From assembly GCA_973895155.1 (NCBI GenBank), contig OZ316892.1:293746-357745 (forward strand): DNA of 64,000 bases, given 5' to 3'. The notes beneath the pieces were generated by a model. It searched no databases. It was given only the letters and a program-made list of their open reading frames with translations, and was not told where the DNA came from. The stretch is from Marsupella aquatica (taxonomy: Eukaryota > Plantae > Marchantiophyta). Positions 1-64,000 of this stretch are shown piece by piece. The position numbers and the translations under genes are program-made. Position 1 is the stretch's first letter. Each line of letters begins with the position of its first letter.

Positions 1-1407
1 ACTTCTAGTTACTCCACCTATGCTAAGGATAGAGCCATGGAGTACGGGGAGATGTGTGGGGACCTGGCGCTCAGCATCTTTGGGGAGAAGTTGGAGCAGG
101 GACCCTTTTTCCAGAGGGAGATGTTGGAAAAGCACCGATTAGAAGAAGCGGTGACTTTGGAGAGAAGCAAGAAGGAGGAGGTCATCCGACGGCTTAGGGA
201 GAAGGAAGCCGAGGTGGAAGTCCTGCAGGCGGCCAAGAAAGCCCAAGATGAGTTGCGGATTAAGCGGCATGAGCTAAACATCATGCAGGGGCAGTTGGAT
301 ACCGCTAAGTCTGACAATCAGATTATCAAAGATAAACTGACTCGGACCCAAGGAGAGTTGGCCGACGCAGTCAAAGAAAGAGAGAAATGGAAGTGGGAGC
401 TAAGGGACGCAGAGGAGGCCCATTTAACCTCCAACAACCGGACCATGGCGGAGACTCAGAGAAGGGAGAGGGCGTTGAAGGGAGAGCTCGAAGATATCCG
501 CGGAGCCCTTGAGCAGAAGGAAGCAGAGTTAGGGAAATCCTATCAAGGGATTATTGCGCTGCAGCAAGAGCTTGCGTCCTTGAGGGCCAGCTTCAAGGCC
601 GACCTGCGTGAAAAGGACGACCAGCTCGACCAGACTTATGCCAAGATGAATAAGATGGAGTCTGTGGTCGTAGCGGAGCTTGACAAGGAGCTAAGAGCAA
701 CCCAGGAGGAGAGGGCTACCTTAAAGAAAGAATTGGAGGAAGCCAATAAGGAGTTGGAGGAGGCGCGCAAGGACCTGGACGAGACCCAGGAAGAGTTGGA
801 GGAAATCACGAGGAAGATGGAGAACCTACAGCCGCGGGCCGACAACCAAACGGAGCGGCTGAAGACACAAGCCGCAGTATTTAAATGCTTGGCTTCATCA
901 GGTCCAACTCCAATTGGGGGAACCCAGTTACCAGGGGTAGTATTGGCCGAAGGACAAGCCGTAACACTCACCCCGGTGCCGGAGGTAAGTGGCAAGGGGG
1001 AGGAACCGACTGTCAAAATAGGGAAGAAGTATAAGCGGAAACCTTCTAGGTCTGGAAGTTATACGGCTTCTCAAGCTGTTGTGACCGAGACGATAAACCC
1101 GGCACCAACCTCCGGTATCGGCACGGCGGTGGATCCACCAGTCCTAGGAAGTGGAGATGGCAAGGCCGAGGCCGGGAGAACCAGTGCTGCCGAGGTACCG
1201 GATCCTCCACTAGAACATGTCGGGGAGGCCATAGCCGTGGCGGAGGCCGTGACCGATGCTGAGGCCAAAGCCGAGGGTGGACCCAGTCAGGCCGATGAAG
1301 AGTTGACTCGATCAGGGGCAGGTAATCTGTTAGAAGACGGACCAACAGGAGTGGTTGCGGAGGAAGCGTTGGGGGCGTCCATTGAGGACCAGCCACCGGT
1401 GTCGTGA
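1..1407 (+). CDS. C-terminal coiled-coil part of the LTR-encoded protein (partial, open to window start)
   Basis: Frame is open from position 1. The 456-aa ORF 37..1407 aligns with the C-terminal part of the LTR ORF at 7673..11302. Confidence 0.8.
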   Translation, partial: TSSYSTYAKDRAMEYGEMCGDLALSIFGEKLEQGPFFQREMLEKHRLEEAVTLERSKKEEVIRRLREKEAEVEVLQAAKKAQDELRIKRHELNIMQGQLDTAKSDNQIIKDKLTRTQGELADAVKEREKWKWELRDAEEAHLTSNNRTMAETQRRERALKGELEDIRGALEQKEAELGKSYQGIIALQQELASLRASFKADLREKDDQLDQTYAKMNKMESVVVAELDKELRATQEERATLKKELEEANKELEEARKDLDETQEELEEITRKMENLQPRADNQTERLKTQAAVFKCLASSGPTPIGGTQLPGVVLAEGQAVTLTPVPEVSGKGEEPTVKIGKKYKRKPSRSGSYTASQAVVTETINPAPTSGIGTAVDPPVLGSGDGKAEAGRTSAAEVPDPPLEHVGEAIAVAEAVTDAEAKAEGGPSQADEELTRSGAGNLLEDGPTGVVAEEALGASIEDQPPVS

Positions 1408-2272
1408 CGGTGTAAGGGCGTCATCCCTTTTAGGAAGGGCGGACGTGTAGGTAGGAGGCGTGAGTGGGCAGGGTGGGCGCTGATCTCCAAGTTTAGACTT
1501 TGGATCAGGACCAGGAGACGGCCCTGACACTTAGATTAGTGGGATTTTGGATCCACGGGTGAGGACGACACTTGTGTAGATTAGGCTTACGCTGCAAGGA
1601 ATCAGGCGGATCCACGGCCAGAATAAGTAGTTGGGCTGCGGGGAGTTCAGGGCCTCTTCTTTAACAAGTTTTTAGTTGCACCAGCAGGGCTGGGATCAAG
1701 TAGTAAGAGAAGCTCTCGGTTAGTTATACAGTGACCCTTGTGTATATTCATGTTTCCTCATGCCTAAGAGCTGAATAGAGTTGGCCTCACGGCTTAGTTC
1801 GCAGAGCTTGTGTATGAGATGTACTGTTTGTATTACAAGTGCATGGTATAACTCAGTCCTAAGGAGTCATTTTGCTATTTGTGTGTCGCATTAACTTGTG
1901 TGAAGAGTGCCCACATCAACAAGTAGAAGGGAAGTAAGCAAGGGAGTGAGAGTTGGATGTGTCGAGCTGAGAGAGGTCTTAGCGGCTTAACCAAGCCAAT
2001 TGGGGATCATTCTGGCGGCGGAATCCAAATATACCTAACCAACAGGAGGGAAAGACAAGAGAAGGCCTAGATTAGGCCGGCTACGTATCTCATGACCCGA
2101 TGAAGGATCTGTCCAGTATATGTGTGTAAAATGTTAATAGTAGTAGTAGAAGGATGTTAGCAGCGTCCCATGCGGCTAAGCCGCGGAAACGGCCTTGCCG
2201 AGCACGAAACTTGCGGGAATCGGCTTGTGCGGGGGGGTTTCTTGGGTTTGGGGAGCCATGGGACGCACCACA
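1..2272 (+). mobile_element. 3' part of a family-A Gypsy LTR (diverged subfamily), truncated by the window start
   Basis: Colinear with the 3' half of the LTRs at 47650-52306 and 58531-63194, and ends ...GGGACGCACCACA at 2272. No PBS follows, so it is a 3' or solo LTR. The flank is a broken copy of the MULE palindrome (CCGACGCTAG). Confidence 0.92.
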
Positions 2273-2410
2273 CCGACGCTAGTAAGGGAAATGAGGAATT
2301 TAATACACTTTATTATCAATGTAACATAAACCAATCATAAGTGGGATAATGAATACATGTATTTTGATAACAACGCCCAGTGCTGGTAAAATCTTAGCCG
2401 CAAAAACTCT

Positions 2411-5400
2411 TCATGAATCGGACGATTCTGATTCGGAGCTCTGTGACCTCTCGGTCAAGACCGCCTTGTCATCTACAAACTTCCTCCTACAAACTTCATC
2501 TACATAAGGATTTTGGACAAATTTTCTATCAAATCCTCTCCATAGCCGGAGACCTTTGTTTTCCCAAAAAAGAGTCCTCTGATTATCTTCCATTCTTGCA
2601 GTGTTCTCAGCATAAGAGGGTAAAACGAATGGTTTCTCTAGAGTGACAATTTCAAAATGAGCTACTTTTCTTCTGAGTTTGAAGCGCCTTCTCGTATTCC
2701 ATTTGGACCTGGGTGAGAACAGAAGTTTGTCAACCGATTGCATGAATGGATAGCACAAAAGCATGAAGGAACTAGAAAGGAGAAAGAAGCTTACAAGTTT
2801 CAGAACATTACTCGGAAGAGTCATTGTTGTCACTCTGGCCAGCAGATTGTTCTTGACCCTTCCCCTCAGGTGTGCCACCCTCATCTTCGTCTGCTGTCGC
2901 ACCACTTGACTCATCGTCAGAGTCAAAATTAAGTACAGAATGAAGCTTGTCTCTCCTTTTCTTTTTGGGTGGTTGAATTGGGGGTGGCAAAGTTTTGACT
3001 TCCTTTGGAGAAAGTAGATTTAAGAACACCTTGGAACCAGTTTCAACAAAATCTTTCCTATTCTCCACTCCAATTACAATCCTCCCAGAATAGTCTCCAA
3101 CTACAAAAGAGCTACCCGACCCCACTGTCCAATCCATGAAAATATCCCTAGGCCGAGTGATGAGCTCAATCATAGATTGCATGAATCCAACCAACAAACG
3201 AGCATTCCTAGCAAATTCCATCTCAGGTATTGGATCGACTTTGAGAGAGGGAAGTCCAATTAAATTTGTTATGGAGGGATCTTTCGTGACAGACAGAGGT
3301 CTAAATCTTGAGTCTTTTGGCACCTTCCCTTTTTCAGACACTCGACAGAAGACGTCCAGTCTGAGCGTGAAGATCTGAAATATAACCCAAGAATGGTACG
3401 TCAATGGATGCATTCATAAACATTCTTTGAACTGCAAACCAGATGTCACGATGAGAAATTTACCTGTTGGTCGGTCTTCGGCGCGTACATTGGAACTGAC
3501 ATGACAACATTGTGTGTCGAGATGCAATGAAACTTCTTTGATTCCTGACAAGTCGATATAACCTGAGACATCGGATCGTACTCCCCGTTATGTAAAATGG
3601 CCAGCATTCCGTCATCAGATAAAAATGGATCCATTCCACGAAAGAAAGAGGTGGCCAATGGGTGGTCGGGGACATTTCATTTTGGGACTTTTCTGTCTAG
3701 CATAGATGGTTTAAGTCCCGTCGGATGGTAGATAAAACCCGCGTGGACTCCAAACAATCTCTCCTTTCCCCCACGCACAATGCCCTTCTCTCAAAAACTA
3801 GACTTCATGAGATCCTTTCCTCATTTCTCTACACCATTCACCCAGTCAGGCTTCTCTCCTTTGTTAAATGTTGAGTAGAATTCTGAGATGCTAGATTCAA
3901 CAAGGCAATGCCTTGAAAGTCTACTCTTGAAGTCCCCAACTTCACGTTGAAGACCTACAGTAGCAGCACTTTCTCGAGAGGAAGATCCACCTTCAATGGT
4001 CCTTTTCATCTTCTTCCTTGTACTGATGGCATCCACTGGAGCAATAGCCTTCCCTTTCTCAGCGGGATTAATTGGATCGAATGGTGCTCCGGTATTGGCT
4101 TCAGACGCCTCTGGGGTGGCATCTATCTTTGTATCTCCGCTTCCCACGGCGTCTTATTTTCTCCCTGTTCAAATGGATGTCGATGTGATATCCGTCAATA
4201 TTGAGACAACGACAATGCTAACGCCCAGCGCTGGCCAAACTATCTATAAGACTTGGCCTTAAATATTCACCTTTTTGACTAAAATAACCAATTCAGTTCT
4301 GAAATATTGACACTCATAGCAGCGCTGGGCGCTAACAATGTAACAGATATTGACTGCCATAACAACGGCAAGCGCTAACAATGTGACAGATATTGACTGT
4401 CATAGCAGCGCCGGGTGCTAACCAAAGAGATACAAATTATACTTACATTTTTTCCCACATATTGTTGATTCACTTGGGGCCGTAGTATCTGCTTTTGCTT
4501 TGCCGCGAGGCTTCCTGCTTTGGTCAACATGAACAATTGTTGTCTCACATATTGTTTGCAATTCTATTGTGGATTGATCCACATCATCTGGAAGCCCTTG
4601 CTTCATGTCATAAACAATGTTGACTGGGATCTGGGACTTAGACAGCTTATGGAAAGCATCCTTTTCTCTGTGATCAAAGGGCGAGTCCCATCTATCTGTA
4701 TCTAGGCACCATGGACAATGGGTTCTCCCCCATTCACTCAAAGGTCTTGCTGGGAAAATTCCCACGGCAGGATACATAGAATACAAATCGCTCTCCGGTA
4801 TTACAGTCCACTTGAGGAAGGCGGCAGGATACGCCCAAAAGTAATCAGGTTTTGTAGCATCCACATGGATGTAAAAACGGTAGAGGTACCTTTCTGCTTG
4901 CTTCTGGTTCTTCAAAGAGTAATCCTCTTTGTCAGGATACTCATTGTATTAAAAAACTTACCCTTGACAGAGTCACCGTATTTCTTAAAATCATTCGTGA
5001 CTGTCAATTAGAGATTTGAATGATTCACATGCCCAATCTTGTAAATGATTCACGGGAATGGTTTGTTGGACCTCTCGCAAAGCACATTGCAACATCCCCA
5101 CCGCAATCCCTTCTACATTATTCCATGTAATCCAGGTGTGACACCACTATTTTACTGGATCATCATTGATGGAAGAATTGTCTTCGGAGCTCCGAATTGC
5201 AATGTGCTACAAGCAAAGTCCTTCGTAGCTTGGGATCCAGAGCCTAAAAAGCCTGGCCCGGTCCATGGTACACAACACGGTATCTGGCTTCTTCTCCCGC
5301 TTATTCCTCTCCGTGACAACATACATTTATGCGCACGTAGACAGAAAGTCTTCAAACTCTGGACTCAACAATGGAGTGATTTTTGAGGTTTTCGCTGCCC

Positions 5401-5416
5401 ATTCCTTGGTTGCTTC
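2411..5416 (-). pseudogene. 3' half of the ParB-like/N4-N6 methyltransferase-like gene of MULE copy 2 (multi-exon, degenerate)
   Basis: Exon-by-exon homologous to 36446-41600: EATKEWAAKTSKITPLLSPEFEDF; KNQKQAERYLYRFYIH..HCPWCLDTDRWDSPF; AGFIYHPTGLKP..FFRGMDPFLSDDGMLAIL; IELITRPRDIFMDWTVGSGSSFVVGDYSGRIVIGVENRKDF; last exon SKWNTRRRF..EKPFVLPSYAEN. Contains stops and frameshifts. Confidence 0.8.
4300..4420. repeat. ~43-bp tandem repeat x3, each unit carrying the AGCGCNNNGCGCT palindrome (intron of the MTase-like gene)
   Basis: Units read approximately ATATTGACTGTCATAGCAGCGCCGGGCGCTAACAATGTGACAG, with degenerate variants. Confidence 0.75.
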
Positions 5417-5924
5417 GGGTATGGCCACCGAGACAGGAAACAGGAAAACAGGAATTCTGGTAGCAGATTTTTTTGTTGCTGTTATTAGGAATAGGTTGCT
5501 GTTACCAGGAAAAGTTAGTCATTGGAACAGGATAATACTTCATTACTTCAAGCCAGATACATCTGAAAAAAAGCAATATGCATTACGCTTCATTTACATT
5601 CTAGAGCTTAGAACCAACTAACATGGCAACAATTGTTGTCTGATGATAAGTGAGTCCAGAATCACCAACATACTTCTGGAAAATAGTGTCCCAAAAACCA
5701 CAGACACACAAACATTTACCAGTGAATGCCATGGGAAAAAACATTGACATGGTTGGTCCCACCATAAGTAACATAATATTATAGGCCAACAATAAGGCAG
5801 AAAACCATAAATGAAAACTCTGGACAATTTGAAAGACCACCGGCGATGGGCTAGCGCCTGGGGCTAGCTAAAATGGAAACAACCAACCCATTTAGAAAAT
5901 GACATTGGATGAATGCATAATGTG
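5417..5924 (-). mobile_element. Right (transposase-3') terminus of MULE copy 1, displaced by the inversion
   Basis: Starts GGGTATGGCCACCGAGACAGGAAACAGGAAAACAGG. The flank 5409-5416 reverse-complements to GAAGCAAC, identical to 35644-35651 at the other terminus. The same end type occurs on the 340-bp derivative at 45267-45606. Confidence 0.82.
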
Positions 5925-6212
5925 GGAAACAAAAATTTAAAATATCATTTGTAGTGATAGGATTACAATGAAGTAAATGATAATAAGGAAGACTTCCATC
6001 CCAGCGCCAGGCGCTAACATAAAACTATACCGTTGTAATACGACAAAAACTAATATAACCGTTTCAAGTATAGGACAATTTATATATCCTTCTCTATAAA
6101 CCATGAGCATTCTTCCTCTCCAAGATCAGTTGGACTTCTCCAACTGTGAGAATTGGTTGGCTGGTCAAAGTAGATTCCTCAACGTCTAGTTTGAAAACGG
6201 TCTGGAAAACCC
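5925..6212 (-). repeat. ~285-bp duplicate of the MULE transposase 3' end/3' UTR (47347-47631)
   Basis: Reverse complement matches 47347-47631 with a few substitutions and a small indel (VFKLDVEESTLTSQPILTVGEV.LILER.NAHGL*). Confidence 0.9.
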
Positions 6213-6760
6213 TAAACTCTGTAAGGTATTCAAGTTGTAGTTCGGCAGCGAGGTGATGGCGAATGATATACAGTGCCTGAGCCTTTTGTTGTAATGTGCC
6301 ATTGATATCTGCTAAGATAATGTCGCCGAGGCCTTTCATGTTGAGAACAATTTATGTATTTTGTGCCCAAGATAAATAATTGTCGCCATCTGTTGCGAGC
6401 AATGGGAATTGGAGCTTCTCCAATGTTGTCATAGTCGACGAAAATTTTGTGGTGTACTTGGCGAAAGAAAAGAAATGTGTCTTGGGGAATTTCGTTCGAT
6501 GCTTCATTCACATGAATAGGGAAAAAATTCACAAGAGTAGCTTGAGAGTTGTTGGAGGAGCAAAATCATGTGCTTATAACGTGTTAAACTATGAAATATA
6601 CATACTGTACCAACAAAAGATGATTGAATTTCTCTTAAGCCAATGTGGCTTATCTTATATTGTACATTGGGGTAGTTGTAACTACCCTCTCCTAGTCTTG
6701 TGTCTCTTTATACCTAGGTATTGCATACCTCTTTGTATCATCATATGGACTAAGGGTTAA
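6213..6760 (-). mobile_element. Truncated Ty1/Copia (Bianca-like) element: LTR remainder, PBS and gag start
   Basis: Minus strand: LTR ends ...TTTAACA (6582), then CGTTATAAGCAC (Bianca-type PBS CGTTATCAGCACG). gag from ATG 6432 reads MTTLEKLQFPLLATDGDNYLSWAQNT*IVLNMKGLGDII..QKAQALYIIRHHLAAELQLEYLT. The first 18 bp of the LTR are at 47632-47649. Confidence 0.8.
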
Positions 6761-9700
6761 TGTGGTGCGTCCCATGGCTCCCTAAACCCAAGAAACCCCC
6801 CAGCTCAAGCCGATTCCCGCAGGTTTCGTGCTTGGCGAGGCCGTTTCCGCGGCTTAGCGGCATGGGACGCTGCTAACCTTCTACTACTACTATTAACATT
6901 TTACACACATATACTAGACAGATCCTTCATCGGGTCATGAGATACGTAGCCGGCCTAATATAGGCCTTCCCCTGTCTTCCTCTGTCTTCCTGTTAGGTAT
7001 GTTTGGATTCCGCCGCCGGAATGATCCCCAATAGGCTTGGTTAAGCCGCTAAGACCTCTCTCAGCTCGACACATCCAACTCTCACTCCCCTGCTTACTTT
7101 CCTTCCTTCTGTTGATGTGGGCACTCTTCACACAAGTTAATGCGACACACAAATAGCAAAATGACTCATTCTGACTGAGTCATACCATGCACTTGCCATA
7201 CAAACAGTACATCTCATACACAAGTTCTGCGAACTAAGCCGTGAGGCCAACTCTATTCAGCTCTTAGGCATGAGGAAACATGAATATACACAAGGGTCAC
7301 TGTATGACTAACCGAGAGCTTCTCGTACTACTTGATCCCAGCCCGGCTGGTGCAAACTAAAAACTTGCTAAAGAAGAGGCCCTGAGCTCCCCGCTGCCCA
7401 GGTACTTATCCTGGTAGTGGATCCGCCATTCTTTGCATCGTAAGCCTAATCTACTTAACAGTAATCTACTTGCCCGAATCTACCTATGTACAGCAAGGCA
7501 GGAGCACAAGTGTTGCTCCTACCAGTGGGACCGCAATCCCACTAAGCTAAGTGTCAGGGCCGCTCCTGGTTCTGATCCTAATCCTAAACGTGGAGATCCG
7601 CGCCCGCCCTGCCCACTCACGCCTCCTCCCTCCACGTCCGCCTTCCCTAAAAGGAACGGCGCCCTTGCACCGTCATGACACCGGTGGTGGATCCTCAATG
7701 GACGCCCCCAACACTTCCTCCTCAGCCACTGCCGTTGGCCCGTCTACTGACAGATTACCTGCCCTTGACCGAGTCAACTCTCCATCGGCCTGACTGGGTC
7801 CACCTTCGGCTTCAGCCTCGACACCGGCCTCGGCAATACCCACGGCTTCGGCCTCAGCCACTCCCACGGCTTCGGCTTCAGCCACTCCCTCGGCTTCGGC
7901 CTCCCCTTCCCCTAGGGTAGTTGGATCCTTAGCCGTGACCCTGTCTGGGGTCGGTGCTGGGTCTACCTCCTTGATCACCACGGCCTGTGAAGTCGTATTA
8001 CTCCTTGACCCTGGAGGTTTCCGCTTCTTCTTCGTTGGTGGCTCGGCAGCTGGTCCCTTCCCCTTCCCACTTACTTCCGGCACTGGTGCAGTTGACGCGG
8101 CTTGTCCTTCGGCAATTACCACCCCTGGTAACTGGTTTGTCCCAACGGGAGATGGACCTGCTGCAGCTAAGCATTTAAATACTGCGGCTTGTTTCTTCAG
8201 CCGCTCTGTTTGGTTGTCGGCCCGCCGCTGTAGGTTCTCCATCTTCCTCGTGATTTCCTCCAACTCCTCTTGGGTTTCATCCAGGTCCTTACGTGCCCCC
8301 TCTAGCTCGTTTTTGGCCTCCTCCTGCTCCCTGTGGGCTTCCTCCAATTCCTTCTTCAAGGTAGCCCTCTCCTCCTGGGTTGCTCTTAGCTCCTTGTCGA
8401 GCTCTGCAATGATGACAGACTCCATCTGGTTCATCTTGGCGTAAGTCTGTTCGAGCATCTCGTCCTTCTCCCTTAGGTCGGCCTTGAAGCTGGCCGTCAG
8501 GGACGCAAGCTCCTGCTGCAGCGCCATAATCCCTTGATAGGATTTCCCTAACTCGACCTCCTTCTGCTCAAGGGCTCCGCGGATTTTCTCGAGCTCCCCT
8601 TTCAACGCCCATTCCTTTCTTTGGGTCTCCGCCATGGCCCGGCTGTTGGCTGTTATGTGGGCCTCCTCTGTATTCTTCAGCTCTTGCTTCCACTTCTCCC
8701 TCTCTTTGATCGTGTCGGCCAACTCTTCCTGCGTCTGAGTCAGTTTATCCTTGATATTCTGATTATCAGCCTGCGCGGCGTCCAACTGCCCCTGCATGAT
8801 GTTCAGCTCATGTTGTTTAATCCGCAGTTCATCTTGGGCTTTCTTGGCCGCCCTTAGATCTTCAATCTCGGCTCCCATCCTCCTAAGCCGCCGAATGACC
8901 TCGTCCTTCTTGCTTCTCTCTAAAGCCACCGCTTCTTCTAATTGGTGCTTCTCCAACTGCTCCCTATGGAAAAAGGGTCCTACCTCCAACTCCTCTCCAA
9001 AGATGTCGAGCGCAAGTTCCCCACACATCTCACCATACTCCATGGCTCTATTCTTAGCGTAGGTGGAGTAAGTAGAAGTGATCGGCATCGCCCATCGTGG
9101 CCTCTGCTCCCACGCCGTCCTGCGGATCTCTTCAATCGTGGCTAGAGGTTTGCTTCCTTTTTCGGCTAGCCGCCTGATGTCCTCCGGCCAATCTCCTCCT
9201 GGTAAATCCTTTTCCTTAGCCAGGGCGGCCTCTTCCTCCTGCTTGATTCGCTCCTGAAATTCCTGCACCGTCTGTTTTATGCCGTCGAAGCTCGGGGGAG
9301 CAACATCTGGTGGGGGAGACTCAGGGCTACTCTGCTGGTTGGGGTCCCCTCGCACTACCCTTGGAAGTGTGGGGACAAACCGGCCACAGGTCCTTACTCC
9401 TGGAACGTGATGGTCCGACCCATAGCCGGAATTATCATGGCTGCAGTCCTCCACTGCCTCCTCTACTTCTTGGACGTCCGGCTTCTCCCTCTCCTCTTCG
9501 TCGGTAGGAGCTTCAGGCAATTCTGCCTCAGATTCGGAGCTTGAGGTTCCCACGTACATTCGAACACCTGGCTTGGATTCCGGCCTGATTCTCTCCTTGT
9601 CTCCAGCAAAGGGGTTTTCTCTTGTGAGCCGGTGTAGGCCTACCTCTGTAGTAGTGTCCTGCATTGTTCCCGTTGCCGTTGTTGTTGTTGTTGCCGATGC

Positions 9701-11417
9701 CGATTTCTTTTCTTTCTCCAGTAGTTTCAGCAGACTCTGCATGCCTGGTTGCTGCATCGGCAAGTCTTCCTTCCTGGGCCTAAACACCTGCTCGATCGTA
9801 GGACTAACAGGTGGTGGAGGCTTCTCAGCCAACGGCCTCGGTGTTGGAGCTTCCTCGGGTGCCCTTACCTGCAGGGGAAGTACCGGGGCAAAAGTCTGAC
9901 CTCTGGCATACCGGCACAACAGCGGCATGTGATAGCCAAGCCGCGACACGCTCCCCATGCCGATTACCTGCTGCTCCTCCTTTAAGATCTTCTTCAATTG
10001 GTTGAGGAGGTACCCGTTGTAGTCCCGGCTTGGGTCTGGCCTTTCTGCCAGATAGACCTGTGCCTTGCCGATCTCTGCCCTCGGCAAGTTACAATGCATG
10101 GTCACCCGCAAGAAGTTGATCATCTCTCCTATGTGCGGGTTGGTGCAGGTGTTCCGGAAGAAGCCATTCTTCGTTGATGGCCCGGGGAACGACCGGAACT
10201 CCTTGTCAGGCAAGGTCTTCCTGGTATCAACTTTGGTCTTATTGCCCATCGGCAAGCCAAACACTTCGGCAATTACCTTGGGAGTAAGATAGAAATCCTT
10301 CCCATATATCCTCGTGCAATTGGTCTCGGGTTCCCATGACCCCACGAATTCTAATAGGTCTGACTCCGGTACCTCCGGCTTCAGCCATGGTAATCTTACA
10401 AAGGCCTCCAAGCCGGATCCGGCCATGAAGCCTTGGTACTTCTTGGTCTGCATGGCCGTAAAGCATGCATCCTCCTCCCGTGCAAAATGTAGTTGCACCT
10501 CCACCGGTAGGGTTGCCGCCCAGCCCTTCCAGGTGTCATCCCTGGTTGGAATGGCCTTGATGGGATCGACCTCCTCCTCTTTGGCTTCTCCCTGCCTCCT
10601 GCTCTGCTGCTCGGCTGGCTTCTTTGGTGCCGCCGACCTCATTCTTTTTGCCGGGGTGGCTTCATCGTTGACGGCTCCCTTCCTCTTCATCTCTGCTGCC
10701 GTGGAGGTTTCTCCTAGCACCGTTGCCCGGGTCCACCTTTCCGTGCTACCCTTTAATTCCCAGTGTATGTCGTTGCAGTTCTTGATGGCCTCTCGGATGC
10801 CGACGACGCTGTCTTTGCAAAACAGAAGATCGTCGAGTTGATTGGAAGTAGGCGTCCACAGGAACTCGTCCTTGATGAGTTCGCCTCCTAAGAAAGCCGT
10901 CTTCTGCAGCTCCCACAATCGAGCGAGCTCCTGCCATTCTCGAGCTGCCCTTTCTGACTCCTCGTCCTCGTAAGTCTTGATGTACTCAGTTGCCCGTTCG
11001 AACAGGCATCCCCAGAAATGTGCCGCTTGATTGACGTTGCTCATACCCTCCTTAGGTTGATCGTCGGTATCTACTCTCTCCCCGAGTGCTTGCCTAAGCA
11101 GCTGACAGTAGTTGGCCTCCCGTAGTCGTCTGCCTAGTTCGTGCTCGCAAATGAGCCACCATCTCCTGCAAGCGCTCCTTACCCCTCTCCTCTGCCGGTC
11201 CTTCTGCCCGTTGATCCTTCCTAGCCGCCGACGCTTAACGCGCCCTAACCCTAATCGGGTTTTCACCCTCAGCCTTACCTCCGGCCTCTGCCCGGGTTCC
11301 ATGGTTGCCCCTAATTGTTTATATTTTCCTTGTTTTGTCACTATACTAAGGTGTTCCTAGGGTGCCTTCCTGCTTTACCCACTTAACCGGTCGAGTGATT
11401 CCTGTCTAGGCATCACA
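6761..11417 (-). repeat. 3' LTR of family A copy 1 (4657 bp)
   Basis: TG...CA termini; near-identical to 17642-22301, 47650-52306 and 58531-63194; preceded on the minus strand by the purine-rich AAGTGGGGAG. Confidence 0.95.
7673..11302 (-). CDS. Intact LTR-encoded ~1209-aa protein (basic N-terminus, Athila-ORF/Transposase_32-like middle, long coiled coil, acidic repetitive tail)
   Basis: Uninterrupted ORF entirely within the LTR; ATG in ACCATGG context. The motif GLEAFVRLPW..LLEFVGSW..IYGKDFYLTPKVIAEVFGLP resembles plant retroelement extra-ORF domains (judged by eye). An E/K/Q-rich heptad region follows. Confidence 0.8.
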   Translation of the reverse strand: MEPGQRPEVRLRVKTRLGLGRVKRRRLGRINGQKDRQRRGVRSACRRWWLICEHELGRRLREANYCQLLRQALGERVDTDDQPKEGMSNVNQAAHFWGCLFERATEYIKTYEDEESERAAREWQELARLWELQKTAFLGGELIKDEFLWTPTSNQLDDLLFCKDSVVGIREAIKNCNDIHWELKGSTERWTRATVLGETSTAAEMKRKGAVNDEATPAKRMRSAAPKKPAEQQSRRQGEAKEEEVDPIKAIPTRDDTWKGWAATLPVEVQLHFAREEDACFTAMQTKKYQGFMAGSGLEAFVRLPWLKPEVPESDLLEFVGSWEPETNCTRIYGKDFYLTPKVIAEVFGLPMGNKTKVDTRKTLPDKEFRSFPGPSTKNGFFRNTCTNPHIGEMINFLRVTMHCNLPRAEIGKAQVYLAERPDPSRDYNGYLLNQLKKILKEEQQVIGMGSVSRLGYHMPLLCRYARGQTFAPVLPLQVRAPEEAPTPRPLAEKPPPPVSPTIEQVFRPRKEDLPMQQPGMQSLLKLLEKEKKSASATTTTTATGTMQDTTTEVGLHRLTRENPFAGDKERIRPESKPGVRMYVGTSSSESEAELPEAPTDEEEREKPDVQEVEEAVEDCSHDNSGYGSDHHVPGVRTCGRFVPTLPRVVRGDPNQQSSPESPPPDVAPPSFDGIKQTVQEFQERIKQEEEAALAKEKDLPGGDWPEDIRRLAEKGSKPLATIEEIRRTAWEQRPRWAMPITSTYSTYAKNRAMEYGEMCGELALDIFGEELEVGPFFHREQLEKHQLEEAVALERSKKDEVIRRLRRMGAEIEDLRAAKKAQDELRIKQHELNIMQGQLDAAQADNQNIKDKLTQTQEELADTIKEREKWKQELKNTEEAHITANSRAMAETQRKEWALKGELEKIRGALEQKEVELGKSYQGIMALQQELASLTASFKADLREKDEMLEQTYAKMNQMESVIIAELDKELRATQEERATLKKELEEAHREQEEAKNELEGARKDLDETQEELEEITRKMENLQRRADNQTERLKKQAAVFKCLAAAGPSPVGTNQLPGVVIAEGQAASTAPVPEVSGKGKGPAAEPPTKKKRKPPGSRSNTTSQAVVIKEVDPAPTPDRVTAKDPTTLGEGEAEAEGVAEAEAVGVAEAEAVGIAEAGVEAEAEGGPSQADGELTRSRAGNLSVDGPTAVAEEEVLGASIEDPPPVS

Positions 11418-14400
11418 TAGCTCCCCACTTAATTGTGAAGCGTCCTCGCGAACAACTTCATCTTCGTCCATATAGTATTTCTTGAGGCGGTCATAATGGA
11501 TGCGAACTGGATATACCTCTCCCGTAATGTTGGCCAATTGCACGGAGCCATTGGGGAACATCATGGTTACTCTAAAGGGTCCTAACCAGCGAGTGTAAAG
11601 CTTTCCTGGAAACCTACTATACCTACTGTCATAAAGTAGCACAAGATCACCGGTATGAATACTAACTACTTTTAACCTTTTATCATACTGCTGCTTCATG
11701 ATATTCTGTCTATATTCTACTCTCTCGGCTGAAATCATTCTCGCTTCCTCTAAAGCTTCTAACCTATATTCTCGCTCCTTTAGGCTCTCCTCCGCTGAGG
11801 CTCTTTCCTCAATTGTAACTTGAAATGTCGGTATCTCAAGTTGCATGGGTACTAGGGCTTCTTGTCCAAAGGTTAAGAAGAAGGGTGTATGACCGGTAGT
11901 GGATTTATAGGCCAGATTGTAAGCAAAAAAAACAGCAAACAATTTATCATCCCAATCGAGTTTGTTCTGAGCTACTGTCTTGTTCAATATCTTTCCTATG
12001 ATCCCGTTTGCTCGTTCTGTCAACCCATTTGCCTTTGGATGGTAGGGAGTAGTAGGCCTATGTTTAACTAAATACTGCTCATTTAAACGACTAATTATGT
12101 CATTCAAAAAATGGGTTCCTCTATCACTAACTAATTCTAGGGGTGCTCCATACCTGGTGAAGATCTGCTCATACATGAATCTAGCCGTAGTAATTGCATC
12201 ATCCTTCGTTGTTGGTCTGGCCTCTACCCATTTAGTTGCATAATCCGTAGCCAGGATTATGTACTTGTTCCGTCGAGGGTGGGTCAGTGGTTTCAGAGGT
12301 CCAATGTAATCAATACCCCACTTCTCGAATGGTGCCAGAGGTAGAATAGGGTGCAGTGGATGCCTGGTGGACGCCCTTGGTCCTCCCGCTCGTTGACAAG
12401 GATCGCATTGTTTGATAAACTGATAGACATCTTTGTGCAAGGTGGGCCACCAGTAACCGGCATTTAATATCTTCTTAGATGTGGTTACTGGGGCAAAATG
12501 TCCTCCGGCCTCCTCTCCATGCATGGCCCGTAGGACTTGTTTTACCTCTCTCTTTTCCAAACACCTTTGAATCGTGCCGTTGATTCCATGCTTGTGCAGT
12601 ATGCCTTTAATGCACTGATACTGTCTGACCTTTCGCACAAAGACTGCGGCTTGCTCTCGGCTTAATCCTGGCTGTAATCTGGAAGTGCTGAGAAATTGTA
12701 AAATCTCAGGGTACCATGTACCAGCTATTTCCACAACGAATAGCTCCTCGTCGGGGAATCAATCATCGATGCAATCCGTGGCAGGTTTACCTGTGATCCT
12801 TGAAAAGAAGTCGGCATTGGCATGTAACTTTCCCGGCTTGATCCTCAGCTCATAGTCAAACTCCTGTAATAGCAAAATCCATCTTGCTACTCTGCCTGTA
12901 AGGTCCGGCTTATTGACTAGGTACTTCAAACTTTCATGATCAGTATGAAAGATTACCTTGTACCCTAGTAAATAATGCCTAAACTTTTTACAAGAATAAA
13001 TGACTCCTAATGCTTCTCTTTCCGTGGTAGAGTAGTTCCGTTTGGCATCGGCAAGCTGACGGCTTGCGAAGTATATGGGATGGTCCCTTCCTTTCTCATC
13101 CAACTGACTTAGTACTGAGCCAATACAGAAGCCCGAGACATCTACAAAAACATGAAAATCTTTGTTCCAGTCCGGTGCTATCATGACTGGGGCCTCTACT
13201 AACATCTGCTTCAATTCTACCACCGCTGTGACTCGTTCGGGTGTGGGTTCGAAGTCTGCTCCTGCCTTGAGCATATTGGTTAATGGTAAAGCTAGCTTGG
13301 CAAAATCCTTGATGAACCGGCGATAGTAACCAATGCATCCCAAGAAGGATCTTACATCCTTTATGTTCTTAGGTTGCATGATATCTAGCCATACTACTAG
13401 CTTACCTTTGTCAATCTCAATGCCCTTCCTTGATACCTTGTGACCTAGTAGCACCCCCTCGGTTACTGCAAAAAAACATTTATCTGGGTGTAACTTGAGA
13501 CCCACCTCTCTACATCTCATGAAGGTTTTCCTGAGGTATTTAGCATGTTTCGATGCCTTCCCGAATACTGCAAAGTCATCAATGAAGATTTCCATGAACT
13601 TTCTCAAGTAATCATGAAAAATGTTCACCATTAATCGTTGGAACATAGCTGGTGCGTTGCAGAGTCCAAACGGCATACGATTGAAGACATAGATCCCCCA
13701 TTCCGTGATGAAGGCCGTCTTGATTTGGTCTTCCTGCCGAATCCTGATTTGGTTATAACCAGAGTATCCATCCATGAATGAATATAGTTCATGACTGGCT
13801 ACCATGTCTAGTACCATATCAGTAAACGGTAAAGGAAAATGGTCTTTTAATGTTGCTTCATTCAGCTTCCTGTAATCCTGACAAACCCGGATCTTGGGTT
13901 TACCATCGGGTCCAGCTTTCTTGGGAACTATCACAATTGGAGACACCCAGTCTGAATGCAGGACTGGAGTGATGAATCCAGCTTCCACTAGTTTGTCGAT
14001 TTCTGTTTTGACCAGCAGGGAATACTTCGGGTTCATCCTTCGAATTGGTTGTCGAAATGATTTGGCTCCTAACATGAGATCAATTCGATGTTCCCCTAGT
14101 GTTGGATCTACTCCCTTTAGATCTTGGTGACTCCATGCAAACACATCCTGAAATTCAATCAATAAGTCACTGATCTCTTTCTCGAGCTCAAGTGCTAGGT
14201 TTCTCCCTAAGTTCAGTTCTCTTCCCTCTCCTAAGCCGAGCTTCCGATATTGCCGTGCTTGGATCATATTAATCTGCTTCTTCAAATTCGGGTCCAGTTC
14301 GGCTTCCAGTCTCTCTAATCTCATACCTCCATAAACTGGGATCTCGGCTGGACTAGCCGAGTCGGTCCCTTCCTTGGTGTCCATAGATTGTCCCCTTACC

Positions 14401-14672
14401 GGTCTATTCGGTTTTGAATTAGTGGTCGGCTCCCCTTCCTGCCTTGGCTCTAGATCGTGTCTGTCCATCTCATCCACCTCTTGCTCCTGAGAGTTAGGCC
14501 GCTGTGCTCTCTCGGCTTCTAATAGGGCCTCAATTTGTTCTGCCCTCGTAATCGGCTTGTATGCCGATCCCTTGGTATTTAATTCCTTGCCGATGATCGA
14601 TGGCGTTGTGGACCCCGTCGGCTCTACCACAACGCCTGCAGAAAATCCACTGTCCCTGCTACTGCTCCCCAC
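11406..14672 (-). pseudogene. pol: pol (RT-RNase H-integrase), one in-frame stop at 12759-12761
   Basis: RVCQDYRKLN, FIDD, RNase H DVSG..E..D..D, integrase HHCC zinc finger, D,D35E core (WGIDYIG, SDRG, ERAN), WLGPF. CGA>TGA relative to the intact copy 55276-58542. Confidence 0.93.
14602..14648 (-). promoter_or_regulatory. Putative -1 ribosomal frameshift signal (G GAT TTT + 10-bp stem-loop)
   Basis: Same heptamer and GGCGTTGTGG/CCACAACGCC stem as 55300-55346. Confidence 0.7.
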
Positions 14673-17572
14673 TTAGCCGTTTCATCCAATTGGTCTACAT
14701 CCTTAACTTCCTCCGGAATTGCAGCTAAAAAGGTGGATTCTATTGTAAAGCAGTCCTCGACCTCTTCGTCTTCTTCTTCCAAGTCACCTTCCATTGGTTC
14801 TTGCCATAATCCGCTGGGGGGTACCTCTGGTCCAAAGACACCTTCTTCGGTTAGGTTAGTGAGGCATTCTAACCAACGTACTTCATCGGCTGACTCCAGT
14901 CCACTATCGTACCCATCTACTTCCCTTATGCTTTTCCTACGGTCATCCTTAGTGTCCCAGGATACCGTGATAGAGGGGGTCCCGAAAGTGAACTGCTTTT
15001 TACCCCAATCTTCTATTACCTCGGCTAGGTACAGCCATGGCCTACCAATCAATAGCCGGAATGACGTAGGATTTACCGGCTTCATTACTACATAGTTAAT
15101 GCTAAAGAAGATACCTCCTATCTCTGTCTTGATGCCGGTTAACACTCCCGTCGGAATGACCTGATATCAATTGGCCATGTTCAACACTCTTCCAGTCATC
15201 TCCGGTGTTAGACCCCACCCTTTTGCTGTTGAATCAATCATAATACATACCCCTGATCCTCCATCGATGGGTACCCGTAGTAATAATTCTCCTTGAATCA
15301 TTAATGGTAATGCTGGGGCTCCTTGATCTTCTTCTATCATTAGTACGTCGGATCTGGTTGCTACCTTGGGTAATCTCAGCTTGCCGAGAATAGCCTTCCT
15401 TAATTGCTTCCGGAAGTACGGGCTATTTTTCAATAGTTGACCTACTGTTGCCGAGACTCTAGATTCTAGTACATCTTTAGCCAGGTCATAGGGAACAATC
15501 GGCTTCTCTTCTGGTGGTGTTTCCGTCTTGGATTCGGCCAGTTTTGCCACGCTAGTCTCCACAGTTGTTGGGTCTTCCGAAGCAAACAATGCTTTTGCTC
15601 GTTTTACATCCTTGGCAATGGCTTCGGTATTCTCCAGGGTTTCTAATTCTCTTAGTTGTTCCTTAACACTAGCCGTAACAGAGGGGTAGAACAACTTAGG
15701 ATGATCTCGATTGAAGTCGCTATCTTGTGAAGGATTGGTTTCACTGGTGGGCTCATGGCTTACCTGTATTGCCGGAGCCCTCCCTTCTCCTTCTGTTGAT
15801 GTTGACGAAGAGTCGATCCTTTCCTCCGTAACCTTCCCTTTATTTTTGGCCAGCCCATCCCACCTTTCCTTCCTTCTGGTAGATCGAGTAGAGACCCGGT
15901 AGCAATCATGATCTAAATCCTCCTCTGAGAAGGTTGATAGGGCTTCGGCCTCATCATCAGATGGTACGAACTCTGCCTCGGCATCCTCTTGCCATCCTAG
16001 TTCGATGTGGTTGATTTGAACTCCTCCGGGGGTAGTACCTGGCGGTAAGATCTTGATCGGCAAAAGCTTATGATTTGCGGCCAGGCCTGCCAACCAAGTA
16101 GGACATTGCCCTAGCATATGACCTTCCTGTCGGCATCCCATACATAGTTGAGCTGGTTGTCCATCACCCTGTTTGCGTGCATTCGGGCATTCTCTAGCAA
16201 AATGGCCAGGTTGACCACAATTATAGCACGCCGCAAATCTTTGCACATTCGGCCTAGGAGGTACTGACGGGTTCTGAATAATCCGAGGATACATCTCTCC
16301 TGGATTGTTCCTTAATCCTGACCACAGAGATGCAGGTCTGTTGGATAGGTCTCGTGCTCCAGTCTCACTGATGCCGAAAACACTATCAGCGGCATCTCCC
16401 AAAAAGTACTCTACTTCTCCCTGACATGGTCTGATCTCGGCCACATGCCGAACATGATTAGTATTAAGCTTAGGACACGCATCTTTATGGTGTCCGGTTT
16501 TATAACATAAGGCACACCATACAGAGCTATCCTCCTGTACTACCTTCTTCTTTGGTTTTACCTCTGCAATGATAGCCTTAAGTTGCTCGGTAAGGGCTAC
16601 GATGTTATCTGGTGGCTTAGCCTCCATCTTGACTTTCGTCTTCCCTCTCCTTCTGCCCTTCCTTTTCCTAGTTTTTTCTTCTTCAGAACTAGAAGATGAC
16701 TCACTCTTGCTACTCCCACTATCCGAGCTTGAGTTATCACTTCTTGACTTCTTAGAATGTTTCTTTTTCTTATCGTTTTTCTTATGGGTTGATCCTTCCT
16801 CTGATGAGGAACTCTCAGACTTAAGCTGTTTCTTCCGGCTTGTGATATCTGCATTAATGTATAATTGAATATCCTTAATTGCTTCGGCTAAAGTCTCCGG
16901 GTTCTCCTTCCTAATTGCAAAACTCATCTTCTGTGGCAAAGCATTCACCAACCATTGAAGTTGCATACCTTCAGATGCATTGGTCTTTGTACGTCTTACC
17001 AGTTTCTGAAAGCGTTGCAAGAACTTCCTGAAGGATTTGTTCTCCTTGAACCGAAGTTGTCCCAACTTCAGCACTGCTAGTTCTGAAGTTCCAATGGGTC
17101 GAAACTCCTTAACAAAGAGTGTTTTGAAGATATCCCAGATGGCTTGATCTTCCACATCTAATGCTCTGTACCAAGGCCTAGCCTCACCCTTGAACAGGCC
17201 GGGAAGAATCTGCATCTTGATGGCCGATTCTCCATTTGCTGCAGCGGTTCCCTCGAAATCATCCAACCATTCGTCCGGATCCTCATCTCCTCTCCCATGA
17301 AATGCTTTGTAATGTATGCGCGACCGCTGGCTCAATCTGGTCCCTGGCCTCTCGTCTGGCCGTGCCTCTGGTTCCCCCATGTCGGTTGGAGACTCACTTC
17401 TCCTTACCGACTCTTCTTCTGGTATGTCTTCTTCGACGCCACTTCCAGTTTTGGAGCTACCAGCTCTTTCTGCCCCTCTCAGTCGCTGTGTATCATGCCA
17501 CCCGGCGAGCTGCTGCAGTCGAGCTCTCTCCCGTTGAATCACTCTTTCTTCCCTCGGCGTAAGGTCAGTCAT
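14624..17572 (-). pseudogene. gag: gag-protease, in-frame stop at 15167-15169
   Basis: Retrotrans_gag-like N-terminus, three CCHC knuckles, protease motif IDGGSG; otherwise matches the intact 52376..55369. Confidence 0.92.
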
Positions 17573-17619
17573 TACCTACGCTTCCGTTCTAACTTCATAT
17601 CTCACGGCTTAAGAAATGC

Positions 17620-17637
17620 CCCCTCCATCTAGCGCCA
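17620..17637 (-). promoter_or_regulatory. Primer-binding site, tRNA-Asn type
   Basis: TGGCGCTAGATGGAGGGG lies 4 nt after the LTR end; one mismatch to the complement of the plant tRNA-Asn 3' end as recalled (CCCCTCCTTCTAGCGCCA). Confidence 0.75.
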
Positions 17638-17641
17638 AAAA

Positions 17642-20600
17642 TGTGGTGCGTCCCATAGCTCCCTAAACCCAAGAAACCCCCCAGCTCAAGCCGATTCCCG
17701 CAGGTTTCATGCTTGGCGAGGCCGTTTCTGCGGCTTAGCGGCATGGGACGCTGCTAACCTTCTACTACTACTATTAACATTTTACACACATATACTGGAC
17801 AGATCCTTCATCGGGTCATGAGATACGTAGCCGGCCTAATATAGGCCTTCCCTTGTCTTCCCCTGTCTTCCCCTCCGTCTTGTTAGGTATGTTTGGATTC
17901 CGCCGCCGGAATGATCCCCAATAGGCTTGGTTAAGCCGCTAAGACCTCTCTCAGCTCGACACATCCAACTATCACTCCCCTGCTTACTTTCCTTCCTTCT
18001 GTTGATGTGGGCACTCTTCACACAAGTTAATGCGACACACAAATAGCAAAATGACTCATTCTGACTGAGTCATACCATGCACTTGCCATACAAACAGTAC
18101 ATCTCATACACAAGTTCTGCGAACTAAGCCGTGAGGCCAACTCTATTCAGCTCTTAGGCATGAGGAAACATGAATATACACAAGGGTCACTGTATGACTA
18201 ACCGAGAGCTTCTCGTACTACTTGATCCCAGCCCGGCTGGTGCAAACTAAAAACTTGCTAAAGAAGAGGCCCTGAGCTCCCCGCTGCCCAGGTACTTATC
18301 CTGGTAGTGGATCCGCCATTCTTTGCATCGTAAGCCTAATCTACCTGACAGTAATCTACTTGCCCGAATCTACCTATGTACAGCAAGGCAGGAGCACAAG
18401 TGTTGCTCCTACCAGTGGAACCGCAATCCCACTAAGCTAAGTGTCAGGGCCGCTCCTGGTTCTGATCCTAATCCTAAACGTGGAGATCCGCGCCCGCCCT
18501 GCCCACTCACGCCTCCTCCCTCCACGTCCGCCTTCCCTAAAAGGAACGGCGCCCTTGCACCGTCACGACACCGGTGGTGGATCCTCAATGGACGCCCCCA
18601 ACACTTCCTCCTCAGCCACTGCCGTTGGCCTGCCTACTGACAGATTACCTGCCCTTGACCGAGTCAACTCTCCATCGGCCTGACTGGGTCCACCTTCGGC
18701 TTCAGCCTCGACACCGGCCTCGGCAATACCCACGGCTTCGGCCTCAGCCACTCCCACGGCTTCGGCTTCAGCCACTCCCTCGGCTTCGGCCTCCCCTTCC
18801 CCTAGGGTAGTTGGATCCTTAGCCGTGACCCTGTCTGGGGTTGGTGCTGGGTCTACCTCCTTGATCACCACGGCCTGTGAAGTCGTATTACTCCTTGACC
18901 CTGAAGGTTTCCGCTTCTTCTTCGTTGGTGGCTCGGCAGCTGGTCCCTTCCCCTTCCCACTTACTTTCGGCACTGGTGCAGTTGACGCGGCTTGTCCTTC
19001 GGCAATTACCACCCCTGGTAACTGGTTTGTCCCAACGGGAGATGGACCTGCTGCAGCTAAGCATTTAAATACTGCGGCTTGTTTCTTCAGCCGCTCTGTT
19101 TGGTTGTCGGCCCGCCGCTGTAGGTTCTCCATCTTCCTCGTGATTTCCTCCAACTCCTCTTGGGTTTCATCCAGGTCCTTACGTGCCCCCTCCAGCTCGT
19201 TTTTGGCCTCCTCCTGCTCCCTGTGGGCTTCCTCCAATTCCTTCTTCAAGGTAGCCCTCTCCTCCTGGGTTGCTCTTAGCTCCTTGTCGAGCTCTGCAAT
19301 GATGACAGACTCCATCTGGTTCATCTTGGCGTAAGTCTGTTCGAGCATCTCGTCCTTCTCCCTTAGGTCGGCCTTGAAGCTGGCCGTCAGGGACGCAAGC
19401 TCCTGCTGCAGCGCCATAATCCCTTGATAGGATTTCCCTAACTCGACCTCCTTCTGCTCAAGGGCTTCGCGGATTTTCTCGAGCTCCCCTTTCAACGCCC
19501 ATTCCTTTCTTTGGGTCTCCGCCATGGCCCGGCTGTTGGCTGTTATGTGGGCCTCCTCTGTATTCTTCAGCTCTTGCTTCCACTTCTCCCTCTCTTTGAT
19601 CGTGTCGGCCAACTCTTCCTGCGTCTGAGTCAGTTTATCCTTGATATTCTGATTATCAGCCTGCGCGGCGTCCAACTGCCCCTGCATGATGTTCAGCTCA
19701 TTTCGTTTAATCCGCAGTTCATCTTGGGCTTTCTTGGCCGCCCTTAGATCTTCAATCTCGGCTTCCATCCTCCTAAGCCGCCGAATGACCTCGTCCTTCT
19801 TGCTTCTCTCTAAAGCCACCGCTTCTTCTAATTGGTGCTTCTCCAACTGCTCCCTATGAAAAAAGGGTCCTACCTCCAACTCCTCTCCAAAGATGCCGAG
19901 CGCAAGTTCCCCACACATCTCACCATACTCCATGGCTCTATTCTTAGCGTAGGTGGAGTAAGTAGAAGTGATCGGCATCGCCCATCGTGGCCTCTGCTCC
20001 CACGCCGTCCTGCGGATCTCTTCAATCGTGGCTAGAGGTTTGCTTCCTTTTTCGGCTAGCCGCCTGATGTCCTCCGGCCAATCTCTTCCTGGTAAATCCT
20101 TTTCCTTAGCCAGGGCGGCCTCTTCCTCCTGCTTGATTCGCTCCTGAAATTCCTGCACCGTCTGTTTTATGCCGTCGAAGCTCGGGGGAGCAACATCTGG
20201 TGGGGGAGACTCAGGGCTACTCTGCTGGTTGGGGTCCCCTCGCACTACCCTTGGAAGTGTGGGGACAAACCGGCCACAGGTCCTTACTCCTGGAACGTGA
20301 TGGTCCGACCCATAGCCGGAATTATCATGGCTGTAGTCCTCCACTGCCTCCTCTACCTCTTGGACGTCCGGCTTCTCCCTCTCCTCTTCCTCGGTAGGAG
20401 CTTCAGGCAATTCTGCCTCAGATTCGGAGGTTGAGGTTCCCACGTACATTCGAACACCTGGCTTGGATTCCGGCCTGATTCTCTTCTTGTCTCCAGCAAA
20501 GGGGTTTTCTCTTGTGAGCCGGTGTAGGCCTACCTCTGTAGTAGTGTCCTGCATTGTTGCCGTTGCCGTTGTTGTTGCCGATGCCGATTTCTTTTCTTTC

Positions 20601-22301
20601 TCCAGTAGTTTCAGCAGACTCTGCATGCCTGGTTGCTGCATCGGCAAGTCTTCCTTCCTGGGCCTAAACACCTGCTCGATCGTAGGACTAACAGGTGGTT
20701 GAGGCTTCTCAGCCAACGGCCTCGGCGTTGGAGCTTCCTCGGGTGCCCTTACCTGCAGGGGAAGTACCGGGGCAAAAGTCTGACCTCTGGCATACCGGCA
20801 CAATAGCGGCATGTGATAGCCAAGCTGCGACACGCTTCCCATGCCGATTACCTGCTGCTCCTCCTTTAAGATCTTCTTCAATTGGTTGAGGAGGTACCCG
20901 TTGTAGTCCCGGCTTGGGTCTGGCCTTTCTGCCAGATAGACCTATGCTTTGCCGATCTCTGCCCTCGGCAAGTTACAATGCATGGTCACCCGCAAGAAGT
21001 CGATCATCTCTCCTATGTGCGGGTTGGTGCAGGTGTTCCGGAAGAAGCCATTCTTCGTTGATGGCCCGGGGAACGACCGGAACTCCTTGTCAGGCAAGGT
21101 CTTCCTGGTATCAACTTTGGTCTTATTGCCTATCGACAAGCCAAACACTTCGGCAATTACCTTGGGAGTAAGATAGAAATCCTTCCCATATATCCTCGTG
21201 CAATTGGTCTCGGGTTCCCATGACCCCACGAATTCTAATAGGTCTGACTCCGGTACCTCCGGCTTCAGCCATGGTAATCTTACAAAGGCCTCCAAGCCGG
21301 ATCCGGCCATGAAGCCTTGGTACTTCTTGGTCTGCATGGCCGTAAAGCATGCATCCTCCTCCCGTGCAAAATGTAGTTGCACCTCCACCGGTAGGGTTGC
21401 CGCCCAGCCCTTCCAGGTGTCATCCCTGGTTGGAATGGCCTTGATGGGATCGACCTCCTCCTCTTTGGCTTCTCCCTGCCCCTTGCTCTGCTGCTCGGCT
21501 GGCTTCTTTGGTGCCGCCGACCTCGTTCTTTTTGCCGGGGTGGCTTCATCGTTGACGGCCCCCTTCCTCTTCATCTCTGCTGCCGTGGAGGTTTCTCCTA
21601 GCACCGTTGCCCGGGTCCACCTTTCCGTGCTACCCTTTAATTCCCAGTGTATGTCGTTGCAGTTCTTGATGGCCTCTCGGATGCCGACGACGCTGTCTTT
21701 GCAAAACAGAAGATCGTCGAGTTGATTGGAAGTAGGCGTCCACAGGAACTCGTCCTTGATGAGTTCGCCTCCTAAGAAAGCCGTCTTCTGCAGCTCCCAC
21801 AATCGAGCGAGCTCCTGCCGTTCTCGAGCTGCCCTTTCTGACTCCTCGTCCTCGTAAGTCTTGATGTACTCAGTTGCCCGTTCGAACAGGCATCCCCAGA
21901 AATGTGCCGCTTGATTGACATTGCTCATACCCTCCTTAGGTCGATCGTCGGTATCTACTCTCTCCCCAAGTGCTTGCCTAAGTAGCTGACAGTAGTTGGC
22001 CTCCCGTAGTCGTCTGCCTAGTTCGTGCTCGCAAATGAGCCACCATCTCCTGCAAGCGCTCCTTACCCCTCTCCTCTGCCGGTCCTTCTTCCCGTTGATC
22101 CTTCCTAGCCGCCGACGCTTAACGCGCCCTAACCCTAATCGGGTTTTCACCCTCAGCCTTACCTCCGGCCTCGGCCCGGGTTCCATGGTTGCCCCTAATT
22201 GTTTATATTTTCCTGGTTTTGTCCCTATACTAAGGTGTTCCTAGGGTGCCTTCCTGCTTTACCCACTTAACCGGCCGAGTGATTCCTGTCTAGGCATCAC
22301 A
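17642..22301 (-). repeat. 5' LTR of family A copy 1 (4660 bp)
   Basis: TG...CA termini, adjacent to the PBS. Confidence 0.95.
18563..22186 (-). pseudogene. LTR-encoded protein, broken by a CAG>TAG stop at 20942-20944
   Basis: ORFs 20942..22186 and 18563..20881 are the same-frame halves of the 7673..11302 protein. Confidence 0.88.
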
Positions 22302-25300
22302 CCGACTATCATAGAGTAATACCAACTGTCTAGCAAGTAAAGAAGTAGGCTTCTTCAACTTCTTGTCATGATGTTTCTTTACTTGAGCTTGCTTCTTCTT
22401 CAATTGCTGGCTTGCCTCTTCCCTGATTTCCTCCAACTCCTCCAGCTGGTAAGCTCTCTCCATCAAACTCTGGTCAGCCTCCATTCTCTCCTCCACACTC
22501 ACCCTCAAAGTAGGCACTTTAAACTCAACAGGTACAAGTGAGTGTTGTCCAAATACTAGGTAGAAATGACTATGGCCGGTTGTGGTCTTGAAAGCAAGGT
22601 TGTAGGAGTACACAGCTGAGTATAATTTGTCATCCCAATCAGTCTTGTGTGCCGCCACGGTTTTGTTCAAGATCTTGCCAATAATCCCATTAGCTCTCTC
22701 AGTCAATCCATTTGCCTTGGGGTGATAGGGAGTGGTCTTCCGATGCTTAATCAAGTACTGAGTAGTGAGCTCCTCCACCACCTCATTCAAGAAGTGAGTC
22801 CCCCTATGACTAACCAATTCAAGAGGTGGCCCAAATCTGGTAAAAATCTGCTGATACATAAACCTTGCTACTATGAGAGCATTGTCCTTGCTTGTTGGTC
22901 TTGCCTCTACCCACTTAGTAGCATAATCAGTTGCAAGAAGGATGTATCGATTCCTTCTAGACCTGGTCACAGGAGTGATGGGACCTATGAAATCTATACC
23001 CCATTTCTCAAAAGGTGCAAGAGGTAAAATGGTGGTAAGAGGGTGATGCCTAGAGTGAGCTGGTTTACCTGTCCTTTGGCAAGGGTCACATCCCCTCACA
23101 AAAAGACTTACTGACTTATGAAGTGTTGGCCACCAATACCCTGCATCAAGGATCTTCCTTGTTGTTGTTGCACTCGCATAATGGCCACCAGCTCCTCCTC
23201 ATGCATAGCCCTCATCACAATGGAGATTTCCTTCTGCTCCAAACACCTCCTTAGTCTCCCATCAACTCCTTCCTTGTGAAGGACACCCTTCACCAATAAG
23301 TAGGGTCTGACTTTCCGCAGGAAAACAGCAGCCTCCTCTTGATGCAAATCTCTTGGTAGTCGGGTTGTGAGAAGAAGTTGGATGATATCCAAGTACCATG
23401 TATCCCCTCCACTTCCCACATGAAAGAGGTCTTCATCTGGAAACTGATCATCCACCTCCTTCAAGTCTTCTTCTCCTTCAATCCTTGAGAAGAAGTCTGC
23501 ATTCCCATGCTTCTTACCAGGCCTGACCCGCACCTCATAATCAAACTCTTGGAGCAACAAGATCCACCTTGCCACTCTACCAGTTACATCAGGTTTATTC
23601 ACCATATACTTGAGAGCATTGTGATCAGTATGGAAGACCACCTTGTAGCCCAACAAGTAGTGCCTAAACTTCTTACAAGAGTAGATGATGCCTAGAGCTT
23701 CTCTATCGGTTGGTGAGTAATTCTTTTCAGCAGGTGCTAAAAGTCTACTTGCAAAATAGATAGGGTGATCCTTATTCTGGTCATCAAGTTGACTGAGCAC
23801 CACACCAATACAAAAACCAGACACATCCACATACACATGGAATTCTCTACTCCAATCAGGTGCTATCAAGATAGGAGCTTCAATCAACCTGTTCTTCAAC
23901 TCCTGGAAACTTGCTAGCCTCTCAACTGAGGGTTCGACCTCAGCCCCCTTCTTAAGCATGCTGGTTAGGGGTAAAGCTACTTTAGCAAAGTCCTTAATGA
24001 ACCTTCTATAGTAGTTTAAACATCCCAAGAATCCCCTTAACTCTGTTACTGAAGTTGGAAACTGGACAGCCATCCAAACAGCCACCTTTTCTTGATCCAC
24101 TTCGATGCCTTTCTTGGATACCTTGTGACCAGGTAGTATCCCTTCTTCCACACCAAAGAAGCACTTCCCTGGGTGAAGCTTCAAACCAACTTCCCTACAT
24201 CTTTGGAAGGTCATCCTCAAATGTTCAACATGGTCCTTCCTCCTTCCAAAAATAGCAAAGTCATCTATGAATACTTCCAAGAACTTTCTCAAGTAGTCAT
24301 GAAAGATATTCATCATCAACCTTTGGAACATACCAAGGGCATTACAAAGACCAAAAGGCATCCTCCGAAAGGCATAAATCCCCCACTCAGTAGTAAAGGC
24401 TGTCTTCAACCGGTACTCCTTCCTTATCCAAATCTGGTTGTAACCTGAGTACCCATCTAGGAAGCTATACACTTCCCAACCAGCTACTAAGTCAAGTACC
24501 ATATCAGTAAAGGGGATGGGATAGTGGTCCTTCTTAGTGGCCTCATTGAGTTTCCTAAAGTCTTGGCAAACTTGGATCTTAGGCTTACCATCCAAGCCTG
24601 GTTTCTTTGGTACAATGACAATTGGGGAAACCCACTCACTATTCAACACAGGATAGATGAAACCTGCTTCCAACAATTTGTCTATCTCTTCTTTCACCAT
24701 CAAGGAGTACTTGGGATTCATTCTATATTGCCTTTGTCTCACAGGTGAAGCTCCTAGCATCAAGTCAATTCTATGCTCACCAAGTTCAGGGTTTACACCA
24801 GTAAGATCCAAATGACTCCAAGCAAACACATCCACATATTCACCTAGCAAATCTTGGATAGTTTTCTCTTCACCTGATCCCAAGGCATTTCCCAAGTTGA
24901 AGGTCTTGTCTTGCTGGACAGCGATGGTTCTGTACTGCTCAGCTCGAATCACCTCCATCTTGTTCCTCATTGTGGAGTCAAAAGTGTCTTCAAGTTGTGC
25001 CAATCTCATACCTCCATAGACTGGTGCATTTTCAGCACTTAACTCCTCCTTCTCCTTGCTTGAATGCTGGTCTTCCTGAGTCTCATCCTCCTCTACGTTT
25101 GCAGCCTCCAATTGGTCCTCCAGCTCCTTTATCTTGAGCTTCAACAATGCCAGGTGTTTAGCCTTCACCCTCTGGTCATGAGTCCCCTTCTTGATCTCAA
25201 CTTGGGTAGCACCCTTGCTGCTCTGATCAGCCTCTTGAGCCACTATGATAGTGCCTTCTTTGTTGTTCTCCTTGGATGAGGTGGCAGCTGGCTTCACCTC

Positions 25301-26407
25301 CTCTAGACTGGTCATTTCACTGATATTGGGCAGAGGTGAATGGTTGGGAAGAGCCTCCTGCTCTTGCTCCTCTCCAAACACTTCTTCTTCAGTCCATTGG
25401 CTCACCATGTTCAACATGTATACCTCATCCTCATCAGATGCAAATTCGGTACTCAACTCATCGGAAAGTTCAGAATCATATTCATCCAACTCATCAGTAG
25501 TCTCTCCTTGATGCTTGTCATGACCCCATGAAACTGAAGTGGCAGGTTTGCCAAATCTAAACTCCTTCTTGCCCCAATCAGTTACCACTTGGGCTCCATA
25601 CAACCAAGGCCTTCCAATCAAGATTGGGTAAGTAGAGGGCCTTGCTGGTCTCATTACCAAGTAATTCAACAAGAACTCCTGCCCCCCAATGAGAGTAGGT
25701 ACTTGAGTGAGAGTCCCCACTGGTAGCACTCTTGCTCCATTTGCTAGTCTCATTGTCCTTGCTGTTGGCTGAAGTTTCTTGAAACCTAGTTGTTGGGCAG
25801 TAGCCTCAATCATGATATTCACACCTGAGCCTCCATCAACTGGTACATACGAGAGTACACACCCATTCACTTGAACATCAATCTCAGGTGCTCCAAGGTC
25901 TTCACAAACCATCATCACATCAGCTGGGGTCCCAACCTTTGGAAGCTTCCTCCTTCTCCTTCCTACCAACATCTCCTTCAGTTGCCTCCTATACAAAGGG
26001 TTGTCTTTGATCAGCTGCCCCACTGTAGCAGTAACCAAACAATCTTTCACATCCTTCTTGATGTCATAAGAGGGTACCTTGTTGGTCTCCTTCTTCTCCT
26101 CCACCTCAGCTTCTTCCTTCAAAGCTTTAGCAACCTTCAGGTCTTTGTTGATGGCCTCTTGATGCTCCTTAGCCTCCATCTCCTCTAGTTGCCTCTTGAC
26201 TTCCTCATTCACCTTGGGATAGAAGAGCTTCGGATGGTCCCTCTTGTAGTCACTATCTTCAGCTGGTGGGACTTGAACTTCTGCTCCAACTTCAACTTTG
26301 GTTGGTGACTCTAGTGAGTGCTCCTTTCTTTCCTTCCTCTTCTTCCTCTCTTCCTCTCTTCCACTCTTTCCTTCTTTCTTGTGGACCTGGTAGACACCTT
26401 GTAACAC
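22302..26407 (-). pseudogene. pol: Family B PR-RT-RH-INT (frameshifted in integrase, 3'-truncated)
   Basis: VDGGSG protease, QVCQDFRKLN, FIDD, RNase H, WGIDFIG..ERANG; frameshifts near 23100-23190. Confidence 0.9.
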
Positions 26408-28131
26408 ATAGCTTCCTCCTCAGGTGTCTCCATTCCCGGTAGATCTGGCTGGTTCTCCCCACCAGCAACTTGTGTCACTCCATCTTTGGCCTCCTCTTGC
26501 CATTCCATACTCAAGAAGTTCACTATGGCTTCAGTAGGAGCTTTGGCAACTACTGGTGGTGGTGCTTCTATCCTTCCTACCATCATCTTGGCAGCAGATC
26601 CAATAGGACAGTTGGCTGTGGTATGACCCTCCCTTTTGCACACAACACAAAGAGGATAGGGAGCTCCTTGTCCCTGCCTCCTTGGTTCAGGGCAACTGTT
26701 GGAATAGTGCCCTGGTTTTTGACAATTCCAGCAGATCACCACGGTAGTTTTTGCCATTCCCCCAGGTCCTTGAGGTACCATTTGATCCACCATCCTTGGT
26801 TGAAGACCAGGCATAAGTTGAGGTGCCATGGGTGGAGCTGGTCTTCCTTGCAAAGTTCTTGGGCCTCCTGAAATCTGGTACACCATCTCCGGGGCTTCTT
26901 CATAGAAGTAGTCCACCACTTCACTTGCTTGATAAACCTCACTGGGCTCTTCATTGACATATTGAACTTGATTCCTCCAACCTTGGCACTCTTGAGGTGT
27001 ATGGCCAAAACTCTTGCACTTGACACACCATACATGAGCTCTATTCACCGGCACCTTTCTCCTATCAGGTTGCATACCAGCAAAGTGAACTGATAGGGCC
27101 TTGAGTTGGTTGGTGATCTCACTCATCTTGGTGTCCATCACCTTCTTCTCTTTGCTTGCTGGTGTAGAACCTTCCAGCAAGTTGAAGGTTGCAGATTTGT
27201 GGTGCTTACCACTTGGCTTCTTCTTGCTGGCTCTCCTCTTTTGGTCGCTTTTTTTCTTTGCCTTCTTCTTTTTCTTCTTCTTCTTCTTTTCAGAGTCCTC
27301 CTCAGAATTAGCTTCTGAATCTGATTCTGAACTGGAAGTACTCTCCTCAGATTCTGAATCAGAAGTATCTTCAACTGAACTACTTGAGTCACTTGAGCTA
27401 GAAGAAGAATCACTATGGGAAAATCGCTTCTTCTTTCTCCTACTCTTGGAACTTGAGATCTCAGCACTCCTATAAGACTGAGCTGCCTCAATGGCCTCCT
27501 CCAAAGTATTAAGGTGGGCTTGCCTTACTGAGACACCCATCTTCTTGGGTAGGCTTGCCACAAACCATGCCAACAACATGGAGTCTACTGGTCTAGGGTC
27601 AAGCTTGGTAGCTAACCTTTGAAACCTTTGTAGAAACCTCCTTACCGACTCCTTGGATCCCATTCTGATCTCTCCCATCTTGATCAAAGCTTCTGATTCT
27701 TCTCCCACCTTCCTAAACTCCTGCAAGAAGGCTAGCTTGAAGGCATCCCAATCATTCTTGGTGGCATTTGATAGGTTGTTGAACCAAGGTCTTGCTTCTC
27801 CTCTCAAGACACCCGCCAAAGTGGTCAACTTAATATCAAACTCTCCATTGGTTTGGGCTGTCCCAATGAAGTCCTCCAACCAAGCATCAGGATCCTCCTT
27901 GGGCTTGCCATGGAATGTCTTGTATTGAAATCTTGCTCTTTGAGTCACCACCATGGCTGCCTCTTGCTCTTCACTTGTGTCGGTAGTAGAAGAGGATGTA
28001 GCACTCCACCCTACACTGGGTTCTACTTCAGCTTGCAAATGAAGGTCCTCCCAATCTGGTTGCTCCAACTGGTCACCAAAGTTGAAACTAAGAGAGGCTT
28101 CTCTTAGTGCTTGACTCCTTGTAGTGGGCAT
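26311..28131 (-). CDS. gag: Family B gag (three CCHC zinc knuckles, Ser/Lys-rich linker)
   Basis: FHGKPKEDPDAWLEDF; CVKC..H....C, CWNCQKPGHYSNSC, CVVCKREGHTTANC; ATG (MPTTRSQ) at 28131. Confidence 0.87.
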   Translation of the reverse strand: MPTTRSQALREASLSFNFGDQLEQPDWEDLHLQAEVEPSVGWSATSSSTTDTSEEQEAAMVVTQRARFQYKTFHGKPKEDPDAWLEDFIGTAQTNGEFDIKLTTLAGVLRGEARPWFNNLSNATKNDWDAFKLAFLQEFRKVGEESEALIKMGEIRMGSKESVRRFLQRFQRLATKLDPRPVDSMLLAWFVASLPKKMGVSVRQAHLNTLEEAIEAAQSYRSAEISSSKSRRKKKRFSHSDSSSSSSDSSSSVEDTSDSESEESTSSSESDSEANSEEDSEKKKKKKKKKAKKKSDQKRRASKKKPSGKHHKSATFNLLEGSTPASKEKKVMDTKMSEITNQLKALSVHFAGMQPDRRKVPVNRAHVWCVKCKSFGHTPQECQGWRNQVQYVNEEPSEVYQASEVVDYFYEEAPEMVYQISGGPRTLQGRPAPPMAPQLMPGLQPRMVDQMVPQGPGGMAKTTVVICWNCQKPGHYSNSCPEPRRQGQGAPYPLCVVCKREGHTTANCPIGSAAKMMVGRIEAPPPVVAKAPTEAIVNFLSMEWQEEAKDGVTQVAGGENQPDLPGMETPEEEAMCYKVSTRSTRKKERVEERKRGRRGRKERSTH

Positions 28132-28237
28132 GCCACTCACAATCACCTTCTTATCTCCCTCCTCTTGAACAACCAACCTGCAAACACACCTCCAAGTCTT
28201 GTGGCTCCACTCCCACAATACAAATTGCAAAGAGTTA

Positions 28238-28255
28238 TCCCCGGCAGCGGCGCCA
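28238..28255 (-). promoter_or_regulatory. Primer-binding site, tRNA-Asp type
   Basis: TGGCGCCGCTGCCGGGGA, close to the Athila-type tRNA-Asp PBS TGGCGCCGTTGCCGGGGA. Confidence 0.8.
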
Positions 28256-28263
28256 AAAACAAG

Positions 28264-30266
28264 GGTGGGACTCTATGTCAAACACTTGTCAAGGAGCTTA
28301 AGCGGCTTTTCTCCCCAAAAGACTACCTAATACCTGATCCATATCATACCAGGGTCACAAAGGATTGACAAAACTTATGAAATGTGCCTACAATGACTAA
28401 TCACTCCATACATAAGTAGTTTCAACTCTCCACTTCTAGAGAGGTAGTCCCCTTACTACTTTTGTACTCACACCCTTCCCCTCTCCTCTACTCCAAGGAT
28501 CAGCAAGGGGGATCTCCGCTCCAAGCTGTCACCTTAGAGAAGAGTCTCACACAAACACCCAAGAACCAAAGTACTTTCCTCTTCAAGCTTAAGTCTCCTC
28601 AAGACCCTCAAAATAGTGTTACCCCTCAACCTTGCCCCCTGGCCTTGGTTTGGGTCCACACATCCCCTTTGAGCTCTAGAGAAGGCTCCTCTATCTAAGG
28701 ACTCTTCCTCTTGTTCTTACTTCTTGTTAACACCATACACCAAGCAAAATACTTTCCACCCTCAAGCTATAATCCTCTCTAAGTCTCCAAGTAGTGCTCT
28801 ACCTTAACCATGCCTCTTGGCCTTGGTTTTGTACTGGCACATCCCCTTCAAGCTTAGACCAAGATTACATCATAGCATGGACTCTTCTCTTGCTCTCATA
28901 TGCTTCAAATGCACTCACACTTAATGGTCATAATGAAGATTGGCAAGTCTTCTTTTATTGCATCACCTTTACAACAAAATTTCACTACACATTCTCCACA
29001 CTAAGCATGGACCACCTCTCCCTTCTCAAGCTTAGCCCTACCTTGGCAAGGTAGAGATTCCACTTAAGAGATGAGACTCCCGGTCCCTAACAAATGAAAA
29101 CTTCCTCCTTATATACTATTCTCCTTCCACACCACACCAAGGTAGCCCACCAAGGACCAAGGACCAAAGTAGCCCACCAAGGACCAAGGACCAAGGTAGC
29201 CCATCAAGGACCAAGGACCAAGGACCAAGGTAGAGGACCAAAGTAGCCCACCAAGGACCAAGGTAGCCCACCAAGGACCAAGGACCAAAGTAGCCCACCA
29301 AGGACCAAGGACCAAGGACCAAGGACCAAGGTAGCCCACCAAAGTCCTACTAACTACCAAAGTCACACTACAATGAAAGTCCAACTAACTACCACTCCCA
29401 CTCAAGCTCCTTCACCTTGTGATTGCCTGGTCTATTCAACCATCTCCTAGCCGCCCTTGTGCTTGACTTATTCCTGCCTTGTGGTAGCCTCGTCGAAGCA
29501 TTTTTACACTTAGTCGGATTTCGTTATTTGGGAAAAACTATAATTCCCCGGCCCATATTGTACCCACCGCCAAAACTCACCCATAAGGCCAAAAGGACTT
29601 TTGAGTAGATCCATAGATTTTCTTGGCATAGGGCTATGTCCTGGTTTACTAAGATCTAAACAAAACCCTATAACAAATTTTCTAAAATTAGGTAAAGAGG
29701 GTTAATTCTTATGTTTTCCAAAATTCTTCTCAACTTTGAGATGCTCCCAAAACGTAACCGAAGGTAACCAAGTTCTCCCACAAGTTTCCAGGGATAGAGT
29801 GGACCATATTTAACCTATTTTGCAACTTGGAACCCCTAACTTTTCCCATCAGCTATTTTTCCCGAGACCCGCTATTTGGTAACTTTAAGTTTTGCCAAAA
29901 TACTTACAACTCCTAGGTTAAGACCCCACTTGACTTTGTGACTTTTATGTGTGGTCTAGGGACTACCTAGCACCTATAGGGTGAGTCTTAGCAAAACTTA
30001 TCACTCAAAAGTATCGGTCATGCCTTCGGCCCGACTTGCCGACTACCATAACTTTTTTCCACCCTTACCAAATAACTTACTCAACTCTTGATACTTCTAA
30101 GAGAAACATGTCCTCTCCCTCAATTTATTTCCCTACTCTACTTCCCTAGTTATTAAGTTACCTTAAACCTAACAACTCCGCTAATCACTAAACTATGTAA
30201 TTACTACTCCTTGAAAGCAAAAAACTGACGCATTTCCTACTCAAGCCTCCCTTGAGCCATTCCACA
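28264..30266 (-). repeat. Family B 5' LTR (~2.0 kb, boundaries approximate)
   Basis: Lies between the PBS and the junction to family-A sequence; starts TGTGGAATGG on the minus strand; the 3' end is degenerate (TCCCACC). Confidence 0.6.
29137..29345. repeat. Compound tandem repeat of GGACCAA (7 bp) and GGTAGCCCACCAA (13 bp) units inside the family B LTR
   Basis: Directly visible; it produces the spurious low-complexity ORFs at 29109-29384. Confidence 0.9.
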
Positions 30267-30268
30267 CA

Positions 30269-32922
30269 AAGCAGCCCGCCAGCCACGATGGAGGAAATCC
30301 GCAAGGCAGCTTGGGAACAAAGGCCGCGGTGGTTGATGCCGATGACTTCTACTCACTCCACCTATGCTAAAGAAATAGCCATGGTGTACAGGGAGATGTG
30401 CGAGGAACTTGCACTCAGCATCTTTGGGGAGGAGTTAGAGCAGGGACCTTTTTTCTAGAGGGAGATGTTGGAAAAATGCCGATTAGAAGAAGCAGTGGCT
30501 TTGGAGAGAAGAAAGAAAGACGAGGTCATCCGTCGGCTTAGGGCAAGGGAAGCCAAGGTGGAAGACCTGAAGGCGGACAGGAAAACCCAAGATGAGCTGC
30601 GGATTAAGCGGCATGAGGATTTAGGATAAACTGACTCAAACCCAAGGGGAGTTGGCCGATGCGGTCAAGGAGAGGGAGAAGTGGAAGCAAGAGCTGAGGG
30701 ATGCAGAGGAGGCCCACATAGCAACCAACAATCGGGCCATGGCGGAAACCCAGAGAAGGGAGAGGGCGTTGAAGGGGGAGCTCAATGATATCCGCGGAGC
30801 CCTCGAGGAGAAGGAGGCCGAGTTAGGGAAATCCTATCAAATGATTATTGTGTTGCGGCAGGAGCTTGCATCCTTGACGGCCAGCTTCAAGGCCGACCTG
30901 CGTGAGAAAGACGACCAACTTGATCAAACTTATGCCAAGATGAATAAAATGGAGTCTGAGGTCGTAACGAAGCTCAACAAGGAGCTAAGAGCAACCCAGG
31001 AGGAGAGGGCTACCTTAAGGAAGGAGTTGGAGGAAGCCCAGAAGGAGCTGGAGGAGGCGCGCAAGGACCTGGACGAAGTGCAGGAGGAGTTGGAGGAAAG
31101 CACAAGGAAGATGGAGAACTTACAACGGCAAGCTGACAACCAAACGGAGCGGCTAAAGAAACAAGCCGCAATATTTAAGTGCTTGGCGTCATCAAGTCCA
31201 ACTCCAATTGGGGCAACCAAGTTGCAAGGAGTACTACTGGCCGAAGGACAAGCCGCGACACTCGCACCGGTGCCGGAAGGAAGTGGCAAGGGGAAGGGAC
31301 CAGCTGCCGAACCAGGGAAGAAGAAGAAGCGGAAACCTTCTGGATCAGGGAGTAATGCGGCAACTCAAGCCGTCGTGACCAAGGAGGTAAACCCGGCACC
31401 AACCACAGGCAGGGTCACGGCAGAGGATCCAACTACCCTAGAAGGTGGGGATGGCAAAGCCAAGGCCAAGACACTCAGTGATGAAGCCGGGGTAACGGAT
31501 CCACCACTAGAGCATGTCGGGGAGGCCGTAGCCGTATTAGAGGCCGTGGTCGATGCTGAGGGCGAAGCCGAGGGTGGACCCGGTCAGGCCGCGGGTGAGT
31601 TGACTGGGTCTGGGGCAGGTAATCTGTTAGAGGATGGACCTACGGTAGTGGTTGCGGAGGAAGCATTGGGGGCGTCCATTGAGGATTAGCCACCGCTACC
31701 ATGACGGTGGTGGAGGGCCACTCCTTTTAAGGAGGGCGGACGTGGAGGGAGGAGGCGTGAGTGGGCAGGGCGGGCTCAGATCTCCAAGTTTAGAATTAGG
31801 ATCAGGACCAAGAGGCGGCCCTGACACTTAGATTAGTGGGATTGCGGATCCACTGGTAAGAAGAACACTTGTGCTCCTGCCTCGCTGTACATAGGTAAAT
31901 TATAATTAGGATAGATTAGGCTTACACTACAAGGAATTAGGCGGATCCACTACCAAGATAAGTACCTGGGCAGCGAGGAGTTGAGGCCTTCTTCTTTAGC
32001 AAGTTTTTAGTGCACCAGCAGGGCTGTGAAACTTGTGTATATTCATGTTTCCTCATGCCTAAGAGATGAATAGAGTTGGCCTCAAGGCTTAGTTTGCAAA
32101 TCTTCATTGAATGGTAGCAATTTTATAAATTTTGTTCCCCCACAAAAAGCCCCACGGGAAGGGCGCACAAACAGGCAGCAAGGCCAAGAAGGCAACATCC
32201 AGTAGGGTAGCAGCCCAATCACACCGACACAACAAAGGGCCAGGCTTCCGCCTCAACCCAACACCCCCGCGCCCGGACAGAGCACAACAGGGAGGGCACC
32301 CCTAAATACACAAAGAAACACATCACACGGCCAGTCCAAATTTGGAGAGCACGGCCAAGAAAGCAACAAAAGGCAGCCAACAAGCGGCCCATCACCCAGA
32401 AGAGATCAATCTCCCACCACCGCCAACCCAACCCCTACGAAGACTGTCAATCCAGTTTGCAGATCTTGTGTATGAGAAGTACTGTTTGTATGGCAAGTGC
32501 ATGGTATAACTCAGTCAGAAGGAGTCATTTTGCTATTTGTGTGTCGCATTAACTTGTTTGAAGATTGCCCGCATTAACCAAGAAGGGAGTAAGCAAGGTA
32601 GTAAGAGTTGGATGTGTCGAGCTGAGAGAGGTCTTAGTGGCTTACCCAAGCCAATTGGGGATCATTCTGGCGGCAAAATCCAAACATACCTAAAGGAAGA
32701 CCAAGAGAGGAGGCCAAGGGAAGACATAGAAGAGGCCGACTACGTATCTCATGACCCGATGAAGGATCTGTCCAATATATGTGTATAAGTTGTTTGTAGA
32801 ATGAGGTTAGCAGCGTCCTATGCCGCTAAGCCGCAGAACCGGCCTCACCGAGAGCAAAACCTACGGGAATCGACTTGTGCAGGGGGGTTTCTTGGGTTTA
32901 GGGAGCCATGGGACGCACCACA
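30269..32922 (+). mobile_element. 5'-truncated, diverged family-A LTR with a degenerate LTR-ORF
   Basis: Homologous to the LTR 3' half (ORF pieces 30252..30458 and 30652..31689); ends GCACCACA at 32922; has internal deletions. Confidence 0.9.
32105..32453. mobile_element. 349-bp insertion with a 14-bp target-site duplication (non-LTR retroposon fragment?)
   Basis: Flanked by AGTTTGCAAATCTT (32091-32104) and AGTTTGCAGATCTT (32454-32467); absent from the other LTR copies. Confidence 0.7.
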
Positions 32923-33492
32923 GGAGGAAACTCAAATACAACATTTCCATTGTACTTGTTTGGCAAACAAGGAACTTGCTCGTGTTGGAAGTCCCCTGCC
33001 GCGATAAATCTTGACAGTTCACTATGTCCCGTGGCCTTGAGTAAGGCATCCATTGCACTCCGCCGGTAACCTTATGGACACCTCCGGAGGTGGCCACCGG
33101 TTCACTCTTAAGGCAACTAGAGTCTGGAACTTTGTACTTCACAGGAGGATTGGGCGCAACATCATCATCTTCACTCTAAGATATTTCAACAACCTGGGTC
33201 AAAATGTTCTCAACAACCGATTGAAGAGGAGTAAGTTGGACATGAAGCGAGTAACAAAGTTCGACATTCATGTGCCAGAAACGTATTCCTCATCCACATC
33301 AAATGTCGCAGCACGTTCAAGTCCTGCACTCATTGACTCCTCATGAACAATCGACGCAATGTCATTGATTCTCAAATCGAATCTCCCACACAGGTAGGTT
33401 TCGCTTACTTGCTTGTAAGTATCATAAACTTGCATGGGAACCTTGACGACGTCCCCAGTACAAGCACGTGTAATAACAATTGAGCGCAACAT
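32923..33492 (-). pseudogene. N-terminus of the Mutator-like transposase, MULE copy 2, truncated by a family-A LTR
   Basis: MLRSIVITRACTGDVV..YLCGRFDLRINDI and KYNGNVVFEFPP are homologous to 43355-43925. Confidence 0.82.
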
Positions 33493-34455
33493 TGTAGATG
33501 AATGAAGTTAAAGCCACTGGAAATTCATGCACTAAGCCAATCCCGGCCGTATGGGTTGCTTATACCACCCCTTCAAAGAGCACCGGCCGTTAAAAGAGTT
33601 GTTTCAATACGACAGAGAACACGCACAACTTTTCGTCCGTTGAAATCATAAATGAAACATTTGTCCTTTTTGCCCGACAAGTGCGGGTGTCAGGAATATT
33701 TATAACATGAATACGACTAGATAATATCCTATACAAGTGCGTCCATTTCATTAGCGTTGGGCGCTACCTAAAAAGCATCTGAATAACAATGACTTAATTT
33801 GAAAAGTCTTGTGACTAGTGCCTGGCGCTAGCATAATCATACACGCAATATTCATGAATTGTTTTTGCAAAATATTCCATTACAAGCATTTTTAAGTTCA
33901 AATACAGTAAATTGGTACTAGCGCTGCACCCGGCGCTAGTATTGATACAATATACTTAATACCTTAATATCAAGTAAAGTTTAGTTACTATGGTTGAGAA
34001 GAGTACATTTGGAAGTTTGTTAACAATATCTGGTACTAAAATGCAACATTAATCAAATGATTCACATGGCTAGCGCCGGGCGCTAGCATTTGTTCACCAA
34101 TAAGTTTTTGAATTTAGTGGTCACTTCTTTGTTAGCGCCTGGCGCTGGCATTGCATGTCTGTCTGAAAGGTGTGGAGACAACGGTAACATTTAACGGTCA
34201 CTATTGTTTAGCGTGATGATCACGCCAACATTTTAGCGTAATTCACATTAATACTTCTCACGATTTCTAAATTGTCGCCTTCTGTCACGGATAAGTAATA
34301 TTGAATCTCGTCGTTCACAATGAGTAACGTCTGATTACAAAGAGGGGAATAGAGCTCATTGATCGGATATAATACGGATGCAATTGTTAATATGGTACGA
34401 AGAATTGGTAATCGGTCGTGAGAATTCTGTTCATACACCTTTCATCATAAAGACG

Positions 34456-35651
34456 ATGGATGCAGTCCCCTCCTCGTCGAGGGGGTATAGTGTGGTTGGG
34501 GATTGGGATCGTGGGTATTGCGAGTCTTCTGAGTCTTCATTCTCTGGTTCAATGTATACACGTCGAGTAACAAGGTCCACCGCATCGCTTATTCCAATCT
34601 TTGGTATTTCATTTGCCAAGCCAGTGAGAATGAAAATGGAGAATCTTGATACATTTGCAATTCAAGATGTTTCATTTTCGGAGACCGATCTTATTTCAAA
34701 ACACGTCATGTCTTTTGGGAAAGATTTCAGAGGTTTTGACAAAGAGCCTTCACAAATTCCGCTATGTCGATTGGTGCATATGGAGGTTGTCCGAACTCTG
34801 CAGAAAGATAGCTCTTCCATCGACAAGCTGAAAGACTCTTTCCGTAGCATGGGATACAATTCTTCAATTGGAATGAGGTTTATGTTCAGCCCACTGATGC
34901 TGAGGGAGTGCTTCTCACCTGTACTCAAGAAATTTGTGATAGTTGGGATCCAATATGGACATCTGAGAATGAGAAATTCGAGGAAGAATATGCTGCCGAC
35001 CCAGATTTTCTGGTTTTGAAGGATAGAATGTTCTCCATTTTTTACGGGAACCATAGGCTTTACTCATGGACACTTGTCACATAGGAGAATCCCCAAAACC
35101 CAAAGTACCACCCGCGAGTGCTTTGTACAGTTTTCAATGGGGACAAGGGTTCACTGATAGAAATCAAAGTTGCTATGCACATCGTAACCAGTAAGAGTTC
35201 TCTTTTGTGCATAACTTTGTGAGTCATTGTGAATTGTTAATTCTTTCTAGCATAACTTTCTGAGGCCATGTTTTACAAGCGCCTGACGCTGCTTATATGT
35301 TCTCATTTTGTTCTTTTATTTCAGGCTTGGACAAGCCGTTGTGGAACCCTCCTGGATCCTAGACGTCGATTGAATTAAGTGGATCTTGATGCACGACCTG
35401 GAGTATTATAGTAAGCTCATCGACCCAACGAATTACAAGAAGTTTGAGCAGATCAGGATGAAGATACAGAAGGAATCCTGGTACACAAAGAAGATGCCTC
35501 AGGAGGCTCTTGTGTACATTCTATGTCAAGATAAGATTAAGTCGAATTCAAACCAGTTCAAGATTGACATGGAGTCCGTTGCGGCCCTCGGTACCCCTTG
35601 GTCGGTCGAGGAGGTTTCCAAAAGGCATGCTGTTATGATGAAGGAAGCAAC
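34456..35651 (+). pseudogene. 5' half of the ParB-like/MTase-like gene of MULE copy 2, split by insertion of MULE copy 1
   Basis: IPLCRLVHMEVVRTLQK..DRMFSIFYGNHRLYSW, intron 35191-35324, ..KRHAVMMKEAT. It continues as EATKEWAAK at 5416 (-). Confidence 0.82.
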
Positions 35652-36445
35652 GAGGTGTTTACAAAAGGCAGGAAAACAGGAAACAGGCATTCATAACAGA
35701 AACTGGTAACAAGGAAAAAGACTGGTAACAGGAAAATTCTAGTCTCAAACTTTTGAAAAAAAATTCTGGTAGCACCCGGCGCTGGTAAAAATAGCGCCGA
35801 CGGCGAGGTTTTTTTAAAAGACACCAAAAAAACAAACAGGAGTAAATATAAGAAACTCGTACCGGTAGGAACTCTCCACGGTTATTGCTAGCGCCGGGCG
35901 CTGTGAAGAGTCTATAATTTGTACCAATTGCACTCTCGGAGGATATTTAATGAAGGGGGTTATGAAATGTTTGATCTCGGAATGCTATTTAAGTCAATTA
36001 TAATTAACCAAAACCTTTCAGTAGCGCCTGGCGCTACTACAGTAATCCCAGTTGACAACCATCGTCTATTCTAGCCTCCTCCCGATCAGGGTCTTTCCAG
36101 AAGACATCTAGCTGCAAAGATCCATGACTATTCCCGCCAGTTCACCTAATACCATAAAATCAGACGGAAAACAAAACATTCATGCAACACAGCCCGGAAA
36201 GAATCGATCCACACCCAAGAACCCTTAGAAAATTGGGAAGCGCCCGACGCTAACCAATATTGCACCTGAGAACATGTCTTCACAACTCAAACTTCAAGAA
36301 TCTGAAATAAAATATAATAGTGACAGTATGTTTGAGGAGCGCCTGGCGCTAGTAAAAGTTGAAAGGGCTTAAAATCAGCCAATTCATCGAAATGGTTACA
36401 TATTGAAACATTAAATGATGTATTTGAAGAAAACCCCATTGCTAC

Positions 36446-39400
36446 CTATAAACTACCAGATGTTTTTGATGCGGAGCTTTCAGATTTGTCTGTGGACTCG
36501 GCTTTGTCATCAATGTACTTGCTTCGGGAAACATCATCTATATAAGGGTTGCTCATGAACTTCCTGTCTGCTCCCCTCTGAAGACATAGATCTTTTGTTT
36601 CCCAACAAAAAGTTCTAATTTTGTCAACCCTCCTAGCGGCATTTTCAGCGTATGAGGGAAAAACAAACGGCTTCTCAAGATTGACAATTATATTCCTAGC
36701 TAGTCTCCTCCGGAGTTGGAAATGCTTCCTCAGATTCCATTCTGACCTGATCCAGTAAAACGGAAAAACATATGAGTTTAGGAGATAAGAGAGCAAGAAC
36801 CCAGAATTGTCAACAACACTTGAAAGGATAAAGAAGCTTACTGGAAGAACATTACTCGTCTGATTCTTCGCTCTTCTCCGAAGAATCTTCCTCCTGTGTT
36901 TTCTCTGTGTCATCTCCGACGTCTCCAGAGGTACCTTCCTCTTCGTCATAATCAAAATTGAGAACAGATCGGAGCCTATCTTTCTTTTTGCAACCACTTA
37001 AATTGGTCGGAACATGCCTGGGATCAAGAAGTTCTAAGAAAACCCTTGATGCGGTCTCAACAAACTCACGCCTATTTTCCAACCCAATCACAAAATGACC
37101 AGAAAAATCACCAGCAATGAATGTGCTTCCTGAACCTACAGTCCAGTCAAGGACAATATCTCCAGGAAGAGTAAAAAGCTCTATCACTGACTGCATAAAA
37201 CCAACCAAAAGAGAGGCGTTCCCAACAAAATCCAACTCCGGGCAATGATCTGTCTTCAAGGTTTGGAGCCCAATCAAGTTAGAGATCGAAGGATCTTCAC
37301 TTATTGATAGAGGCTTAAACCTTCGATCCTTTGGTACCTTTCCTTTTGAAGAAGTTCGACAAAATATGTCTAGCCTAAGGGTAAATACCTGCACGCATCA
37401 CACACGTTTGGCTCAAATTATCAACCGATGGGTAATGTTCGAGAACTACAGCAAAGACTAAATTAGCACCAGGCGCTGTCATGAGGTTTCCATCCTAAAG
37501 GAGGAATCCTCATATTTTGTGAAGGAAGTTGAAACCTATTTTGCTTCTAACTTGGGCAAGTTGACTTGACTTGAGCTAACTTGACCAAGGTGAAGGAGGA
37601 AGTAGAGTTATGAGGGTCAAGGTAGGGATGAGGTCAAGCCTACCCACCCTTGTTACTATTGTGGGGTATGTTTTTCATTTGTGACCAGCGATTAAGTTAT
37701 CATTTGGCGGATTGGCGGAATGGAGGTTGCTTGCTCAACAAGCAAGGTATTTAGGGTTTTGGCAACATGGTGACCAGGTTCATTGAATACATGGAGGAGG
37801 TGACCAGGTTCAAGGCATGTAAGAGGGTTTGGTCCAAGTGCATCAGTTTTGTGAGATTTGGACCAGATTCAGATTTTTGTGTTAAATGGACCAGATTCAA
37901 TGTATCTACTTCAACGGTGGATCTTGGTTTTGGTTAATGGATGGTTTGGATTGAAGGTGGAGATGTGAGTTAGGGCTTGGTGGAGGTCGTGGCTTTTTCA
38001 AAAATGTCGAAGCTCATTTGGTTTACAAGTTACTAAGGAGGGGTTTTTTGGCTCATTTTTGGCCGTTTGATCTAATTGGTGTGAGATTGAGGGCTGTGAT
38101 TCAACGAGGATTAAAACCATAAGTGGAGGGGCTTGTGGGTGCTCTGGGCCTTCCCACGTGGGTACTAAAGGAGGAAGTTCGAGTGGCCAAGAGTTCGGAG
38201 GTTAGATGCTGCTGAAGTGCTGCCGTTTTGCCATTTTGGAGTGTTAAGTCCCATTTTTAGTTGTAGGAGCGAACCTCTTGAGGGGAGCTCGAGCATGAGG
38301 CATGAGTGAAGGGGGAGCCCTCCTCCTTGGCCATGGCCTTAGGATTTTGAGGGTAGGAGATGTAGAGGCAATTTTGTGAAGAGATAGATGGAGTAGAAGC
38401 TTTGAATGTGAAGAGATTGAGTTTTGTGACGGTTTTTCTAGGGATTTGGAGAGAGGTTTCGAATGTAGGAGAGGCTGACTCGAAGCCTTAGGAAGGAGGT
38501 AGGATGTGAGTAGGAAGTATAAGGGGCTTGCATGAGAGATTGCCCACAAGAAGGCATACTCGAAGTAGGTTTGTTGCTTCAAGTTTTGAGGAGAATGGAC
38601 TTGTAGGAGATTTTCGAAAGCTTAGAGGAGATGAGACCTAATCTTGTTGAAGCTTGGGAGTCTTGCATTAGAGATGGCTCACTAAGAAGGCCTACTCTCT
38701 TGTAAACTCCTTGACTTGAAGCTTCGAAAGTAGATTTGGTTGATAGAAGGAAGTATGAGAGAAGGAGACTAGGGTTTTGAAGCTTGGATAGGCTATGGAG
38801 GGATTTTGAATGCTTGGTTGATGATTAGACTTGGTGATGATTCATTTTTTCTAGGAGGGTCTTGCTTGTGACCCATGTTTTTACTTGGAGACCATGATGC
38901 TACATGTGCCTTCTTGCTATGCATTTAGAGGAGAGGTATCCTCGTTTTTGAGATGTGTGTTGATGCCTTGCTTTGGCTATGAGTGATGGAATGGTTAGAA
39001 TGAATGTCTTCATGCCATTTTCGAATGTTGTTGTGAGCTTGAAGGTGTTTTTGAAAGTAGATGGGTTGGATGAAGGTACTTTCAAAAGTAGTTATTATGC
39101 ATGAGGGAAGTTGCAAGAGTAAAGAGTGAAGGCATTTTTGATTGATGGAATGGGTTGTTTGTGGATTGTACTTGGTGGTTCTACTAGAGGAAGGGACTAA
39201 GGTCAATTCCATGTTTGTTAAGGAGTTTGTTGACCAACCCTAGGTCATTTTTCGAAAGTAGTTTTCCATGTTTCAACAGTTGGATGTTTGAATGGTGCAT
39301 AGAGATCCCTTGCATACCTTTGGATGTCCCACTTGTCTTAGCCACAACCAAGAGTGACCCGTAACTTGACCACATTGATGTAAGCTTGAACTTGTGTACC

Positions 39401-42400
39401 TTAGAGGGTTGCAAGGGATTGTGTGCAATCAAGTGTTGGAAAAGGAATGGTGACCAATTGAATGTTGGGCTTAGACTTGTGAGGATTACATTGGGAAGCT
39501 TGAACTAGTTATTTTGATTGTGATTGGATATGAGTATGTAAATGGCTTGAGTTTCGAAAGCATGCTTGCTTGCTTGTGATGATGTGGATGAAAGGTTAGG
39601 GTAGATACTTTGTCTTGTTTGCAACCGTTTCCTATCTCAAGCAGCCATACACCCTGCGTGTCCCTTGAGGCCCTTTCCCACCTCTTTGCTTATCCTCAGG
39701 ACAGCGCTAACAATAAACAAGAGATGCAACGATCTGTACCTGAATATTGGTGTTTGCTCTGTACATGGGCATAGACATGATGACATTGTGAGAATTGACA
39801 CAATGGAACTTTTTTGACTGCTGGCATGCTGAAATGACCTGCGAGACCTGGTCATGGTCATCTGAATACAAGATTGCAAGCATGCCATCATCAGAAAGGA
39901 AAGGGTCCATCGCTTTGAAGAAAGAACTGGGAACTGTGTGGTCTGGTACATTCCACTTTGGAACCCGATGGTCCATGAGCGTAGGTTTAAGTCCAGTAGG
40001 AAGATAGATGAATCCTGCATTGACACCAAACGATCTTTCTTTTCCTCCTCTGATTACTCCCTTTACTCGGGAACCCGACTTGATTAAGTCCCGTCCCCAT
40101 TTCTCTGCATCAGTCATCCAATCTGGTTTCGCTGCTTTGTTGAAAGCAGTATCAATAAATTCTTGGATACTTGTTTCCACCATGCAATGCCTAGAAGATT
40201 TGCTCTTGAAGGTTCCCACATCTCTCTGAACACCAGTTCCAGCGGCATCATCTGGGGAAAATTCTCCAGCTTGAATTGCCCTTTTCTTCTTCTTCTCTGT
40301 ATTGGTTGCATCAAGAGGGACGATCTCTTTCGCTTTGTCAATTGGAGTTACTGGGTCTGACTGGGCACCGGTATTGGCTTCGGAAGGCTCCAGAGTGGCA
40401 TCTACTTTTGTTTCATTGGTTGCAGCATCAGACTTTCTCCCACCTAAAGGAAAAAGAGTAGAATTTATTCAATGCTAAATAATAGCACCAGTCGCTGTCC
40501 AAACCAATTGAAAAAACAAACCAATAGACATAGTCATATAGCAGCGCTTGGCGCTAACCAAAATGTGAAGCTACAAGCTGAATGACAACTTAAGTTTTTT
40601 GGCGGACCGCGTTGAGGTACTCGGTGCCGCAACTTTGGTTTTTGCTTTGGCTCTGGGTTTGCGACTTCGATCAACATGAACAACCGTAGTTTTGCACACC
40701 GATTGCAATTCTGCCGCCGACTTGCTCACATCACCTTTGATTCCCTGCTTCATGTTGGACACAAACTTGGGAGGGACTTGAGACTTTGAAAGCTTATGAA
40801 ATGCGTCTTTCTCAATGTCTCTGAATGGAGAGTCCCATCTATCGGTGTCCAAATACCAAGGACAATGAATTCTCTCCCATTCTGACAGTTTCCTTGGTGG
40901 AAGACACCCTTCAGCGGGATACATTGAATACACATCGGCCAGTATGTCTCCTTCGGGAACAACGATCCACTTTTGGAAAGCAGCAGGGTATGCCCAAAAG
41001 TAATTTGGCTTCACAATCTCCATATGCATGAAGAAACGGTACAGGTATCATTTGGCCCTCTTCTGATTCTTGAGGGTGTAGTCAGCCTTGTCGGGATACT
41101 TGGAAGGCCACATTGTATTAAAAAACTTGCCTTTCACAGCGTCCCCAAATTTCTTGAAGTCATTTGAGACTATTTCAATAAGCGATTCAATCGACTCACA
41201 CTCCCACTCCTGCAACCGATTGGCGTGGACCAATAGCGATTCCCTCCACAGTGTTCCAAGTTTTCTAGGTATGGCACCGTTGCTTCACTGGATCGTCATT
41301 AACGCTCTGTGGATGGAAGAATTGTTTCCTCAGCTCCGGTGTACAATGGGCAACCAGAAGGGTACTCCTCAGCTTGGGGTCGAGGGCAAAGACAGCGGTA
41401 ACCAATCTTGCTCGATCCATTGTACAGACAATTGCATCCGGATTCTTCTCTCTCTTATTCTTCTCTGTGAGGGGGTACATCTCAGCACATGTCCGCATGA
41501 AATCCTCAAAAGTGGGGCTTAACAGAGGAGTGATTTTTGACACCTTTATCGCCCAATCCTTTGTTGCCTCCATCATCGCTGCATGTCTTTTTGAAATCTC
41601 TGCGGGAGACCAAGGTGTACCCTGAGCGGCAGCATGTTCCAGATCCATCTTAAACTGTCTAGAATTAGACTTGATCTTATTCTCACACAAGATGTACAGA
41701 AGCGCTTCTTGAGGCATTTTTTTCGTATACCACGATCCCTTCCGTGTTTTCTGCATGATCTACCCAAACTTCTTGAAGTTTGCAGCGTCAATGATAGACT
41801 TGTAGTAATTCAGTTCATTCGAGAGAATTTGGTTGATACGGTCTGCATCAAGTATCCAAGAGAGTTCGACCACTACCTGCCCAAGCCTGAAAACGAGAGA
41901 GGGAGTCAGTAGCGCCCGACGCTAGTGAAACACTATGATCATAGATTAGAATAGAAATATATTGGAAGAGACACTTATTGGTTAACAGTGTGCATTGCCG
42001 CCTCAATCTCGATCAAGGACCCCTTTTCTCCCTTGAATATTGTGCACTGGACACGAGGATGGTATTTCATATCATCTGGATTCTCCTTTGTGACGATGGA
42101 CCATGCGTAGAGTTGATGGTTTCCATCAAACACAAAAAACATCTTATCCTACAGGACGCAGAAGTCAGGGTTGGCAGCGCATTCCGCCTCAAACTTTTCG
42201 TTCTCTGCGACCCAAATTGCATCCAGGAAGCACGAATCTCTGGCGTGCAGATCTGGACTTCTCCATTGGAATCTGTTGGTTGGACGTAAAACAGCATGCC
42301 GATCTTAGGATTGTATCTTGTGCTCTGAAAGGAGTCTTTCAGCTTCTCTATCGAAGGGCTTCCCTTCTGTAATGTCCGTACTACTTCCATATGAAGTAGT

Positions 42401-42729
42401 CGGCACATTGGAATCCTTGGCGGATCCTTGTCATGTCCTCGGAAATCTTTTCCAAATGACATAATGTGTTTGGAGATCACATCGTAAACAGTCAGCAACG
42501 TCTCTCCAAAGACCTCCATAGCAAACGAATTAGAATCATCCATCTTCCCTCTCTTGCTATTCGGGAACAATACAACGGGTTGTGCTTCAGGGGCTCGCGA
42601 AGCAGTGGATCGAGTCACTCGACGACTATACACAGATCCTGAAAATGAGCACTCAGATGTTTGCGAGGGGACGACCTCTCTGTGTCCGTTTCCACTAAAG
42701 CATTGAGAGGAGGATAAGGCAGGGTCCAT
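36446..42729 (-). pseudogene. Five-exon gene: ParB/Srx-like N-terminal domain + central domain + beta-class N4/N6 DNA methyltransferase-like domain
   Basis: Exons approx. 42729-41978, 41886-40595, 40443-39740, 37388-36856, 36746-36446. Motifs: MFFVFDGNHQLYAW (ParB DGNHR); AGFIYLPTG..WN..FFKAMDPFLSDDGMLAILYS (motif IV-VI region, DPPY replaced); IELFTLPGDIVLDWTVGSGSTFIAGDFSGHFVIGLENRREFVETA (motif X-I-II). Contains stops and frameshifts. Confidence 0.75.
37477..39703. mobile_element. Solo LTR (2227 bp) of a third family, 4-bp TSD GCGC
   Basis: Termini TGTCATGAGG...CCTCAGGACA (9/10 inverted match). Removing it restores the palindrome TAGCACCAGGCGCTA in an intron. No credible ORF. Confidence 0.82.
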
Positions 42730-43354
42730 TGCTCGCACAAGGGCGAAGGAAGCACTGACGACCACCGCGCTCTTTCCGTACTGCAAATGGAAAAAACCCG
42801 TCACACAGCTTCGATCGTACTGTACTTAACATGGGAAATAAGAAGAATCTAGAGCACAGAGCATGACATATACGCTAAGGAAACTGAACTCCTGGCCTGG
42901 ATCTATGACACATGTCGTTATCTTATTTGACAACACATAAGGGGATCAATGTATTGAGGGTCATGCAACCTATAGTTACCGTTGAATATGACCGTTGAAA
43001 GGAAAACCTGACGTTAGATGGACCCCAACCTTTTGGATTGTTATGAATAGCGCCAGGCGCTAAACATAAATTGACTCTGCATGGACCTCTACTTTTGCAA
43101 TGTTTTTAATAGCGCTTGGCGCTATTCATCATCTGATATTTCTAGAACAAAAGGGTTCTTCCTAAATAACGTTTTTTGTTAATGTCGTTGATTGTAAATG
43201 ACGTTGATATAATGACAAAATACATATATGGTGTTAGAGGATTGTCTTATTATAACGGCTTTAGGGAACTGTTAGTCAGGATCGATAACAGTCCTCGTCG
43301 GTGGAATTTTGATTCATAATTTTCCTACACTCATTCGCTTCCAAGGCTTCTGTG

Positions 43355-46300
43355 ATGTCTCAGTCAATCGTAGTTACCCGTATGTCCACCGGTGACATTG
43401 TTTCCATTCCAGTGTCTGTGGCCGAAAGGTACAGGCAAATAAGTGAGGTTTATCTTTGTGGAAGGTTTGATTTGCGCATGAATGACATAAAGGCAATCGT
43501 TCAGGAGGGAACGGAAGCCAATGACTTTGAATCTATCGCACTTTTTGATGTCGATGACGGGGTGAGATTTTGGCACCTTAATGTTGGGTTGCGCTACTCC
43601 ATTGTTGTTCGGGAACCAAATCAAGGAGATTGGCAATCCCCTCAGAGGGATCCGGTGGATGTAGTTGCTCTTTCTGATAGTGATGATGAGGAGCCACCAA
43701 GGATCCCCTTCGTGGAGCCTTCGGCGCCTGAAGTGGTCTTGGTCAAAGAGGAGATGCCATCGTCGCAATCCCATATTGTATACCGGAGAAGTGCAATGGA
43801 CGCGCTGCTCAAGTCAACTAGGTCCAACAAACTTTCAAGGTTCATTTCGGCTGGAAACTTCCGGCATGAACAAGTACCTTGTTTGCCACCGAAGTACAAT
43901 GGAAATGTAGTGTTTGAGTTGCCTCCATTGTCGGGAATTCTTTCAAAAGGATCCCGTCTACAGGACATGGACCGAACCAAGGATTGCTACATCTGGACTA
44001 GAATATTTCCTACCACTACAAACGTGCAGCCCAAGAAATACTGGGAATTCGGTAAAGTCACTTGTACTGGATTTATTGAGTGCAGGAATAAAACTTGTGA
44101 CTACTTCCGCCGAAGAAGAGGAGGAATGCAAAGGCATGGGCTGGTACCCCAAAACTTGGAGGCTCTCACCGTGTTGGATCGTTCATTGAGCAGGGTGGAG
44201 TTGTTTGTCATTATTGCCAGCAGCTCCCTTTTTGTGTAGAGGCATGCTCTGCAAGACTGTTTTATATGTATCCTCAAGTTCTGCTTGACTCAAATACCTG
44301 TAGTCACATGTCTTGCCTTGCGATTCATACGGGCACCCACAACCATCCTTGTCGTAAGGTATTTTCCCGGAGTGCGGAAAAGGTAGTTGAAGATGTCATA
44401 AAAAAGAAATTGGAAGGCAATCCAACTTGGACGCCTGCCAGGATTAAAAATGTAGCGACAGGATCTTTTGTATAGTCTTTGTGTGAGAGCCTAGGTGAGA
44501 TTGAAGATATCGAAGAGACAGAGATTTTCCAGTCTCTAATGGTAGTTTCTACTCCACAGAAGTTTGCATCTCTTTTCAGGAGTGTTAGGCAGGACCAGAA
44601 AGGCCGTGGAGAGTTGGATTTTCTTGTTCGGTATCAAAAGAATATCAACATGCCTTTTCTACACAGGTACATCCTTCCAGGTCAAGGATCTCAAGAAGAC
44701 AGACCTCACATATTTAAGATGACTTCCAAAGGCCATGGGTCTGGGGTGGATCTTTTGTGGCAAATGCAACCTGGAGGGATGCTTGAAGGTGCCTGGGTAA
44801 GCTTCGATGTCATGAAATGAATGACCAAGGATTGGGTGACTTTTAGCGCACACGTTTACGATCACAATTACCGCGCATTGTGTACAATATTTACTTGCGA
44901 GCTAAAAGCTGAGGACACGGCGTCATTCGAGAAGGCTTGGAGATTAATGATTGAGGTTTCCAAAGAGAATGGGTTAGATAATCCAACCATTCATGGCTTC
45001 ATGGCAGACAATGCCCAAGCCGGATGGTTAGCAGTCCGAAATGTTTTTTTTGGAGGGCACCCAAACCCTGAACAAGAGAGGACGGACGCTTTTCATTTTT
45101 ACCAAGCTTTTCATCGCCATTCTGTTGAAGGAGTGTTGGAAGAGAAGCAGGCGAAACATCGAATGCTATGGGATAAATTACGGAATGCACCGACATTTGT
45201 AGAGGCTTACCGACTTTCAAGAGAGATTGACCTATGGTGGTAGTCGGGTAATTGCTTACTTGGAAAGAAGTGTTTACAAAAGATAGCAAACAGGAAACAG
45301 GATTTAATAACAAAAACTGGTAACAAGAAAAAAAACTAGTAACAGGAAAATGGATGGAATTTTTTTTTGTTTTTTTTTTTTTTGAGAAAAAAAAAGTTTT
45401 TTTTTTGGTCAACCAGTTTTTTTTGCTACAGCCCAAAGCTAGCCAAAAATGTTGCATTGTTAATTTTTTTTGGAAATAACATGTTTTATGAGACATTTTT
45501 AAATTGTCATTTTTCCTGGTAACAGTGATTTTTTCTTGGTAACAGCATTTTAAAAACAGGAAAAAAAAATCTTGTTTACCTGTTTCTTGTCTCCGTCGCT
45601 ATACCCCCTGGAAAGCTCCGAATGCTTCAAAGTTGGATATCGTGGTGGGTCGTGCGTTGGAGGCAGTGGGGAAATTTTATTCGCTTGGTGAGTAATAGCG
45701 CTTGGCGCTAGTAATATGCAAGTCAGATTGCTTTGTAGAAGTACATTTTTCAGATGACATTCCTCAACATTCCATCCAAAGAATCCAAATAATGTAATTG
45801 ATTCTCAAATATTGACCTGTTTATTTTCATAAACATGTGATTACACAATAATATTGATGGTTTTGTCTAAATGTTCTGCCTAGCGCCTGGCGCTAGTATG
45901 TTTTGCGGATTCTTACCAGTGTTTATGCTTTGTCGTTCTAGGACAAAAGTGCTGAAGAAGGCGCTAGGATTCCTAACTATACCGGGTCAGAGTCTGTTCA
46001 TGCGGGAATGAAAGCATGGGTAATGAAAAAAAAAGTTGGGCTCTTTGAGGCATGTGAAATGGATCAGAATCGAGCTATATCGCAGGTTGCAGCATATACC
46101 ACATATCGGAAAGGATTGAGTAGAGGAAGAGGTCCTACAATATGGGAACTGGCTTTCCGTTCAGCTGACCAGGCAGGTTCCCCAGAGCTGTTCGAGGATG
46201 CGATGAACATGCTCCTCTCCAATGCAGCTGAGTTTGACTTGGAGAGAAGCGTTCCTCTCAACGGAGATGTTACAAAGTCTGTCAAGAGGAAAGGACCTGC

Positions 46301-47465
46301 AACTGGGATTGTCTCGCCACAAGACTCCCACCGACATGATAAAGTCCTTATCACATCGCCGAATACCAGATCAATCAAGCGTAAAAATCTGCACCACACA
46401 ATGTTTGCTTCCATATCGGAAGAAAAACCTGATGACATTTCCGTTGTCAATCTCTCAGGAAGTGATGATTCGAGGGATGTAGATCGTGATGATTTCAGTA
46501 CACCGCAGAGTCGACATCAATCACGTTCAACACAATACCCACAAAGCGCCCCCGCTGTACTTCAGCAGACATTGCTCCAATCTCCAGTTCTTGAAACAGA
46601 ATTCATGCAGGGTTCATGGCATCTGTGTCAGACATCAAGATTTGGGGCCGGTCCACAGTGCAACACGTCATTTGGCGGTAGTTCCGAGAGAGACGAGGGT
46701 CGAAATAGAGTGAAGAAAGTTGGGTTCCCCTCATCAAACAATGTCATTGGAATTGTTGTCAAAGGACAATGCATGTTCAGGGGGGAACCCATAGCCAAAA
46801 TGATATGGTTCTGCCCAAACAACACATGCTATCGGGGCCGTCCCCGCCGTGGTGTAGTGAACCTGCCCTCCGTTCCTGATGTTCTTCCTGTTATAAAAGG
46901 AACAAATGTTTCGGAAGCTGAGATGAAGTATCTTGTTGACCAGGGAATACCTATAGCCCGAGGAAGAGACGGTCCTCTACCTCCACCATCACTTTTCGAG
47001 CTTTGAATCAATGTAAACTTATTTCCAGAGAGAGTGAATCTTTTGGAACCCACTGTTCGTCTCCAAAGTCGGAATGGAAAGAACACGGTTCCTCGATCGA
47101 CCTTGACCCATGGTCACATGAAGAGGATTGAATCTGCAAGAAAAGAGACCATGTCCGTCTAGGGACAATGGGATGTTTCTATTGGGAACTCATGGGGGAA
47201 GCAATTCAAAGTACAAACACATGAGAATCTAAGGACGCCGAATAGTTACTTTGTGCAGATTTGTATTTTCCCGACTTGTTCTTGTGAGGATTTCTATCGT
47301 CGACATTCTCGCAGACATCCATATATGCCTTGCAAACATTTGTACTGGGTTTTCCATACCGTTTTCAAACTAGACGTTGAGGAATCTACTTTGACCAGCC
47401 AACCAATTCTCACAGTTGGAGAAGTCCGACTGATCTTGGAGAGGGAGAATGCTCATGGTTTATAG
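43355..47465 (+). pseudogene. Mutator-like (MULE) DDE transposase with N-terminal Cys/His (GCM/WRKY-like) domain and C-terminal SWIM zinc finger
   Basis: CTGFIECRNKTC..HTGTHNHP; WVSFD, FMADNAQA, DAFH, PNYTGSESVH; CSCEDF..PCKHLYWVF; intron 45688-45941; several stops and a frameshift near 44120. Confidence 0.85.
45267..45606 (+). mobile_element. 340-bp non-autonomous derivative (MITE-like) of the same MULE family, inserted in the transposase
   Basis: Ends GAAGTGTTTACAAAAG.. and ..GTCTCCGTCGCTATACCC match the two MULE termini; 8-bp TSD CTTGGAAA / CCTGGAAA. Confidence 0.82.
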
Positions 47466-47631
47466 AGAAGTATATATTTGTCCTATACTTGAAACGGTTA
47501 TATTAGTTTTTGTCGTATTACAACGATATAGTTTTATGTTAGCGCCTGGCGCTAGGATGGAAGTCTTCCTTATTATCATTTACTTCATTGTAATCCTATC
47601 ACTACAAATGATATTTTAAATTTGTGTTTCC

Positions 47632-47649
47632 TGTTAGAATATATTTAAC
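47632..47649 (+). mobile_element. First 18 bp of the Copia LTR whose remainder is at 6582-6760 (-)
   Basis: TGTTAGAATATATTTAAC; the last 5 bp, TTAAC, are the reverse complement of 6756-6760. Confidence 0.75.
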
Positions 47650-50600
47650 TGTGATGCCTAGACAGGAATCACTCGACCGGTTAAGTGGGTAAAGCAGGAA
47701 GGCACCCTAGGAACACCTTAGTATAGTGACAAAACAAGGAAAATATAAACAATTAGGGGCAACCATGGAACCCGGGCAGAGGCCGGAGGTAAGGCTGAGG
47801 GTGAAAACCCGATTAGGGTTAGGGCGCGTTAAGCGTCGGCGGCTAGGAAGGATCAACGGGAAGAAGGACCGGCAGAGGAGAGGGGTAAGGAGCGCTTGCA
47901 GGAGATGGTGGCTCATTTGCGAGCACGAACTAGGCAGACGACTACGGGAGGCCAACTACTGTCAGCTGCTTAAGCAAGCACTCGGGGAGAGAGTAGATAC
48001 CGACGATCGACCTAAGGAGGGTATGAGCAACGTCAATCAAGCGGCACATTTTTGGGGATGCCTGTTCGAACGGGCAACTGAGTACATCAAGACTTACGAG
48101 GACGAGGAGTCAGAAAGGGCAGCTCGAGAACGGCAGGAGCTCGTTCGATTGTGGGAGCTGCACAAGACGGCTTTCTTAGGAGGCGAACTCATCAAGGACG
48201 AGTTCCTGTGGACGCCTACTTCCAATCAACTCGACGATCTTCTGTTTTGCAAAGACAGCGTCGTCGGCATCCGAGAGGCCATCAAGAACTGCAACGACAT
48301 ACACTGGGAATTAAAGGGTAGCACGGAAAGGTGGACCCGGGCAACGGTGCTAGGAGAAACCTCCACGGCAGCAGAGATGAAGAGGAAGGGAGCCGTCAAC
48401 GATGAAGCCACCCCGGCAAAAAGAACGAGGTCGGCGGCACCAAAGAAGCCAGCCGAGCAGCAGAGCAGGAGGCAGGGAGAAGCCGAAGAGGAGGAGGTCG
48501 ATCCCATCAAGGCCATTCCAACCAGGGATGACACTTGGAAGGGCTGGGCGGCAACCCTACCGGTGGAGGTGCAACTACATTTTGCACGGGAGGAGGATGC
48601 ATGCTTTACGGCCATGCAGACCAAGAAGTACCAAGGCTTCATGGCCGGATCCGGCTTGGAGGCCTTTGTAAGATTACCATGGCTGAAGCCGGAGGTACCG
48701 GAATCAGACCTATTAGAATTCGTGGGGTCATGGGAACCCGAGACCAATTGCACGAGGATATATGGGAAGGATTTCTATCTTACTCCCAAGGTAATTGCCG
48801 AAGTGTTTGGCTTGCCGATGGGCAATAAGACCAAAGTTGATACCAGGAAGACCTTGCCTGACAAGGAGTTCCGGTCGTTCCCCGGGCCATCAACGAAGAA
48901 TGGCTTCTTCCGGAACACCTGCACCAACCCGCACATAGGAGAGATGATCGACTTCTTGCGGGTGACCATGCATTGTAACTTGCCGAGGGCAGAGATCGGC
49001 AAGGCACAGGTCTATCTGGCAGAAAGGCCAGACCCAAGCCGGGACTACAACGGGTACCTCCTCAACCAATTGAAGAAGATCTTAAAGGAGGAGCAGCAGG
49101 TAATCGGCATGGGGAGCGTGTCGCGGCTTGGCTATCACATGCCGCTGTTGTGCCGGTATGCCAGAGGTCAGACTTTTGCCCCGGTACTTCCCCTGCAGGT
49201 AAGGGCACCCGAGGAAGCTCCAACACCGAGGCCGTTGGCTGAGAAGCCTCCACCACCTGTTAGTCCTACGATCGAGCAGGTGTTTAGCCCCAGGAAGGAA
49301 GACTTGCCGATGCAGCAACCAGGCATGTAGAGTCTGCTGAAACTACTGGAGAAAGAAAAGAAATCGGCATCGGCAACAACAACAACAACGGCAACGGCAA
49401 CAATGCAGGACACTACTACAGAGGTAGGCCTACACCGGCTCACAAGAGAAAACCCCTTTGCTGGAGACAAGGAGAGAATCAGGCCGGAATCCAAGCCAGG
49501 TGTTCGAATGTACGTGGGAACCTCAAGCTCCGAATCTGAGGCAGAATTGCCTGAAGCTCCTACCGACAAAGAGGAGAGGGAGAAGCCGGACGTCCAAGAA
49601 GTAGAGGAGGCAGTGGAGGACTGCAGCCATGATAATTCCGGCTATGGGTCGGACCATCACGTTCCAGGAGTAAGGACCTGTGGCCGGTTTGTCCCCACAC
49701 TTCCAAGGGTAGTGCGAGGGGACCCCAACCAGCAGAGTAGCCCTGAGTCTCCCCCACCAGATGTTGCTCCCCCGAGCTTCGACGGCATAAAACAGATGGT
49801 GCAGGAATTTCAGGAGCGAATCAAGCAGGAGGAAGAGGCCGCCCTGGCTAAGGAAAAGGATTTACCAGGAGGAGATTGGCCGGAGGACATCAGGCGGCTA
49901 GCCGAAAAAGGAAGCAAACCTCTAGCCACGATTGAAGAGATCCGCAGGACGGCGTGGGAGCAGAGGCCACGATGGGCGATGCCGATCACTTCTACTTACT
50001 CCACCTACGCTAAGAATAGAGCCATGGAGTATGGTGAGATGTGTGGGGAACTTGCGCTCGGCATCTTTGGAGAGGAGTTGGAGGTAGGACCCTTTTTCCA
50101 TAGGGAGCAGTTGGAGAAGCACCAATTAGAAGAAGCGGTGGCTTTAGAGAGAAGCAAGAAGGACGAGGTCATTCGGCGGCTTAGGAGGATGGGAGCCGAG
50201 ATTGAAGATCTAAGGGCGGCCAAGAAAGCCCAAGATGAACTGCGGATTAAACGACATGAGCTGAACATCATGCAGGGGCAGTTGGACGCCGCGCAGGCTG
50301 ATAATCAGAATATCAAGGATAAACTGACTCAGACGCAGGAAGAGTTGGCCGACACGATCAAAGAGAGGGAGAAGTGGAAGCAAGAGCTGAAGAATACAGA
50401 GGAGGCCCACATAACAGCCAACAGCCGGGCCATGGCGGAGACCCAAAGAAAGGAATGGGCGTTGAAAGGGGAGCTCGAGAAAATCCGCGGAGCCCTTGAG
50501 CAGAAGGAGGTCGAGTTAGGGAAATCCTATCAAGGGATTATGGCGCTGCAGCAGGAGCTTGCGTCCCTGACGGCCAGCTTCAAGGCCGACCTAAGGGAGA

Positions 50601-52306
50601 AGGACGAGATGCTCGAACAGACTTACGCCAAGATGAACCAGATGGAGTCTGTCATCATTGCAGAGCTCGACAAGGAGCTAAGAGCAACCCAGGAGGAGAG
50701 GGCTACCTTGAAGAAGGAATTGGAGGTAGCCCACAGGGAGCAGGAGGAGGCCAAAAACGAGCTGGAGGGGGCACGTAAGGACCTGGATGAAACCCAAGAG
50801 GAGTTGGAGGAAATCACGAGGAAGATGGAGAACCTACAGCGGCGGGCCGACAACCAAACAGAGCGGCTGAAGAAACAAGCCACAGTATTTAAATGCTTAG
50901 CCGCAGCAGGTCCATCTCCCGTTGGGACAAACCAGTTACCAGGGGTGGTAATTGCCGAAGGACAAGCCGCGTCAACTGCACCAGTGCCGAAAGTAAGTGG
51001 GAAGGGGAAGGGACCAGCTGCCGAGCCACCAACGAAGAAGAAGCGGAAACCTCCAGGGTCAAGGAGTAATACGACTTCACAGGCCGTGGTGATCAAGGAG
51101 GTAGACCCAGCACCGACCCTAGACAGGGTCACGGCTAAGGATCCAACTACCCTAGGGGAAGGGGAGGCCGAAGCCGAGGGAGTGGCTGAAGCCGAAGCCG
51201 TGGGAGTGGCTGAGGCCGAAGCCGTGGGTATTGCCGAGGCCGGTGTCGAGGCTGAAGCCGAAGGTGGACCCAGTCAGGCCGATGGAGAGTTGACTCGGTC
51301 AAGGGCAGGTAATCTGTCAGTAGGCGGGCCAACGGCAGTGGCTGAGGAGGAAGTGTTGGGGGCGTCCATTGAGGATCCACCACCGGTGTCGTGACGGTGC
51401 AAGGGCACCGTTCCTTTTAGGGAAGGCGGACGTGGAGGGAGGAGGCGTGAGTGGGCAGGGCGGGCGCGGATCTCCACGTTTAGGATTAGGATCAGAACCA
51501 GGAGCGGCCCTGACACTTAGCTTAGTGGGATTGCGGTCCCACTGGTAGGAGCAACACTTGTGCTCCTGCCTTGCTGTACATAGGTAGATTCGGGCAAGTA
51601 GATTACTGTTAAGTAGATTAGGCTTACGATGCAAAGAATGGCGGATCCACTACCAGGACAAGTACCTGGGCAGCGGGGAGCTCAGGGCCTCTTCTTTAGC
51701 AAGTTTTTAGTTTGCACCAGCCGGGCTGGGATCAAGTAGTACGAGAAGCTCTCGGTTAGTCATACAGTGACCCTTGTGTATATTCATGTTTCCTCATGCC
51801 TAAGAGCTGAATAGAGTTGGCCTCACAGCTTAGTTCGCAGAACTTGTGTATGAGATGTACTGTTTGTATGGCAAGTGCATGGTATGACTCAGTCAGAATG
51901 AGTCATTTTGCTATTTGTGTGTCGCATTAACTTGTGTGAAGAGTGCCCACATCAACAGAAGGAAGGAAAGTAAGCAGGGGAGTGAGAGTTGGATGTGTCG
52001 AGCTGAGAGAGGTCTTAGCGGCTTAACCAAGCCTATTGGGGATCATTCCGGCGGCGGAATCCAAACATACCTAACAGGAAGACAGGGGAAGACAGAGGAA
52101 GGCCTATATTAGGCCGGCTACGTATCTCATGACCCGATGAAGGATCTGTCCAGTATATGTGTGTAAAATGTTAATAGTAGTAGTAGAAGGTTAGCAGCGT
52201 CCCATGCCGCTAAGCCGCGGAAACGGCCTCGCCAAGCACGAAACCTGCGGGAATCGGCTTGAGCTGGGGGGTTTCTTGGGTTTAGGGAGCCATGGGACGC
52301 ACCACA
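47650..52306 (+). repeat. 5' LTR of family A copy 2 (4657 bp)
   Basis: TGTGATGCC...GCACCACA followed by the PBS. Confidence 0.95.
47765..51394 (+). pseudogene. LTR-encoded protein, CAG>TAG stop at 49328-49330
   Basis: ORFs 47726..49330 and 49403..51394 are the same-frame halves of the 7673..11302 protein. Confidence 0.88.
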
Positions 52307-52310
52307 TTTT

Positions 52311-52328
52311 TGGCGCTAGATGGAGGGG
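52311..52328 (+). promoter_or_regulatory. Primer-binding site, tRNA-Asn type
   Basis: TGGCGCTAGATGGAGGGG lies 4 nt downstream of the LTR end. Confidence 0.75.
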
Positions 52329-52375
52329 GCATTTCTTAAGCCGTGAGATATGAAGTTAGAACGGAAGCGTAGGTA

Positions 52376-55369
52376 ATGACTGACCTTACGCCGAGGGAAG
52401 AAAGAGTGATTCAACGGGAGAGAGCTCGACTGCAGCAGCTCGCCGGGTGGCATGATACACAGCGACTGAGAGGGGCAGAAAGAGCTGGTAGCTCCGAAAC
52501 TGGAAGTGGCGTCGAAGAAGACATACCAGAAGAAGAGTCGGTAAGGAGAAGTGAGTCTCCAACCGACATGGGGGAACCAGAGGCACGGCCAGACGAGAGG
52601 CCAGGGACCAGATTGAGCCAGCGGTCGTGCATACATTACAAAGCATTTCATGGGAGAGGAGATGAGGATCCGGACGAATGGTTGGATGATTTCGAGGGAA
52701 CCGCTGCAGCAAATGGAGAATCGGCCATCAAGATGCAGATTCTTCCCGGCCTGTTCAAGGGTGAGGCTAGGCCTTGGTACAGAGCATTAGATGTGGAAGA
52801 TCAAGCCATCTGGGATATCTTCAAAACACTCTTTGTTAAGGAGTTTCGACCCATTGGAACTTCAGAACTAGCAGTGCTGAAGTTGGGACAACTTCGGTTC
52901 AAGGAGAACAAATCCTTCAGGAAGTTCTTGCAACGCTTTCAGAAACTGGTAAGACGTACAAAGACCAATGCATCTGAAGGTATGCAACTTCAATGGTTGG
53001 TGAATGCTTTGCCACAGAAGATGAGTTTTGCAATTAGGAAGGAGAACCCGGAGACTTTAGCCGAAGCAATTAAGGATATTCAATTATACATTAATGCAGA
53101 TATCACAAGCCGGAAGAAACAGCTTAAGTCTGAGAGTTCCTCATCAGAGGAAGGATCAACCCATAAGAAAAACGATAAGAAAAAGAAACATTCTAAGAAG
53201 TCAAGAAGTGATAACTCAAGCTCGGATAGTGGGAGTAGCAAGAGTGAGTCATCTTCTAGTTCTGAAGAAGAAAAAACTAGGAAAAGGAAGGGCAGAAGGA
53301 GAGGGAAGACGAAAGTCAAGATGGAGGCTAAGCCACCAGATAACATCGTAGCCCTTACCGAGCAACTTAAGGCTAACATTGCAGAGGTAAAACCAAAGAA
53401 GAAGGTAGTACAGGAGGATAGCTCTGTATGGTGTGCCTTATGTTATAAAACCGGACACCATAAAGATGCGTGTCCTAAGCTTAATACTAATCATGTTCGG
53501 CATGTGGCCGAGATCAGACCATGTCAGGGAGAAGTAGAGTACTTTTTGGGAGATGCCGCTGATAGTGTTTTCGGCATCAGTGAGACTGGAGCACGAGACC
53601 TATCCAACAGACCTGCATCTCTGTGGTCAGGATTAAGGAACAATCCAGGAGAGATGTATCCTCGGATTATTCAGAACCCGTCAGTACCTCCTAGGCCGAA
53701 TGTGCAAAGATTTGTGGCGTGCTATAATTGTGGTCAACCTGGCCATTTTGCTAGAGAATGCCCGAATGCACGCAAACAGGGTGATGGACAACCAGCTCAG
53801 CTATGTATGGGATGCCGACAGGAAGGTCATATGCTAGGGCAATGTCCTACTTGGTTGGCAGGCCTGGCCGCAAATCATAAGCTTTTGCCGATCAAGATCT
53901 TACCGCCAGGTACTACCCCCGGAGGAGTTCAAATCAACCACATCGAACTAGGATGGCAAGAGGATGCCGAGGCAGAGTTCGTACCATCTGATGATGAGGC
54001 CGAAGCCCTATCAACCTTCTCAGAGGAGGATTTAGATCATGATTGCTACCGGGTCTCTACTCGATCTACCAGAAGGAAGGAAAGGTGGGATGGGCTGGCC
54101 AAAAATAAAGGGAAGGTTACGGAGGAAAGGATCGACTCTTCGTCAACATCAACAGAAGGAGAAGGGAGGGCTCCGGCAATACAGGTAAGCCATGAGCCCA
54201 CCAGTGAAACCAATCCTTCACAAGATAGCGACTTCAATCGAGATCATCCTAAGTTGTTCTACCCCTCTGTTACGGCTAGTGTTAAGGAACAACTAAGAGA
54301 ATTAGAAACCCTGGAGAATACCGAAGCCATTGCCAAGGATGTAAAACGAGCAAAAGCATTGTTTGCTTCGGAAGACCCAACAGCTGTGGAGACTAGCGTG
54401 GCAAAACTGGCCGAATCCAAGACGGAAACACCACCAGAAGAGAAGCCGATTGTTCCCTATGACCTGGCTAAAGATGTACTAGAATCTAGAGTCTCGGCAA
54501 CAGTAGGTCAACTATTGAAAAATAGCCCGTACTTCCGGAAGCAATTAAGGAAGGCTATTCTCGGCAAGCCGAGATTACCCAAGGTAGCAACCAGATCCGA
54601 CGTACTAATGATAGAAGAAGATCAAGGAGCCCCAGCATTACCATTAATGATTCAAGGAGAATTATTACTACGGGTACCCATCGATGGAGGATCAGGGGTA
54701 TGTATTATGATTGATTCAACAGCAAAAGGGTGGGGTCTAACACCGGAGATGACTGGAAGAGTCTTGAACATGGCCAATGGATATCAGGTCATTCCGACGG
54801 GAGTGTTAACCGGCATCAAGACAGAGATAGGAGGTATCTTCTTTAGCATTAACTATGTAGTAATGAAGCCGGTAAATCCTACGTCATTCCGGCTATTGAT
54901 TGGTAGGCCATGGCTGTACCTAGCCGAGGTAATAGAAGATTGGGGTAAAAAGCAGTTCACTTTCGGGACCCCCTCTATCACGGTATCCTGGGACACTAAG
55001 GATGACCGTAGGAAAAGCATAAGGGAAGTAGATGGGTACGATAGTGGACTGGAGTCAGCCGATGAAGTACGTTGGTTAGAATGCCTCACTAACCTAACCG
55101 AAGAAGGTGTCTTTGGACCAGAGGTACCCCCCAGCGGATTATGGCAAGAACCAATGGAAGGTGACTTGGAAGAAGAAGACGAAGAGGTCGAGGACTGCTT
55201 TACAATAGAATCCACCTTTTTAGCTGCAATTCCGGAGGAAGTTAAGGATGTAGACCAATTGGATGAAACGGCTAAGTGGGGAGCAGTAGCAGGGACAGTG
55301 GATTTTCTGCAGGCGTTGTGGCAGAGCCGACGGGGTCCACAACGCCATCGATCATTGACAAGGAATTAA
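52376..55369 (+). CDS. gag: gag-protease polyprotein (997 aa, intact)
   Basis: FHGRGDEDPDEWLDDF, three CCHC knuckles, IDGGSG, LLIGRPWL. Confidence 0.93.
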   Translation: MTDLTPREERVIQRERARLQQLAGWHDTQRLRGAERAGSSETGSGVEEDIPEEESVRRSESPTDMGEPEARPDERPGTRLSQRSCIHYKAFHGRGDEDPDEWLDDFEGTAAANGESAIKMQILPGLFKGEARPWYRALDVEDQAIWDIFKTLFVKEFRPIGTSELAVLKLGQLRFKENKSFRKFLQRFQKLVRRTKTNASEGMQLQWLVNALPQKMSFAIRKENPETLAEAIKDIQLYINADITSRKKQLKSESSSSEEGSTHKKNDKKKKHSKKSRSDNSSSDSGSSKSESSSSSEEEKTRKRKGRRRGKTKVKMEAKPPDNIVALTEQLKANIAEVKPKKKVVQEDSSVWCALCYKTGHHKDACPKLNTNHVRHVAEIRPCQGEVEYFLGDAADSVFGISETGARDLSNRPASLWSGLRNNPGEMYPRIIQNPSVPPRPNVQRFVACYNCGQPGHFARECPNARKQGDGQPAQLCMGCRQEGHMLGQCPTWLAGLAANHKLLPIKILPPGTTPGGVQINHIELGWQEDAEAEFVPSDDEAEALSTFSEEDLDHDCYRVSTRSTRRKERWDGLAKNKGKVTEERIDSSSTSTEGEGRAPAIQVSHEPTSETNPSQDSDFNRDHPKLFYPSVTASVKEQLRELETLENTEAIAKDVKRAKALFASEDPTAVETSVAKLAESKTETPPEEKPIVPYDLAKDVLESRVSATVGQLLKNSPYFRKQLRKAILGKPRLPKVATRSDVLMIEEDQGAPALPLMIQGELLLRVPIDGGSGVCIMIDSTAKGWGLTPEMTGRVLNMANGYQVIPTGVLTGIKTEIGGIFFSINYVVMKPVNPTSFRLLIGRPWLYLAEVIEDWGKKQFTFGTPSITVSWDTKDDRRKSIREVDGYDSGLESADEVRWLECLTNLTEEGVFGPEVPPSGLWQEPMEGDLEEEDEEVEDCFTIESTFLAAIPEEVKDVDQLDETAKWGAVAGTVDFLQALWQSRRGPQRHRSLTRN

Positions 55370-58300
55370 ATACCAAGGGATCGGCATACAAGCCGATTAC
55401 GAGGGCAGAACAAATTGAGGCCCTATTAGAAGCCGAGAGAGCACAGCGGCCTAACTCTCAGGAGCAAGAGGTGGATGAGATGGACAGACACGATCTAGAG
55501 CCAAGGCAGGAAGGGGAGCCGACCACTAATTCAAAACCAAATAGACCGGTAAGGGGACAATCTATGGACACCAAGGAAGGGACCGACTCGGCTAGTCCAG
55601 CCGAGATCCCAGTTTATGGAGGTATGAGATTAGAGAGACTGGAAGCCGAACTGGACCCGAATTTGAAGAAGCAGATTAATATGATCCAAGCACGGCAATA
55701 TCGGAAGCTCGACTTAGGAGAGGGAAGAGAACTGAACTTAGGGAGAAACCTAGCACCTGAGCTCGAGAAAGAGATCAGTGACTTATTGATTGAATTTCAG
55801 GATGTGTTTGCATGGAGTCACCAAGATCTAAAGGGAGTAGATCCAACACTAGGGGAACATCGAATTGATCTCATGTTAGGAGCCAAATCATTTCGACAAC
55901 CAATTCGAAGGATGAACCCGAAGTATTCCCTGCTGGTCAAAACAGAAATCGACAAACTAGTGGAAGCTGGATTCATCACTCTAGTCCTGCATTCAGACTG
56001 GGTGTCTCCAATTGTGATAGTTCCCAAGAAAGCTGGACCCGATGGTAAACCCAAGATCCGGGTTTGTCAGGATTACAGGAAGCTGAATGAAGCAACATTA
56101 AAAGACCATTTTCCTTTACCGTTTACTGATATGGTACTAGACATGGTAGCCAGTCATGAACTATATTCATTCATGGATGGATACTCTGGTTATAACCAAA
56201 TCAGGATTCGGCAGGAAGACCAAATCAAGACGGCCTTCATCACGGAATGGGGGATCTATGTCTTCAATCGTATGCCGTTTGGACTCTGCAACGCACCAGC
56301 TATGTTCCAACGATTAATGGTGAACATTTTTCATGATTACTTGAGAAAGTTCATGGAAATCTTCATTGATGACTTTGCAGTATTCGGGAAGGCATCGAAA
56401 CATGCTAAATACCTCAGGAAAACCTTCATGAGATGTAGAGAGGTGGGTCTCAAGTTACACCCAGATAAATGTTTTTTTGCAGTAACCGAGGGGGTGCTAC
56501 TAGGTCACAAGGTATCAAGGAAGGGCATTGAGATTGACAAAGGTAAGCTAGCAGTATGGCTAGATATCATGCAACCTAAGAACATAAAGGATGTAAGATC
56601 CTTCTTGGGATGCATTGGTTACTATCGCCGGTTCATCAAGGATTTTGCCAAGCTAGCTTTACCATTAACCAATATGCTCAAGGCAGGAGCAGACTTCGAA
56701 CCCACACCCGAACGAGTCACAGCGGTGGTAGAATTGAAGCAGATGTTAGTAGAGGCCCCAGTCATGATAGCACCGGACTGGAACAAAGATTTTCATGTTT
56801 TTGTAGATGTCTCGGGCTTCTGTATTGGCTCAGTACTAAGTCAGTTGGATGAGAAAGGAAGGGACCATCCCATATACTTCGCAAGCCGTCAGCTTGCCGA
56901 TGCCGAACGGAACTACTCTACCACGGAAAGAGAAGCATTAGGAGTCATTTATTCTTGTAAAAAGTTTAGGCATTATTTACTAGGGTACAAGGTAATCTTT
57001 CATACTGATCATGAAAGTTTGAAGTACCTAGTCAATAAGCCGGACCTTACAGGCAGAGTAGCAAGATGGATTTTGCTATTACAGGAGTTTGACTATGAGC
57101 TGAGGATCAAGCCGGGAAAGTTACATGCCAATGCCGACTTCTTTTCAAGGATCACAGGTAAACCTGCCACGGATTGCATCGATGATCGATTCCCCGACGA
57201 GGAGCTATTCGTTGTGGAAATAGCTGGTACATGGTACCCTGAGATTTTACAATTTCTCAGCACTTCCAGATTACAGCCAGGATTAAGCCGAGAGCAAGCC
57301 GCAGTCTTTGTGCGGAAGGTCAGACAGTATCAGTGCATTAAAGGCATACTGCACAAGCATGGAATCAACGGCACGATTCAAAGGTGTTTGGAAAAGAGAG
57401 AGGTAAAACAAGTCCTACGGGCCATGCATGGAGAGGAGGCCGGAGGACATTTTGCCCCAGTAACCACGTCTAAGAAGATATTAAATGCCGGTTATTGGTG
57501 GCCCACCTTGCACAAAGATGTCTATCAGTTTATCAAACAATGCGATCCTTGTCAACGAGCGGGAGGACCAAGGGCGTCCACCAGGCATCCACTGCACCCT
57601 ATTCTACCTCTGGCACCATTCGAGAAGTGGGGTATTGATTACATTGGACCTCTGAAACCACTGACCCACCCTCGACGGAACAAGTACATAATCCTGGCTA
57701 CGGATTATGCAACTAAATGGGTAGAGGCCAGACCAACAACGAAGGATGATGCAATTACTACGGCTAGATTCATGTATGAGCAGATCTTCACCAGGTATGG
57801 AGCACCCCTAGAATTAGTTAGTGATAGAGGAACCCATTTTTTGAATGATATAATTAGTCGTTTAAATGAGCAGTATTTAGTTAAACATAGGCCTACTACT
57901 CCCTACCATCCAAAGGCAAACGGGTTGACAGAACGAGCAAACGGAATCATAGGAAAGATATTGAACAAGACAGTAGCTCAGAACAAACTCGATTGGGATG
58001 ATAAATTGTTTGCTGCTGTTTTTGCTTACAATCTTGCCTATAAATCCACTACCGGTCATACACCCTTCTTCTTAACCTTTGGACAAGAAGCCCTGGTACC
58101 CATGCAACTTGAGATACCAACATTTCAAGTTACAATTGAGGAAAGAGCCTCAGCGGAGGAGAGCCTAAAGGAGCGAGAATATAGGTTAGAAGCTTTAGAG
58201 GAAGCGAGAATGATTTCAGCCGAGAGAGTAGAATATAGACAGAATATCATGAAGCAGCAGTATGATAAAAGGTTAAAAGTAGTTAGTATTCATACCGGTG

Positions 58301-58542
58301 ATCTTGTGCTACTTTATGACAGTAGGTATAGTAGGTTTCCAGGAAAGCTTTACACTCGCTGGTTAGGACCCTTTAGAGTAACCATGATGTTCCCCAATGG
58401 CTCCGTACAATTGGCCAACATTACGGGAGAGGTATATCCAGTTCGCATCCATTATGACCGCCTCAAGAAATACTATATGGACGAAGATGAAGTTGTTCGC
58501 ATGGACGCTTCACAATTAAGTGGGGAACTATGTGATGCCTAG
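55276..58542 (+). CDS. pol: pol: RT-RNase H-integrase (intact; likely reached by frameshift; stop lies 12 nt inside the 3' LTR)
   Basis: All RT/RH/INT motifs are present in an uninterrupted 1088-codon frame. Confidence 0.94.
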   Translation: MGSSSRDSGFSAGVVAEPTGSTTPSIIDKELNTKGSAYKPITRAEQIEALLEAERAQRPNSQEQEVDEMDRHDLEPRQEGEPTTNSKPNRPVRGQSMDTKEGTDSASPAEIPVYGGMRLERLEAELDPNLKKQINMIQARQYRKLDLGEGRELNLGRNLAPELEKEISDLLIEFQDVFAWSHQDLKGVDPTLGEHRIDLMLGAKSFRQPIRRMNPKYSLLVKTEIDKLVEAGFITLVLHSDWVSPIVIVPKKAGPDGKPKIRVCQDYRKLNEATLKDHFPLPFTDMVLDMVASHELYSFMDGYSGYNQIRIRQEDQIKTAFITEWGIYVFNRMPFGLCNAPAMFQRLMVNIFHDYLRKFMEIFIDDFAVFGKASKHAKYLRKTFMRCREVGLKLHPDKCFFAVTEGVLLGHKVSRKGIEIDKGKLAVWLDIMQPKNIKDVRSFLGCIGYYRRFIKDFAKLALPLTNMLKAGADFEPTPERVTAVVELKQMLVEAPVMIAPDWNKDFHVFVDVSGFCIGSVLSQLDEKGRDHPIYFASRQLADAERNYSTTEREALGVIYSCKKFRHYLLGYKVIFHTDHESLKYLVNKPDLTGRVARWILLLQEFDYELRIKPGKLHANADFFSRITGKPATDCIDDRFPDEELFVVEIAGTWYPEILQFLSTSRLQPGLSREQAAVFVRKVRQYQCIKGILHKHGINGTIQRCLEKREVKQVLRAMHGEEAGGHFAPVTTSKKILNAGYWWPTLHKDVYQFIKQCDPCQRAGGPRASTRHPLHPILPLAPFEKWGIDYIGPLKPLTHPRRNKYIILATDYATKWVEARPTTKDDAITTARFMYEQIFTRYGAPLELVSDRGTHFLNDIISRLNEQYLVKHRPTTPYHPKANGLTERANGIIGKILNKTVAQNKLDWDDKLFAAVFAYNLAYKSTTGHTPFFLTFGQEALVPMQLEIPTFQVTIEERASAEESLKEREYRLEALEEARMISAERVEYRQNIMKQQYDKRLKVVSIHTGDLVLLYDSRYSRFPGKLYTRWLGPFRVTMMFPNGSVQLANITGEVYPVRIHYDRLKKYYMDEDEVVRMDASQLSGELCDA
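55300..55346 (+). promoter_or_regulatory. Putative -1 ribosomal frameshift signal
   Basis: G GAT TTT (55300-55306), 5-nt spacer, perfect 10-bp stem 55312-55321 / 55337-55346; pol is in the -1 frame. Confidence 0.72.
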
Positions 58543-61500
58543 ACAGGAATCACTCGGCCGGTTAAGTGGGTAAAGCAGGAAGGCACCCTAGGAACACCTT
58601 AGTATAGGGACAAAACAAGGAAAATATAAACAATTAGGGGCAACCATGGAACCCGGGCCGAGGCCGGAGGTAAGGCTGAGGGTGAAAACCCGATTAGGGT
58701 TAGGGCGCGTTAAGCGTCGGCGGCTAGGAAGGATCAACGGGAAGAAGGACCAGCAGAGGAGAGGGGTAAGGAGCGCTTGCAGGAGATGGTGGCTCATTTG
58801 CGAGCACGAACTAGGCAGACGACTACGGGAGGCCAACTACTGTCAGCTGCTTAGGCAAGCACTCGGGAGAGAGTAGATACCGACGATCGACCTAAGGAGG
58901 GTATGAGCAACGTCAATCAAGCGGCACATTTCTGGGGATGCCTGTTCGAACGGGCAACTGAGTACATCAAGACTTACGAGGACGAGGAGTCAGAAAGGGC
59001 AGCTCGAGAACGGCAGGAGCTCGCTCGATTGTGGGAGCTGCACAAGACGGCTTTCTTAGGAGGCGAACTCATCAAGGACGAGTTCCTGTGGACGCCTACT
59101 TCCAATCAACTCGACGATCTTCTGTTTTGCAAAGACAGCGTCGTCGGCATCCGAGAGGCCATCAAGAACTGCAACGACATACACTGGGAATTAAAGGGTA
59201 GCACGGAAAGGTGGACCCGGGCAACGGTGCTAGGAGAAACCTCCACGGCAGCAGAGATGAAGAGGAAGGGAGCCGTCAACGATGAAGCCACCCCGGCAAA
59301 AAGAACGAGGTCGGCGGCACCAAAGAAGCCAGCCGAGCAGCAGAGCAGGAGGTAGGGAGAAGCCGAAGAGGAGGAGGTCGATCCCATCAAGGCCATTCCA
59401 ACCAGGGATGACACCTAGAAGGGCTGGGCGGCAACCCTACCGGTGGAGGTGCAACTACATTTTGCACGGGAGGAGGATGCATGCTTTACGGCCATGCAGA
59501 CCAAGAAGTACCAAGGCTTCATGGCCGGATCCGGCTTGGAGGCCTTTGTAAGATTACCATGGCTGAAGCCGGAGGTACCGGAGTCAGACCTATTAGAATT
59601 CGTGGGGTCATGGGAACCCGAGACCAATTGCACGAGGATATATGGGAAGGATTTCTATCTTACTCCCAAGGTAATTGCCGAAGTGTTTGGCTTGCCGATG
59701 GGCAATAAGACCAAAGTTGATACCAGGAAGACCTTGCCTGACAAGGAGTTCCGGTCGTTCCCCGGGCCATCAACGAAGAATGGCTTCTTCCGGAACACCT
59801 GCACCAACCCGCACATAGGAGAGATGATCGACTTCTTGCGGGTGACCATGCATTGTAACTTGCCGAGGGCAGAGATCGGCAAGGCACAGGTCTATCTGGC
59901 AGAAAGGCCAGACCCAAGCCGGGACTACAACGGGTGCCTCCTCAACCAATTGAAGAAGATCTTAAAGGAGGAGCAGCAGGTAATCGGCATGGGGAGCGTG
60001 TCGCGGCTTGGCTATCACATGCCGCTGTTGTGCCGGTATGCCAGAGGTCAGACTTTTGCCCCGGTACTTCCCCTGCAGGTAAGGGCACCCGAGGAAGCTC
60101 CAACACCAAGGCCGTTGGCTGAGAAGCCTCCACCACCTGTTAGTCCTACGATCGAGCAGGTGTTTAGGCCCAGGAAGGAAGACTTGCCGATGCAGCAACC
60201 AGGCATGCAGAGTCTGCTGAAACTACTGGAGAAAGAAAAGAAATCGGCATCGGCAACAACAACAACAACGGCAACGGCAACAATGCAGGACACTACTACA
60301 GAGGTAGGCCTACACCGGCTCACAAGAGAAAACCCCTTTGCTGGAGACAAGGAGAGAATCAGGCCGGAATCCAAGCCAGGTGTTCGAATGTACGTGGGAA
60401 CCTCAAGCTCCGAATCTGAGGCAGAATTGCCTGAAGCTCCTACCGACGAAGAGGAGAGGGAGAAGCCGGACGTCCAAGAGGTAGAGGAGGCAGTGGAGGA
60501 CTGCAGCCATGATAATTCCGGCTATGGGTCGGACCATCACGTTCCAGGAGTAAGGACCTGTGGCCGGTTTGTCCCCACACTTCCAAGGGTAGTGCGAGGG
60601 GACCCCAACCAGCAGAGTAGCCCTGAGTCTCCCCCACCAGATGTTGCTCCCCCGAGCTTCGACGGCATAAAACAGACGGTGCAGGAATTTCAGGAGCGAA
60701 TCAAGCAGGAGGAGGAGGCCGTCCTGGCTAAGGAAAAGGATTTACCAGGAGGAGATTGGCCGGAGGACATCAGGCGGCTAGCCAAAAAAGGAAGCAAACC
60801 TCTAGCCACGATTGAAGAGATCCGCAGGACGGCTTGGGAGCAGAGGCCGCGATGGGCGATGCCGATCACTTCTACTTACTCCACCTACGCTAAGAATAGA
60901 GCCATGGAGTATGGTGAGATGTGTGGGGAACTTGCGCTCGGCATCTTTGGAGAGGAGTTGGAGGTAGGACCCTTTTTCCATAGGGAGCAGTTGGAGAAGC
61001 ACCAATTAGCAGAAGCGGTGGCTTTAGAGAGAAGCAAGAAGGACGAGGTCATTCGGCGGCTTAGGAGGATGGAAGTCGAGATTGAAGATCTAAGGGCGGC
61101 CAAGAAAGCCCAAGATGAACTGCGGATTAAACGACATGAGCTGAACATCATGCAGGGGCAGTTGGACACCACGCAGGCTGATAATCAGAATATCAAGGAT
61201 AAACTGACTCAGACGCAGGAAGAGTTGGCCGACACGATCAAAGAGAGGGAGAAGTGGAAGCAAGAGCTGAAGAATACAGAGGAGGCCCACATAACAGCCA
61301 ACAGCCGGGCCATGGCGGAGACCCAAAGAAAGGAATGGGCGTTGAAAGGGGAGCTCGAGAAAATCCGCGGAGCCCTTGAGCAGAAGGAGGCCGAGTTAGG
61401 GAAATCCTATCAAGGGATTATGGCGCTGCAGCAGGAGCTTGCGTCCCTGACGGCCAGCTTCAAGGCTGACCTAAGGGAGAAGGACGAGATGCTCGAACAG

Positions 61501-63194
61501 ACTTACGCCAAGATGAACCAGATGGAGTCTATCATCATTGCAGAGCTCGACAAGGAGCTAAAAGCAACCCAGGAGGAGAGGACTACCTTGAAACAAGAAC
61601 GGGAGGAAGCCCAGAAGGAACTAGAGGAGGCACGCAAGGACCTGGATGAGACCCAGGAGGAGTTGGAGGAAATCACGAGGAAGATGGAGAACCTCCAGCG
61701 GCGGGCCGACAACCAAACGGAGCGGCTGAAGAAACAAGCCGCAGTATTTAGGTGCTTGTCTTCATCAGGCCCAACTCCAATTGGGGCAACCAAGTTACCA
61801 GGAGTGGTACTGGCCGAAGAAAAAGCCACGCCAACTGCACCAGTGCCGGAGGTAAGTGGGAAGGGGAAGGGACCAGCTGCCGAACCAGAAAAGAAGAAAA
61901 AGCGGAAACCTTCAGGGTCAAGGAGTAATCCGACTCCACAAGCCGTGGTGACCAAAGAGGTAGAACCAGCACCATCCTCCGACATGAATACGGCAATAGA
62001 TCCCGCTATGATCACAGGTAGGGATGGTGCGGCCCAAGCCGAACTACTCAGTAAGGAGGCCAGTATTCCAGATCCGCCTCTTGAGCAGGCCGGGGAGACC
62101 GTAGCCGAGGCTGAGGCCGTAACCGATTCTCGAGCCGATGCCGACGCCGATGGTGGACCCAGTCAGGCCGATGGAGAGTTGACTCAGTCAAGGGCAGGTA
62201 ATCTGTCAGGGAATGAGCCTACGACAGTGGCTGAGGAGGAAGCGTTGGGGGCGTCCATTAAGGATCCACCACCGGTGTCGTGACGGTGCAAGGGCGCCGT
62301 TCCTTTTAGGGAGGGCGGACGTGGAGGGAGGAGGCGTGAGTGGGCAGGGCGGGCGCGGATCTCCACGTTTAGGATTAGGATCAGAACCAGGAGCGGCCCT
62401 GACACTTAGCTTAGTGGGATTGCGGTCCCACTGGTAGGAGCAACACTTGTGCTCCTGCCTTGCTGTACATAGGTAGATTCGGGCAAGTAGATTACTGTTA
62501 AGTAGATTAGGCTTACGATGCAAAGAATGGCGGATCCACTACCAGGATAAGTACCTGGGCAGCTGGGAGCTCAGGGCCTCTTCTTTAGCAAGTTTTTAGT
62601 TTGCACCAGCCGGGCTGGGATCAAGTAGTACGAGAAGCTCTCGGTTAGTCATACAGTGACCCTTGTGTATATTCATGTTTCCTCATGCCTAAGAGCTGAA
62701 TAGAGTTGGCCTCACGGCTTAGTTCGCAGAACTTGTGTATGAGATGTACTATTTGTATGGCAAGTGCATGGTATGACTCAGTCAGAATGAGTCATTTTGC
62801 TATTTGTGTGTCGCATTAACTTGTGTGAAGAGTGCCCACATCAACAGAAGGAAGGAAAGTAAGCAGGGGAGTGAGAGTTGGATGTGTCGAGCTAAGAGAG
62901 GTCTTAGCGGCTTAACCAAGCCTATTGGGGATCATTCCGGCGGCGGAATCCAAACATACCTAACAAGACGGAGGGGAAGACAGGGGAAGGCCTATATTAG
63001 GCCGGCTACGTATCTCATGACCCGATGAAGGATCTGTCCAGTATATGTGTGTAAAATGTTAATAGTAGTAGTAGAAGGTTAGCAGCGTCCCATGCCGCTA
63101 AGCCGCGGAAACGGCCTCGCCAAGCACGAAACCTGCGGGAATCGGCTTGAGCTGGGGGGTTTCTTGGGTTTAGGGAGCCATGGGACGCACCACA
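58531..63194 (+). repeat. 3' LTR of family A copy 2 (4664 bp, mosaic)
   Basis: TG...CA termini; divergent patch at ~61560-62260. Confidence 0.93.
58646..62283 (+). pseudogene. LTR-encoded protein with a frameshift (~58866) and stops (59353, 59416)
   Basis: ORF fragments 58646..58876, 58903..59355 and 59443..62283. Confidence 0.87.
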
Positions 63195-63771
63195 GGAAGT
63201 AGGAGTCCACAAGAACTCGGCCTTGATGAGTTCGCCTCCTAAGAAAGCCGTCTTCTACAGCTCCCACAATTGAGCGAGCTCCTGCCGTTCTCGAGCTGCC
63301 CTTTCTGATTCTTCGTCCTCGTAAGTCTTGATGTACTCAGTTGCCCGTTCGAACAAGCATCCCCAGAAATGTGCCGCTTGATTGACATTGCTCATACCCT
63401 CCTTAGGTTGATCGTCAGTATCTACTCTCTCCCCGAGTGCTTGCCTAAGCAGCTGACAGTAGTTGGCCTCCCGTAGTCGTCTGCCTAGTTCGTGCTCGCA
63501 AATGAGCCACCATTCCCTGCAAGCGCTTCTTACCCCTCTCCTCTTCCGGTCCTTCCTCCCGTTGATCCTTCCTAGCCGCCGACGCTTAGCGCACCCTTAC
63601 CCTAATCTTGTTTTCACCCCCAGCGTCCTTACCTCCGGCCTCGGCCCGGGTTCCATAGTCACCCCTAATTGTTTATATTTTCCTTGTTTTATCCCTATAC
63701 TAAGGTGTTTCTAGGGTGCACTCCTGCTTTACCCACTTAACTGGCCGAGTGATTCCTGGCTAGGCATCACA
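63195..63771 (-). mobile_element. 5' 577 bp of an older family-A LTR in opposite orientation, abutting copy 2
   Basis: Reverse complement begins TGTGATGCCTAGCCAGGAATC and aligns to the LTR start with more substitutions than the young copies. Confidence 0.9.
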
Positions 63772-64000
63772 TGAAGTATTCACAATTTGTTGAAGATCTG
63801 TTCCCAGCGGTGGTAGTCTCTCATCTATTGGGGATCCCATGATAGTGTCGGGATTCTCGATGTCTGTCGGAGAAAGGTGATGTATAGTCCTAGGGGCTTC
63901 TGATTGTCCTTCGATGAACGGATGTTTTGATTGGATAGGACTCTGGGTGGGTGAATAAATGGAAGTGGGACTTATGGAGTAATACAGTTATAGGCTGGCG

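Follow-up and report, generated by a model that had tools for sequence, protein, structure and literature searches.

Athila retrotransposons are 7.3–22.8 kb long, have a PBS of the tRNA-Asp, tRNA-Asn or tRNA-Ala type (Asn in 12%) and commonly, if not universally, have an extra ORF placed after pol and before the 3' LTR (Neumann et al. 2019, PMC6317226). Phygy (7.7–10 kb) and Selgy (4.4–6.7 kb) elements show a 4-bp TSD and a PBS for tRNA-Trp or tRNA-Ala (PMC6317226). Tat elements possess an aRH and, in the entries considered, LTRs of approximately 0.4–1.2 kb (PMC7264820, PMC11963269). The accessory ORFs of Retand, Grande and RIRE2 (TRP28 plus an SMC-like coiled coil) and the PMD ORFs of Ogre are internal and mostly antisense, and the product of Grande GENE23, which has its own promoter, is nuclear (PMC7264820, PMC11963269). 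Giant LTRs of 1.9–6.5 kb are present in Ogre and others, and in planarian Burro; the account of them puts the extra ORFs of Ogre in the internal region and does not mention LTR-encoded genes (PMC6431247, section 7). Plant LTRs are usually treated as non-coding, and one review puts additional ORFs in the internal region.

HIV nef and foamy virus bel2 overlap U3, and the LTR ORFs of MMTV, HIV and the foamy viruses are much smaller than the 3.6-kb ORF described here. MMTV sag/naf is served by a U3 promoter and, like the present ORF, is a coding frame inside the LTR that is doubled at each replication (PMC9412291). Unlike these vertebrate retroviruses, the carrier here is a plant retrotransposon, and its LTR protein shows no transmembrane segment and no sequence link to theirs.

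The window analysed, the whole 64-kb stretch of Marsupella aquatica DNA, contains two copies of this retrotransposon (elements A and B), with four full LTRs of 4,657–4,664 bp (Table 1). The window is rearranged.

Table 1. Features of the two elements, their LTRs and the LTR ORF
Feature	Position	Strand	Remarks
Diverged partial LTR D1	1..2272	+	86%; ORF part 1-1407 open
Flank TTAAC	6756..6760	-	Same 5-mer at 47645-47649 (+)
3' LTR of element A	6761..11417	-	4,657 bp, TG...CA
Non-coding 3' 912 bp of LTR	6761..7672	-	Presumed promoter/R/U5
LTR ORF, 1,209 aa	7673..11302	-	Sense to gag-pol; intact in LTR 6761-11417
Low-complexity tail	7676..8182	-	Basic NLS-like motif at aa ~1094-1098; relaxed constraint
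Coiled-coil region, aa ~786-1040	8183..8947	-	Lies within the selected stretch, aa 716-1040
Conserved domain B, aa ~250-470	9893..10555	-	Weakly resembles Transposase_32/ATHILA ORF domains
Conserved segment A, aa ~87-200	10703..11044	-	4 homologs; no family assigned
aa 1-86, Arg-rich	11045..11302	-	No measured constraint; donor-like GAG|GTAAG, TTAGGG repeats
TATA-like TATAAA, LTR nt 95-100	11318..11323	-	Kept in all five covering copies
pol of element A (RT, RNase H, integrase)	11406..14468	-	Single internal stop, aa 570
PPT module, core TTAAGTGGGGAG	11418..11454	-	Last integrase codons overlap it
gag-protease of element A	14579..17572	-	Internal stops at aa 802 and 983
PBS TGGCGCTAGATGGAGGGG	17620..17637	-	4 nt past the 5' LTR
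5' LTR of element A	17642..22301	-	4,660 bp; ORF with single stop, aa 415
Diverged partial LTR D2	30269..32922	+	83%; decayed; sister element cuts its 5' side
5' LTR of element B	47650..52306	+	4,657 bp; ORF with single stop, aa 522
gag-protease (997 aa) and pol (1,020 aa from first ATG) of element B	52376..58542	+	Both open
3' LTR of element B	58531..63194	+	4,664 bp; ORF with 1-nt deletion and stops at aa 237 and 258
LTR copy P, 5' 574 nt	63195..63771	-	94%

The element is 15.5 kb long and its internal region of 6.2 kb encodes gag-pol only. As in other Ty3/gypsy elements, gag is followed by RT, RNase H and integrase, between TG...CA LTRs equipped with a PBS and a PPT. The PBS of element A is, we assume, of the tRNA-Asn type, and that of a sister family present in the window (67% pol identity) presumably carries an Asp-type motif; no host tRNA occurs in the window. 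In element B pol lies in the -1 frame, with a slippery-like GGATTTT at 55300 and a hairpin behind it. The stop codon of pol is 12 nt inside the LTR, so that integrase reads through the PPT and the internal region has no space left for the customary extra ORF. Of 29 relatives whose integrase end could be scored, five terminate in V[RS][EG]DAHG, the residues which the PPT module encodes here, and at the level of the protein this suggests that the clade probably shares a PPT located at the end of integrase.

This element is an Athila-like Ty3/gypsy retrotransposon. Its nearest named relatives are liverwort elements, and in an RT-RNase H tree (53 of 99 usable sequences, midpoint rooted, without Tat, Phygy or Selgy references) it clusters with Calypogeia (SH 0.94) and with the sister family, the liverwort elements lying beside angiosperm elements that bear Transposase_32. 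A Pfam scan detected no chromodomain in pol, the integrase of which ends at the LTR, and no aRH (PF13456) in gag-PR or pol, this family being listed for another match. Membership of Tat (TatI–III, Ogre, Retand) is ruled out by the absent aRH; Phygy and Selgy were rejected since 15.5 kb is too long and the sole matching flank pair is of 5 bp rather than a 4-bp TSD. The domain order, the absence of aRH and chromodomain, the size and the sense extra ORF downstream of pol are those of Athila (PMC6317226). A 5-bp TSD, as suggested by a single cross-element TTAAC pair, and the presumed Asp/Asn-type PBS would also agree. Unlike in Athila, the extra ORF does not lie between pol and the 3' LTR; it is downstream of the PPT and inside both LTRs. 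The gag-PR and pol genes overlap in different frames, and the ORF falls below Pfam detection for PF03078 and PF20167.

The LTR at 6761–11417 has the termini TGTGATGC ... GCACCACA. The 5' TG edge is common to five copies, following the PPT at two 3' LTRs and adjoining unrelated flanks at 22301, 47650 and 63771; the 3' CA edge is common to six, preceding the PBS at two 5' LTRs and adjoining unrelated flanks at 6761, 63194, 2272 and 32922. Matches to contigs of run X6 (record 16, 11148–11417, covering the ATG of the ORF) and run X8 (record 32) stop exactly at 11417, and to the left of 6761 the summed depth drops from approximately 300,000–570,000 to 779–5,024 (runs X1 and X2). The PBS, the PPT and the differing flanks set the boundaries of the giant 4.66-kb LTRs where the original prediction had put them, contigs of other runs showing the same 5' edge; LTRs of this length are already known from plants. 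Within each element the two flanks do not match, being GTCGG/TTAAC for A and TTAAC/GGAAG for B. The only matching pair, the 5-bp TTAAC, lies beside the 3' LTR of element A and the 5' LTR of element B; these two LTRs (47650–52306 and 6761–11417) share 99.29% identity, and the flanks are likely a single TSD pair separated by inversion. No solo LTR with flanking TSDs was present in the 64-kb window.

The ORF corresponds to LTR nt 116–3745. It had been described as a single sense frame occupying about 78% of the LTR from some 115 nt inside the TG end, intact in this copy, with 1–3 lesions in the other three full LTRs and open in the diverged copy at 1–1407; all of this was borne out, with 78% coverage of LTR 6761–11417, 1, 1 and 3 lesions, and an open frame across aa 742–1209 of D1. 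The stop-free frame measures 1,227 aa versus a longest of 390 (median 168) among 1,000 second-order Markov versions of the LTR.

Compared with two diverged copies, residues 716–1040 are under purifying selection. In all three diverged pairs the dN/dS of this region is 0.19–0.22 (kappa 1) to 0.33–0.39 (kappa 6), with an upper CI of at most 0.54, and the codons with synonymous differences only number 53, 61 and 50 (null means 24, 30 and 25), no value as high being reached in 2,000 permutations. The signal comes from three related copies and from this region; domain B has no diverged copy in the window. D1 contains 0 stops versus 6.8 expected, and each of the four indels in its part of the ORF has a length divisible by 3, with 1- and 2-nt indels in its non-coding part. 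The 3' LTR of element B is mosaic over a tract at nt ~3000–3750 of the LTR and shows no synonymous excess by permutation (34 versus 38). Two findings had been named beforehand as ones that would count against the prediction, a shorter true LTR and neutral evolution of the ORF. Neither was obtained, since the ORF sits inside the true LTR and its coiled-coil region is not neutral.

Residues 1–86 give no constraint signal (P 0.63), residues 87–153 a marginal one (P 0.049), and the C-terminal tail a dN/dS of 0.5–0.8 (permutation P 0.08–0.16). As neither the first 86 codons nor the tail is clearly constrained, the actual protein may fall short of 1,209 aa; the stretch encoding aa 1–86 may be a 5' UTR or intron, the next in-frame ATG being at 11044 (M87).

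Homology searches returned 22 matches at E<=0.001, including P0138, an unrelated Ig-repeat protein; the best is 41% identical over aa 247–471 (E 6e-49), two named homologs are from Calypogeia fissa, and aa 87–470 are conserved at the protein level in other organisms. A Transposase_32/Athila-ORF-like domain had been claimed for this protein. Pfam assigns it no family, and neither Transposase_32 nor ATHILA reached the gathering score with the full ORF, with either of two N-terminal pieces of it or with the 22 homologs. No solved structure matched the protein, segment A had no match in the ESM Atlas, and the predicted structure model has a pLDDT of 45. Atlas clusters for aa 240–490 name Transposase_32 (87%) and ATHILA (73%) at 0.88, scores below 0.9 being leads only, and eight of the ten best family matches agree on plant transposon ORF families. 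With hhalign, comparison to a three-sequence profile gave a probability of 0.55% and an E of 0.1, just exceeding 30 of 30 shuffles (16.5 vs 14.9), in a register that coincides with the N-terminal motif of Transposase_32. A link of domain B to Transposase_32 (PF20167) and ATHILA ORF-1 (PF03078) is therefore offered as a lead. Three Athila-like angiosperm gene models have a Transposase_32 match downstream of their polyprotein domains, and in two of them a coiled-coil family comes next. Domain B was absent from all 19 metagenome loci that contained integrase relatives, and the ancestral position of the gene was thus not seen. The layout of domain, coiled coil and acidic tail recurs in extra ORFs.

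The protein has three basic motifs. It lacks the transmembrane segment of env-like aORFs, as had been anticipated; the best 19-residue Kyte-Doolittle mean is 0.98.

Overall, we judge it reasonably probable that this is an Athila-like element with a selected LTR gene, most likely in U3, which likely encodes a nuclear, non-membrane accessory protein for its own family. Angiosperm Athila elements keep the extra gene between pol and the 3' LTR, and here the same gene would lie inside the LTR: plus-strand priming at a PPT located at the integrase end would turn everything downstream into LTR, so that the gene would be regenerated at both ends with each reverse transcription. A U3 location for the ORF is quite likely. 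Expression might start at a small promoter situated at the LTR's 5' end and finish at the LTR poly(A) site, which would make every LTR a transcription unit; alternatively, a spliced subgenomic RNA might be used, the two being about equally likely. Against our reading, the sequence 3' of the ORF yielded no relic PPT, and the TATA-like box is only ~20 nt 5' of the first ATG. It is improbable that the gene instead lies at the 5' end of the RNA (R/U5), with transcription starting near the LTR 5' end, the ORF as first cistron and gag-pol expressed by splicing or a second promoter. The TATA-like box fits such an arrangement, as do the good start context and the donor-like GAG|GTAAG near nt 143 (both kept in all five covering copies) and a 3' non-coding part with no clear TATA or AATAAA, only TATATT twice. 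However, under the established retroelement mechanism this layout implies a minus-strand strong-stop DNA exceeding 4 kb, and the best-conserved part of the LTR is the 3' 912 bp, as expected of a promoter/R/U5; these differ by 8–12% among copies and are more conserved than the synonymous sites of the ORF.

The gene might also be selected but unrelated to Athila extra ORFs, captured into the LTR from a mobile element or host gene and serving in another capacity, such as a cytoplasmic particle scaffold or RNA transport. We consider this unlikely: the missing Pfam and structural matches, the Arg-rich N-terminus resembling RNA-binding motifs, the sister family's ~2.0-kb 5' LTR without the gene (no frame above 93 aa, no domain B) and the many independent origins of eORFs (Neumann et al.) speak for it, and the Atlas neighbours, the hhalign register and the recurring layout against it. 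Least probable by far is that the ORF is a drifting passenger kept open by recent amplification, or the giant LTR an assembly or duplication artefact. Three of the four full copies are broken, young copies have a dN/dS of 0.5–1.0, and the rearranged window has TSDs unpaired within elements; yet any copy is expected to decay neutrally once inserted, and gag-pol of element A shows such decay too. The strong synonymous excess in copies 14–17% diverged and the stop-free D1 largely refute a passenger for aa 716–1040, and an artefact is opposed by the PBS and PPT adjoining the repeat on both sides and by the same edges in other runs.

For the U3 gene, we tentatively propose that the product could work in the nucleus as an oligomer, adapting the element to chromatin or DNA in counter-silencing, transcription or integration, an idea based on the globular domain, long coiled coil, basic NLS-like motifs and lack of a TM helix. 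The accessory ORFs of Retand, Grande, RIRE2 and Ogre likewise combine a globular domain and coiled coil without TM, and similar nuclear roles have been proposed for these PMD/TRP28-type ORFs, which differ from the sense, LTR-borne frame in position and mostly in orientation (PMC7264820, PMC11963269). A more doubtful extension is that in a bryophyte Athila-like clade the LTR forms a self-contained cassette of promoter, 1,100–1,200-aa chromatin/DNA adaptor and poly(A) site. Each full element would then hold two gene copies and each solo LTR would keep one, and LTR-LTR recombination, the host's usual deletion route, would leave in place many trans-acting genes for anti-silencing or targeting.

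Since LTRs of 5 kb, extra ORFs and retroviral U3 genes are each already known, their combination is a variant and not a new category. A literature phrase search found no plant precedent for an LTR-borne gene, though a published survey may hide cases; in Ogre the extra ORFs are internal, whereas here 78% of the LTR is coding. A selected 3.6-kb LTR gene changes the explanation of giant LTRs, the counting and annotation of solo LTRs (possible gene copies) and the dating of LTR pairs, and opens a clean route to the function of OTA extra ORFs, a question of long standing. Liverworts have a tractable model, and the neighbouring sister family without the LTR gene serves as a control. The LTR-ORF family appears young and abundant.

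The LTR ORF, a 1,209-aa frame within LTR 6761-11417, is real, well bounded, coding and selected, at least in its coiled-coil third. Self-BLAST of the window revealed the 4.66-kb repeat that carries it in four full and three partial copies, and all four full copies open with TGTGATGC and close with GCACCACA. The two internal regions, of 6,224 bp each, belong to elements A (-) and B (+), two copies of one Ty3/gypsy family, and differ from each other at 34 sites. Each 5' copy is followed, after four T's, by the PBS TGGCGCTAGATGGAGGGG, and each 3' copy is directly preceded by a PPT with the core TTAAGTGGGGAG. Pfam domains lie in gypsy order: gag plus a zinc knuckle come first and are followed by RT, RNase H and integrase. 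The adjoining PBS and PPT, and the gypsy-order domains between the copies, identify the repeat as an LTR.

Features of the window and their positions
Feature	Position	Strand	Remarks
LTR, full copy	6761-11417		carries the 1,209-aa LTR ORF
LTR, full copy	17642-22301		LTR ORF with one stop (aa 415)
LTR, full copy	47650-52306		LTR ORF with one stop (aa 522)
LTR, full copy (mosaic)	58531-63194		LTR ORF with 1-nt deletion and two stops (aa 237, 258)
LTR, partial copy D1	1-2272		LTR ORF open throughout the portion present
LTR, partial copy D2	30269-32922		LTR ORF decayed
LTR, partial copy P	63195-63771		LTR ORF decayed
LTR ORF	11302..7673	-	LTR nt 116-3745
Telomere-like / telo-box-like repeats	11250-11275	-	TTAGGGTTAGGG; in first LTR-ORF codons, adjoining donor-like site
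PPT module	11411-11454		43 nt
Second PPT core copy	55272-55283 / 14676	+ / -	one mismatch; mid-element, just upstream of frameshift site
gag-PR/pol overlap	55300-55370	+	-1 frame; slippery-like heptamer G GAT TTT, 5 nt on a 13-bp hairpin (-21.8 kcal/mol)
Mosaic tract, element B 3' LTR	~61530-62280	+	LTR nt ~3000-3750
Sister Athila-like element, decayed	22302-30268	-	pol 64-67% identical
Tandem GGTCCTT-type repeats	29136-29363		in sister family 5' LTR
Decayed repeats of another class	2273-5900, 33000-47600		CTAGCGCC/TGGCGCTAG palindromic motifs
Cys-containing ORFs in these repeats	43355-44239, 46008-47006		no Pfam match
DNA methylase match	2808-3413		single, weak, below cut-off

The LTR edges are set by differing neighbours, the 5' flanks being of three unrelated kinds and the 3' flanks of four. 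The match to contigs of two other sequencing runs (X6 and X8) ends exactly at 11417, one contig covering the ATG of the ORF. Left of 6761 the summed depth drops steeply in runs X1 and X2, either of which is possibly the window's own source; in both, the summed contig depth of the LTR is ~4 times that of the internal region, which is a depth measure and not a copy number. The PBS, PPT, differing flanks and outside contigs thus fix the true LTR at ~4.66 kb, as originally predicted, and not at some shorter length.

The ORF fills 77.9% of the LTR and has sense orientation relative to gag-pol. The five remaining frames contain 23-59 stops, and the longest open run in 1,000 Markov-simulated LTRs did not exceed 390 codons. 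The original prediction had described a sense frame of this extent with one to three lesions in the other full LTRs and an open copy in D1, and proved accurate. A TATA-like box lies merely 20 nt upstream of M1, a donor-like GAG/GTAAG is found at nt ~143, and similarity to homologs begins near M87, the next in-frame ATG; on these grounds the protein may actually start at M87, or an intron-like piece may be absent.

Selection was estimated against the diverged copies, overall dN/dS being 0.30-0.33 (Nei-Gojobori). Per-region values were corrected for transition bias, and for aa 716-1040 the three diverged pairs, which are not independent of each other, gave 0.19-0.22, 0.27-0.33 and 0.33-0.39 at kappa 1, 3 and 6, respectively. 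Synonymous-only codons in this region were ~2 times the permutation mean for each pair, the observed value being reached in 0 of 2,000 permutations, and D1 contains no stop in the frame where 6.8 are expected. The tail (aa 1041-1209) yielded dN/dS of 0.5-0.8 with permutation P of 0.08-0.16, aa 87-153 a marginal signal (P 0.049) and aa 1-86 no signal (P 0.63). Neutral evolution, against which the prediction was to be checked, is accordingly contradicted at aa 716-1040 but not over aa 1-86 or the tail. The mosaic copy showed no synonymous excess (34 vs 38; P 0.28). The read variants across aa 250-491, in the 40 listed of 112, included six synonymous, one non-synonymous and one private to LTR 6761-11417, and carry little weight. 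The non-coding 3' 912 bp of the LTR differ by 8-12%, and synonymous sites by ~0.3-0.5; this low divergence is consistent with cis-acting constraint.

A full HMMER search gave 22 matches to aa 1-490, one of which (P0138) is an unrelated Ig-repeat protein. Four fall at aa ~87-246 and 17 at aa ~250-470 (domain B; best 41% identity, E 6e-49). Two of the 15 homologs whose cluster was looked up are named, both from Calypogeia fissa, and the remainder are hypothetical or unnamed. No match to aa 1-500 was found by word-index search among proteins of 664-2,116 aa, nor by an alignment search confined to those of 1,303-3,720 aa, which is weak evidence; PDB gave no sequence match, and viral contigs matched neither domain B nor the PPT pattern. 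No Pfam family reached the cut-off with the LTR ORF or its homologs, the matches being weak coiled-coil ones. The Transposase_32/Athila-like domain originally proposed is plausible: in the ESM Atlas, aa 240-490 have clusters of Transposase_32 and of ATHILA as neighbours (0.88), and hhalign against three Transposase_32 segments placed the N-terminal motif in register, above 30 of 30 shuffles. Against it stand the missing Pfam match and an hhalign probability of 0.55%. Residues 50-205 were without match in the ESM Atlas. For aa 245-480 AlphaFold produced a poor model (pLDDT 45), and fold searches (viral, pdb and wide) returned nothing usable, the best Z of the wide one, 4.8, belonging to a three-helix piece. 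The predicted coiled coil was recovered as heptad repeats spanning aa ~786-1030, and no TM segment was found, in line with the same prediction; three basic NLS-like motifs are also present.

The domain layout, basic motifs, lack of a TM helix and analogy to known extra ORFs tentatively suggest, at somewhat less than even confidence, that the product is a nuclear accessory factor serving the family's own benefit. Grande GENE23 is nuclear (Vicient and Casacuberta 2020, PMC7264820), and DNA binding is predicted for TRP28 (PMC11963269). TE-encoded PMD proteins have been proposed as counter-silencers, the proven case being VANC21, of a DNA transposon (PMC8616336). MMTV carries a U3 ORF with its own promoter (PMC9412291). 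The additional ORFs that Vicient and Casacuberta (2020, PMC7264820) describe are all internal, and in the phrase-searched literature no LTR-encoded gene turned up for any plant retrotransposon, a limited test with most subscription papers beyond reach. Neumann et al. (PMC6317226) give 5'F 23% and 3'F 26% for TatII, and 5'F 33% and 3'F 18% for Tekay; these extra ORFs could include LTR-borne cases. In its LTR-borne position the ORF here is like those of retroviruses, and otherwise it would follow the OTA extra-ORF theme; U3 placement, origin and function are what we infer.

The closest named pol relatives are from liverworts, Calypogeia fissa (67-68%) and Riccia sorocarpa (52-58%). An RT-RH tree without outgroup, built from 53 of 99 usable sequences with two thirds of the unnamed ones left out, grouped the element with Calypogeia (SH 0.94) and with the sister family, a decayed relative in the window. 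Neither aRH nor a chromodomain was detected in the element with Pfam. Its size, PBS type and probable 5-bp TSD, compared with the table of Neumann et al. (PMC6317226), point to an Athila-like element and not to Phygy, Selgy or Tat. The sister element sits inserted in D2 and is itself cut by element A, and its 3' end is cut off. Its 5' LTR of ~2.0 kb has no frame longer than 93 aa and lacks domain B; its PBS we take to be of the Asp type.

The pol frame continues across the PPT and ends 12 nt within the LTR, so no internal region remains past the integrase. Five of 29 relatives with a scorable end (three flagged by pattern, two SEDAHG ends added by eye) terminate their integrase in V[RS][EG]DAHG, the residues that the PPT module encodes, and the clade therefore probably has in common a PPT placed where integrase ends, as judged from the relatives' protein. 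In runs X5 and X7 the 43-nt module reaches very high depth, flanked on both sides by unrelated sequence, and is apparently reused by other families. The PPT determines the 5' edge of the LTR, and the sequence downstream becomes LTR, rebuilt at both ends in each replication; a gene downstream of it is hence LTR and is duplicated each time.

Two routes could have led to this layout: the PPT may have shifted to a position upstream of a gene that was internal, or U3 may have taken up the gene directly. Relocation is made plausible by the extra PPTs that PMC2829016 reports in Athila4 and Calypso. No core match with up to two mismatches lies beyond LTR nt 3745, downstream of the ORF, as a relic PPT, and a purine run near LTR nt 4310 was not convincing. 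A metagenome integrase scan gave 19 loci (32-48% identity); domain B, a paired LTR and the PPT pattern were absent from all 19, and in none was an internal copy of the gene found. The ORF downstream in locus L005 is gag, unrelated to the LTR ORF, and the 252-codon sense frame right after pol in L006:7076-7831 (+) matched neither a Pfam family nor the LTR ORF. The mid-element PPT core copy is possibly a central PPT, or chance; the gag-PR/pol overlap probably marks a site of programmed -1 frameshifting.

The flanks of neither element form a TSD pair. TTAAC forms both the 3' flank of LTR 6761-11417 and the 5' flank of LTR 47650-52306, and these two are the closest LTR pair (99.29%; element A's own two LTRs, 98.84%). 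On this evidence the simplest reading would make them the ends of one former insertion, with a chance 5-mer match possible; recombination between two inverted elements would have flipped the intervening DNA, likely 22302-47649. GTCGG (22301) and CCGAC (2272) are reverse complements and do not form a TSD pair. The mosaic tract differs by up to 33% from the other full LTRs and has indels in common with D1 and D2; this tract and a different flank argue for a separate history of LTR 58531-63194. LTR-pair dating in the window is unsafe. The decayed repeats of another class are possibly DNA transposons.
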